Shown: piece by piece, positions 1-32,072 of the stretch
Numbering within the stretch: the first letter of the stretch is position 1
Layout of the letters: each line of letters starts with the position of its first letter
IMG/VR virus record: IMGVR_UViG_3300028571_000071
Location: 1-32,072 of that record
Direction: 5' to 3' (one strand)
Length of the DNA stretch: 32,072 nt
Source: a virus
Taxonomy: Duplodnaviria > Caudoviricetes
The notes under the pieces: model-generated
Database searches by the model: none
Told to the model about the DNA's origin: nothing
Seen by the model: the letters and a program-made list of their open reading frames with translations, nothing else
Position numbers and translations under genes: made by a program

Positions 1-2
1 TT

Positions 3-86
3 GGTCGCGCCAGGCTGAAATTCCCAATATTCCCATTGCCGCCAACCGAGGATTGATGTTGTGAGTGAAATGACTGGAGCTGGCAT
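3..86 (-). CDS. 5' part of a tail-region protein, runs off the left edge (MPAPVISLTTSILGWRQWEYWEFQPGAT...)
   Basis: ATG at 86, 3 nt after the stop of the large tail gene; open to the window edge; hand-translated. Confidence 0.6.
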   Translation of the reverse strand, partial: MPAPVISLTTSILGWRQWEYWEFQPGAT

Positions 87-89
87 AAT

Positions 90-2660
90 TTAGAGTTTGC
101 TGATGGTTGCTTTGATTCCTTTGCAGGAGATTTTGACCTGGCCAACGGGCGCGCCGTTGTTGCCGGTGAAGGATGAAAACCCGAGCGCGGCCGTGGGATC
201 TTCCGCATCGAAGCGGTTGAGTTCTCCGCGCAGCACGAACGCGGCCGTGGTTGGCGCGGTCGCATCCGCCCAGGCCAGATAAAGCCGCTGCTCGGCCGTG
301 AATGTTTCGCTCGCCGGGCGGCGCACGCGGTAGGCAAACGCATGCTGCGTTTCCGCCTCGCTCAGCAGGAGTTGCTTCTCGAAAAGCGTGGTCCCGAATG
401 TCACGCTCGCGAGGTTTGTTCCCATTCCGCTGCCGGTCGCTGCAGGCGTGCCGAGTTTGAGAGTCATCACATACTGACCCCGTCGCGGGCCGAGGAGCTG
501 CGCGAGCAGCGTCCACTGGATCTCGAAATACGTGCCGACCGAGAGCATGTCCGCCTGGACGGGGATGTCGAAGACCTCCCGATTGAACTCATAGGGATAG
601 TAGGTGCCGTCGAACACCTCGGCCGCGAACCAATTAGCCCCGTCGCAGGCGACAAACGGCGCTGTAGCGCGCGTAAGCAAACCACCACGCCGTGTGGCCG
701 ATCCCGGCACCGTGACTGACTGGACGCTTCCAGACCACTGCAGCACCACGTTTTCGTGAGTGGAAGGATCAGGCAGCGAGCCGCCCTCGATCAGCGTCTC
801 GATGTCGGCGAGGGCCGATGGTTTCACCGCGCGCAGCAGAGCGCGGTAAGTCGCCGCCCTGGTCGCCGAGGTTTTGAGCGGAGGGTATTCCATCGCCAGA
901 TCCGGCACGACGATCTTGATTTGCTCCGGCGTGTCGCGGTTCGGGATCGCATCGAAAACGATGCGCCCCGTCGCATCGGCCAGCACGCGCCGGATGGGAT
1001 CTCCGGTCGCCTGGTCGATGCCCCAATAGACCAGCTCGCCGGTTGCGGAATCCACGCGCGGCACACCGAGCGGGATCGTGGTGATATCGAGCTTCCCCTC
1101 TGTGTTGAGCAAGGGAACCGTGGACGGCAGACGCGAGGCCGGAATTGCGGTGCCGCCTCCGATGCGATCCCAGGGGATATTCAGCGGGAGCTTCTCGACC
1201 GGGATGTTCGGCCAGAAGTCGGCCGGGTTGCCTGCGGCCGTGAGGGCATCAAGGATCGCCTGCAAGCCGATGATCTCGCTGATCGCGTGTTCGTGCCCGA
1301 GGAAATAACTCTCCGGCCCGATGCTGGTGATCAGGACCAGGTAAGCGTTTTCGTCCGGAGCATCCGGGAAGGTCACCTGGACCCGGTTGTCATCGAGCGC
1401 CTTCGTCTCGTAGAGGTTGTCCGGGATGCGGAGATTCGTTCCGCCGTTTTCCCAGAGGGTCACATGCAATCGGGTGGTGCCCAGATTGTGCTCGTAAACA
1501 AACTGGCCGAGCACACCGTCACCAACGATGGCGACGTAGTGGCGCTCGCCGTGGAAGACCTGGCTGTGATCGTGTTCGAGCCAGGCCACCGGATCAATCT
1601 GCTGCTCCAGCCAGGCCGGATCGTTAGAGATGGCCATCGGGTCATCGATCATGTCATTCAGCAACGTGATGGGAGCCTGCACAGGCGTGCCGCTTTCTCC
1701 GTCTAGGATCACCTCGATCTCGATGGACATCGCCACCTCGGGGTTGCCGTCCAGGGCGACCTCGACACCAGGACCAGTGAGCGGGATTTTCCCGACAGGA
1801 GTCTCAAGCACCGGCTGGTTCTCCATGTTCACTTCCATGAGGGCCTGCGCTGCGAGCGCCAGCGGCCCGACGAACTCCACATAGTAATACCGCGCGCTCG
1901 GCTGCGTGACGCGGAACCTCTCTGCACCGTCCGGGATGAGATCATTCAGAACGGCTGCAATCTTCGCGGCCGTGAGATTGCTCACCGGGAGGATGGCCGT
2001 TGTGAGACCGTTCCAGGTAATCGAAAACTCCCCGAGGGCACCGACCGGGATGGAGATCCGCTGCACCTCGTTGCGGGTGCCGGTCCCGGCGCGCACAAGC
2101 GCCCGATCCACAGCGGGAGGCATAGGCAGCGAGAACTGGTCAGTGAACGCGACCGGAGCCTGAAAGAGTTTGATGATCGAGACGCGGCCGTAGTCGAGAT
2201 CCCAGGCGATCACGCGAGTAAAGCACTTCGGATAAAGCTTCGCGCCGGTCACCAGAAAGGCCGTGGTCTCGGCCGCATTGATCCATCGGATCGCATAGAT
2301 ATTAGCGGCCCCGCCCTGGACAACCTTCACGCCTCCGCGCGCGATCACGGTCGAGAGTTTGTTCAGCTCCACTTCCAGCGCCTGCTTGCCGATGTTGTGA
2401 GGGAGATCCGGAGTCTCGACGGCCTCCACGCTCACGCGCCACAAGCCATCGAGCGGAGAGCGATCAATGAACCCGATCCCGCATTTGATCGTGCCGAAGG
2501 GAATCGCCGCCTTGCGGTAGTCTCCCGAGTCCAGGAGTTCCATGCCCTGCAGCACCAGGCGCAAGGTGTCGCCCTGCGTGACTGCGGGCAGCGTGAGCGC
2601 CCCGCCGTCCGGAGCGATGAGTTGTTTGTTTGCGATGTCGTATCCGATTTTCAGGTCCAT
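90..2660 (-). CDS. Large tail tip/baseplate-associated structural protein (~856 aa)
   Basis: Long ORF downstream of the tape measure; start reassigned to MDLKIGYD (2660); fibre-type motifs HEHAISEIIGLQAIL and HNLGT. Confidence 0.7.
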   Translation of the reverse strand: MDLKIGYDIANKQLIAPDGGALTLPAVTQGDTLRLVLQGMELLDSGDYRKAAIPFGTIKCGIGFIDRSPLDGLWRVSVEAVETPDLPHNIGKQALEVELNKLSTVIARGGVKVVQGGAANIYAIRWINAAETTAFLVTGAKLYPKCFTRVIAWDLDYGRVSIIKLFQAPVAFTDQFSLPMPPAVDRALVRAGTGTRNEVQRISIPVGALGEFSITWNGLTTAILPVSNLTAAKIAAVLNDLIPDGAERFRVTQPSARYYYVEFVGPLALAAQALMEVNMENQPVLETPVGKIPLTGPGVEVALDGNPEVAMSIEIEVILDGESGTPVQAPITLLNDMIDDPMAISNDPAWLEQQIDPVAWLEHDHSQVFHGERHYVAIVGDGVLGQFVYEHNLGTTRLHVTLWENGGTNLRIPDNLYETKALDDNRVQVTFPDAPDENAYLVLITSIGPESYFLGHEHAISEIIGLQAILDALTAAGNPADFWPNIPVEKLPLNIPWDRIGGGTAIPASRLPSTVPLLNTEGKLDITTIPLGVPRVDSATGELVYWGIDQATGDPIRRVLADATGRIVFDAIPNRDTPEQIKIVVPDLAMEYPPLKTSATRAATYRALLRAVKPSALADIETLIEGGSLPDPSTHENVVLQWSGSVQSVTVPGSATRRGGLLTRATAPFVACDGANWFAAEVFDGTYYPYEFNREVFDIPVQADMLSVGTYFEIQWTLLAQLLGPRRGQYVMTLKLGTPAATGSGMGTNLASVTFGTTLFEKQLLLSEAETQHAFAYRVRRPASETFTAEQRLYLAWADATAPTTAAFVLRGELNRFDAEDPTAALGFSSFTGNNGAPVGQVKISCKGIKATISKL

Positions 2661-2821
2661 GATTCTAAGGTCTCCAAAGGTTGCGCGGGAGCCGTCTCCG
2701 GGTCCGCGTCGTCGTCGAGCGTTGTGAACTGCCGCAGCCAATCAAACGGAAACGGGCTCACCTTGTAGGGGAAGGCCCGGAAGGCATTCAGAGGCGCAGG
2801 GTTTTCGATGATGACTCTCAT
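2651..2821 (-). CDS. Small 56-aa tail-region ORF (MRVIIENPAPLNAF...)
   Basis: ATGA overlap with the upstream stop at 2818-2821; its 3' end overlaps the next start. Confidence 0.5.
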   Translation of the reverse strand: MRVIIENPAPLNAFRAFPYKVSPFPFDWLRQFTTLDDDADPETAPAQPLETLESWT

Positions 2822-3678
2822 ACCGTCCAGAACTCCACGCTGTTGGTTTGCCAGCCGATCTGCGCGAGCGCCGCGTTGACCTGGTCGGTGATAAAGTCGC
2901 CGAAGAAATTGAAGGTGCCGAGGGCCGCATCCGCGAAGCCAAGGCCGATGCCGCCGAAGCTTCCGCCGATGGGCTTGTAGTCCGGGAGCAGCTTCACCGG
3001 CTCGACCCCTGCAGCGAACAGATCCCAGAACTCCTCCTGCTTGACGAATGCCTGTTGGTCGGCCGGGTCGCTTCCGCGCAGCACATAGATCTTGGCCAGC
3101 TCGCGGGAGGCCAGCATCGAGGAGGGTGTGCGCGCAGGCATCTTTCCCGCCCAGGTCCGATACCTGGAAGGAAGGGTGCGGGCCATGAAGATTCCGCGCG
3201 GCCGTGCATATAGATATACGCTGGCAACAAAGAGATCCTTCTCCCACGCCTCGGCCGTCCGGAATGCTTGCGGCCGTCCAGCGTCCGCCACGGCAACGAA
3301 ATCCTCCTCTGTGTCGAGCGAGATGAATGGCGCGGCCTCGCCGCTTTCCCGCCAGCTCCGCTCGCAGACGTCCCCGCTGATCCGGGAGGCGGGATAATCA
3401 TCGGGCATCGTCCAGGCGCGCGGATCTCCGGCTTTCAGGTATGCGACCGAGGCTTCCACATCATTCACGAAACCGGCCACCAGCGTCACCTTCCACTTCC
3501 CTGCGGTTTCATCGGCGACGACCCGCGTTCTCCACGGGTGCGGATATGGCGCTGCAGCGGACGTGCGCGGTCCCTCCAGCGGAGTGCGGCGGCGAATCTC
3601 ATCGATCAGCGCATTGTGCTTCTCCGCGCTGATCCGCATCCGCTTCTTCACCCCGATCTTGTCCATGAGCGCGCTCAT
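2818..3678 (-). CDS. Hypothetical tail protein
   Basis: ATGA-coupled start at 3678; N-terminal ISAEKHNALIDEIRRR resembles VLAEDHNALVRELERR of the upstream gene. Confidence 0.7.
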   Translation of the reverse strand: MSALMDKIGVKKRMRISAEKHNALIDEIRRRTPLEGPRTSAAAPYPHPWRTRVVADETAGKWKVTLVAGFVNDVEASVAYLKAGDPRAWTMPDDYPASRISGDVCERSWRESGEAAPFISLDTEEDFVAVADAGRPQAFRTAEAWEKDLFVASVYLYARPRGIFMARTLPSRYRTWAGKMPARTPSSMLASRELAKIYVLRGSDPADQQAFVKQEEFWDLFAAGVEPVKLLPDYKPIGGSFGGIGLGFADAALGTFNFFGDFITDQVNAALAQIGWQTNSVEFWTV

Positions 3679-4250
3679 GACATTGCCCACCACCATTGAC
3701 GGAATGCGCCGGAGGGTTTGCGCTCCGAGCTGGAGAATCCAAAGTCGAACCGGGCACGCGGCTCAACGCGGCCGTCCTTTTGGGCGATGCCAATCAGCTT
3801 GCGTGCCGTCCAGGCTTTCCACTCCGGCTTCGCGTAAGCCTTCATCTCGGCCTTTTCGATCTGCCAGAAGGAATTCAGCTTCAGCTCCACAAAAAGCCAG
3901 CAATCACCGGCATCGTTGTATTCCAGGATCTCAAGGGGATCGGACTCCTTGTTGGAAATCTTTAGTTCCCCGATCTTGGGCTCGATCCCATTGACCAGGC
4001 CACGCGAGAACCGCACCGCAGGCTTGCCATCCTTTGTTGTGGCGGCGCTCGGCTGCCAGGAGTGCGATACCCCGCTCCCTCCCTCGCTGCTGTAGCTGAT
4101 GATGATCCCGCTATCGAGCTGCCGCGTCCGGACGCCATTCCCTGCCAGGATCTGCCTGCGCTCCAACTCGCGCACCAGGGCATTGTGGTCCTCTGCGAGG
4201 ACAGTGGCCCCCGGCTGGACATACAAATGCTGCAGAGGATCGGAAATCAT
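3675..4250 (-). CDS. Hypothetical tail protein (191 aa)
   Basis: ATGA-coupled ORF in the tail operon. Confidence 0.7.
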   Translation of the reverse strand: MISDPLQHLYVQPGATVLAEDHNALVRELERRQILAGNGVRTRQLDSGIIISYSSEGGSGVSHSWQPSAATTKDGKPAVRFSRGLVNGIEPKIGELKISNKESDPLEILEYNDAGDCWLFVELKLNSFWQIEKAEMKAYAKPEWKAWTARKLIGIAQKDGRVEPRARFDFGFSSSERKPSGAFRQWWWAMS

Positions 4251-4975
4251 CCCATGCCCTCCCGCTTGTAAACATCCGTGTTCCAGCCTCCACGACCAGA
4301 GAGCAGATATCGCTCGGTGATTTCAAAAACGGACCCGCGCACACGAACGGAAGGCACCCGCTTAAGCCAGTTCCGGCCGCGCCCGAGCTTGGGGATTTTC
4401 ACAGATCTAGGCTGCGGGATCTGCGCGACCACGGACTCGATGCCATCGAATAATTCGCTGGGAAGCGTTTTCGTCACATACTGCTTTGACCAGATAGCGC
4501 CGAAAGAAAGATAGCTCTCCACTTTGAACATCGGGTTCTTCTTGCTCCCCGTGTCGCTGTCCTCCACCGGTAGCTCCTCCTGGAACTCGATGATTCCCTC
4601 TTTTACATCGCCCTTGTATTTTTCCTTGAGCTTGAGCCAGTCCGGGTGACTGGTGATCGGCACCTCTGCATCGCTGGTGTCGAGCGTGTAAACCGCCTGG
4701 TCTTCCTCGGCCTTCTCACCTTCCGGCGTCAGTTTCCGGCCGCCCTCATAGGTCAGCTCCCACTCCCAATACCCGCCGGCCGCTTCTTTGCCGACTCCAC
4801 CCGTGAACCCATAGCCAGGAATCTGGGGGATCTCCAGCGGAGCAGGATATTTCAGGCTGTCACCGATGGTTTTAAGAACCATTGGGATGGCAATCGTGAG
4901 GACCGTAACACCCGATCTTTCCTGCCGGGAACCGATAATCCTCGGCTCTGGGACTTCGCCGTAAATCGCGCTCAT
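4247..4975 (-). CDS. Putative distal tail/hub-like protein (242 aa)
   Basis: Immediately follows the tape measure gene; translationally coupled. Confidence 0.55.
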   Translation of the reverse strand: MSAIYGEVPEPRIIGSRQERSGVTVLTIAIPMVLKTIGDSLKYPAPLEIPQIPGYGFTGGVGKEAAGGYWEWELTYEGGRKLTPEGEKAEEDQAVYTLDTSDAEVPITSHPDWLKLKEKYKGDVKEGIIEFQEELPVEDSDTGSKKNPMFKVESYLSFGAIWSKQYVTKTLPSELFDGIESVVAQIPQPRSVKIPKLGRGRNWLKRVPSVRVRGSVFEITERYLLSGRGGWNTDVYKREGMG

Positions 4976-6891
4976 TGGTAAGTTGTTCCCTTTTTCAGAA
5001 GCTCCTTCGTTGTTTTGGCCGTTGCCTCGGTGGCCTCCTTGATTTTCAGCGTGTGCTCGATCTGCTTGCGGAGCAGTTCAACATTACCAGCGGCCTGCAT
5101 ACTCTCGCCAACGGCTCCACCGATCCGTGCCATCGACGACACGCTCAGCGCGCGCCGTGCAAGCTCGCCCGCATCCGGGGCATCTTTCTTCGCTTTTTCC
5201 GGATCATCCACAGCCTTCATGTTTGCGATCCGGCGCGCATCCCATTCCGTGGAGCCCTTGTCGATCTCGGCCTGAAAGCTGCGCATCCACTCGAATTCCC
5301 CGAGCTTCTTTTTATCACCTGCGGCCTTTGCCTCAAGATAGGCAGCTTCCTCAGCGCCTGCAGCTATCGCCTTATCCGATTTGCTGTGGATTTCCAGATT
5401 ACCCTTGTCCCTGCGGTTCTCGATCTCCTCCCGCTGCATACGCAGGGCATCCACTTTGCCTTGGGCATTGGCGACGACTGCATCAAGTTCCGCTTGAATT
5501 TTCTGGGCCTCATCAAACTCTTTGGAGTTTTTCGGGCTCGGATGAAAGATGCTCATCTGCTGCGCAATGTCAGTTCTCCTGTATTGAGAATCAGCGAGTT
5601 CTTTCGCTTTTGCCAACTCCGCCTCCGACTGCGACATCGCCTTCGAGTTCGCTTCAAGATCAAAGGCTGTCTTTGTTGCGACCCTTTTTAACGCGGCCTC
5701 CGGAGCAGCAATTTTTCCCGACGCCTCGTCAGCATCAATTTTCGAGAGAGCGAGAGATTGCTGCGCTGCGCTCAGGCGCTCAAAACTTTTCGATGCCCGG
5801 TCGGCAGCATCCCCCATTTCTTCCAATGGTTTTACCGCTTCGGAAATGGCTTGCTTGATGCGCTTGGTTTTCTCGGCCGCAGTTTCCTGGGCTGCCGCAA
5901 GGCCCTCCACTTTCTTCTTCGTTGTTTCGGCCGCGTTGCCCTGGCCATTCGCACGGGCGATTGTATCCTGATCGTTCTCGTAGGCATCCCACCCTTTTTT
6001 GAACCCGCTGGCGATCCCCTCCAACAATCCAGCAGTTCCTCCGAGAGCCCCTTTGTATGCCGGAGCAAATGGCCTCCCGAGCTGGGACATCAGCATGTTG
6101 AACGAGTCAGAGAACGTGGATTCTTTCCCGGATGCCGTCTCGCTCCTGCGCGCCATTTCCCCGTTGTATTTTCCGAGCGCTGCAGCAACCTCCTCCCAGC
6201 TTTTTGCCTGGCGAAGATTTATCCCGGTCAGCTCGGTCATTCTCGCCGCCGCTTCCCCAAACGGTGTGCCGTCCCGCATTCCCTGGTAGAGGCGTCCCAT
6301 CGTCACGGCCACCTCGCCGAAGCTGGCATCTGCAGCCGCTGCCACGTCACCAACCATACGCAGGCCAGCCCCGGTGCTCAGAGCGCCGCCTGTCAGGTTT
6401 TCCAGGACTTTCGATGCCTGGGCGACTTCCGGAAGTTCAAAAGGGGTTGCGGCAGCAAACTTATTCAGCTCATCCATCCGAGCCTTTGCTGCGCCCTTAC
6501 TGCCAAGGAGGGTGATGAATGTAGTCTGGAGGTCTTCGATTTTACTGAACTCAGAGAGCGCTTTCCGAAGGCCGAGCGCTGCCCCGGTCAGCCCGGCAAG
6601 GCCGAGGCTCAGCAATCCAGCAGATCCATTCGCAGCGCTCATCACACGGCCAAAGATTGGGACGCTCTGCGCGGCACCCATAATTTCGCCTTTAAGCCGT
6701 GCTCCAAATCCCAGGTCTTTCATCCGGCCCTGGACGGATTCGAGCTGTCTTGCGGCAGCCGAATACTCTTTGAGTGACTGACCCGCTGCCCGCGCGGCGG
6801 TGATGTTACGAATCAGCTCCTGCTCCATCTGCTTGAGCGCCTGCAACTCAGCGGTGGTTGTGATTTTGATGTTGAAGCCAGTGGCGCTCAT
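4972..6891 (-). CDS. Tail tape measure protein (639 aa)
   Basis: Tape-measure motif FITLLGS..AKARMDELNKFAAATPFELPEV; Ala-rich coiled coil; position after chaperone. Confidence 0.9.
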   Translation of the reverse strand: MSATGFNIKITTTAELQALKQMEQELIRNITAARAAGQSLKEYSAAARQLESVQGRMKDLGFGARLKGEIMGAAQSVPIFGRVMSAANGSAGLLSLGLAGLTGAALGLRKALSEFSKIEDLQTTFITLLGSKGAAKARMDELNKFAAATPFELPEVAQASKVLENLTGGALSTGAGLRMVGDVAAAADASFGEVAVTMGRLYQGMRDGTPFGEAAARMTELTGINLRQAKSWEEVAAALGKYNGEMARRSETASGKESTFSDSFNMLMSQLGRPFAPAYKGALGGTAGLLEGIASGFKKGWDAYENDQDTIARANGQGNAAETTKKKVEGLAAAQETAAEKTKRIKQAISEAVKPLEEMGDAADRASKSFERLSAAQQSLALSKIDADEASGKIAAPEAALKRVATKTAFDLEANSKAMSQSEAELAKAKELADSQYRRTDIAQQMSIFHPSPKNSKEFDEAQKIQAELDAVVANAQGKVDALRMQREEIENRRDKGNLEIHSKSDKAIAAGAEEAAYLEAKAAGDKKKLGEFEWMRSFQAEIDKGSTEWDARRIANMKAVDDPEKAKKDAPDAGELARRALSVSSMARIGGAVGESMQAAGNVELLRKQIEHTLKIKEATEATAKTTKELLKKGTTYQ

Positions 6892-7607
6892 TGTAGATTA
6901 TTCCTGTGATCTACGGGGTTCTCATCTGCCTGTTCATTTTCTTTGCCACCTGCGCTTGGTGCAGCGGCGGCGACTCGACCAACTATTACTTGCGCTGAGT
7001 TCTCCAGGGCGTTGATCGCCTCGCGCTCCTTCCAGTTCATCTCTGTCGGTTCTTTTCCGTCGAGCACGTCGTTGGTCGCCACCAGGGCGAACGCCTGAGC
7101 CATCGGGCAATCAAGCGCTTCGTCCCGAGTGAACCCGAGGTCCACGATCAGCTTGGTGAGAACTCGCACCCACCAGCCGAATCCGTGATCGCGGGACAGC
7201 GGAGAAGATTTCTCCCCCGCCTTCTCAACGCGACGCATAGGGAGTGCAGTTTCCCACGCGGCGTTGATTATTCTCGCGACAACAATCTCTGCCTCTGCGG
7301 CCTCCTGCGGAGTCAAAGATTCGATCAACTCCTGCCGGGTGACATCCCTCTGCGCAAGCGCTGAAACAGCGATGCAGAGCGCCTGCAGCGCCGCTTCACC
7401 ATCGTTCGGAAATTCTCCCGTGACGAAAGGGGATCGCGCTGATTCCAACTGCAGGTGCCCCCGCAAGGTCAGCGGATGCAGCGGGATGTTCCCCAGGTGG
7501 ACCGATTCAGACAGGAATGCGCGCATGACGCACGCGGGCTGCAGCGGATCGTTCTCCGCTGCGGCCAGCGCTTTGCTCATCGCCGCTAGTTTTTCCTCGT
7601 CGGTCAT
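6888..7607 (-). CDS. Putative tail assembly chaperone (G/T-like, single ORF)
   Basis: Lies between tail tube and tape measure genes; T-like C-terminal motif WW..L..L..DLGF. Confidence 0.6.
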   Translation of the reverse strand: MTDEEKLAAMSKALAAAENDPLQPACVMRAFLSESVHLGNIPLHPLTLRGHLQLESARSPFVTGEFPNDGEAALQALCIAVSALAQRDVTRQELIESLTPQEAAEAEIVVARIINAAWETALPMRRVEKAGEKSSPLSRDHGFGWWVRVLTKLIVDLGFTRDEALDCPMAQAFALVATNDVLDGKEPTEMNWKEREAINALENSAQVIVGRVAAAAPSAGGKENEQADENPVDHRNNLQ

Positions 7608-7622
7608 TTTTCAAAGCAGGGA

Positions 7623-8381
7623 TCAGGCCGCGATACCAGGATGCCAGAAGGCTTCGACTTCGATCATCGCGCCATCGGCCCGTTTCCACTTCCACCCGGC
7701 ATCGGAGATGATCGCATCGGCCGCGTGGGCTGGTGCCCCGGTCACCGAGAGGACGGAATCATTCGCCGGAAGCACCGCGTTCGGGAGCGCGAGGATTTCG
7801 AGCGAGATCTTCCGCATGTAGCCGTGGGCGACCACGGCCGTGATCTTGAGCGGATCTGCTGGCGGCTCGGTGAGCGTGAGGCTCTGCTCGATCCGAAGGC
7901 GCTGGACGGTGCCCAGGGCGGACGTAAGGCCCTGCGTGCTCCACACCAGCTTGGCGGCGGGATGAATCAGCGGCCCGGTCTGCTCGAAGGTTCCGTCGAG
8001 GGTTCCCGCCTCGGCTCCGGTGCCTGCGGCGGCATCCGGGTAGTGCGTGGCCGCTCCGGAGAACTTCTTCGGCTGGTCGATCCCCCATTCCTCGATCAGT
8101 GAGGAGCAAAGGACAATCCCGCCGACGATGGCGGCATGCGTCATTCCGATCAGTGCCCCGGCCGACAGATCCGGAAGATCAATCGTGCCATCGGTGATCG
8201 TGCCAGCGAACGAGATCGCGGCCTTTTTCCGATAGAGCGCAGAGGCGGCGTTGTCGCCGTTGCCATCCGGTTCATGGTGGACCTGGGACGACAGCTTGTA
8301 GTCGCAGGATTCGAGGATGCAGGTGGCGGGCTGTGGCGCTGAAGCGCTGCCCCAGATGAGTGATGCTCCGTAGAGTTGCAT
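7623..8381 (-). CDS. Putative major tail (tube) protein, two internally similar halves
   Basis: Synteny; beta-rich, Gly/Ala/Thr-rich; no sheath gene seen. Confidence 0.6.
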   Translation of the reverse strand: MQLYGASLIWGSASAPQPATCILESCDYKLSSQVHHEPDGNGDNAASALYRKKAAISFAGTITDGTIDLPDLSAGALIGMTHAAIVGGIVLCSSLIEEWGIDQPKKFSGAATHYPDAAAGTGAEAGTLDGTFEQTGPLIHPAAKLVWSTQGLTSALGTVQRLRIEQSLTLTEPPADPLKITAVVAHGYMRKISLEILALPNAVLPANDSVLSVTGAPAHAADAIISDAGWKWKRADGAMIEVEAFWHPGIAA

Positions 8382-8405
8382 GGTATGGTTTTTTGGTTAC
8401 TTGGA

Positions 8406-8834
8406 TTATTGGTAGGCCGCGTGAAAGATCAGATCGATCACCACGGCCGATGGGTCTTCGACTTCCTCCACCGGAGGGTTTGCCAGGCGAAGATTGTCAG
8501 CGAGGAGATTGCCGGGATTCGATCCGTGAAGAGCGAGCCGGGCCTGCGCTGCCAACTCGGGACTGTCCATCCCGGTTTCGTTCATCGTCGGGTCCACGAT
8601 GATCCGAACGCGCAGCTCACCGCGCTTGACGAAAATGAAATCGGCCCCCTCCTGGACTTCCACCGGCTTCACTGGCATGACAAACATGCAGGCCCCGAGT
8701 TTCGCCAGGCTGGCTTCGATATCGTTCTCGATGCTCTTTTCCTTCCGCTCGATGAACTCAACACCGGCCGGAATGCCCTCGGCCCGCCTGAGCAGATCAA
8801 GCACCGCGACGGGAATTTCTGTGGTCGATGTCAT
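8406..8834 (-). CDS. Tail completion/terminator-like protein, copy 2
   Basis: Directly upstream of the tail tube gene; clear paralog of 11924..12352. Confidence 0.6.
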   Translation of the reverse strand: MTSTTEIPVAVLDLLRRAEGIPAGVEFIERKEKSIENDIEASLAKLGACMFVMPVKPVEVQEGADFIFVKRGELRVRIIVDPTMNETGMDSPELAAQARLALHGSNPGNLLADNLRLANPPVEEVEDPSAVVIDLIFHAAYQ

Positions 8835-9196
8835 TCGAGGAAAGTGGCTGAGGTGACTGGCAGGCTCCGGTTGGTTGCCGTGATCCAGGCGCGCGCGATG
8901 CTGGCGGGATCATCCCACCAGGCACGGACGCGGATGCTTTTCCAGTTGGCATCCCAGACCCACAGACGGTTGTCGCCCGATGGGTAGAGATAAAGCGCGA
9001 CGGCATGATTCCAAGCTGGCGTGGAGATCAGGAGGGCACGCGATTCGATCCCGGCCCCGCGCAATCCCTCGACCATCGCCGCCGCCTCGGCCACGCATGC
9101 ATTCCGAAGCTGCCCGGAAAACGCGGGTGCAGCGACCGGAGGCCGCGCGGCGCAGGCCGATAGGCAAAGGCAGACGATGGCGAGGAGGCGGATCAT
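8831..9196 (-). CDS. Predicted lipoprotein with transglutaminase/papain-like Cys-His-Asp motifs
   Basis: Start MIRLLAIVCLCLSAC (lipobox LSAC); NACV...HAVALY...WVWD. Confidence 0.6.
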   Translation of the reverse strand: MIRLLAIVCLCLSACAARPPVAAPAFSGQLRNACVAEAAAMVEGLRGAGIESRALLISTPAWNHAVALYLYPSGDNRLWVWDANWKSIRVRAWWDDPASIARAWITATNRSLPVTSATFLE

Positions 9197-9197
9197 C

Positions 9198-9614
9198 TCA
9201 GGGCTCGGGAGTGGGCTCCGTGATGGTGACGGTTCCGTCTTGGTTTTTCGTGTGGGCAGGAACGCGAGCAGCCAGGGCATCAAGTTCGGTCACAGATGCT
9301 GTGTCGCCGCAGGCGAGCAGCAGAGCGCGGATTGGAGCCATGAAGGATTCGTAAAGCGTGAAAAGCTCAACAGCCTTCGGTCCGAGGGCCTGCGCGGTCG
9401 CGACGTTGGCAGCGTAGTCCTCCGACCAGAGATCGGTGATCGAGTGCCGCAGCCCGCCGAGGATGGAGTTGCGGAGGCCCTGCGCGTTCTCGGCCGCACG
9501 GATCGCCCGGGCCTGTGCGGCGGGGATCGGCGGATCGGTGAGGAGCGACTGAGCGGTTGCGGTGAGGGTGAGCGCGACCACACAGGCCGCGAGGAGTGCG
9601 ATGGTTTTTTTCAT
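9198..9614 (-). CDS. Predicted secreted protein (138 aa)
   Basis: Sec-type signal MKKTIALLAACVVALTLTATA-Q. Confidence 0.7.
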   Translation of the reverse strand: MKKTIALLAACVVALTLTATAQSLLTDPPIPAAQARAIRAAENAQGLRNSILGGLRHSITDLWSEDYAANVATAQALGPKAVELFTLYESFMAPIRALLLACGDTASVTELDALAARVPAHTKNQDGTVTITEPTPEP

Positions 9615-9627
9615 ATTGTGAGTGGCG

Positions 9628-11334
9628 TCAGTGGACATACACGGTCATTCCTCCAAATTCCCAGTTGGCGGCATAGCCCGGTGTTGTGCCCGCGCTGCTC
9701 GCGACGATTGCCAGAGCTGAGCCAGCAAAAGACCCTGACCCGAGGCTGCCAGAAAGGGTGGCGGTCGTGATTAGAGTTGCCGATCCGTCCATCGCACGCC
9801 CCCACACCTCAAGTTTCGACCCCGCCGCAGGTGTTGATCCTACAGGCAGCCAGCGCACAATGAATGCAGCCGACCCATACGCGCTCACGTTCGCGGAGCT
9901 TAATGTCTCGCTCGTGCCATCGTGGATCGCGGAGGTGACCTTGATGTTGCTGGTAGGGGTATTTCCTTCAATCCTGACTCGTAGCCCACGCGCGGTTAAT
10001 GCCCCTCCGGTCTCGGTCAACTGCGCACCGAAATATATATCAGTCGCGAGGCCGATGGCGGCAGAATCTCCAGGCGCGTTTAGCCAGCATGCAAATGTAA
10101 ATCCGCGACCCGCAAGAGTTGATCCGGATTGCCCGGACTTCTGAATAAATCCATAAGAGCCAGCGCGCGCCCAGCCAGCAGCGCTGCCGACACTCTGCTG
10201 CTTAAGTAATTGCACCCAAGAGCTGGTCGAGGTAGCTGCCCAATTTGACCATGTGCCATTGTTCGCTAGTTGCCATGTGGTGCCGGGCCGGAGCGCAGGG
10301 TATTGGGCCAGGGCCATCGCCATTACTGCGTCCGAGTTATCCCCAGAGATCCGAGGAAGATATTTAGCATCCCCCACATTGCCATTCAGCATCACCTTAT
10401 CATCTGCGGCCGAGGCATAGGTCGTGCTCGTAAGGTTCGGTGCGCGAGGATCGTCGTCGTTGATAACCGCCTCATCCCCTGCCGCATCGCCAGCGGTGAA
10501 ATTCCCTGTCAGCGTGAACGGACCCGCGAACGTCTGCGCCTGCGTTTTGATCCATGTCCACCAGGCAGCGATGCCGGAGGGTCGCACGGCCTTCGCCGTA
10601 TCCGTTCCGGTCTGGATCTCGGCATCCGTGGCAAGCTGGACCGCGCCGACTGAGTTTGTAGCTGCCGACGAGATTGCGAGCGTGAGGTTGCCAGTCAGGT
10701 TGCCGCCGCCTGTGAGCGGAGCCGTGGTCGAGATAGTTCGCGCGGGCTGCACGGCGCTATCCGCCAGAGTTCCCTGGGCGGCGGTCGCGGCCCCGATGCT
10801 GGCCGGGGTGATCGGACTGTTGGCTGAGATCCCGGAGACGCGGCCCTTTGCGTCCACGGTCACACTGAGCGTGTTGGTCTGCGATCCGTATGCTCCGGCC
10901 GTGACGCCGTTGGTGGCGAGAGTTGGCGAGGGATAGGTTCCAGTCAGATCCCCTGCAGCAGATCCGGACGGCGCACGGGAATTGGTGAGCCGGGAATCGT
11001 TCGTCGCCACTTTGCCGTCGAGCGCCGCTTGCAGGCCGGAGACGTTGGTGATCGCCGTGCCTGGCTGCAGCGCGGAGGCCGCAAGCGTGCCCTGGGCGGC
11101 CGTGGCGTAGTTCGTCCCGACCGCGTTCGTGATCCCGGCCGCATTCGTGGCCCAGAAGTTTGTGGGCTTCGTCACCAGGCCATTCGTGTCGAGAGTGAGC
11201 GTCTTCGTGACCACGTTCGTCTGCCCGACCGCTGGCGATGTGATGGCCAGAAATGCCAGGGAGGCGACGCCACCGGCGACGAGAGTCAGGGCGGCGATCC
11301 GGCCGCTTTGAGAGATGAGTTTTCCGATTTTCAT
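9628..11334 (-). CDS. Tail-fibre-like protein with an N-terminal signal peptide (568 aa)
   Basis: Fibre repeats ITNVSGLQAALDGK, GDLTGTYPSPTL, TVDAKGRV, GAVQLATDAEIQTGTD..KAV; hydrophobic N-terminus ending AVG-Q. Confidence 0.8.
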   Translation of the reverse strand: MKIGKLISQSGRIAALTLVAGGVASLAFLAITSPAVGQTNVVTKTLTLDTNGLVTKPTNFWATNAAGITNAVGTNYATAAQGTLAASALQPGTAITNVSGLQAALDGKVATNDSRLTNSRAPSGSAAGDLTGTYPSPTLATNGVTAGAYGSQTNTLSVTVDAKGRVSGISANSPITPASIGAATAAQGTLADSAVQPARTISTTAPLTGGGNLTGNLTLAISSAATNSVGAVQLATDAEIQTGTDTAKAVRPSGIAAWWTWIKTQAQTFAGPFTLTGNFTAGDAAGDEAVINDDDPRAPNLTSTTYASAADDKVMLNGNVGDAKYLPRISGDNSDAVMAMALAQYPALRPGTTWQLANNGTWSNWAATSTSSWVQLLKQQSVGSAAGWARAGSYGFIQKSGQSGSTLAGRGFTFACWLNAPGDSAAIGLATDIYFGAQLTETGGALTARGLRVRIEGNTPTSNIKVTSAIHDGTSETLSSANVSAYGSAAFIVRWLPVGSTPAAGSKLEVWGRAMDGSATLITTATLSGSLGSGSFAGSALAIVASSAGTTPGYAANWEFGGMTVYVH

Positions 11335-11927
11335 AAAGTCGTAAAGGTGAGTTCCCCGGCATTGAAGGTGACGAGACGCCAGGTGTTTGTGGTGGTGTCT
11401 TTGATTTCGAGTCCTGCGGCCGAGATCCGGACCGCGCCGAAGATGGTCCCCTGCGTGACGAGTTCGCCTGGCAGCGGGTAGGGAGGATCTGGATCTTCAG
11501 GAACCGGCTCGTCCTCGCGGTAGTAGTTGTTTTCGATGACGAGCTGAATCGTCGGCAGGACGATCCGCTTCCCGCTTTCAACGATAACGATCTCCAGTGC
11601 GAACGTCTTGGAGGGGTCCGTTCCCAGGGCCGTGTCGATCCCGGCGCTCACGGCCACAAAGGCGAACGTGTAGCCCCGGCCGTCGAGAGTGGGAGCGTCC
11701 CAGGTTGTGTCCAGAAGCTTGGCCGTGCCCGTGAAGTCATTGACCGTCTTCACGACGAGCAGGCCCGTGCTCCCGGTCGCGAAGAGTTCTATGGTCCCGT
11801 CCGCCTTCACTGGGGTCAGCTCGACCTCGACGTCCTGGTATCGCTTGACGGTGATCTTTTGGACATTCGTGGAAGCCGTTGCCGACGCGCCCAGGATGCC
11901 GGTGACTTTATTGAAAAACAGTTTCAT
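11331..11927 (-). CDS. Putative fibre adaptor (BppU N-terminal-like beta domain)
   Basis: Precedes the fibre gene; beta-rich with Pro-rich linker EPVPEDPDPPYP. Confidence 0.5.
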   Translation of the reverse strand: MKLFFNKVTGILGASATASTNVQKITVKRYQDVEVELTPVKADGTIELFATGSTGLLVVKTVNDFTGTAKLLDTTWDAPTLDGRGYTFAFVAVSAGIDTALGTDPSKTFALEIVIVESGKRIVLPTIQLVIENNYYREDEPVPEDPDPPYPLPGELVTQGTIFGAVRISAAGLEIKDTTTNTWRLVTFNAGELTFTTL

Positions 11928-12352
11928 GGATTGAGTTGGAAAGCGGCGTGGAAAATGCAGTCGAGCGAGATCCCCTGTGCATCCTCGTTGAGTTCAAAGG
12001 TTGCGACTTCCAGCGGCGCGGCGAGGATGTCTCCGGGGTTGCTCCCCTGGAGCGCCAAGCACACGGCCTCGGCGACTTGGTAGGCGTCCACTCCGGTAGC
12101 GTTCAGTTTTCGGTTCTCGATGACGCGCACGCGCACCTCTGCCCGCTGGAAGAAAATAAACGGGGCACCTTGGATTGGAGCGACCGGCAGGATCGGCAGC
12201 ACGTAAACGCCGATTGCCAGACCCGCAAGCACGGTCTCAAGGTCATTCAGGATCTGCCCCCGCTCCCGCACGATCACCGGGATCTGCGGCATGATCGGCG
12301 ATGCCTCAATGAGCGCCTTCACATCTTCCGGCATTTTTCCCAGCGTGCTCAT
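11924..12352 (-). CDS. Tail completion/terminator-like protein, copy 1
   Basis: Follows the neck genes; paralog of 8406..8834. Confidence 0.6.
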   Translation of the reverse strand: MSTLGKMPEDVKALIEASPIMPQIPVIVRERGQILNDLETVLAGLAIGVYVLPILPVAPIQGAPFIFFQRAEVRVRVIENRKLNATGVDAYQVAEAVCLALQGSNPGDILAAPLEVATFELNEDAQGISLDCIFHAAFQLNP

Positions 12353-12807
12353 TTCGTCAGTTCCTCCCCGATCTTGCGGTTGTAGATTTCAGCGCATTCC
12401 TCGATCCCGCTGGCAAACATACGGCGGGCAGGGAAGCCAGGATGCCGGACCGTGCGCGCAAAGTGGACGCCGCTGGCATTCCCCCAGCGCAGGGCCTTGC
12501 CATTGCGGGCGCGGATCGTGAAGGGCTTGCAGCCGAATTCGTGCACAGCCATGTAAGGCACATTTGTGCCCATAGTGCTTTCGACCCCGTCACCTCGTAT
12601 CACGGCGAGCGAGGCCCGGGAGCTGGAACGTCCGCGATTTGACCGCACGGCCAGCGTCGTCGCCCCCTTCTGCGAAAGTTTGTTCCTCTGGATATAGGAG
12701 AGCGTGAGCTGGTTCCCCTTGTCCATCCCCCGCGCCACGCGGGAGAGCATCTCGCGCGGGTCCAGCCGATCAACGACAGCTTGCATCCCTGTGATTTCGA
12801 TGTTCAT
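12349..12807 (-). CDS. Virion morphogenesis / HK97 gp10-like tail completion protein
   Basis: Motifs GTNVPYMAVHEFG and VRHPGFPARRM. Confidence 0.8.
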   Translation of the reverse strand: MNIEITGMQAVVDRLDPREMLSRVARGMDKGNQLTLSYIQRNKLSQKGATTLAVRSNRGRSSSRASLAVIRGDGVESTMGTNVPYMAVHEFGCKPFTIRARNGKALRWGNASGVHFARTVRHPGFPARRMFASGIEECAEIYNRKIGEELTK

Positions 12808-13424
12808 TGCGCGATCCTCCGGTAGTTGGCGATCACCTGGCGCACAGGCATGAGCAGATCCGCATCGGTGCCCGCAAATCCGAGCGCCGCCGTGTCCTCT
12901 GTAAACCCCGCCTTCGCGCGGTCAGTGATCGAGCGGCGTTCCCAGAACCACCGGCACTGCATCACCCAGGCCGCGCGCAGATCCTCCGGCAGCGGAGTCG
13001 CGCCCGTGGGCATCGTCTCGGGCGTCGTCTCGCCTGTGTCCCACCAGTAGCCCCCCGTATATACTACGCGCGCCATTTCGCCATAAGCCCCGAGGCACCC
13101 GAGGAAATCCACCTTCCCCGAAAGCTCGTTGACATTCGCGGGCATCCCCGGCACGGCCAGGAAGCCCCCTGCGTAATCCCCGCGCACCTCGACCGCTGTC
13201 ACCGTCTCGATGGGATACCGCCGCACGATCCAGAATGCCCGCTCGGCGGAAAATGTATCGACCTCCTCCTGCCGCGCGAACCGGCGACCGGCCGCGCCCT
13301 CGAAGAGCGAGGCAACGCCCAGCCCGAGCGACAGCACGGAGGCGTCGTTATCGGTCTTCGATAAATCGGCGGCCAGCAACAGCTCGCGCTTTAAGTTTTT
13401 GAGATTTGAGAATCCTGCGTTCAT
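12804..13424 (-). CDS. Head-tail connector (gp6-like adaptor)
   Basis: Start MNAGFSNLKNLK; VVYTGGY...LPEDLRAA motifs; follows the capsid gene. Confidence 0.8.
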   Translation of the reverse strand: MNAGFSNLKNLKRELLLAADLSKTDNDASVLSLGLGVASLFEGAAGRRFARQEEVDTFSAERAFWIVRRYPIETVTAVEVRGDYAGGFLAVPGMPANVNELSGKVDFLGCLGAYGEMARVVYTGGYWWDTGETTPETMPTGATPLPEDLRAAWVMQCRWFWERRSITDRAKAGFTEDTAALGFAGTDADLLMPVRQVIANYRRIAQ

Positions 13425-13433
13425 TTTGTGGTT

Positions 13434-13480
13434 TCCTCGCTGCTGCACCGGGCTTGCAGGCCCGATGCAGAGTGCGAGGA
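13434..13480 (-). terminator. Stem-loop after the major capsid gene (mRNA stabiliser or partial terminator)
   Basis: TCCTCGC..CTGCA.CGGGC / GCCCG.TGCAG..GCGAGGA inverted repeat; no clear U-tract on the minus strand. Confidence 0.55.
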
Positions 13481-13494
13481 TTTCGCAGTTGAGG

Positions 13495-14787
13495 TTAGGA
13501 GGCCGCTGTCTCCAGGCCGGACACCGCACCGTTGGCCATGAGGCCGATGGTGAAGCGCTCCAGAGCGCGGATGCAGATCTCGTCGGTGGTGAACCCGGCT
13601 TCCTTGCTCGTGTCCATCCGCACGCCGCCACGGGTGGCGAGGTATTGGTAGGACAGGTCGCCGAAGAGGGCGAACACCTTCGAGACGTTCGCGCTCGTCG
13701 AGTAGGCGGGCATGATGTCCACCCAGTTGATCGCGTAGCCGTCGAGCGTCGCTCCACGGGAACCGTTCGCCTGGTAGGGCTTGTCACCGGCGGTGTTGAG
13801 GCCGCTGAGGTGCTGCTCGAAGCTCGGGTGCATGTAGTATGCGCCCATGCCGATCACCGGGGCATCGACCGTGGCCCGGATCGAGCGCAGGTTTGCCAGG
13901 GTGGCGTCGGAATACTTCGTCTTCGTCGAGGCCATCTGGACAACCTTGCTGTTGTCGATGGTCGAGACGCAGAGCCCCTTCACGCTGCCGTTCGCGCCGC
14001 TTCCGGCACCGGTGCCGATGAAGAAGTTGCTGTCTTCCACCAGCGCGAGCTGGCGCGCGCTGTAGCGGGCGACGAACTGCCCGATGGCGATGATCGAGTC
14101 CTCATCCAGTTCGGAGGGCAGGCGGACGAGACCGCCGAACTTCTCGGGCGTGAATGTGACCCAGCCGACCTGCGGGCTCTTCTCGGTGACGGTGCCGCTC
14201 GCGGCGATCAGGCCGAAGGCCGGGTCGGTCGTGAGCTTGGGCAGCTTCACTGTGCCCGCGCCGAGCGGGAACACCGTGCCGAAGCGACGGGCCGCGCCGT
14301 AGGCCGAGACCAGCTCGACCACCTGCGCGTTGTATTGCACGGGCAGCGGGATGTCCGAGCTGCTCAGCGCGGTCTTGGCCTCGACCCCGAGGATGTCCTT
14401 GACCATGCCGTCGATGCGGTCTCCGGCGAGTTGCCCTCCCTTGAGGCCAGCGACGAGTGCGAGGCCGCCGAGGTGGCGGGCGCAATCTTCGGTGACTTCA
14501 CCCTTGCGGGGAGCCGTGCGGGTCGTGGCGGCAAGGTTCGCCTTGCGCAGCGCCTGCGTGTCGGCGGCGAGCTTGTCGATCTCGCCCTTCAGCGAGGCGA
14601 TGTCTCCGCCGTTTTTCTCAATCGCCGCGATCTTCGCTTCGAGGTCTTTCGACTTCTGCGCGATGGCCTCGACGCTTCCGAGCACTTTCGCCTGGAATTC
14701 GTTTTCGTTCAGGGTTCCGCCGCCGGTTCCGCCGCCGTTGTCCGGGGCAAGAAACAGGCAGCCCAATTTGGTGCTGATGCGTTTCAT
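13495..14787 (-). CDS. Major capsid protein, HK97 family, with N-terminal coiled-coil delta domain
   Basis: Motifs KFGGLVRLPSELDEDS and ALFGDLS, GFTTDEICIRALERF; ATGA-coupled start at 14787. Confidence 0.92.
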   Translation of the reverse strand: MKRISTKLGCLFLAPDNGGGTGGGTLNENEFQAKVLGSVEAIAQKSKDLEAKIAAIEKNGGDIASLKGEIDKLAADTQALRKANLAATTRTAPRKGEVTEDCARHLGGLALVAGLKGGQLAGDRIDGMVKDILGVEAKTALSSSDIPLPVQYNAQVVELVSAYGAARRFGTVFPLGAGTVKLPKLTTDPAFGLIAASGTVTEKSPQVGWVTFTPEKFGGLVRLPSELDEDSIIAIGQFVARYSARQLALVEDSNFFIGTGAGSGANGSVKGLCVSTIDNSKVVQMASTKTKYSDATLANLRSIRATVDAPVIGMGAYYMHPSFEQHLSGLNTAGDKPYQANGSRGATLDGYAINWVDIMPAYSTSANVSKVFALFGDLSYQYLATRGGVRMDTSKEAGFTTDEICIRALERFTIGLMANGAVSGLETAAS

Positions 14788-15473
14788 AGATTTGTAATTT
14801 GATTTTCGAGTTTCCCGAGCCATGCCCGACGCTGTTCCCTCTTCCGTGTCGCGGCAGCGTCTTCCTCTGCGGCACGGGCGGTTTTTTGGGTGTCTGCGGA
14901 AATGCTCTCTGCCAGGAGGTCGATGTCGCCGTCGGCGATCACCCCGTCCTTGTAGGCCCGAGCGAGCGCGGCAGGGTTCGCGCCGATGATGCAGGCGCTC
15001 AGCTCGATCTGCTCTTGCTCAAGATATACGCACGACACGCGCTTGGCTGTCTCCGCGTCCAGGCCCAGTTCCGCGATCTGCGCGGCCAGATCCGCCCCGC
15101 CATTTTTGTAGCGGTCGGCATATTTCGTGGGCAGGAACCCGACCGACACCGCCTTCAGGTGCCCGGCCTGCGTCATCGCAAATCCGATCTTCGCAATCGG
15201 GTTCGCCTCCGGCTCCCACTTCACCACCTCGATCAGCTTGCGGCCCTCCACCCGGAAGTCCACCACCGAGCCCAGCAGCTTCTCAATCGTCGAGTAGTCG
15301 TGGCTGTCCACAAACGGCGCGTTTTTCGCAAAGTGGTTGAACCGCCAGCCATCCGCCCGGATGATCTCCCGGTAGTGGTCGAGGGTTTCGTCGCTGGCGA
15401 CGTATTCCACGAGCCCCCCGGCGGCGTCGAGAACCCGGATCTCCGGGAAAATGGTGCGTTTGAGTTGATTCAT
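14784..15473 (-). CDS. Prohead protease (HK97/S78 family)
   Basis: ASDETLD, DSHD, LKAVSVGF, IELSAC..GANP motifs. Confidence 0.9.
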   Translation of the reverse strand: MNQLKRTIFPEIRVLDAAGGLVEYVASDETLDHYREIIRADGWRFNHFAKNAPFVDSHDYSTIEKLLGSVVDFRVEGRKLIEVVKWEPEANPIAKIGFAMTQAGHLKAVSVGFLPTKYADRYKNGGADLAAQIAELGLDAETAKRVSCVYLEQEQIELSACIIGANPAALARAYKDGVIADGDIDLLAESISADTQKTARAAEEDAAATRKREQRRAWLGKLENQITNL

Positions 15474-15604
15474 AGGTTCGAGCCGGTTGGCATTGCCATT
15501 GCAAAGCCGTTGCACCGCCCGGTGGCGGCGTTTTCTTTTTCAAGTGGGGAATTCACCCCATACGGAGCCTTCGGCCCCGAATTTTGGCGTTTTTGCGCGT
15601 TCAT
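15470..15604 (-). CDS. 44-aa bridging ORF between portal and protease
   Basis: ATGA overlaps at both ends; hand-translated MNAQKRQNSG...PTGSNL. Confidence 0.4.
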   Translation of the reverse strand: MNAQKRQNSGPKAPYGVNSPLEKENAATGRCNGFAMAMPTGSNL

Positions 15605-17664
15605 GGTTTTTCCTCCGTGGCCAGCGCGACGCAATGGCAGTTGATGATTTCCGCCGGAGGAGCCCCGAGGCTCCCGTCTCCGGGATGCAGGATGCTCGCT
15701 CCGCCGATGATAAAGGGTTCGTTCACCGGGACGATCTGCCCCTGCGCCGCACGGTGGCTCGGCCGCACGTTCTCATTCCCGCTCGTCAGCCATTCCTTAT
15801 ACTCGATCCCCGACTGCTCCAGGGCTTCCTGGCGGGCGGCCCCGTAGGCGGCGCTCGTCTCCGTCATCGCGATCCGCAGGCTGCGCTGCTTGCTGATCCC
15901 CGCGAACTCGGCCCGTATCCTCGCAGCCAGCTCGTCGGTCGTGTCCCCATTGACAAACCCCTCCTCCAGGCTCCCGAGGATCTGGGTATGAATCTCGTCG
16001 GCAATGTTCGTGAAGAAGTTCTCGCGGCCCTTCAGATACGACAACGCTTTTGCAGGCGGCATCGTCCAGGGATCATCCTTGCCGATCTCCGCGAAGCACT
16101 GGCTGCCAGCCTTGTCCAGCGTCTCCTGCCCGGCCTTGCGCATCGCCATTTGCAGGCCCTGCTCCCACTCCTCCAGATCGAAAATGAAATCCGCCGCCAC
16201 CGCCTTCGCGCCCTTCGTCACCCGGTCGAGCACCTCCGCGCGAGCCGCCATGAGATGCCTGTCGAACTTCGCCTTCCACATCTTGATCGCTCCCTGCCTC
16301 GCCCTCCAATGCGCCGCCCACTTCGACCCCGGCGCACGCGTGGCCGCCGCGCTCATGTCCTCAAAGCTCCCACATTTGCAATCCGGCTTGAGCGCACGGC
16401 CCTTGAATGCGGCCTGCATCTGCGCGACCGCATCATCCAGCGGCTCCGCCTGAGCCCCGGTCTCCGTCTCCTGCTCTGCCAGCGGCTCGCCGACCGGCTG
16501 CACCGAGAACGGCAGGTAGCCGACCTCCCAGCCCTCATAGTCGTTGATCCCCATGTCCAGGTAGCCGTTGATTTCCTTCATCGGCATTCCCATCGCCCAG
16601 AGCTTCGCTGCCGCATCGATCCGCTCGCCGCGCACCTGCTGCATCGTGGGATGTTCGTCAAAATCGAAATACGCCCGCACCGCCTTCCCGGTCTGCCGCG
16701 CGATCAGCACATCCATCGCCCCCGCAATCGTATTGCCCGCCGGCATGCTCGCCCCGTGGATCAGCCGGAAATAATCGCTCGCGCTCCCGATGCTGTAGCT
16801 CGCCTGCACGTCCGCCATGCCGGGCGGAACCCCGAAGGCGATGAAGACCTCGTGCCGGGATTGCAGGCGATTTGCAACAAACGCCAGATCCGGCGGCGTG
16901 ATCGTCGGCGACTTCACCTCGATGTCCGAGGAGAAGAAGAGCGGCCGGAAGTCCCCCCGCAGCTTCGCCTGGCGTTTCGCCCGCAGCGCCGCCGTGACCT
17001 GGTCGCGCTGCTCATCGGTGAGCGTGCCGTTCTTCGCCGAGATGTAGTCGCCGCCATCGCCCTGGTTGGCGTAGGTGTCGCGAGCGTAGCGTCCCGCCAG
17101 CAGATCCGTCTCCGCCGCCAGCCGCGCCGCCTCGATCTCACCCAGCCCGCGATAGGGATTCGCGGGATTCCAGCGCTTCGCGTGGATCACCTGCTCTTGC
17201 AGGAGCGGAATCTGGCGGCCCGCGTCATCCGTATAGACCCAGCCCTGCAGCAGCCCGCCCGTCACCACATGCCGCATGCGGTCGGGCGAGGCGACCACGA
17301 ACTGCCCGCGCGGACCGTTGCCCCGCGCAAGGAATGTGTCGTCAAAGATCCAGAAGAACTCCCCAGCCAGCTTCAGCCAGCCAGCCGTCGCGTCCAGGAA
17401 CTCCTCATAGCTCATCCCCCGCGCCGGATGCCTCCACCAATCGCACAGCGCCACGTCCTCGTATTCCTCCTCCTCCAGGTAAAACTTCAGCGACACCGCC
17501 TTCAGCGGCTGCGCCACCAGGCCGATGGCCGCCGCCACCCACACGCTCTGTGCATACGGATTCCGCAGCCCCGCCTGCACCGTGCCGTCAATATCCAGGC
17601 CACGGGCAAAATCCGTTGCAAACGATTTGCGGACAGCAGCGAGAGTGCGGGCAAGCCAGTTCAT
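15601..17664 (-). CDS. HK97-type portal protein fused to a MuF/SPP1 gp7 head morphogenesis domain
   Basis: Portal motifs VIHAKRWNP..PYRGL and AFGVPP; C-terminal RIAMTET, KEWLT...VRPSH, EIINCHC. Confidence 0.9.
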   Translation of the reverse strand: MNWLARTLAAVRKSFATDFARGLDIDGTVQAGLRNPYAQSVWVAAAIGLVAQPLKAVSLKFYLEEEEYEDVALCDWWRHPARGMSYEEFLDATAGWLKLAGEFFWIFDDTFLARGNGPRGQFVVASPDRMRHVVTGGLLQGWVYTDDAGRQIPLLQEQVIHAKRWNPANPYRGLGEIEAARLAAETDLLAGRYARDTYANQGDGGDYISAKNGTLTDEQRDQVTAALRAKRQAKLRGDFRPLFFSSDIEVKSPTITPPDLAFVANRLQSRHEVFIAFGVPPGMADVQASYSIGSASDYFRLIHGASMPAGNTIAGAMDVLIARQTGKAVRAYFDFDEHPTMQQVRGERIDAAAKLWAMGMPMKEINGYLDMGINDYEGWEVGYLPFSVQPVGEPLAEQETETGAQAEPLDDAVAQMQAAFKGRALKPDCKCGSFEDMSAAATRAPGSKWAAHWRARQGAIKMWKAKFDRHLMAARAEVLDRVTKGAKAVAADFIFDLEEWEQGLQMAMRKAGQETLDKAGSQCFAEIGKDDPWTMPPAKALSYLKGRENFFTNIADEIHTQILGSLEEGFVNGDTTDELAARIRAEFAGISKQRSLRIAMTETSAAYGAARQEALEQSGIEYKEWLTSGNENVRPSHRAAQGQIVPVNEPFIIGGASILHPGDGSLGAPPAEIINCHCVALATEEKP

Positions 17665-19073
17665 ACGAGCACCGCCTCAAAGTTTGTGACCGTCTTCCCC
17701 GCATGCAGCGCCAGCGCCAGCGCCCAAAACCTATCGCAGTGGCCATTCTTCCCGCGCTCACCGGCGAAGCGGATGTTCCCGCTCGCGGTGGTTTCCTTGC
17801 GAATTCCGCGCAGGTCGGAAAATATCGTCTGGTTGTCAGGGATGCGGATTGACCGATCCTCGAAGGCCGCTCGCACCGGATACGCCAGCTCTTCCTTTAC
17901 CGGGCCTGTGAAATGCAGCCCCTCGACTTTGTAGGTGCCGAACCTCTTCTGTGCGCGCTCAGCGAACTGTCGCCCGATCCCCGTCTGGTCGATGCAGCAG
18001 CGCCGCACCTGCGGGAGTGCCAGCACAGAATACAGCGCAGCCTCCTGCGTGTCGAACGTCTGCGCCTTCAAAACGATAACCCGGCGCGTGAGATTGATCC
18101 CGCTGATCTTCTCAAACACCCAGATCACCGTCAGGTCATGATCGCGGCCCACGTCCACGCCGACATAGAGCGGGTTTTTGCTGTCGAGCAGATCCGTCTC
18201 CCATTGTTCGCCGGTCGGATATTTGCACCCGTCGATCAGCTCATAGGAAAGAAACGCCGAAGCATCATCGCTAGGAACGCACATGTATTCCTGCGCGAAA
18301 GATTCCTCATCAGGGCATCCGGCCTTGACGAAGTTGAAATAGTCGCCCTCGTCCATTTGCTGGCGAGGATCTCCGGTGGGCAGCTTGCTCTGCAGCTTGT
18401 AGAGGAACCCGTGATCCAGCGCGGTTTGAAGCGTGACCGTATGCAGAGAAATCTTCTTCGGGTTTCCCTTGTCCTTGATCTCAGTGACGAGCTTGTTGAA
18501 GAAATTTGCCGATCCGCGATGGGTCGAGATGATATCCATCGATCCGCCCCACGTGATGCCGGGGTATGCGATGGAGTAAAGTTTGCGGGGATCGGGGTGC
18601 AGGGCAAACTCATCCAGGCGACGCGGCCCGCGCTTGCCCGCCTGGGCATCGGGATTACTGGACATGCTGTGCGTCCGCAGGCCATTGGCGAATTGCAGCA
18701 CGTAGGCACTGTGCCCGTCGTCATCAATCACCTTCTCGCCAAGATCCTTCGCAGCGAGATTCAGCAGCCCTGCAAAGCTCTTGCAGTCCTCCAGAAATAG
18801 CCGTGCCTGGATATCGTCACGGGAGGACACCCACGAATCCAACCGGGCATCGACCTGGCTTTGTGTCCGCACGTCCTTGTAGGCGCTCGCCCAGGAGATC
18901 CCGATCTGCCGGGCTTTCTCCATGAGCGTGAGTTGTGCCGGGTCGAGAACATAGTCGCTCTGGTATTTGAGCAGGAGCGTGTCACGCGTCGGGAAAATCT
19001 TGCAGAGCCCGCCGAAGGTTTCCGGCACATAGTCCGGCCGCTTCGTGGTTACATGGGATGCAGGCGAGATCAT
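17661..19073 (-). CDS. Terminase large subunit (Mu gp28-like)
   Basis: EKARQIGIS, LDEFA, IISTH, FAQEYMC, VGVDVGR..D, IDQTGIG, HCDRFWALALA. Confidence 0.93.
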   Translation of the reverse strand: MISPASHVTTKRPDYVPETFGGLCKIFPTRDTLLLKYQSDYVLDPAQLTLMEKARQIGISWASAYKDVRTQSQVDARLDSWVSSRDDIQARLFLEDCKSFAGLLNLAAKDLGEKVIDDDGHSAYVLQFANGLRTHSMSSNPDAQAGKRGPRRLDEFALHPDPRKLYSIAYPGITWGGSMDIISTHRGSANFFNKLVTEIKDKGNPKKISLHTVTLQTALDHGFLYKLQSKLPTGDPRQQMDEGDYFNFVKAGCPDEESFAQEYMCVPSDDASAFLSYELIDGCKYPTGEQWETDLLDSKNPLYVGVDVGRDHDLTVIWVFEKISGINLTRRVIVLKAQTFDTQEAALYSVLALPQVRRCCIDQTGIGRQFAERAQKRFGTYKVEGLHFTGPVKEELAYPVRAAFEDRSIRIPDNQTIFSDLRGIRKETTASGNIRFAGERGKNGHCDRFWALALALHAGKTVTNFEAVLV

Positions 19074-19624
19074 AGAAGCTTGGCAGCCTCCTCGATTGTT
19101 TTGAGCGTCTCGGCCGTCAGCCCGCCCTTGGTCTTCAACCCTTCCAGTGCCGCCTTGGCTTTCGCCGCGTTGTCTTCCAGCAGGACAACCCGCCTGGTCG
19201 CCAATGCGAGCTTCCGGTTTTCCAGATCCGCCTTCGTTCGCGCTGAGTCCTGGGCGAGCTTCAGATGCTCCAGGCTCACAAACGTGTCCGCATCCCCCGA
19301 GTCCAAGGCTTCCAGGGTGAAGATCGATTGTGCCAACTTCCGGACGTGCTCCGGCTCCATGTCGGGATTCCGCTGCTGCAGGAGTTCCGCGACCTGGTTC
19401 GCTCGCGATGCGGCTTTGGAAAACCGCTGCTGCAGCCCATACCAGGAGACAAACTCGGAGAGCGTGGACATGGAGACCTTGAGCCCATCCGCCGCGAGCT
19501 GCTCGCGAGCGTAGGCCAGCCCACCGGGATGCTCCTCCGTTTTCTGCGTGCGCGCCCAGGCAATGATTTGCTCCTGCCGCTCCTCGGGCAGAATCTTCAG
19601 CTTGGAGTCGGATCTGGGTTTCAT
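19070..19624 (-). CDS. Mu gp27-like (DUF3486-type) protein, probable terminase small subunit
   Basis: SKLKILPEE N-terminus with HTH, GLTAET C-terminus; directly upstream of TerL. Confidence 0.75.
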   Translation of the reverse strand: MKPRSDSKLKILPEERQEQIIAWARTQKTEEHPGGLAYAREQLAADGLKVSMSTLSEFVSWYGLQQRFSKAASRANQVAELLQQRNPDMEPEHVRKLAQSIFTLEALDSGDADTFVSLEHLKLAQDSARTKADLENRKLALATRRVVLLEDNAAKAKAALEGLKTKGGLTAETLKTIEEAAKLL

Positions 19625-19894
19625 TCACGCGAGGCCCTCCGTGGCGAGGAAGTCCCGGCCCTCGGCCGTGATCTTCCATTCCCGATTTTCCGGGGAGATA
19701 ACCTTGCCCTCCAGGGCGACGAATCCTTTGTCGATCAGGTATTGCACCTCGGCCCGCAGATCGTCGGCGTCGAGCTGACGCAGTTGCGGAGGTAGGCCCA
19801 TGCGGATGCCATCCATCGGCACGCCGTAACCGCGCGCCATGTTGATGGTGGAGAGGATGAGCAGTCGGAGGTTTTCGCGTTGCTTCGGGTTCAT
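19625..19894 (-). CDS. Mu gp26-like winged-helix protein
   Basis: RLLIL...LRAEVQYL..KGFV...ITAEGRDF; synteny. Confidence 0.75.
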   Translation of the reverse strand: MNPKQRENLRLLILSTINMARGYGVPMDGIRMGLPPQLRQLDADDLRAEVQYLIDKGFVALEGKVISPENREWKITAEGRDFLATEGLA

Positions 19895-20307
19895 GCTTTG
19901 AGCCTTTCCAAAATGCGGTCGATCTTTGCGCTCTGGACCGCGAGCGTGCTGTTTGTGGTCCCGGTCCGCTCGTCGAGCGCGGAGACCTTCTTGTCGATAT
20001 CGTTGATTCGATTGTGGATGTTGATCGCCCGCTCTTCTCCGGCGTCGATGATCTCCGTTTTGTCGCTTTGCATCGTGCGTTCGATACGCTCTGTGCGTGC
20101 TTCCAGCGCGACCACGCGGCGCTCCATGTAGCCGCAGTGCTCGACATGCTCGGCCTTCGTTAGCACGTCTTTTTCATGCTGCACCCGCAGCGGCTGTTGG
20201 ATCGTCCGCATGCCACTCTTGCCCGTGAGCACCGCCCAGGCCGTCACTGCGTTTCCCAAAAGCACCACGACCCCAATGGCCAAAGTTAAAAACTCGCCCT
20301 GGTTCAT
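19891..20307 (-). CDS. Mu gp25-like membrane-anchored coiled-coil protein
   Basis: N-terminal TM helix plus coiled coil; ATGA-coupled start at 20307. Confidence 0.65.
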   Translation of the reverse strand: MNQGEFLTLAIGVVVLLGNAVTAWAVLTGKSGMRTIQQPLRVQHEKDVLTKAEHVEHCGYMERRVVALEARTERIERTMQSDKTEIIDAGEERAINIHNRINDIDKKVSALDERTGTTNSTLAVQSAKIDRILERLKA

Positions 20308-20837
20308 TGTTCCATCCCTCCCTCGTTGAGCCGGGCAACGGCCCATAGGTGAATTGCTTTCGCGCGGCGCAGCCAGCCCTTGAGGAACCGGCTCATCCTT
20401 GGTTTCGTGTGAGCAAGGTTCATGTAAAAGAGTTCCCTTTGAGCGGAGAGTTTCAGCAGGAGCTTCCCGGCCTCTCCTCGCGTGATCATGGCGTTGGCGT
20501 TTGCCAGAGTCTTGCTGCCGACAACCCCATCCACCTGCTTGAGGCCGAGCGCCCTCTGCAGGCACTTCGCGGCCTGGGATTCCCCGGCGTTCACCGCGAG
20601 ATCGAAATAGACAAAGGAGACCGGAGCCGGGAAGTGGGCGGCGGCAGATTTACCGAACTCCGCAAGGTAGATCCGCTCGGCACCGGCCTTCGTGAGCGAC
20701 TTGATGTCCACACCTGGATGCGACCGCTGGTCGATCCCGAACTTTGTGGCCCCGCCCGGATCTGCCGGATCGTTTTCAAAAACCGTGCCCTCAAATTCCA
20801 TGAGCAGCTCGAAGTAATCTTTCCAGAGCGCGTGCAT
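20304..20837 (-). CDS. Endolysin, glycoside hydrolase family 108 with peptidoglycan-binding domain
   Basis: FEG..ENDPADPGGATKFGI, FDLAVNAG, LQRALG..VDGVVG, FLKGWLRR. Confidence 0.92.
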   Translation of the reverse strand: MHALWKDYFELLMEFEGTVFENDPADPGGATKFGIDQRSHPGVDIKSLTKAGAERIYLAEFGKSAAAHFPAPVSFVYFDLAVNAGESQAAKCLQRALGLKQVDGVVGSKTLANANAMITRGEAGKLLLKLSAQRELFYMNLAHTKPRMSRFLKGWLRRAKAIHLWAVARLNEGGMEQ

Positions 20838-21055
20838 TAGAATGTGCCCTCCCATTTAATGGGCCACTTCCCACCGCGCAACGGCCAGCCGGGCGTGATA
20901 CGTGGTAGCCAGGAGTTGCGTCGCTCGGGAACGGATGTCCCGATCTGGACCACACCGGCACGCTCCATTTCAGCGTAGCGCTCGACGCGCCATTGCTCGC
21001 GCGCTTCCGCGTGAAAGGCCAAGAAGCCCCAGAATATCATAGTGAGCTTCTTCAT
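20837..21055 (-). CDS. Small lysis-region protein (72 aa)
   Basis: Coupled at both ends; hydrophobic N-terminus. Confidence 0.55.
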   Translation of the reverse strand: MKKLTMIFWGFLAFHAEAREQWRVERYAEMERAGVVQIGTSVPERRNSWLPRITPGWPLRGGKWPIKWEGTF

Positions 21056-21432
21056 TTCGGAGCGACCCACCAGAGGACCAGGCATGTGATCGCAAACCAA
21101 AAGCATGCGATGCCAGCCATTGAAAAGACCACGGACCACCGAACCTGCCCGGCGCGCTTCCCGCGCCGCACCTCGGCCCTTGGATTGAACGGCCCCCCCG
21201 GCCGCGTTAGCTTGAGCTTGTGCCGCGCGTCGATGCGGCCGTAGATCGCCAGCCCGGCACCAACCGTGTCCAGGCAAAGCGTGAGGATGTCGGTCAGCTC
21301 CGCGTCGATGATATCGACCTTCGCCGCCCGCAGGATCTGCGAGAGCAGCATCACGGCCACGCCGATGATCGTGCGGGATTGCCACCAGGGTTTTACCAGG
21401 GGCGCTCCGTAGGGTCCGCCTCCGTCTTTCAC
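21052..21432 (-). CDS. Holin-like membrane protein
   Basis: GTG start overlapping the upstream stop; KPWWQSRTIIG motif; about three hydrophobic segments. Confidence 0.65.
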   Translation of the reverse strand: MKDGGGPYGAPLVKPWWQSRTIIGVAVMLLSQILRAAKVDIIDAELTDILTLCLDTVGAGLAIYGRIDARHKLKLTRPGGPFNPRAEVRRGKRAGQVRWSVVFSMAGIACFWFAITCLVLWWVAPK

Positions 21433-21725
21433 CGGGACTCCTCCAGCTTTTGAAGTGCCAGCTCGATGGCCAGATTCACAGCCCGTGCAGAGGCGTTGAT
21501 TCCGGCCTGCAGCGCCGCTGCCTTGATCGCGTCCGCCGCCGCCGCGCGCTTCTCCGCGCCGCTCTTCGGCGAGTCCGCCAGGCCGCTCACCACATCCAGC
21601 GCAATCGGCAGGAGCGCTGTGAGCAGCCCGGACAACGAGTCCGCCAGGATCGGCAGCAAAAAGGAGATGAGGGTTTTCGACGCGCCCGTCAGCCAGGCCA
21701 GGGTATTGAGGAGTGCTTTTTTCAT
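21429..21725 (-). CDS. Holin-like/lysis-associated protein (98 aa)
   Basis: Amphipathic N-terminus, SGAEKR..A motif, NLAIELAL. Confidence 0.6.
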   Translation of the reverse strand: MKKALLNTLAWLTGASKTLISFLLPILADSLSGLLTALLPIALDVVSGLADSPKSGAEKRAAAADAIKAAALQAGINASARAVNLAIELALQKLEESR

Positions 21726-21786
21726 TTGATGATTGCAGGGGTGGAGAGCGGAGCGCCCTTCGCATGAGCAGGCACACAGCCAAAGA

Positions 21787-21822
21787 GGGCGGCGGTGGAG
21801 AACAAAAAAACCACCGCCGCCC
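21787..21822. repeat. Perfect 12-bp inverted repeat upstream of the lysis genes
   Basis: GGGCGGCGGTGG-N12-CCACCGCCGCCC. Confidence 0.8.
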
Positions 21823-21957
21823 CTGCTACGCTTCCCCCCGAAAAGAAACCGGACGCGGCTGCGATGAACTCCCCACCACGAGGCACAGCCGCGCCGGAAG
21901 AAATTGCGCGGCTCACTTGGCTTGCCCTCCTTTTGGCGAAGAGACAGGCTGAGCCAC

Positions 21958-22206
21958 ATGGACTACAATCTTCCCGCATCCTTCGGAAATCATGGCGCTG
22001 ACATCCTCGCAAAGGCGGGCTGGATCGACGCCAGCTTGATAAAACAAGGCGCACTCCGGGTCCGATGGACCGACAAGGGCCGCGCCCGCGCCGCTCAACT
22101 CCTCGACCTTCTCGCCGAGTTGGAAGAGCACGGTCAATCCCTGGACTGCGAGACGCTCGAAACGGTTTACGCGATTTGCGGCATGAACGATCCGCGAACG
22201 CCGTAG
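21958..22206 (+). CDS. Hypothetical 82-aa protein, opposite to the late arm
   Basis: Phage-like codon usage; winged-helix-like VRWTDKGRARAAQLL. Confidence 0.55.
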   Translation: MDYNLPASFGNHGADILAKAGWIDASLIKQGALRVRWTDKGRARAAQLLDLLAELEEHGQSLDCETLETVYAICGMNDPRTP

Positions 22207-22389
22207 GAGATCCGCTCCAAAATCCGCACGCTCACGCAGAGTAGCCGAAACATCGTCCCATTTTTCAGCTTTCAGCTTTCCGCCTTCAGCTTTATGCTTT
22301 GGCTGCGTCTTGGTGGTGGCCGCGTTCATGTGGCAGCAACACTGCCACGACGACAAAAAACCCGTAGGGCTAGACCGGAATCACCGGAC

Positions 22390-22503
22390 TCAGCCGATGA
22401 AAATGCAGATCAGCAAAAAGCGCGAGGAGGAGACTTCCACATCCGCCCGCGCGCCGCAGAGCAGAAGAATTGAGAGGCAGACTGTCGTCAGGAGCGTTTT
22501 CAT
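22390..22503 (-). CDS. 37-aa hydrophobic peptide coupled to the repressor-like gene
   Basis: ATGA overlap at 22500-22503; MKTLLTTVCLSILLLCGARADVEVSSSRFLLICIFIG. Confidence 0.45.
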   Translation of the reverse strand: MKTLLTTVCLSILLLCGARADVEVSSSRFLLICIFIG

Positions 22504-22856
22504 TTGTCAGGTTTTCTTTTCCCCCGCTTGCCTTTCGGCTTCTCCACAGGCTTCTGCACGTGGGCACCAGAAGCTGATGACAAATTTTCAATGTGCCCAA
22601 TCGCCACTTTGTTCCCCGTCTGGTTGATCGTCACCTTTTTCGGACGACCTCCTTTTCCTGCGCGTGACGGCGCGGCTTTCAAGCTGGCAGAAACACGGAT
22701 ATTCATTTCCTCAAGTCGCTTGTAAACGGCGTCACGGATAAATGTAGAGCGATCCGAAAAGCCGAGCTTTGGAAAAGCTGCATCAATTTCATCGCGAAAC
22801 TTTTCATCCATCATCACTAAAACTCCGCGCTGGTCGATTGATCTGACGTTCGGCAT
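22500..22856 (-). CDS. Ribbon-helix-helix regulator, probable repressor
   Basis: GVLVMMDEKFRDEID...SDRSTFIRDAV CopG/NikR-like pattern; divergent from the early operon. Confidence 0.75.
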   Translation of the reverse strand: MPNVRSIDQRGVLVMMDEKFRDEIDAAFPKLGFSDRSTFIRDAVYKRLEEMNIRVSASLKAAPSRAGKGGRPKKVTINQTGNKVAIGHIENLSSASGAHVQKPVEKPKGKRGKRKPDK

Positions 22857-22934
22857 GGGTGCATATAAAATCTTTTTTCATTTTCCCGCAATTTTTTTCT
22901 TGCGTGGTGTATATGCTGGGCATATAGCGAGTTT
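22857..22934. promoter_or_regulatory. Back-to-back promoters and operator repeats of the lysis/lysogeny switch
   Basis: Rightward TTGCGT-17-TATAGC (22900-22928); leftward TTGCGG-18-TATATG (22891-22862); three GKGYATAT repeats. Confidence 0.6.
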
Positions 22935-23129
22935 ATGCAAACAAAACAACGCCACCGGGGAGCACTTTCCAAAAGCAGCTCAAAAGCAGTCCTGGTGTAT
23001 TTCCCGAAACACCAGATGCCGTTGATCGATGAGGCCGTGAACATCACGGACACCGACCGATCGAAATTTATTCGCGGGGCAGTCCGTCAAGCACTCGACC
23101 GTCTCAGCCTTCCAGTCCGCGCCGCCTGA
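22935..23129 (+). CDS. Ribbon-helix-helix regulator in the Ner/Cro position
   Basis: AVLVYFP...IDEAV...TDRSKFIRGAVRQAL. Confidence 0.8.
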   Translation: MQTKQRHRGALSKSSSKAVLVYFPKHQMPLIDEAVNITDTDRSKFIRGAVRQALDRLSLPVRAA

Positions 23130-23189
23130 TCACCTTCGCCACGGGGCGGGCCATCCAATGCGCCCCACCACTTTTCAAAACCACAAACA

Positions 23190-23531
23190 ATGAGCGACAC
23201 ACAACCTTCCTTCGACTGGCTCATTCCAACGACAAAAGAACTCCTGCGGCCCGAAGAATGCGCCCGCTACCTCGACCGCTCCCTTGATTTTGTGGATGCC
23301 ATGATTGACGAGGGGAAACTGGAATGGATGGCCCCCACCGGGCGCAAGGTCGAACGTAAGAGGATCACACGCCGCAGCCTGCTCCTCCTCATCCTGGAGC
23401 AATTCCGTGCCGATCCTGAACTCTGGTTCGAGCGCTACGCCGCCCTCCTCCACCGCTGCTCAGCTCACCAGCTCACCCGCCTCATCGCCGAGGCCACCCG
23501 CCTCCGCTCAAAAAAACTCACCACACTATGA
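23190..23531 (+). CDS. Excisionase/MerR-like HTH DNA-binding protein
   Basis: LLRPEECARYLDRS..FV..MIDEGKL...RITRRSL. Confidence 0.75.
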   Translation: MSDTQPSFDWLIPTTKELLRPEECARYLDRSLDFVDAMIDEGKLEWMAPTGRKVERKRITRRSLLLLILEQFRADPELWFERYAALLHRCSAHQLTRLIAEATRLRSKKLTTL

Positions 23532-23749
23532 AAACCACAACCGCACATGGGAAAAAACCCGAACAAAAATACCAAGCATCAGCGAAGGCTGTCGCCGACT
23601 ACATCCGGCGACTGTGCCGTGTTCATGGCGTCAACCCAAACGTCCTCTCAAACATCGAAATCGAGCGCGGATCGTGGGCCAGGAATACCAGCGCGGGCCA
23701 AGGAATGACCGCATCCGAAGCGGCAGAAAAGATGGAGGCCTCGAAATGA
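23528..23749 (+). CDS. Hypothetical early protein (73 aa)
   Basis: ATGA coupling at both ends. Confidence 0.6.
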   Translation: MKTTTAHGKKPEQKYQASAKAVADYIRRLCRVHGVNPNVLSNIEIERGSWARNTSAGQGMTASEAAEKMEASK

Positions 23750-24546
23750 AGACCCTCCAGCCCACCTCCACCGGGAATATTTCGGCAATGACCATCCCCC
23801 AGCTCGCCGAGGCGGGCAAGGCCCTCGACCGCGCGGGCGACCTCCATGAGAACACAGCAGGCATCTGCCGCCTCCTTCACGGTCTCGTGCTCATCGAGGC
23901 CAAGCGCAAACTGGAGCACGGAGCCTTCATGCCTTGGGTGAAGGAACATTTCCCGAACTCGTATCGGGCAGCAGCACAGCGCATGCAGGCTGGCAATGAT
24001 TTTCTTGCCACCGTCAGCGACAAGAAACTGGCCAAGAAGCTCAAATGTGCAGGCCCCTGCACATTTGACGCCCAGAGCCTGCTCCTCGGGGATCTTGCAA
24101 CCAACCTGCCCGAGATCAGCGGTGCCCAGCTCGACATGAGCAACCCGGTCGTGGAGGCCGCGAGCAAATACATCGGCAACCGCTCCTGGACCCAGCTCCT
24201 GCTCGACCTCGGCGACGCCCGCGAAAACAACGGAGGCAAGCGAACGCGGCTCAACGGAACGAAGCGGCGCACCGACCCGGAAAAGGAATTCGACGACGCG
24301 CTCAAAAAGGCGATGGACTGGTATAAGCTCGGCCTCGTCAGCCTCAAGGAAAACTACCTCCACAGCAAACGCCGCTGGGAAGTGCTCCCCGAGGTGGAAC
24401 TCGCCAACGTCGCCGACCTCGTCAAGCTCTGGGCCAAAAAACTCGACGACATCTGCCGCGCCCGGCACATCGTCCCCAGCAAGATCCGCGATTGGGACAA
24501 AAACTTGTCGCCCGCAGAACTCGGCCTCTCGGAGGACGGGAAATGA
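23746..24546 (+). CDS. DUF3102-like protein
   Basis: GLVLIEAKRKLEHGAFMPWVKEHF..SYRAAAQRMQ; typical just upstream of Mu-like transposases. Confidence 0.75.
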   Translation: MKTLQPTSTGNISAMTIPQLAEAGKALDRAGDLHENTAGICRLLHGLVLIEAKRKLEHGAFMPWVKEHFPNSYRAAAQRMQAGNDFLATVSDKKLAKKLKCAGPCTFDAQSLLLGDLATNLPEISGAQLDMSNPVVEAASKYIGNRSWTQLLLDLGDARENNGGKRTRLNGTKRRTDPEKEFDDALKKAMDWYKLGLVSLKENYLHSKRRWEVLPEVELANVADLVKLWAKKLDDICRARHIVPSKIRDWDKNLSPAELGLSEDGK

Positions 24547-26396
24547 CACTCGACGCCTACCAGCGCGAGAGGATCGGAACGCTGCGCCCGATCATGGAGG
24601 CACTCGAAGCCGCCGACCACCTGACCAGCGGACTCGCCGCCTTCTCAGCCCGCATCGGCTTTTCCAAGCAACGGCTGGAAATGCTCTTCTACTCCTGGCA
24701 GCGCGCGGGCGACGACGCACTCATCGACAAGCGCAAGCTCCCGAAGCCAAAGAAGAGCGCGGCAGATACCCTCCCCATCAGCGACGCCGAGCGCGCAGTC
24801 CTGCGCCGCCTCGTCGCGCAATGCGGCTCCATGCTCTACGGCATCGAAGCCTTCGCCGATGATCCCGTCTGCTCGCCCGAGATCCGCACCCTCATCATTT
24901 CGCGCCGCTCGCGCCGCAACTATCCCAAGGCCCTGCTGCGCGCCGCCCGTGTCACCGGCGAAGAGAGCGACCTCGCCCGGGGGCCGAAGCGGTTCAACCT
25001 GCACGTCGCCACGCAATACCGCGACAATGTCTGGGTGGACTCAGCCGGGGTCGAGCATCCGCTCACTGGCGGCGACCTCTTCGAGTGCGACGACATGAGC
25101 CTCAACCAGCCCTTCTGGTATGAGTGGCCCTACGGCGGGGACGAACTCTCCGACATGTTCGGCGTCCGCCTCGGCCGCCAGATGCTCGCCTGCATCGACA
25201 CCGCCACCGCCCGCTGGATCGGCTTCGATCTCATCGGTCGGGTCCGCGACGCCTACCGCGCCGAAGACATCGTCCGTTTCCTCGGCTCCATCTGCCAGTT
25301 CAACGGCATCCCGCGCCACGGGTTCCGCCTGGAGCGCGGCATCTGGAAATCCAAGGCCGTGCGCGGAGTCAAGGGCGTGAACGACGACAAGGAAAAGCAG
25401 GTCGTCGCCTCGATCTCCGACGCTGTCGCCCTCCACTACGTCCACAGCCCAAAAGCCAAAGGCGTCATCGAAGGCAGCTTCGACATGCTCCAGACCATCC
25501 TCTCCCTCGACGGCATCACCATCGGGCGCGAACGCGGAGAATACGAGAAGGCCACCGCCGCCATGCTCAAATGCACAGCCGGCCGCATGCATCCGAAAAA
25601 CGCTGGCTTCCCGCACATCAGCGATATCGCCGAGCGCGTCAACGGTGCGATGGAGAAGTTCAACCTCCGCAATAAAATGGGCCGCGTCATCCAGGGCGTG
25701 CCCATGGAAAACTTCGCTCGCGACATCGAGGCCCAGCCGCTCGCCGCGCTGCCCGACCAGCAGGCTTACCTCTTCCAGCCCTACCGCGAGATCCGGCCCA
25801 TCACCGGCGCCCACGTCCGCTGCAAGGTCGAGCACTACAACCATACCTTCTCCTTCGCCGTTCCCGGTGAACTTGCCCACCTCGGGCGCGGCTACCGGCT
25901 CCTCGTCTGCTTCGATCCCGCCAACCCGCATGCCGGAGCCCGCGTCTTCGACGCCGAGAGCAGCGACAGCAACCGCCTCGACTACGAGAGCAAGCACGGC
26001 CAGAGCTACGGCATCATCCCCTTCGAGCCCGACGCGCCCCAGCTCGACTACTCGGACCGCGCCAAGAACCGCACCAAAGGCGGATACGCCGGAGCCGTCC
26101 GCTCCGAGTTCCGCAACCTCGGTCTCCAGCAGGGCACGAACATTTCCCGAGTCAGCGACGGGCGCGGCAACTCCACCCAGATCGCACGCGGCGCACAGAT
26201 CGCCGCTATGGAAAATCTCCCAGCCGGTGACCCGCGCGCTGCAGAGGCCCTGCAGGCCCGCCGCACGTTCGTGGAATCCGGCGACCGCGCCACGGCCCGC
26301 AAGCTCCGCAAGGTCTCCAGCGCGGCCCTCCTGGACGACGACGAAAACGAGATGCCTGGCGCGCCTTCGCGCATCAGCTCCGAAGCCCTCCTTTAG
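24543..26396 (+). CDS. MuA-like DDE transposase (617 aa)
   Basis: FECDD, CIDTAT, GIP..FRLERG, PKAKGVIEGSF, VCFDP; followed by a MuB-like ATPase. Confidence 0.88.
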   Translation: MTLDAYQRERIGTLRPIMEALEAADHLTSGLAAFSARIGFSKQRLEMLFYSWQRAGDDALIDKRKLPKPKKSAADTLPISDAERAVLRRLVAQCGSMLYGIEAFADDPVCSPEIRTLIISRRSRRNYPKALLRAARVTGEESDLARGPKRFNLHVATQYRDNVWVDSAGVEHPLTGGDLFECDDMSLNQPFWYEWPYGGDELSDMFGVRLGRQMLACIDTATARWIGFDLIGRVRDAYRAEDIVRFLGSICQFNGIPRHGFRLERGIWKSKAVRGVKGVNDDKEKQVVASISDAVALHYVHSPKAKGVIEGSFDMLQTILSLDGITIGRERGEYEKATAAMLKCTAGRMHPKNAGFPHISDIAERVNGAMEKFNLRNKMGRVIQGVPMENFARDIEAQPLAALPDQQAYLFQPYREIRPITGAHVRCKVEHYNHTFSFAVPGELAHLGRGYRLLVCFDPANPHAGARVFDAESSDSNRLDYESKHGQSYGIIPFEPDAPQLDYSDRAKNRTKGGYAGAVRSEFRNLGLQQGTNISRVSDGRGNSTQIARGAQIAAMENLPAGDPRAAEALQARRTFVESGDRATARKLRKVSSAALLDDDENEMPGAPSRISSEALL

Positions 26397-26411
26397 CACC
26401 ACCACCACTTT

Positions 26412-27581
26412 ATGAACAAAGACACCACCACGTCACCCGAACCCGAAGACAACAATCAACCCGAGCCGCAGGCCAATTCTGGCAACAACGTGCGCGCGTC
26501 CTGGAACTTCTCGCTCCACGACATCCGCATGAATCTCGCGCATTGCTCACACGACGCGAAGGAGATCCTGATCGCCTGTTTCCTGTGGTGCATCGACGCG
26601 AAGCACCCGGTCAGCCGTCCGGAGTTCGCGAAGGCCATCGACTTCGACCCGTCCACGATCTACCGGATCTACTCGGGCAAATACATCAACGCCACGACAC
26701 GCGAGCGCCTGGAAGTCCCGCCGAAAATGGTGGATGCGTCGCGCGCCTGGCTGGCCCGGCAGCGCAAAGCCTACACGCCCATCGGAGAGTTCATCCTCAC
26801 ACCGACCGCCGAGCGGATCTTCCACGCCTGCAACCTGGCACGGGAATCCAAGACGCCGGTCTTCCTTTGGGGCCGCTCGCACATCGGGAAGACCTGGGCG
26901 CTCGAAAAATTCGCCGCCGATAACAACCACGGCCGCACGATCTACGTCCGCATGAAAGCGGCCACCGGCCTGGGCGGGATGGTGAAGCGGATCAACGAGC
27001 GCTGCGGAAATTCCGACAAGGCGAACACGGCGGATTCGATTGACCGCATCAAGCGCGCCCTCTCGCCCGACACGCTGCTGATCCTGGACGAGCTGCACCT
27101 CCTCCAATACACCTACCGGCTCAATTCCTTCTTCGCCTGTCTGGAAGTGATCCGGGAGATTTACGACGAGGTCGGCTGCGGGATGCTGCTCTGCGGCACG
27201 GAACTCCTCCTGGAGAAAATGCGCGGCGGCACCCACGGCGAGATGGAGCAGCTCCTGCGGCGCGGGGTCCATAAGTTCCACCTGCCGAAGATGCCGAGCA
27301 AGGACGACATCACCGCGATCCTCGGCCACTACGGGGTCGAGTTTCCGGCGAAGAAGAAAACCCTCAGCCTGATCGTGGACGGCGAGCACATCAACGAGAT
27401 CCCGTTCGACCTGCTGCGCCAGCTGGCCAAGGACAACGGCATCAAGGCGATCACCGAGCGCCTGCGCTATGCGGAGAAGATCGCCGCCAAGGCCCGCACG
27501 TTCACGACGATGGCCCACTTCGTGGAAGCCCACGTCCGCATCCAGTCCAACGGCGCAGTCGACAACTCGGATTGGGATTGA
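26412..27581 (+). CDS. MuB-like AAA+ transposition ATPase
   Basis: N-terminal HTH (STIYRIYSGKY), Walker A GRSHIGKT, Walker B LLILDE, LLCG. Confidence 0.92.
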   Translation: MNKDTTTSPEPEDNNQPEPQANSGNNVRASWNFSLHDIRMNLAHCSHDAKEILIACFLWCIDAKHPVSRPEFAKAIDFDPSTIYRIYSGKYINATTRERLEVPPKMVDASRAWLARQRKAYTPIGEFILTPTAERIFHACNLARESKTPVFLWGRSHIGKTWALEKFAADNNHGRTIYVRMKAATGLGGMVKRINERCGNSDKANTADSIDRIKRALSPDTLLILDELHLLQYTYRLNSFFACLEVIREIYDEVGCGMLLCGTELLLEKMRGGTHGEMEQLLRRGVHKFHLPKMPSKDDITAILGHYGVEFPAKKKTLSLIVDGEHINEIPFDLLRQLAKDNGIKAITERLRYAEKIAAKARTFTTMAHFVEAHVRIQSNGAVDNSDWD

Positions 27582-27586
27582 GCGCC

Positions 27587-27682
27587 ATGAACTACCAGCC
27601 AATCACCGCCGCCGAAATCCTCGCGCTGCGCAAAGCACTACCGGCCGTCGTCGCCTGGCTCCGCGCAAGGGAGGGGAAATGA
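27587..27682 (+). CDS. 31-aa ORF
   Basis: MNYQPITAAEILALRKALPAVVAWLRAREGK; ATGA-coupled to the next gene. Confidence 0.5.
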   Translation: MNYQPITAAEILALRKALPAVVAWLRAREGK

Positions 27683-28011
27683 TCGCGCTCCACATAGAAT
27701 CCCAGGACATCACCGACGCGATCTGCACCGTGTCACTCATGGGGCCGCACGTCGAATCCGCCGCCGAGGCGGCATTCATCCAGTGGCTGCGCGAACGCGG
27801 CTACAACTGCGACAAAGCCGAGGATTGGGAAACGCCCCGCGAGCTTTGCGAACGGCTGCACATCGGCTGTTCCTTCGTCTCCCAGGCACTCCGCCGCCCA
27901 AACTGCCCGAAGCCGCTCGACATCTCGCGCGGCCCCACCGGCCGCATCACCTACCTCCGCAGCACACCGGCCCTAGACGCCTTCCTCACAAAACATAAGT
28001 CCCATTCCTAA
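27679..28011 (+). CDS. Hypothetical protein with C-terminal HTH-like motif
   Basis: RBS GGAGGGG before ATG; TPRELCERLHIG.SFVSQAL. Confidence 0.65.
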   Translation: MIALHIESQDITDAICTVSLMGPHVESAAEAAFIQWLRERGYNCDKAEDWETPRELCERLHIGCSFVSQALRRPNCPKPLDISRGPTGRITYLRSTPALDAFLTKHKSHS

Positions 28012-28027
28012 TTCCAAATTCCAAATT

Positions 28028-28303
28028 ATGAAAAAAACACCACCTGCCGCCACAAGCGGCCCGAACATGACCCGCGAATACCGCAAGGAACTTCGCGCAC
28101 TCGAAACCCAGATCCGCCGCGCCTCGCGCGACCAGATCCGCCACCACCGCGCCACCCAGCGCGCAATCGCCCGCATCGAAAACGAAGCCGTCAAGCAGAT
28201 CCGCGCCATCAAGCGCGAGTCCGCCAAGATCGACAAAGGCACCCTCAAGCAGATCGCCGCATTCGCCAAACGCCGCGACATCCTCATCGGGAGGCTCAGC
28301 TAA
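28028..28303 (+). CDS. Basic coiled-coil protein (91 aa)
   Basis: ORF with phage codon usage; TAATG coupling. Confidence 0.7.
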   Translation: MKKTPPAATSGPNMTREYRKELRALETQIRRASRDQIRHHRATQRAIARIENEAVKQIRAIKRESAKIDKGTLKQIAAFAKRRDILIGRLS

Positions 28304-28782
28304 TGAACCTCGCGCCTACCGTTGATCGCGGCCTCGAAATCCGCGCCCAGATCGAGCAGCTCAAAGAAGAACTCTCCCTCATCGAGAGCACGCTCGAACT
28401 CGCCGCCCGCAAGGGCGAGCAAATCGACCTCGAAGACCCCGACCGCGAAGGCCGCCAGTTCCTCGCCAGGGGCACAGAGGCCATCGTCCCCGTCGTCCTC
28501 ACCGCAGACATCATCCAGGGCACATTCGCGGACGGCTCCCAGGCCCATACGAAGATCGCCACGGCCGCCGTCGGAAGGCTCGCCGAGTTCTACTGGCCCA
28601 CCACCACATGGAAGCTCCTGGCAAAATCCGGAAAGGCATTCCGCATCGAAGCCGCCGCCATCCTCGGAGCCGCCGCACCGGCCCTGATCACCGCCGCCAT
28701 CGCCCGCGACAAAAACGGGATCCCGAAATCCCAGATCAAAGTCGAGTGGAACCGCGCCGAAGAACTGCCAACCGCCAACTGA
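28303..28782 (+). CDS. Hypothetical early protein (159 aa)
   Basis: Coupled ORF; N-terminal coiled coil. Confidence 0.75.
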   Translation: MNLAPTVDRGLEIRAQIEQLKEELSLIESTLELAARKGEQIDLEDPDREGRQFLARGTEAIVPVVLTADIIQGTFADGSQAHTKIATAAVGRLAEFYWPTTTWKLLAKSGKAFRIEAAAILGAAAPALITAAIARDKNGIPKSQIKVEWNRAEELPTAN

Positions 28783-28801
28783 AAACCGCCAACTTCTTCC
28801 T

Positions 28802-28984
28802 ATGACCATCGAGATCACGATCCGCGAGATCTACCAGCTCATGTTTTGCGTCTATTCGCTCGGGCTCCTCACCGTGCTCGTCGGCTACACGCTCATCCGG
28901 ATCTGGCACGATTCGCGCGAGAACCGCCGCCGCCGCGAGCAGTTCCGCATCCACCGCCGCACCCCCTACGGCATCCGCGTATGA
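28802..28984 (+). CDS. Small single-TM membrane protein
   Basis: Hydrophobic stretch followed by an Arg-rich tail. Confidence 0.6.
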   Translation: MTIEITIREIYQLMFCVYSLGLLTVLVGYTLIRIWHDSRENRRRREQFRIHRRTPYGIRV

Positions 28985-29103
28985 CCCTCCGCGCCCTCAA
29001 CTGTCTCCTGCTGCTCATCGCCCTGCGCGAGGGGCAGCGGGGACGTTGCTGGAGGCCACGTCATTCCTAATTCCACATTCCACATTTCGCATTTTTCCAC
29101 CCC

Positions 29104-29838
29104 ATGCTAACTCCCAAACAAGAACAGAAATACTGGCGGACGTGGGCGAAGATCCTCGCCTGCCAGGGATGGGCTCACGAGACGAGCGCGAAAAAGGACC
29201 AGCGCCGCTATGCCACGCACATCATGTGCGGGCTCAAGAGTGAGGATGGCACCGCCCGGTCCATGAAGTCTTTCGTGAACCGTGATTTCTCGCGCTGGCT
29301 GGCCGCTACAGCTCACTTGTGCGACGAGGTGGAGGTCAGAGACCGGGATCGCGAAAACTCGGTGTGGCGCATCCGGCAGGATGCCAGGGCAGCGGGGCTC
29401 AGCGACGAATATCTTGCCGCCATCGCCCGCGATGTCTTCGGAACGAACGACTGGTGCGGGCTACCAGGTGATCAACTCATCAAGTTCCGGAACACCATCC
29501 ATAACCGCGCCGGATCTCATACTGGACACGACACCCGCACCGAGGCACCCGCGCAACCCCGGCGCAAATACACGCTCGACGGCGGCAGCAGATCTTTCAG
29601 TTCCCCCGCACAAGACTCTACCACGCTAAAGGAGGAGCGGCCTATGACAACACGGCGGATAAAGCCCGCCACCGTGACAGGTCCGATCCCTGTTGTGCCT
29701 CCCTCCCGGCCGCTTGGCTACTGCATGCACGCGGTCAATCCTCCCACGGCCGCGCCATCGCCCGCGCGCGGCCTTCCTGCCGACATCATCATCAACGAGG
29801 TCGCCCACTTCGCCGATCCGGAGGACGAGCCGTTCTGA
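29104..29838 (+). CDS. Hypothetical protein, weakly Mu gp16/GemA-like
   Basis: RY...CGLKS...SMKSF and GLSDEYL..I...FG...L..DQL patterns; position in the early region. Confidence 0.55.
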   Translation: MLTPKQEQKYWRTWAKILACQGWAHETSAKKDQRRYATHIMCGLKSEDGTARSMKSFVNRDFSRWLAATAHLCDEVEVRDRDRENSVWRIRQDARAAGLSDEYLAAIARDVFGTNDWCGLPGDQLIKFRNTIHNRAGSHTGHDTRTEAPAQPRRKYTLDGGSRSFSSPAQDSTTLKEERPMTTRRIKPATVTGPIPVVPPSRPLGYCMHAVNPPTAAPSPARGLPADIIINEVAHFADPEDEPF

Positions 29839-29841
29839 ATT

Positions 29842-30195
29842 ATGGATGCCGCCGCGCTCGCAACACAGATGGACCTATGGCTCCGCACCCAGCCGCGCTG
29901 GGTCAGCGGTGCGGAGATCTGTGAGCGCTTTGGCGTCAACGAGCGCCGCCTGCGCTCAGCTAACGGCAAGCCCGGCCTCCTGTCCTTAAACTGTGTGAGC
30001 AGCTCCACCCAGGGGTTCAAGCACATCCGGTTCGCAGCCACGCAGGAATTTTTCGAGTGCGACAAAGAAGACCGTAAACACTGCATCTCCCGATACCTCA
30101 CCCTGCGAGCACGCCGCAATGCCTGGCGGAACGAGCGCACCGGCAAGCGCCCCGAGTTCCGCGAACTCCACACCGGCCAACTGGTTTTCGTATGA
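29842..30195 (+). CDS. Winged-HTH protein, candidate transcription regulator
   Basis: WVSGAEICERFGVNERRLR...SSSTQGF. Confidence 0.65.
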   Translation: MDAAALATQMDLWLRTQPRWVSGAEICERFGVNERRLRSANGKPGLLSLNCVSSSTQGFKHIRFAATQEFFECDKEDRKHCISRYLTLRARRNAWRNERTGKRPEFRELHTGQLVFV

Positions 30196-30383
30196 ATCGC
30201 AAACCCTCCCGCGAATGGACCCGCCGACTCTGTCCCTCCTGCGCCCACCGCGTGATACAGACCGAGTTCGGCTGGTTCTGCCGATCCGTCCTATGCAGGA
30301 GATCATGGTTCTCGAAGAAAAAACCGCCGAACGCTGCCGGTCAGAAATCGCTGGCTTTCGCGGAACCTCCGTTTGAAAGCTGA
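30192..30383 (+). CDS. Small Cys-rich (zinc-ribbon-like) protein ending inside attC-like site 1
   Basis: CPSC...WFC..LC; ATGA-coupled. Confidence 0.55.
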   Translation: MNRKPSREWTRRLCPSCAHRVIQTEFGWFCRSVLCRRSWFSKKKPPNAAGQKSLAFAEPPFES

Positions 30384-30446
30384 TATGACGCAACCATCCA
30401 TCTCAACACCCACTGGCCAGCGATTTCCTGGACCGGCTTGTTGGGC
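30326..30446 (-). mobile_element. attC-like recombination site 1 (121 bp)
   Basis: Minus strand: R'' GCCCAAC-AAGCC-L'' GGTCCAGG-AAATCGCTGGC...GCCAGCGATT-TCTGACC-GGCAGC-R' GTTCGGC; two extrahelical bases. Confidence 0.85.
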
Positions 30447-30485
30447 AGGCCGGAAAAGAGCGTCGAAAAAAGATGAAAATAGTTC

Positions 30486-30514
30486 TTGCAATCAAGACAA
30501 GGTTTGAATAAAGT
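30486..30514 (+). promoter_or_regulatory. Sigma70-like promoter inside cassette A
   Basis: TTGCAA-17-TAAAGT with an A-rich upstream tract, 9 nt before ATG 30524. Confidence 0.65.
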
Positions 30515-30523
30515 AAGGGCGTC

Positions 30524-30805
30524 ATGAAAAACAACACCAACACACGCTCAGAAAAATACGCAGCCCACAAATCCGCCGCCGCTTTCCTGCTGGCTCAACC
30601 CGCTACCACCTCACGGAAAAAAGCGATCCTCCTCGTGACAAACGCAGAGGGTCGGCTCATGGCCGACATCGAAAACGGTCGCCAGTGGGGTGGCCGCCGT
30701 GGAGTCAAGCAGAACGGCGGAAAAGCCATCGCCAAGACCGAAGAGACGGTCGCCGCGATGAAAACCCTCAACCTCAACGCCGCCGCGTGGTTCTCCCAGG
30801 CATGA
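30524..30805 (+). CDS. Hypothetical protein (93 aa), cassette A gene 1
   Basis: Follows its own promoter; ATGA-coupled to the next gene. Confidence 0.7.
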   Translation: MKNNTNTRSEKYAAHKSAAAFLLAQPATTSRKKAILLVTNAEGRLMADIENGRQWGGRRGVKQNGGKAIAKTEETVAAMKTLNLNAAAWFSQA

Positions 30806-31050
30806 ACTACCGGGATGCTTACGACCGCGCCGACTGGACGAAAACGGATGTCCAGTTGGCGCGAAAATTCGGAGTCACCAAGCAGGCAATCCAAGCTGCG
30901 CGTAGGGTCAGGGGCATCGCCCCGACTCCGCACGGAGGATTAAGGAAAGGCGCTGGCAGAAAGCCATCCAAAAAGCGCCGTAAAAAGAAATGCGCACCAC
31001 GGCGGCCCAACGGCGCGGATGAGAGGCAGCTACCGGAGGAAAAACTATGA
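30802..31050 (+). CDS. HTH protein with GGLRKGAGRKP basic motif, cassette A gene 2
   Basis: TDVQLARKFGVTKQAIQAARR; stop lies in the loop of site 2. Confidence 0.7.
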   Translation: MNYRDAYDRADWTKTDVQLARKFGVTKQAIQAARRVRGIAPTPHGGLRKGAGRKPSKKRRKKKCAPRRPNGADERQLPEEKL

Positions 31051-31125
31051 TCGAAAAACGGTATGAAAGCGGGCGAGGACCGAAAGAGAACAGCGGTAGC
31101 TGTTCTCTCGATCCGATGGTTCGGC
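31005..31125 (-). mobile_element. attC-like recombination site 2 (121 bp)
   Basis: Minus strand: R'' GCCGAAC-CATCG-GAT(C)GAGAG(A)ACAGCTACCG...CGGTAGCTGCCTCTCATCCG-CGCC-R' GTTGGGC. Confidence 0.85.
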
Positions 31126-31388
31126 AATCTTCGCGGCAACTCTCTGTGCGGGTAGTCCCTGCGCTGTTCCGCGCCGTCAATCGCCTGTGCGAGCGTGACG
31201 GAATCACCCTCACGGCATTCGTGACGGCCTGCGTGTGGTTCGAGGTGCGCCGCCGCGCCCCGGCCTGCCACGACTGCCAACCCGGAGCGGCAACCCCGGC
31301 ACTCAACCAGCATGGCGACTGTGCGACGTGCGACGGTCTGGGTGTTGTTTTGCCGAACGCTGGGCTATGCGACCGGGACCGCTCATAA
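31047..31388 (+). CDS. RHH-like domain plus CxxC...CxxC zinc finger, cassette B gene
   Basis: QLSVRV.PALFRAVNRLCERDGITLTAFV; CHDC, CATCDG; starts in site 2, stops in site 3. Confidence 0.65.
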   Translation: MIEKRYESGRGPKENSGSCSLDPMVRQSSRQLSVRVVPALFRAVNRLCERDGITLTAFVTACVWFEVRRRAPACHDCQPGAATPALNQHGDCATCDGLGVVLPNAGLCDRDRS

Positions 31389-31451
31389 TAGACTCCGCCA
31401 TGCAAAACAACCTTCCCAGCGGTCCCGGTTCGCATCAGCCACTTGTTGGCC
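31352..31451 (-). mobile_element. attC-like recombination site 3 (100 bp)
   Basis: Minus strand: R'' GGCCAAC-AAGTG-GCT(G)ATGCGA(A)CCGGGACCGCT...AGCGGTCCCGGTCGCATAGCC-CAGC-R' GTTCGGC. Confidence 0.85.
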
Positions 31452-32072
31452 CTCTTCCGGTTCCATACTACGACGACGGTCTCATCACGATCTTCTGTGG
31501 GGACTCCCGCCGTATCGTGCCAACGCTGCCGAAGTTCGACCTGCTGCTCACCGACCCACCGTATGGCATCAACATCGCCAAGACGGGCAAGTTAGGCAAG
31601 GCGCGGTATGAACCCGCCGAATGGGACGCGAAGCAGCCGGAGCCGTGGGAACTGCAAATGCTCATCTCAAGCTGCAAGGAATCCATCATCTGGGGCGGCA
31701 ATTACTACGAGCAACTCCGCCGTGCCACATGCTGGCTGGTGTGGGACAAGAAAAACGACGGCCTATCCTTCGCCGATGCAGAACTCGCCTGGACAAACCT
31801 GCGCCGCGCCGTGCGCATGTTCCGGTGGATGTGGCATGGCTTAAAGGAAGGTGGCCCCATCAAACGCGTCCACCCCACGCAAAAGCCGGTGCAACTGATG
31901 GAGTGGTGCATCGGCAAGGCCAACAAGCCGCAAAGTCTCCTCGACCCCTACATGGGCAGCGGATCGTCACTGATCGCCTGCCAGCAACTCGGCATCCGCG
32001 CCGTGGGCATCGACATGCACGAGCCCTACTGCGCTGCCGCCGTCGAACGGCTCCGCGATAATCGGGCCAACG
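31400..32072 (+). CDS. Orphan N6-A/N4-C DNA methyltransferase (beta class), cassette C gene, stop beyond the window
   Basis: Hand-translated: LLTDPPYG, WDK, HPTQKPV.LM, LDPYMGSGSS; missing from the ORF track because it has no stop. Confidence 0.92.
   Translation, partial: MQNNLPSGPGSHQPLVGPLPVPYYDDGLITIFCGDSRRIVPTLPKFDLLLTDPPYGINIAKTGKLGKARYEPAEWDAKQPEPWELQMLISSCKESIIWGGNYYEQLRRATCWLVWDKKNDGLSFADAELAWTNLRRAVRMFRWMWHGLKEGGPIKRVHPTQKPVQLMEWCIGKANKPQSLLDPYMGSGSSLIACQQLGIRAVGIDMHEPYCAAAVERLRDNRAN
32064..32072 (-). mobile_element. Core (R') of a probable fourth attC-like site, truncated by the window end
   Basis: GGGCCAAC is the exact reverse complement of GTTGGCCC at 31445-31452; AAC is in frame with the MTase. 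Confidence 0.6.

Follow-up and report, generated by a model that had tools for sequence, protein, structure and literature searches.

A phage integron with bottom-strand cassette genes and a probable shared Asn frame at its crossover sites

The window, i.e. the whole 32,072-nucleotide stretch of DNA analysed, belongs to a Mu-like phage, as judged from profile matches over the 32 kb to a DDE transposase, an AAA transposition ATPase and virion genes. The transposase match is weak (phrog_310, E 5e-6); the transposition ATPase matched phrog_296 (E 6e-29) and Pfam AAA_22/TniB, and PHROG profiles for portal, terminase, head and tail proteins also had matches. The virion genes are located on the minus strand, and the transposase/ATPase run is on the plus strand and feeds into an array of attC-like sites (Table 1). 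A Mu-type ATPase was found in 4 of the 5 records tested, the window's own contig among them. The window is cut one base past the AAC of the fourth crossover. Contig L001, with 100% identity to the window over 4673 bases, continues for about 2.8 kb more, and coordinates prefixed L001 lie outside the window and are read from this identical contig only. L393 and L394 have the same arrangement, with intI following the array in all three, and the reading of the array as a CALIN was therefore dropped. An Rfam scan of 22000-32072 gave no family and two matches at chance level, and PADLOC reported nothing beyond the methyltransferase (MTase) and weak HTH matches.

Table 1. Features of the early gene run, the cassette array and the adjoining integrase region
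Feature	Position	Strand	Remarks
Mu-like transposase and AAA transposition ATPase	24492..27581	+	start of early gene run into array
ORF, 63 codons	30192..30383	+	upstream of distal site; AAC read as Asn; predicted tail AAGQKSLAFAEPPFES
attC site 1 (distal)	30326..30446	+	AAC 30330-30332; GTT 30440-30442; extra bases G and C in right arm
Cassette 1, 679 bp	30332..31010	+	site 1 hairpin, leader ORF, 93-aa gene, HTH-like gene
Leader ORF, 40 codons	30385-30507	+	cassette 1
93-aa gene	30524-30805	+	cassette 1
HTH-like gene, 82 aa	30802-31050	+	cassette 1; label from PF13404 in homologue P0141
attC site 2	31005..31125	+	AAC 31009; ATGA 31047-31050 in loop; GTT 31119-31121
Cassette 2, 347 bp	31011..31357	+	gene D
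Gene D, 113 aa	31047-31388	+	YlcI/YnfO-like N part, Cys-rich C part
attC site 3	31352..31451	+	AAC 31356; stop 31386-31388; ATG 31400 (or 31367); GTT 31445-31447
Cassette 3, 713 bp	31358..32070	+	orphan N6/N4 DNA methyltransferase
MTase gene	31400 to past window end	+	230 aa in L001; PF01555, E 1e-16
attC site 4, start	32065..32072	+	remainder at L001:4666-4766
Cassette 4, 737 bp	L001	+	79-aa gene and HTH_3 gene
attI-like site	AAC at L001:5407	+	fifth junction
intI, 325 aa	L001:5443-6420	+	773 nt past window end

On the plus strand the sites consist of AAC, 8-9 nt, a stem-loop whose stem has two extra bases, 8 nt and GTT. Using our own attC detector (pattern: AAC, 8-9 nt, stem, extra base, 8 nt, GTT), exactly three complete sites were found in the 32-kb window, at the places given in Table 1 and with scores of 15-16, and shuffled windows gave 0 to 0.125 matches per 32 kb at a score of at least 10. 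The detector overlooks some sites, two of which were recognized by eye (L209 near 5668 and L212 near 5587). All four sites lie on the plus strand in one direction, with G, G, C and A as the first extra base, and a repeat search revealed no repeat family common to them, structure alone being shared. They resemble the attC sites of classical integrons, whose bottom-strand 5'-AAC-3' is where recombination takes place (Nivina et al. 2016, PMC5027507), in having R and L boxes, an unpaired central spacer, extra-helical bases, the bottom-strand AAC and the same orientation relative to intI; by this analogy, the plus strand corresponds to the recombinogenic bottom strand, and AAC to the crossover triplet. 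Site 2 has a poor predicted fold into the recombinogenic form (core pairing probability, 0.06).

The sequence-only reading had claimed that stops and starts are built into these sites, and the details on which it relied were reproduced. In translation, AAC is an in-frame Asn codon in all four upstream ORFs, giving KPP-N at 30330, RRP-N at 31009, VLP-N at 31356 and NRA-N at 32069; the three complete ORFs stop inside the next site, ending at 30383, 31050 and 31388; an ATG is present in each loop (30385, 31047 as an ATGA overlap, and 31400); and the GTT core is read as in-frame Val by the genes starting at 31047 and 31400. Only three of the four in-frame cases involve credible genes. The ORF at 30192-30383, with no family match and a negative Markov coding score, is doubtful as a gene; like the ORF at 30385-30507, which is 40 aa long and does not read the GTT core in frame, it scored as non-coding (about -6 to -9 under a 3-periodic Markov model). 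Start sites are ambiguous, since a second in-frame ATG is found at 31367 in the MTase and at 31116 in the gene starting at 31047, and public gene calls use both; the starts and tails given here are predictions from the sequence. As four of four in frame would be expected by chance alone in about 1 of 81 cases, the support for a shared frame rests on the larger site sets described below.

Two homologues of the HTH-like gene also end with N plus a different tail, and one stops earlier. Gene D, which matches NF041551 at E 0.0014 (under the cut-off), takes its tail, AGLCDRDRS, from site 3, and since 7 of the 10 changes in a gene D allele fall at third codon positions (counted by hand), it is a real gene. 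The MTase in L001 ends with N-AERSHT and a stop, again with an ATGA overlap (site 4), and the final gene before attI has its own stop. All cassette genes in the window and in L001 are on the bottom strand. At all five array junctions, frame 0 meets a stop within 7-17 codons, compared with 3-84 codons in frame 1, while frame 2 has two junctions without a stop within 200 codons.

The integrase scored 276 bits against TIGR02249 (NCBIfam cut-off, 265), and residues R132, K157, H257, R260, H283 and Y292 are invariant in the five sequences compared. The AAC of attI is conserved 32-47 nt ahead of intI in relatives, and it is exactly here that foreign sequence meets the contigs in assembled runs, L395 and L411. 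The attI region encodes a tail of 10 codons, NSVLNKPGSD and variants, with the pattern NSV(L/I)NKP.SD conserved in close relatives; its stop lies 3 nt before the intI ATG in L001, and either at this distance or overlapping the ATG in the closest relatives, and a stop/start overlap at attI is also found in L212. The attC orientation to intI matches that of annotated integrons (L214, L215 and L217), and the genes are reversed, facing attI and intI. The array therefore could not be placed in the classical layout, in which top-strand genes face away from intI; with integrase, attI, attC sites and cassette exchange it reads as a complete integron. The layout is explained by the integrase and attI just beyond the window end. 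With bottom-strand genes directed towards attI and intI, it is the 3' end of each gene that meets the crossover. A sigma-70 scan of L001:2600-7453, with a consensus that may not be the host's, gave 2 sites (1.1 expected), both in cassette 4, and none in intI or attI; a gammaproteobacterial LexA box, which may not be of the host's type, had 0 matches in L001 versus 1.6 expected. A scan with an attI motif gave 18 loci, 6 with intI (one being the window's contig and two the same array), one with attI and no intI, and 11 judged to be chance.

In a quick tree with midpoint root, the integrase falls into a clade of 18 of the 80 rows (SH-aLRT 100), comprising 10 inverted arrays, 1 single top-strand cassette and 7 members without scorable sites; the rows outside the clade are 8 classical, 1 inverted and 53 unscored. 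Single top-strand cassettes occur in the relatives L395 and L401, and a search without profile over representatives returned 1114 proteins at 1e-30. We sorted 27 junctions of nine related contigs by hand into 18 with frame-0 read-through, 2 with read-through in other frames, 6 with an own stop and 1 unclear, i.e. 18 of the 20 read-throughs are in the Asn frame. Two junctions of relatives are exceptional: L212:4420 is an in-frame fusion, and the distal junction of L208 has AAC in frame 2, with the resident gene stopping 3 codons later.

For the larger sets, frames were called with the 3-periodic Markov model, which was right for 120/120 MTase segments (partly its training data) and 32/37 short annotated genes and replaced a codon log-odds classifier that confused frames 0 and 2. 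MTase-anchored viral loci had been tried as a test set and yielded too few sites (8 in 79 loci). Set 1, collected with a motif covering the right arm only, comprised 124 viral and 139 bacterial loci. The 216 viral sites included 179 with a clear upstream gene, on the bottom strand in 173; the corresponding numbers were 9 of 49 for the 141 sites from bacterial genomes and 0 of 12 for 20 annotated control sites. The difference in polarity between viral and bacterial sites gave a Fisher p of 2e-29 (82/87 versus 3/36 with one site per locus), p-values being overstated because sites sharing a locus or cassette family depend on one another. Set 2, collected with a motif like that of the window's sites and called with an earlier-trained model, comprised 51 sites in 23 of 121 loci, and all 33 clear upstream genes were on the bottom strand.

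The 173 inverted genes of set 1 could be divided by frame into three groups: i) 61 in frame 0, of which 56 read through AAC and 54 stop in the site, ii) 24 in frame 1, none reading through, and iii) 88 in frame 2, none reading through and 84 stopping on the TAA formed by T-AA-C. All 56 read-throughs, spread over 44 loci, are thus in the Asn frame. In set 2, the endings were 26 read-throughs in frame 0, 2 in frame 2 (L543 and L571) and 5 own stops, so that the two phage sets together have the Asn frame in 82 of 84 read-throughs. The proposed frame bias of AAC therefore holds in the larger sets (56/56, 26/28 and, for the relatives, 18/20), with P0131, L212:4420, L208, L543 and L571 as exceptions. 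The proposal that a cassette's last gene lacks a stop of its own and gains a tail from downstream was borne out in part: tails are swapped on gene D and the MTase, but an own stop at or before the crossover was found in 117 of the 173 inverted genes of set 1, in 5 of the 33 of set 2 and in the last gene of L001. A frame-0 stop lies inside the site in 155/216 viral versus 65/141 bacterial sites (43/51 in set 2), whereas frame-2 stops are rarer in the viral sites (129/216 versus 109/141). Since both types of ending are mixed in 24 loci, a gene in frame 0 can be followed by a site that offers no stop in that frame (61/216). A usable ATG is present inside the site for 47 of the 80 genes reading GTT in frame, versus 22 of 160 control frames. 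The tails range in length from 1 to over 20 residues and share no common motif.

Assembled contigs, and no raw reads, were compared from 8 of 22 listed sequencing runs, six of which may be the window's source. A joint omitting exactly 713 nt, the length of the MTase cassette, was present in runs X5, X6 and X7 (two studies), which may be the window's source, its short side being 25 nt, a kind of joint that is often foreign. At all five junctions foreign sequence meets the array at or within a few bases of AAC; it joins just before the AAC of site 1 in run X14, which like X17 is not marked as a possible source, and foreign upstream ends attach at site 2 in X3, X6, X7, X8 and X17. Contigs in 5 of the 8 runs also stop at L001:4673, and loose ends occur away from any site too (e.g. 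3857, 4391, 4601, 5042 and 5499). In L395, a single assembled contig holding both breakpoints, intI and the MTase end are identical, the cassette that separates them is a different one, and the MTase tail is EKGHL. The sequence-only reading had suggested that phage proteins ending in N plus a variable tail should be found, and gene D is such a case: the crossover N is present in 11 of its 12 public records, with 9 different tails after it, and the remaining one, P0131, has a frameshifted end, WRTSA. Its companion suggestion, that MTase homologues have swappable ends, agrees with the close records, all 7 of which have N, with 5 different tails, but not with the wider family, since the N-tail motif was found in only 5 of the best 120 homologues (one doubtful) and many of these, by inspection, are without leader and tail; some of the short public tails may be contig ends. 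L118, L135 and L145 have the same tail after three different genes. The contigs and public proteins show that cassettes and tails have been swapped at AAC at the DNA level.

These data make it probable that the array is a bottom-strand phage integron, whose cassettes are likely swapped at AAC by its own integrase and whose shared Asn frame likely supplies a gene with the stop of the next site. We infer that each cassette begins with the C of an AAC and closes with the AA of the following one; it would thus carry the hairpin, often with a start codon, at its front and have an unprotected 3' end. Two endings would then be safe: i) a stop of the gene itself, placed no later than the core and often T-AA, and ii) continuation past the core in the Asn frame, in which the sites have an excess of stops, and the common frame would make cassettes interchangeable. 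The phage's early operon, from which transcription would run on through the array and into intI, probably takes the place of a Pc promoter. With such transcription the newest cassette would be last in the transcript, adjoining intI, and as the stop of the attI tail lies 3 nt before the intI ATG, intI may be translationally coupled to this cassette. As for the tails, they are most likely by-products of the shared frame that are tolerated, and not functional modules. Coupling and protection from termination are plausible by analogy with the attI1 ORF-11 and ORF-18 and the short attC ORFs, for which translation through attC hairpins is described as helping downstream expression (PMC8876359). It is possible, though on balance somewhat doubtful, that the clade as a whole works by a reversed logic, in which the array sits in a lytic early operon, every junction including attI is a translated stop/start joint in the Asn frame, shuffling rewrites the tails, and ribosome flow from the newest cassette sets the output of integrase.

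An alternative, that the variants reflect homologous recombination, co-occurring related phages or assembly chimeras, with the integrase idle and the array fixed, is improbable. The comparison is of contigs only, with joints that have short sides and some loose ends outside the sites, and the divergent gene D allele shows that related phages are present; however, the four sites share no repeat family, the breakpoints fall at AAC at all five junctions (including those in X14 and X17, which are not marked as possible sources), L395 carries both of them in one contig, and intI is intact. A somewhat better case, though still an unlikely one, can be made for tails and loop leaders as functional, position-dependent modules, with shuffling tuning the stability, partner binding or coupling of the cassette proteins or IntI. 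Widely different tails on an unchanged body, the overlapping stops and starts of sites 2 and 4 and of the L212 attI, the excess of in-site ATGs (47/80 genes versus 22/160 control frames) and the conserved attI tail are in keeping with such modules, but tails of 1 to over 20 residues without a common motif are not, many MTase homologues do without leader and tail, and integrase binding accounts for the conservation of attI.

A filter at birth, by which a chance AAC close to the end of a gene is recombined by IntI and the products persist only if they can be tolerated, without co-adaptation of the sites, seems rather unlikely as the sole explanation, although less so than functional tails. Distal junctions do resemble such events and break the frame (L208), and the residues before N vary; by itself, however, the filter gives no reason for frame 0 over frame 1 or 2, and it leaves unaccounted for that viral sites, compared with bacterial ones, have gained frame-0 stops and lost frame-2 stops. 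It can act together with the shared Asn frame, which remains our preferred explanation.

Integron work takes bottom-strand selectivity as the means of pointing promoterless genes away from intI under Pc. The present data indicate that in phages a layout of the opposite kind relies on this same chemistry, and that it comes with an integrase clade of phages, a short attI and rearrangements that occur naturally. This implies that phage cassettes form a pool which a bacterial Pc would leave silent, and vice versa, a point relevant to whether cassettes are traded between phages and bacteria. The shared frame likely keeps reshuffled genes translatable. The system also accounts for the many small phage proteins whose only differences follow a C-terminal P/A/S-N, and for assembly breaks at these junctions.

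Phage genomes carrying integrons or CALINs have been described, with attC arrays that often contain orphan DNA methyltransferase cassettes, some of them complete and in temperate phages (Qi et al. 2023, PMC9892861); phage attC arrays with MTase cassettes are thus common to those systems and the present one. However, the four records analysed here (TJE1, Vibrio Va_90-11-286_p16, Shewanella M16-3 and P1 L-II) have classical polarity, 15 of their 20 sites having an annotated top-strand gene that ends no more than 41 nt from its own R'' core and the other 5 no annotated gene end close by, and the present array differs from them in that its integrase belongs to its own clade and the array and intI are co-directional. 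The contrast with classical integrons drawn in the sequence-only reading is accordingly upheld: the annotated genes lie on the other strand, with a stop in front of their own site or within it. In the classical arrangement (PMC5027507), genes face away from intI under Pc and their ends adjoin their own R'', whereas here they face attI and their ends adjoin the crossover. The main text of Qi et al. does not describe bottom-strand genes or a frame rule, and a literature search, with subscription journals and supplements outside its scope, found no paper on bottom-strand or frame-locked phage cassettes. The integrase clade, the attI-encoded tails adjoining intI and the shuffling in populations are new.

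The known ORF-11/ORF-18 (PMC8876359) likewise cross the crossover and receive their stop from the neighbouring cassette, but they are short top-strand leader peptides, while here full cassette proteins would take both stop and tail, at attC as well as at attI. Synthetic attC sites have been placed inside coding sequence as linkers for domain shuffling (Nivina et al. 2020, PMC7439510), and those sites, like the ones predicted here, are both recombined and translated; they are engineered, whereas the present sites are natural and located at gene ends, with one in-frame fusion (L212:4420). Natural attC sites are thus predicted to be translatable, a property for which our searches otherwise gave only engineered examples. 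In the reversed logic considered above, an open passenger frame from the loop ATG to attI can be present even in cassettes with their own or opposite-strand genes, as in L001 and L395.

The slot-4 cassette was found to be open over its whole length, from the loop ATG to attI, in the frame that reads the attC crossover AAC as Asn. This holds both for L001, a contig that matches the window end at 100% identity and continues past it, and for L395, a relative with an identical intI and methyltransferase end but another cassette in slot 4; cassette 1 and L401, a relative with a single top-strand cassette, contain no such passenger open frame. The translations of both passenger frames are non-protein-like, and the frames overlie same-strand genes in L001 and opposite-strand genes in L395. 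In post hoc tests, synonymous recoding left the L001 frame intact in 12 of 2000 trials, and in 0 of 2000 when intergenic sequence was shuffled as well; for the L395 frame the corresponding numbers were 219 of 1000 and 20 of 1000.

Read-through was also seen in other contigs. An acyl-carrier-protein-like gene of L362 (labelled by eye) runs into attI and acquires the predicted tail NSVLNK, with intI absent after this attI motif. In L212, an 81-codon gene reads through attC in frame 2 and continues without a frame break into a methyltransferase-like ORF, a natural fusion across attC with a combined length of 350 aa.

Three cassettes have in common a small gene, a small DNA-binding-like gene and an A+T-rich stretch ahead. 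A sigma-70-like promoter was called in only one of them, and a defence-system search (PADLOC) returned weak HTH matches, nothing more.

Features of the window and related contigs
Feature	Sequence	Position	Strand
Gene pair in cassette	window	30524-31050	
Gene pair in cassette	L001	4907-5395	
Gene pair in cassette	L395	223-813	
Sigma-70-like promoter	L001	4814-4842	
Passenger frame	L001	4690-5439	
Passenger frame	L395	121-921	
attI motif	L362	3544-3562	-
attC read-through	L212	4420	
157-aa gene	L401	222-695	-
Methyltransferase region	L218 (TJE1)	318-1071	
Direct repeat	window	28003-28027, 29062-29086	
Head protein ORFs	window	13495-15515	-

Two cases show classical polarity. The 157-aa gene of L401, which has a signal-peptide-like start and adjoins an integrase of 93% identity, may represent a captured bacterial cassette. 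The annotated methyltransferase of phage TJE1 extends 26 nt into the attC of its own cassette before it stops, and the following gene begins directly past the attC core. In L213 and L390, an attC-like site lies immediately 3' of a distant viral integrase (33%) instead of ahead of it.

Elsewhere in the window, the two copies of a pyrimidine-rich 25-nt direct repeat (92%) in the early region sit just upstream of the genes at 28028 and 29104. Two overlapping ORFs match the head protease and the major head protein, whose PHROG models are fused.

Follow-up and report, generated by a model that had tools for sequence, protein, structure and literature searches.

The window analysed here is the whole of a 32,072-nt virus record. 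Its head, tail and lysis genes are read leftward up to about 22 kb, and from 23 kb an early operon runs rightward, in which a Mu-type DDE transposase gene is followed by a gene for a MuB-like DNA transposition ATPase (Table 1). We assign the phage to the Mu-like transposable phages on the basis of the transposase match, which is weak (E 5e-6), the ATPase match, and the head and tail genes. Early and late genes are divergent in B3 and BcepMu, and in Mu-like transposable phages the early operon ends in a variable accessory region; it is at this point that the array described here is found. The portal protein of the window had no matches in five related records. The best sources of matching DNA were lake-water and freshwater metagenomes, with no RNA data set listed among the sources, and the host is likely a Verrucomicrobiota bacterium, because an 86% identical copy of the integrase described below occurs in a genome bin labelled Chthoniobacter.

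The early operon ends in three imperfect hairpins and the first bases of a fourth, which the initial annotation had read as inverted attC sites delimiting integron-like gene cassettes. The record itself ends at 32072; what follows was found through an overlapping contig, L003, which is 100% identical to window positions 16412-32072 and extends 2780 bp further (L003 position = window position - 16411). Beyond the window this contig holds the rest of site 4, the 737-bp cassette 4, an attI-like site, an integron integrase gene (intI), two further ORFs and the probable phage end. The latter, the right end, probably lies near L003 18376: the sequence terminates there in CA, as the TG...CA ends of Mu-like phages do on the right, contigs stop at this point, and in 4/4 lake runs a different left neighbour adjoins what follows. 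A left end was not seen. Wherever the window, L003 and a third sequence (L001) overlap, they carry the same array. The recombinase had been expected either further right or in the host, and the first of these proved correct: the attI-like site and intI lie 0.7-1.7 kb past the window end, such that the window itself is without intI, as had been noted, while the array as such is complete.

Table 1. Features of the early operon and of the cassette array, in window coordinates unless given for contig L003
Feature	Position	Strand	Remarks
Mu-type transposase gene, early operon	24492..26396	+	phrog_310, E 5e-6 (weak)
MuB-like DNA transposition ATPase	26412..27581	+	phrog_296, E 6e-29; AAA_22 and TniB matches
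Last backbone early gene before array	29842..30195	+	homologue in L165 directly precedes first attC site
63-aa CxxC gene	30192..30383	+	in frame through core of site 1, stop inside site 1
attC site 1	30326..30446	-	46.2 bits (covariance model); core AAC 30330-30332 on plus
Cassette 1	30332..31010	+	679 bp; site 1, promoter-like stretch, 93-aa gene, 82-aa gene
Promoter-like stretch, cassette 1	30486-30514	+	by eye
93-aa gene, cassette 1	30524-30805	+	no family match
82-aa gene, cassette 1	30802-31050	+	ends in site 2; no family match
attC site 2	31005..31125	-	44.7 bits; loop with overlapping stop/start ATGA, 31047-31050
Cassette 2	31011..31357	+	347 bp; 113-aa gene 31047-31388, possible RHH and CxxC motifs
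attC site 3	31352..31451	-	47.9 bits; loop with stop of upstream gene and methyltransferase ATG (31400)
Cassette 3	31358..32070	+	713 bp; N6/N4 DNA methyltransferase, 230 aa, ends in site 4; PF01555, phrog_67
attC site 4, first 8 bases	32065..32072	-	core AAC 32069-32071; whole site L003 15654-15754, 39.1 bits
Cassette 4, start	32071..32072	+	remainder L003 15660-16396; 737 bp in total
attI-like site	L003 16391-16430		core AAC at 16395; motif conserved in 22 loci
intI, 325 aa	L003 16431-17408	+	TIGR02249, 276 bits (cut-off 265)

The three complete hairpins were recovered at exactly the coordinates first assigned to them, and the fourth, whose start had also been noted, is completed in L003. 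All are built alike. On the minus strand, 4 bases and an AAC lead over a spacer of 5 bases into a stem whose extra bases occupy positions 16 and 23; past the loop come a second spacer, of 5-6 bases, and a GTT followed by 4 more bases. This is the attC layout given in the excerpted text of PMC5027507. They measure 100-121 bp (attC sites: 57-141 bp) and score 39-48 bits with a covariance model that we built from 64 training sites of bacterial-type arrays and one class 1 integron (91.7% of the cells of the training alignment paired; 17/21 pairs with changes on both sides). These scores are for the minus strand, with plus-strand readings at 11.1 bits or below, which bears out both the attC architecture and its minus-strand polarity; in the window, the next best match after sites 1-3 has 11.1 bits. 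Site 4 falls below the default filters of the model search and was scored without them. A geometry scanner found exactly sites 1-3 in the 32 kb, the top strand always being the minus strand, and gave 0-1 matches in five block shuffles at its loosest setting and none at stricter ones; in the same class 1 integron, used as a control, it found six sites, at the ends of annotated cassette genes. The training sites were picked by this scanner, so that the scanner and the model share their geometry and are not independent in that respect.

The two extra bases on the top strand were found as described, with a deviation in site 1, where the best pairing puts the second bulge at position 19-20. Position 16, usually a C on the top strand (PMC5027507, in excerpt), is C, C, G and T in sites 1-4. 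A relaxed position 16 was considered as a phage-specific trait and rejected, since 36 of 51 phage sites and 31 of 64 bacterial-type sites have a G there on the top strand. The sites had been called unrelated in sequence; they are not repeats, but at 54-67% likeness in global alignment they are not wholly unrelated either. Folding as DNA gave z-scores of -4.1/-3.6, -2.2/-2.0 and -4.0/-3.4 for sites 1-3 (plus/minus strand). The minimum-energy fold of site 2 differs from the recombinogenic hairpin.

Measured from core to core, the units have the lengths of 679, 347 and 713 bp that had been proposed, and cassette 4 is a further one. The promoter claimed for cassette 1 matches at 8 of 12 positions by eye and is absent from the promoter scan list; an Atlas search with the 93-aa gene downstream of it returned nothing usable. 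In cassette 2, the RHH/zinc-finger reading holds as a lead only (NF041551 below cut-off; Atlas score 0.89), and homologues of the gene in viral contigs are confined to two identical contigs. The DNA methyltransferase of cassette 3 is upheld by its Pfam match, and in the 20 arrays scanned, on the inverted-gene strand alone, methyltransferase matches occur in 12. Cassette 4 has a sigma70-like promoter with two inverted-repeat boxes, a 79-aa gene and an 81-aa HTH_3 gene. The 63-aa CxxC gene at the left border is likely a cassette remnant that has lost its own site.

We searched viral, metagenome and genome collections for related integrases, the last two in part, and analysed 22 loci, comprising 21 of the IntI clade defined below and L175, whose gene is partial and outside the tree. 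Left out were duplicates (L084, L086, L087, L168, L171), as well as loci with a short upstream stretch or an incomplete match to the integrase (L094, L099, L111, L119, L167, L173). A motif starting at an AAC lies directly before intI in 22/22 loci, the DNA to its left being unrelated, and by this conservation we identified it as attI. By eye, no Verrucomicrobia-type LexA box was seen before intI.

The predicted IntI aligns its R132, K157, H257, R260, H283 and Y292 with the catalytic residues that excerpts of PMC2095811 name for IntI1, and these residues are invariant in 92 aligned sequences. The alignment also contains the IntI-specific insertion (helix I2), which is absent from a Xer-like outgroup. 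VchIntIA (2a3v) is both the best sequence match (E 3e-50) and the best fold match of the structure model (TM 0.79, other recombinases at most 0.64; pLDDT 87), in which residues 200-205 form a helix and 220-231 strands. Because its hairpin is six residues shorter than that of IntI1 and has RRWH in place of RRHH, activity of this enzyme on attC is not guaranteed.

In a FastTree phylogeny of 84 sequences chosen by their likeness to the query IntI, the enzyme falls into a clade of 25 (support 0.998) from 16 viral contigs, 8 metagenome contigs and one genome bin. It is 34-42% identical to the listed integrases of phage and plasmid collections, and the IntI-like matches in 7 records of the GenBank phage collection are all 34-39% identical. 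Homologues of the window transposase or ATPase lie upstream in 9 of the 22 loci besides L003, and genome G300 holds a Mu-like prophage with transposase/ATPase homologues, the same layout and two inverted cassettes. The module of L166, with intI and attI and no detected attC site, is 93% identical and stands behind an apparent DnaB-type helicase gene (by eye), with no transposase or ATPase homologue in 10 kb; because of this different gene context, the integron module seems to move between phage types.

These relationships bear on whether the locus could be a captured piece of a host chromosomal integron, now a passenger in a prophage as in the prophages of Vibrio and Shewanella. Such captures have been published (PMC9892861, excerpts), and this IntI type is present twice in the bin labelled Chthoniobacter. 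But the clade is mostly viral, and only 2/401 genomes of the likely host class match this IntI type, one on two 2.5-kb contigs and the other in the Mu-like prophage of G300. Moreover, bacterial arrays and the Shewanella prophage are classical in gene orientation, while the cargo here is of phage type and in frame with the early operon. We therefore consider such a capture very unlikely.

A cassette that has passed through a circular form is expected to carry a signature, in that the inner end of its own attC site finds its pairing partner at the opposite end of the cassette. All four cassettes of L003 match in this way at 4/4 variable bases, attI included. Throughout the 22 loci, matched ends were found in 47 of 51 cassettes, and at attI in 18 of 20, whereas a match to the partner faced within the array was found in 2 of 51; the cassettes without an end match number four of 51, and non-AAC cores occur in four of 51 sites.

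This pattern tells against taking the hairpins as RNA elements (terminators, processing or coupling signals) between genes swapped by short-homology recombination. The loops do hold stops and starts and thus act at the RNA level, and the AAC/GTT ends would offer short homology. But the matched ends track the cassette and not the hairpin as placed in the array, the bulges are located where IntI reads them, and intI and attI are adjacent. Rfam gave no match at E 1 over 22000-32072, and the reading as terminators was rejected, since 0/8 terminator-like matches coincide with a site. We regard this explanation as extremely improbable.

Exchange of cassettes is suggested by natural sequences in two ways. 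Relatives carry different cassettes at a common intI and attI, and in four lake runs the cores are the points at which contigs end or pass over to other neighbours, both in keeping with the variable content and the AA/C junctions that had been anticipated. Loose ends of lake contigs fall on L003 cores 14598, 14947 and 15654. In run X17 a cassette 2 variant (11 differences) has other DNA on both sides and a depth of 28.8, compared with 2-6 for the phage; in run X11 other DNA follows cassette 2 directly past the core; and in run X10 the intI contig starts at the attI core, preceded by 29 other letters. Run X10 also contains a joint that skips exactly 713 bp (one joint with a 25-letter side, in 1/4 runs). 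Its probable origin is a sister array with 6 differing letters in site 4, and not a clean excision. No circle junctions were seen among the contigs of the four lake runs, a material from which rare forms are dropped. Because the junctions in natural sequences differ at the cores, we infer that the cassettes are shuffled.

The enzyme responsible could in principle be that of the host, with the cassettes being real and the phage IntI idle or otherwise employed. Unrelated IntIs recombine attC sites (excerpts of PMC2095811 and PMC9892861), the Chthoniobacter bin has distant intI genes of its own, one of them near two attC matches, homologues of cassette 4 occur in arrays without intI within the 5-8 kb examined, and the hairpin of the phage IntI is altered. 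Yet each IntI is specific for its own attI, as stated in the part of PMC2095811 consulted, and the ends match at attI in nearly all loci; the invariant catalytic residues likewise speak against an idle enzyme. Movement mainly by a host IntI thus appears quite unlikely.

The initial annotation had also noted that the cassette genes are antisense to the attC convention and co-oriented with the early operon. Scored roughly by amino-acid composition against background frequencies, the phage clade (17 loci with an IntI at least 52% identical) gave 24 inverted, no classical and 9 unclear calls in 33 intervals, in agreement with this claim. The same rough score gave 18 inverted, 7 classical and 14 unclear calls of 39 in eight other viral loci (L100 and L101 included here), and 5, 50 and 34 of 89, respectively, in 26 bacterial-type loci; L102, L109, L112 and L113 lie outside this IntI clade. 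Relative to intI the platform itself is classical, with attI at the intI 5' end and the attC top strands pointing away from intI. The coding strand alone is flipped, so that the early operon appears to end with the cassette genes and intI. A single minus-strand promoter-like match was found, inside cassette 4.

Reading frames follow the sites closely. At the junctions of the phage arrays the longest upstream frame takes the AAC as a codon in 42 of 51 cases, uses a TAA-type register in 9 and the third frame in none. In 47 of 51 attC sites the AAC frame meets its stop within the site, and at 22/22 attI sites it does so within 12 codons; an ATG for the next gene lies inside 36 of 51 sites. From site to site, the frame with AAC as Asn is open in 36/51 phage cassettes as against 8/87 bacterial-type cassettes on the same strand; the 15/51 that are not open include cassette 1, which has its own promoter-like stretch.

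In cassette 4, despite two real-looking genes, a third frame of 249 codons opens at an ATG in site 4, passes through attI and stops 3 bases ahead of the start of intI; it stays open in only 1/5000 synonymous shuffles. Homologues of its HTH gene in other viral arrays are inverted in L348 and classical in L347, L349, L350, L352 and L353 (L354 duplicates L353), and the neighbours of the classical ones are mostly on the other strand (4 of the 5 arrays scored). In 5/5 of these classical arrays an antisense frame through the core is open over the whole cassette, with its ATG near the next site and its stop inside the previous one. These frames stay open in 0, 42, 63, 84 and 13 of 3000 shuffles. L355, in which the model finds no site, is without an antisense open frame, and L348 has no site-to-site frame. 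As the five arrays are related to one another and an antisense frame is easily kept open in this register, we take the pattern as suggestive only. Filler frames of this kind would fit the report, in excerpts of PMC11511950, that poorly translated cassettes reduce downstream expression.

Judged by its parts, namely an IntI-family tyrosine recombinase with the IntI insertion, attC sites and an adjacent attI, the array appears to be a real integron that departs from the classical kind in gene orientation alone: its genes are not on the top strand towards their own attC and expressed from Pc, as those of classical cassettes are. With intI 677 bp after site 4 in L003, neither is it a CALIN, which has no neighbouring intI. 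The original proposal that the phage uses attC-type recombination to acquire and shuffle early genes is supported by the sites, intI, attI, the junctions and the variable relatives. We conclude that a Mu-like phage very probably encodes a complete integron here, where its early operon ends. The phage's own integrase likely integrates circular cassettes at attI and cuts them out between attC sites, and the cassette genes lie on the opposite strand and would be read from the early promoter towards intI.

In integrons, IntI recombines the folded attC bottom strand with double-stranded attI (PMC5027507 and PMC2095811, excerpts), and the crossover is between the G and TT of GTT (PMC9892861, excerpt). 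By this biochemistry, the phage IntI would bind the folded bottom strand, here the plus strand, with exchange at G/TT (AA/C on plus). As a product of the early operon, it would insert circles at attI, and the hairpin would form the beginning of each cassette. The newest cassette would then stand next to intI, farthest from the early promoter, and older ones nearer to it; a Pc would be unnecessary. A gene would have its final codons and its stop supplied by the next site or attI, its C-terminus being set by the site that follows, and would often start in the loop of its own site, so that any cassette order should give a translatable, coupled operon. One might speculate that the single strands come from replicative transposition. 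The likely benefit would be a rapid turnover of anti-restriction methyltransferases and further small early genes, drawn from a pool that phages have in common.

A broader model, which we put forward as plausible though somewhat short of probable, is that phages have a branch of the integron system to themselves, with a virus-resident IntI/attI module, mobile between phage types, and a phage-only pool of inverted cassettes under a translation rule. Every cassette would then keep a path for translation open between the loops of successive sites, and where its real genes occupy a different frame or point backwards, a filler frame would convey ribosomes to the early genes and intI beyond. If so, cassettes would be both made and traded in the early regions of phages.

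Integrons are known as bacterial tools and, lately, as stores of anti-phage defence, and here phages appear to own the same machine for their early genes, with cargo that is often a methyltransferase and would counter restriction. Such a system would provide a precise mechanism for mosaicism in phage accessory regions. It also adds a new IntI clade with a sharply defined attI, and sites that double as stop/start couplers bear on cassette origin and array expression. Placed in a bacterial integron, the phage cassettes would be misoriented, and this implies that there are two pools of cassettes, largely separate from each other. The literature covered, with most subscription papers outside its scope, yielded no description of inverted arrays or of the phage IntI clade; orientation was compared in M16-3 and TJE1 only among the phages of PMC9892861 (in excerpt). 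A 2026 review (PMC13492144), in the sections seen, cites only Qi et al. on phage integrons.

With complete integrons such as class 1 and that of Vibrio cholerae (VchIntIA), the phage array has in common the IntI insertion, attI at the intI 5' end, attC top strands pointing away from intI, extra bases 16 and 23, and matched cassette ends. It differs in that the cassette genes are on the bottom strand and read towards intI, which is co-oriented with them as a late member of the early operon; in that the starts and stops of genes fall within the sites, in a fixed frame; and in the shorter IntI hairpin. Excerpts of PMC9892861 describe integrons in temperate phages, including Shewanella prophage M16-3, Vibrio anguillarum phages and P1 with class 1 integrons. 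These likewise have intI, attI and cassettes within a phage genome and are described there as host-type or class 1. When we re-examined M16-3, its genes and all 7 model matches were on one strand, with a LexA box before a divergent intI. The present array differs in its inverted cassettes and in an IntI whose clade is mostly viral.

Among 10,705 phage genomes, Qi et al. (2023) counted, in the same excerpts, 17 CALINs, three complete integrons and a single intI on its own, and they report that phage attC sites recombine with IntI1. The phage CALINs, e.g. that of Tetrasphaera phage TJE1, resemble the present array in their attC-bounded small phage genes, including orphan DNA methyltransferases; TJE1 is without an integrase, whereas the platform here is complete and the genes antisense. 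We also asked whether published phage CALINs might be inverted arrays that had been overlooked; TJE1 does not fit this idea, since its three sites score on the gene strand. With Mu-like transposable phages, finally, the locus shares the transposase and ATPase followed by small early genes, and it is set apart from them by a variable region that consists of site-specific cassettes with a dedicated recombinase.

The fourth cassette of the array, which lies past the window in L003 (the contig that extends it), has its promoter directed into attI and intI. A pair of inverted-repeat boxes overlaps this promoter, and these are likely the operators for the HTH protein encoded by the same cassette. 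Both genes of the cassette are also overlapped by a 249-codon open frame, which stays open in only 1 of 5000 synonymous shuffles. The combination of a boxed promoter, a variable small gene and a conserved HTH gene recurs as a cassette-packaged module in other viral arrays, where it is found in both orientations. All five of the classical cassettes (those of L347, L349, L350, L352 and L353) contain an antisense frame that is open from end to end.

Positions of the cassette 4 elements, HTH module cassettes and phage integron-like locus
Locus	Position	Feature	Remark
L003	15678-16427	open frame, 249 codons	from ATG within site 4 to 3 bases short of intI
L003	15775-15830	pair of inverted-repeat boxes	overlapping cassette 4 promoter
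L347	324-1524	HTH module cassette	classical
L349	3567-4330	HTH module cassette	classical
L350	70-862	HTH module cassette	classical
L352	1599-2476	HTH module cassette	classical
L353	3424-4370	HTH module cassette	classical
L348	3488-4240	HTH module cassette	inverted
L331	4680-10101	IntI-like gene and attC-model matches	KX853513, Virus Rctr41k, GenBank phage

At the other end of the array, a close relative (L165, 8190-8720, compared with window 29842-30446) has its first attC directly after the last backbone gene; in the window and, likewise, in L002, an extra gene without a site of its own is found at this boundary. Within the early operon, short tandem heptamer-like repeats were seen by eye between genes (window 28005-28030 and 29065-29095). 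Downstream of intI, contigs break at L003 18307-18377 in all four lake metagenome runs, and the DNA past 18377 also occurs with a different left neighbour. This pattern is as expected if a prophage junction and the empty host site were both present.

Four viral loci (L102, L109, L112 and L113) carry inverted arrays, that of L112 having 14 sites by the attC model, yet their IntIs fall outside the clade of the L003 IntI; inversion of the array may therefore have arisen more than once. In the viral contig L325 we found an attI motif, but none of the contig's 13.5 kb of available sequence matched an integrase; this motif is possibly an orphan docking site. The IntI-like gene of Virus Rctr41k, annotated as xerD, is followed downstream by five attC-model matches (19-40 bits) on the strand of the phage genes; this phage is absent from the integrase-bearing phages in Table 1 of PMC9892861. 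In many bacterial loci (L217, L264, L275, L282, L285, L324 and others), the array lies 3' of intI on the same strand, and its genes are classical.

What the first reader, a model, noticed from the sequence alone, without database searches (positions are those of the whole stretch)
30440..32071. Core sites match across each cassette, not within each hairpin: footprint of past recombination
Seen: within each hairpin the outer cores are mismatched (GCCGAAC/GTTGGGC, GCCCAAC/GTTCGGC, GCCGAAC/GTTGGCC). The two ends of each cassette are perfectly complementary: GTTGGGC(30440)/GCCCAAC(31005), 7 of 7; GTTCGGCAA(31119)/TTGCCGAAC(31350), 9 of 9; GTTGGCCC(31445)/GGGCCAAC(32064), 8 of 8. Known: this is what integrated cassettes show, because crossover at G|TT brings in the cassette's own R' bases, and circularisation restores a perfect R''/R' pair. 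This argues strongly against plain terminators or REP elements.
Basis: partly seen in the sequence, partly recalled or inferred. Interest (0 to 1): 0.88.

Follow-up and report, generated by a model that had tools for sequence, protein, structure and literature searches.

The report
Phage integron with backwards-facing gene cassettes
The matching DNA ends are the ordinary footprint of integron gene cassettes, but here they belong to an integron carried by a Mu-like bacterial virus whose cassette genes face the opposite way from bacterial ones, likely so that the virus's own early transcript can express them.

Summary
This is generic integron behaviour (85 of 97 phage cassettes; 35 of 50 and 31 of 38 intervals in cellular genomes), not new. 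The window is a Mu-like phage. An identical contig running 2.8 kb further shows a fourth cassette, a conserved attI-like site and an integron integrase (TIGR02249 above cut-off). The extrahelical bases and calibration on a class 1 integron show that the genes lie on the attC bottom strand. A perfect 236-bp duplicated cassette in a related phage runs from left-arm AAC to the next AAC. So each hairpin travels with the gene after it, genes often start inside their own hairpin, and all point towards attI and the integrase. This inverted layout holds in 83 of 100 cassettes from 27 mostly viral loci, against 5 of 38 in host-phylum genomes. Six literature searches found phage integrons described but not this layout. 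This scan noted it earlier on other phages. Activity is untested.

The parts
30326..30446 (+). attC hairpin 1 (+ strand = bottom, recombinogenic-type strand; two extrahelical bases on the 3' arm); predicted crossover AA|C at 30331/30332; outermost, likely oldest site
30332..31010 (+). Cassette 1: hairpin 1 body, a promoter-like TTGCAA-17-TAAAGT (30486-30514, 8 of 12, seen by eye, below the scan threshold), and two ORFs of no known family
   Evidence: sequence; cores match 7/7
30524..30805 (+). 93-aa ORF, no Pfam or PHROG family
30802..31050 (+). 82-aa ORF, no family hit; reads through the AAC of hairpin 2 and stops in its loop
31005..31125 (+). attC hairpin 2 (extrahelical T and G on the 3' arm); loop holds GGAGG and the ATG of the next gene; crossover predicted at 31010/31011; a competing local hairpin is predicted in the linear form
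31011..31357 (+). Cassette 2: 113-aa Cys-rich ORF (31047-31388) starting in its own hairpin and stopping in hairpin 3; no family
   Evidence: cores match 9/9
31352..31451 (+). attC hairpin 3 (extrahelical T and C on the 3' arm); loop holds the methyltransferase start; crossover predicted at 31357/31358
31358..32070 (+). Cassette 3: N6/N4 DNA methyltransferase (ATG 31400, 230 aa, stop inside hairpin 4 beyond the window)
   Evidence: PF01555 E 1e-16, phrog_67; cores match 8/8
32064..32072 (+). Left core of attC hairpin 4, cut by the contig end. In L003 (window coordinate minus 16411) there follow hairpin 4, cassette 4 (promoter-like site, unknown ORF, XRE-type HTH gene), an attI-like site and the integrase gene (L003 16431-17408, + strand)
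24492..27581 (+). Context: Mu-type transposase and MuB-like ATPase of the early gene run that continues on the same strand into the array
   Evidence: phrog_310, phrog_296, AAA_22

Best explanation
This is the cassette array of a complete integron (attC cassettes, attI-like site, IntI-family integrase) at the end of the early region of a Mu-like phage, with every cassette gene on the attC bottom strand, opposite to bacterial integrons; the phage integrase likely excises and inserts the cassettes, and the phage early transcript likely expresses them. Shown: hairpin anatomy, polarity, cassette limits, the integrase gene with its full catalytic set, and the same layout with other cassettes in related phages. 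Inferred from IntI biochemistry: the integrase binds the folded + strand and cuts at AA|C on the left arm. The excised circle carries hairpin plus downstream gene and regains a perfect core pair; insertion at attI beside the integrase leaves the circle's two half-cores at the ends of the cassette, which is the cross-match. Inferred: because genes point towards attI, there is no Pc-like role for the attI end. Expression would come by read-through from the co-oriented early genes, with start signals carried in the hairpin loop and stops often supplied by the next hairpin. Cassettes with their own promoter (1 and 4) have genes starting outside the hairpin. The newest cassette would be farthest from the promoter.
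For: Integrase: TIGR02249 276 bits vs cut-off 265; best PDB match VchIntIA 2A3V, E 3e-50, including the IntI-specific insertion; R132, K157, H257, R260, H283, Y292 invariant in 52 relatives. Polarity: extra bases on the 3' arm of the + strand at all four sites; the bottom strand carries them opposite the cleaved AAC (PMC5027507); a phage hairpin's gene strand matches the class 1 attC on the strand opposite aadA16. Unit of movement: L118 cassettes 12 and 14 are identical over 236 bases from AAC to AAC, including the upstream hairpin, one copy abutting attI. There are as many hairpins as cassettes: the last cassette ends in AAC plus a conserved non-hairpin motif 33-178 bases before the integrase match in 24 of 25 loci examined. 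Generality: longest ORF on the bottom strand in 83 of 100 cassettes in 27 loci; 63 of these 83 start in their own hairpin, in all three frames (23/23/17), and 62 stop at or after the next AAC; 79 of 96 without this phage. Controls: 11 of 50 intervals in cellular genomes and 5 of 38 in the phylum of the genome holding L176. Close relatives carry other cassettes at the same place (L002, L088, L091); L086 has the flanking genes but no integrase gene between them.
Against: No recombination, circle or transcript was observed. Gene direction rests on a longest-ORF rule (17 of 100 go the other way). The 27 loci were hand-listed from matches of a model trained on 44 of their own sites, and the terminal AAC was chosen as the best match within 400 bases (non-terminal cassettes alone: 63 of 73 match at >=7). 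Hairpin and gene do not always travel together: L116 and L128 each hold near-identical hairpins before different genes, with likeness ending just after the right-arm GTT, and L109/L116 share a gene (61% aa) and 11-base cores with unlike hairpins. Most homologous cassette pairs were too distant to inform. The candidate early promoter (22843-22871) is no more than chance gives. Not all phage arrays are inverted: L146/L129, Rctr41k and TJE1 are canonical.
Confidence: 0.85

Rival explanations
1. One reading: the + strand is the top strand, the crossover is at the right-arm G|TT, each hairpin belongs to the gene before it, and the integrase simply lies downstream of a canonical array.
For: Cross-matching fits it equally. 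Near-identical hairpins before different genes, with likeness ending after the right-arm GTT, would fit exchange at that arm. Some attC sites recombine on either strand (PMC5027507).
Against: Extrahelical bases are on the wrong arm for it. The L118 duplication starts and ends at left-arm AAC. The last cassette has no hairpin after it but a conserved attI-like motif. Gene starts would be separated from their genes, yet occur in all three frames.
Confidence: 0.06
2. The structure is right but the array is a fossil or passive cargo: cassettes were placed by a host integrase, and the phage integrase is inactive or irrelevant.
For: IntI1 recombines phage attC sites (PMC9892861). IntI-like genes occur in 110 of 401 genomes of a candidate host phylum. 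Three viral contigs of this phage agree wherever they overlap, so no rearrangement was seen.
Against: The integrase frame and catalytic residues are intact. Its clade has many intact relatives beside a conserved attI-like site. Arrays differ wholly between phages with 84-86% identical integrases. A 100% identical duplicate at attI in L118 indicates recent activity in that phage.
Confidence: 0.07
3. The hairpins are RNA regulatory elements (terminators, attenuators, translation switches) or REP-like repeats, and the core matches are chance.
For: The loops hold ribosome-binding sites and start codons, so an added effect on translation is plausible. Rfam found nothing.
Against: Invariant AAC/GTT, a fixed two-bulge stem with compensatory changes (on preselected sites), cross-matching far above the null, an adjacent IntI, and an exact AAC-to-AAC duplication. 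The terminator scan does not list these hairpins.
Confidence: 0.02

Closest known systems
Integrons (class 1 mobile; sedentary chromosomal such as Vibrio cholerae VchIntIA): intI, attI, attC cassettes, Pc
   Same: IntI-family integrase with the specific insertion; AAC/GTT cores; two extrahelical bases; attC polarity relative to intI and attI; intI 5' end next to attI; cross-matched cores.
   Different: Genes lie on the attC bottom strand, point towards attI and intI, start inside their own attC and often stop in the next. Nivina et al. [quoted passage not shown] Here attC polarity is normal and only the gene is reversed.
Phage-borne integrons and CALINs (Qi et al. 2023, PMC9892861)
   Same: attC arrays in phages, often with DNA methyltransferase cassettes; phage attC sites shown there to be recombined by IntI1.
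   Different: Their complete integrons are pieces captured from host or class 1 integrons. TJE1, checked here, has canonical gene orientation. In the text I read they report no inverted genes and no phage-specific integrase clade.
Inverted-integrase (reverse) integrons, e.g. Treponema (Cury et al. 2016, PMC4889954, passages)
   Same: intI and cassette genes on the same strand.
   Different: There intI is flipped relative to attC and precedes the array. Here intI and attC are in the regular relation, intI follows the array, and the genes are flipped within the cassettes.

Membership tests
Integron | Tyrosine recombinase with the IntI-specific domain | tested here: met
   TIGR02249 276 > 265; aligns to 2A3V across the insertion; gene lies in L003, outside the window
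Integron | Intact catalytic residues R-K-H-R-H-Y | tested here: met
   invariant columns
Integron | attC hairpins with AAC/GTT R box, unpaired spacer and extrahelical bases | tested here: met
   a model built on phage sites finds three class 1 attC sites in L410
Integron | attI next to the 5' end of intI, ending the array | tested here: met
   by position and conservation only: AACAG invariant in 21 of 21 aligned loci (hand-picked)
Integron | Cassettes move as units cut within AAC | tested here: met
   exact AAC-to-AAC duplication in L118; different arrays in close relatives; indirect for this phage
Integron | IntI-catalysed attC x attI and attC x attC recombination | not testable with these tools
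   needs an assay
Canonical integron layout | Cassette genes on the attC top strand, read away from attI from Pc | tested here: not met
   genes are on the bottom strand and face attI
CALIN | No neighbouring integrase | tested here: not met
   integrase about 770 bases past the window end in L003
Inverted-integrase integron | intI on the attC top strand | tested here: not met
   intI is on the bottom strand, as in regular integrons
Mu-like transposable phage | DDE transposase and MuB ATPase beside head and tail genes | tested here: met
   genome ends and host flanks not identified

The most novel reading that the evidence does not exclude
Phages run their own integron economy: phage-specific IntI lineages circulate a separate pool of cassettes built in mirror image, with the attC serving as the gene's leader and N-terminus. 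Such cassettes would be silent behind a host Pc, and host cassettes silent in the phage. The mirror image and the reuse of one hairpin before different genes would expose how cassettes are made, by joining an existing attC to a new gene at either R box.
Probability: 0.35. Interest if true: 0.82.

Novelty: new variant of a known kind. Interest (0 to 1): 0.6.

Why it matters
The cross-matching itself is textbook. The system around it matters more. Integrons are thought of as bacterial devices with a strict gene orientation, and phage examples as captured host fragments. A phage-resident version with reversed genes shows that attC polarity and gene polarity can be uncoupled. It gives phages a cassette-shuffling route for accessory genes such as DNA methyltransferases, which plausibly counter restriction. 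It also constrains the open question of cassette genesis: any mechanism must be able to put the attC at either end of a gene.

Tried and rejected
Rfam: no match. Methyltransferase homologues in viral contigs: no attC-like site by the model in 79 of 79 other loci, so the family is mostly not in such cassettes and no second copy of cassette 3 in another context was found. DNA searches for the attI-like motif gave 7 and 71 stretches; 6 of the 7 were contigs already held, and the 71 were not analysed. Homologous cassette pairs at 22-61% identity gave no usable signal for hairpin co-inheritance. Cassette 1, 2 and 4 proteins have no family apart from one HTH. Promoter and terminator scans were near chance level. 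No sequencing reads were examined, so excision junctions and expression remain open. The careful integrase tree did not finish. The quick tree puts this phage's integrase in a 17-member clade of inverted arrays (SH-aLRT 100), with other inverted arrays outside it (3 label changes; one origin neither shown nor excluded). GenBank phages hold no close relative of the integrase (best 39%). The host was not determined. Considered and rejected: inversion as a host-lineage trait, terminators or REP elements, CALIN.

Full report
Observation. Counting from the AAC/GTT triplet, the right core of each hairpin is complementary to the left core of the next for 7, 9 and 8 bases, and to its own left core for 3. 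The three hairpins (30326-30446, 31005-31125, 31352-31451) are the only strong sites of this type in the window; shuffles gave none. Non-cognate pairs of such sites match at >=7 in 3.7% of cases.

Setting. The window is a whole viral record of a Mu-like phage: tail, capsid, portal, terminase and endolysin on the minus strand; transposase, MuB-like ATPase and small genes on the plus strand, running into the array. The record ends inside a fourth hairpin. Locus L003/L096 is 100% identical over 15,661 bases and continues 2,780 bases. It shows hairpin 4, a fourth cassette (promoter-like site, unknown ORF, HTH gene), a lone AAC with no hairpin, and 36 bases later a 325-aa integrase on the same strand. 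The integrase passes TIGR02249, aligns to VchIntIA with the IntI-specific insertion and keeps all catalytic residues. So this is a complete integron, not an integrase-less cluster.

Polarity. In all four hairpins the two unpaired bases lie on the 3' arm of the plus strand (the scan tested both strands alike). In known attC sites that marks the bottom, recombined strand, cut at AA|C on the arm opposite the bulges (PMC5027507 and PMC2811028, passages). As a direct calibration, the gene strand of a related phage hairpin matches the class 1 attC on the strand opposite aadA16, and a model built from 44 phage hairpins finds class 1 sites on that same strand. The attC sites therefore stand in the regular relation to intI and attI, and it is the genes that are reversed.

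Unit of movement. Cross-matching is expected whichever arm is cut, so it cannot decide. Two things do. In L118, cassettes 12 and 14 are identical over 236 bases, beginning at the AAC of the upstream hairpin and ending at the next AAC; one copy abuts the attI-like site. And in 24 of 25 loci examined the last cassette ends in an AAC 33-178 bases before the integrase match, with no hairpin after it (none found in L117). That AAC was picked as the best match within 400 bases, but the picks converge on a conserved motif (21 hand-picked loci). Predicted crossovers in the window are 30331/2, 31010/1, 31357/8 and 32070/1. Against a strict rule: L116 and L128 have near-identical hairpins before different genes, and one shared gene has unlike hairpins. 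Occasional exchange at the other arm, or reuse of hairpins when cassettes are made, is not excluded.

Generality and controls. Relatives of the integrase were fetched from viral, genome and metagenome collections. From the model's matches I listed 100 cassettes in 27 loci; left out were L092, L105, L107, L126, L129, L146 and a second cluster in L124 (sites not upstream of the integrase, or of other polarity). Of 97 with intact cores, 85 cross-match at >=7 and 5 match within the hairpin. The longest ORF is on the bottom strand in 83 of 100; 63 of these start inside their own hairpin, in all three frames, and 62 stop at or beyond the next AAC. Without this phage the counts are 81 of 93 and 79 of 96. 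An unselected split by collection (296 loci scanned, L309-L331 not reached, one duplicate dropped) gave bottom-strand genes in 36 of 51 viral intervals, 11 of 50 cellular and 2 of 12 metagenomic, while cross-matching held in 38, 35 and 11. In 40 regions from genomes of the phylum that holds L176 (record title Rariglobus), 10 gave intervals: 5 of 38 bottom-strand, 31 of 38 cross-matched; one of the 10 is the same DNA as viral contig L113. So cross-matching is generic and inversion is a phage trait rather than a host-lineage trait. It is not universal in phages: L146/L129, Rctr41k and TJE1 are canonical. Six other inverted loci have MuA or MuB homologues nearby. Close relatives carry different cassettes at the same place, and L086 has the flanking genes without the integrase. 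A quick tree places this integrase in a 17-member all-inverted clade, with further inverted arrays outside it.

Mechanism. Shown: anatomy, polarity, limits, integrase, variable content. Inferred: the integrase recombines the folded plus strand; circles regain a perfect core pair (predicted 6-7 kcal/mol gain for cassettes 1-3, none for 4); insertion at attI splits that pair to the cassette's two ends. Inferred: expression by read-through from the co-oriented early genes, with start signals in the hairpin loop; cassettes 1 and 4 carry promoter-like sites and start their genes outside the hairpin. Cassette 3, a DNA methyltransferase, likely protects against restriction (as proposed in PMC9892861). 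No activity, junction read or transcript was observed.

What is known. Qi et al. 2023 (PMC9892861; main text parts 1-4 of 7 and supplement part 1 of 2 read; its Dryad annotation file was not seen) describe phage integrons and CALINs and show IntI1 recombines phage attC sites, without reporting reversed genes. Nivina et al. 2016 say cassettes facing the promoter were never observed. Cury et al. 2016 and PMC13323075 (passages) know only regular and inverted-integrase layouts. Passages of PMC5737381 and PMC8352920 added nothing. Six searches found no description of this layout; subscription journals and bioRxiv supplements are largely outside the library. This scan's earlier unchecked notes describe the same layout in other phages; my reading was noted before that look-up, no look-alike of this stretch was indexed, and those notes are not counted as evidence.

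Verdict. Observation confirmed; interpretation partly supported. The finding as worded is ordinary integron behaviour. The system it belongs to is a new variant of a known kind: a phage integron with reversed cassette genes. Confidence 0.85, interest 0.6.

Noticed in passing
window 30266-30272 and 30326-30332: A further GTTCGGC lies 60 bases before hairpin 1 and is complementary to its left core (7/7), inside the 63-aa ORF 30192-30383 that stops in hairpin 1: possibly the remnant of an older cassette, possibly chance.
   Followed up: no
window 31077-31112: A perfect local hairpin inside attC 2 is predicted to outcompete the attC fold in the linear form; it may lower this cassette's excision.
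   Followed up: partly
L116 3546-3639 and 4868-4961; L128 5820-5927 and 7428-7535: Near-identical hairpins precede different genes in one array, with likeness ending just after the right-arm GTT; bears on how cassettes are made.
   Followed up: partly
L116 7746-7836: A phage hairpin whose arms are about 87% identical to class 1 integron attC sites (fosE, aadA16), with a longer loop.
   Followed up: partly
L086 8340-9120: A related Mu-like phage has two small genes between the same flanking genes, no integrase and no site found by the model; possibly a decayed array.
   Followed up: partly
L124 13823-15117; L092 8913-9795; L107 7035-7143: attC-like hairpins of the same polarity downstream of or far from the integrase.
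   Followed up: no
L481 (Virus Rctr41k, KX853513) 4680-10588: IntI-like gene followed by five attC sites with canonical gene orientation: an inverted-integrase integron in a deposited phage, annotated only as xerD.
   Followed up: partly
window 30486-31050 and L003 15800-16383: Cassettes 1 and 4 share a design: promoter-like site, small unknown gene, then a small basic or HTH gene, like a self-regulated two-gene module.
   Followed up: no
window 28003-28027 and 29062-29086: A 25-base AT-rich repeat (92% identical) between early genes, with a similar motif in L088 near 5315; function unknown.
   Followed up: no
L117 7074-7854 vs L094 6822-7596: Two phages share an 85% identical gene just before the array but have distant integrases (38% and 84% to the query).
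   Followed up: no
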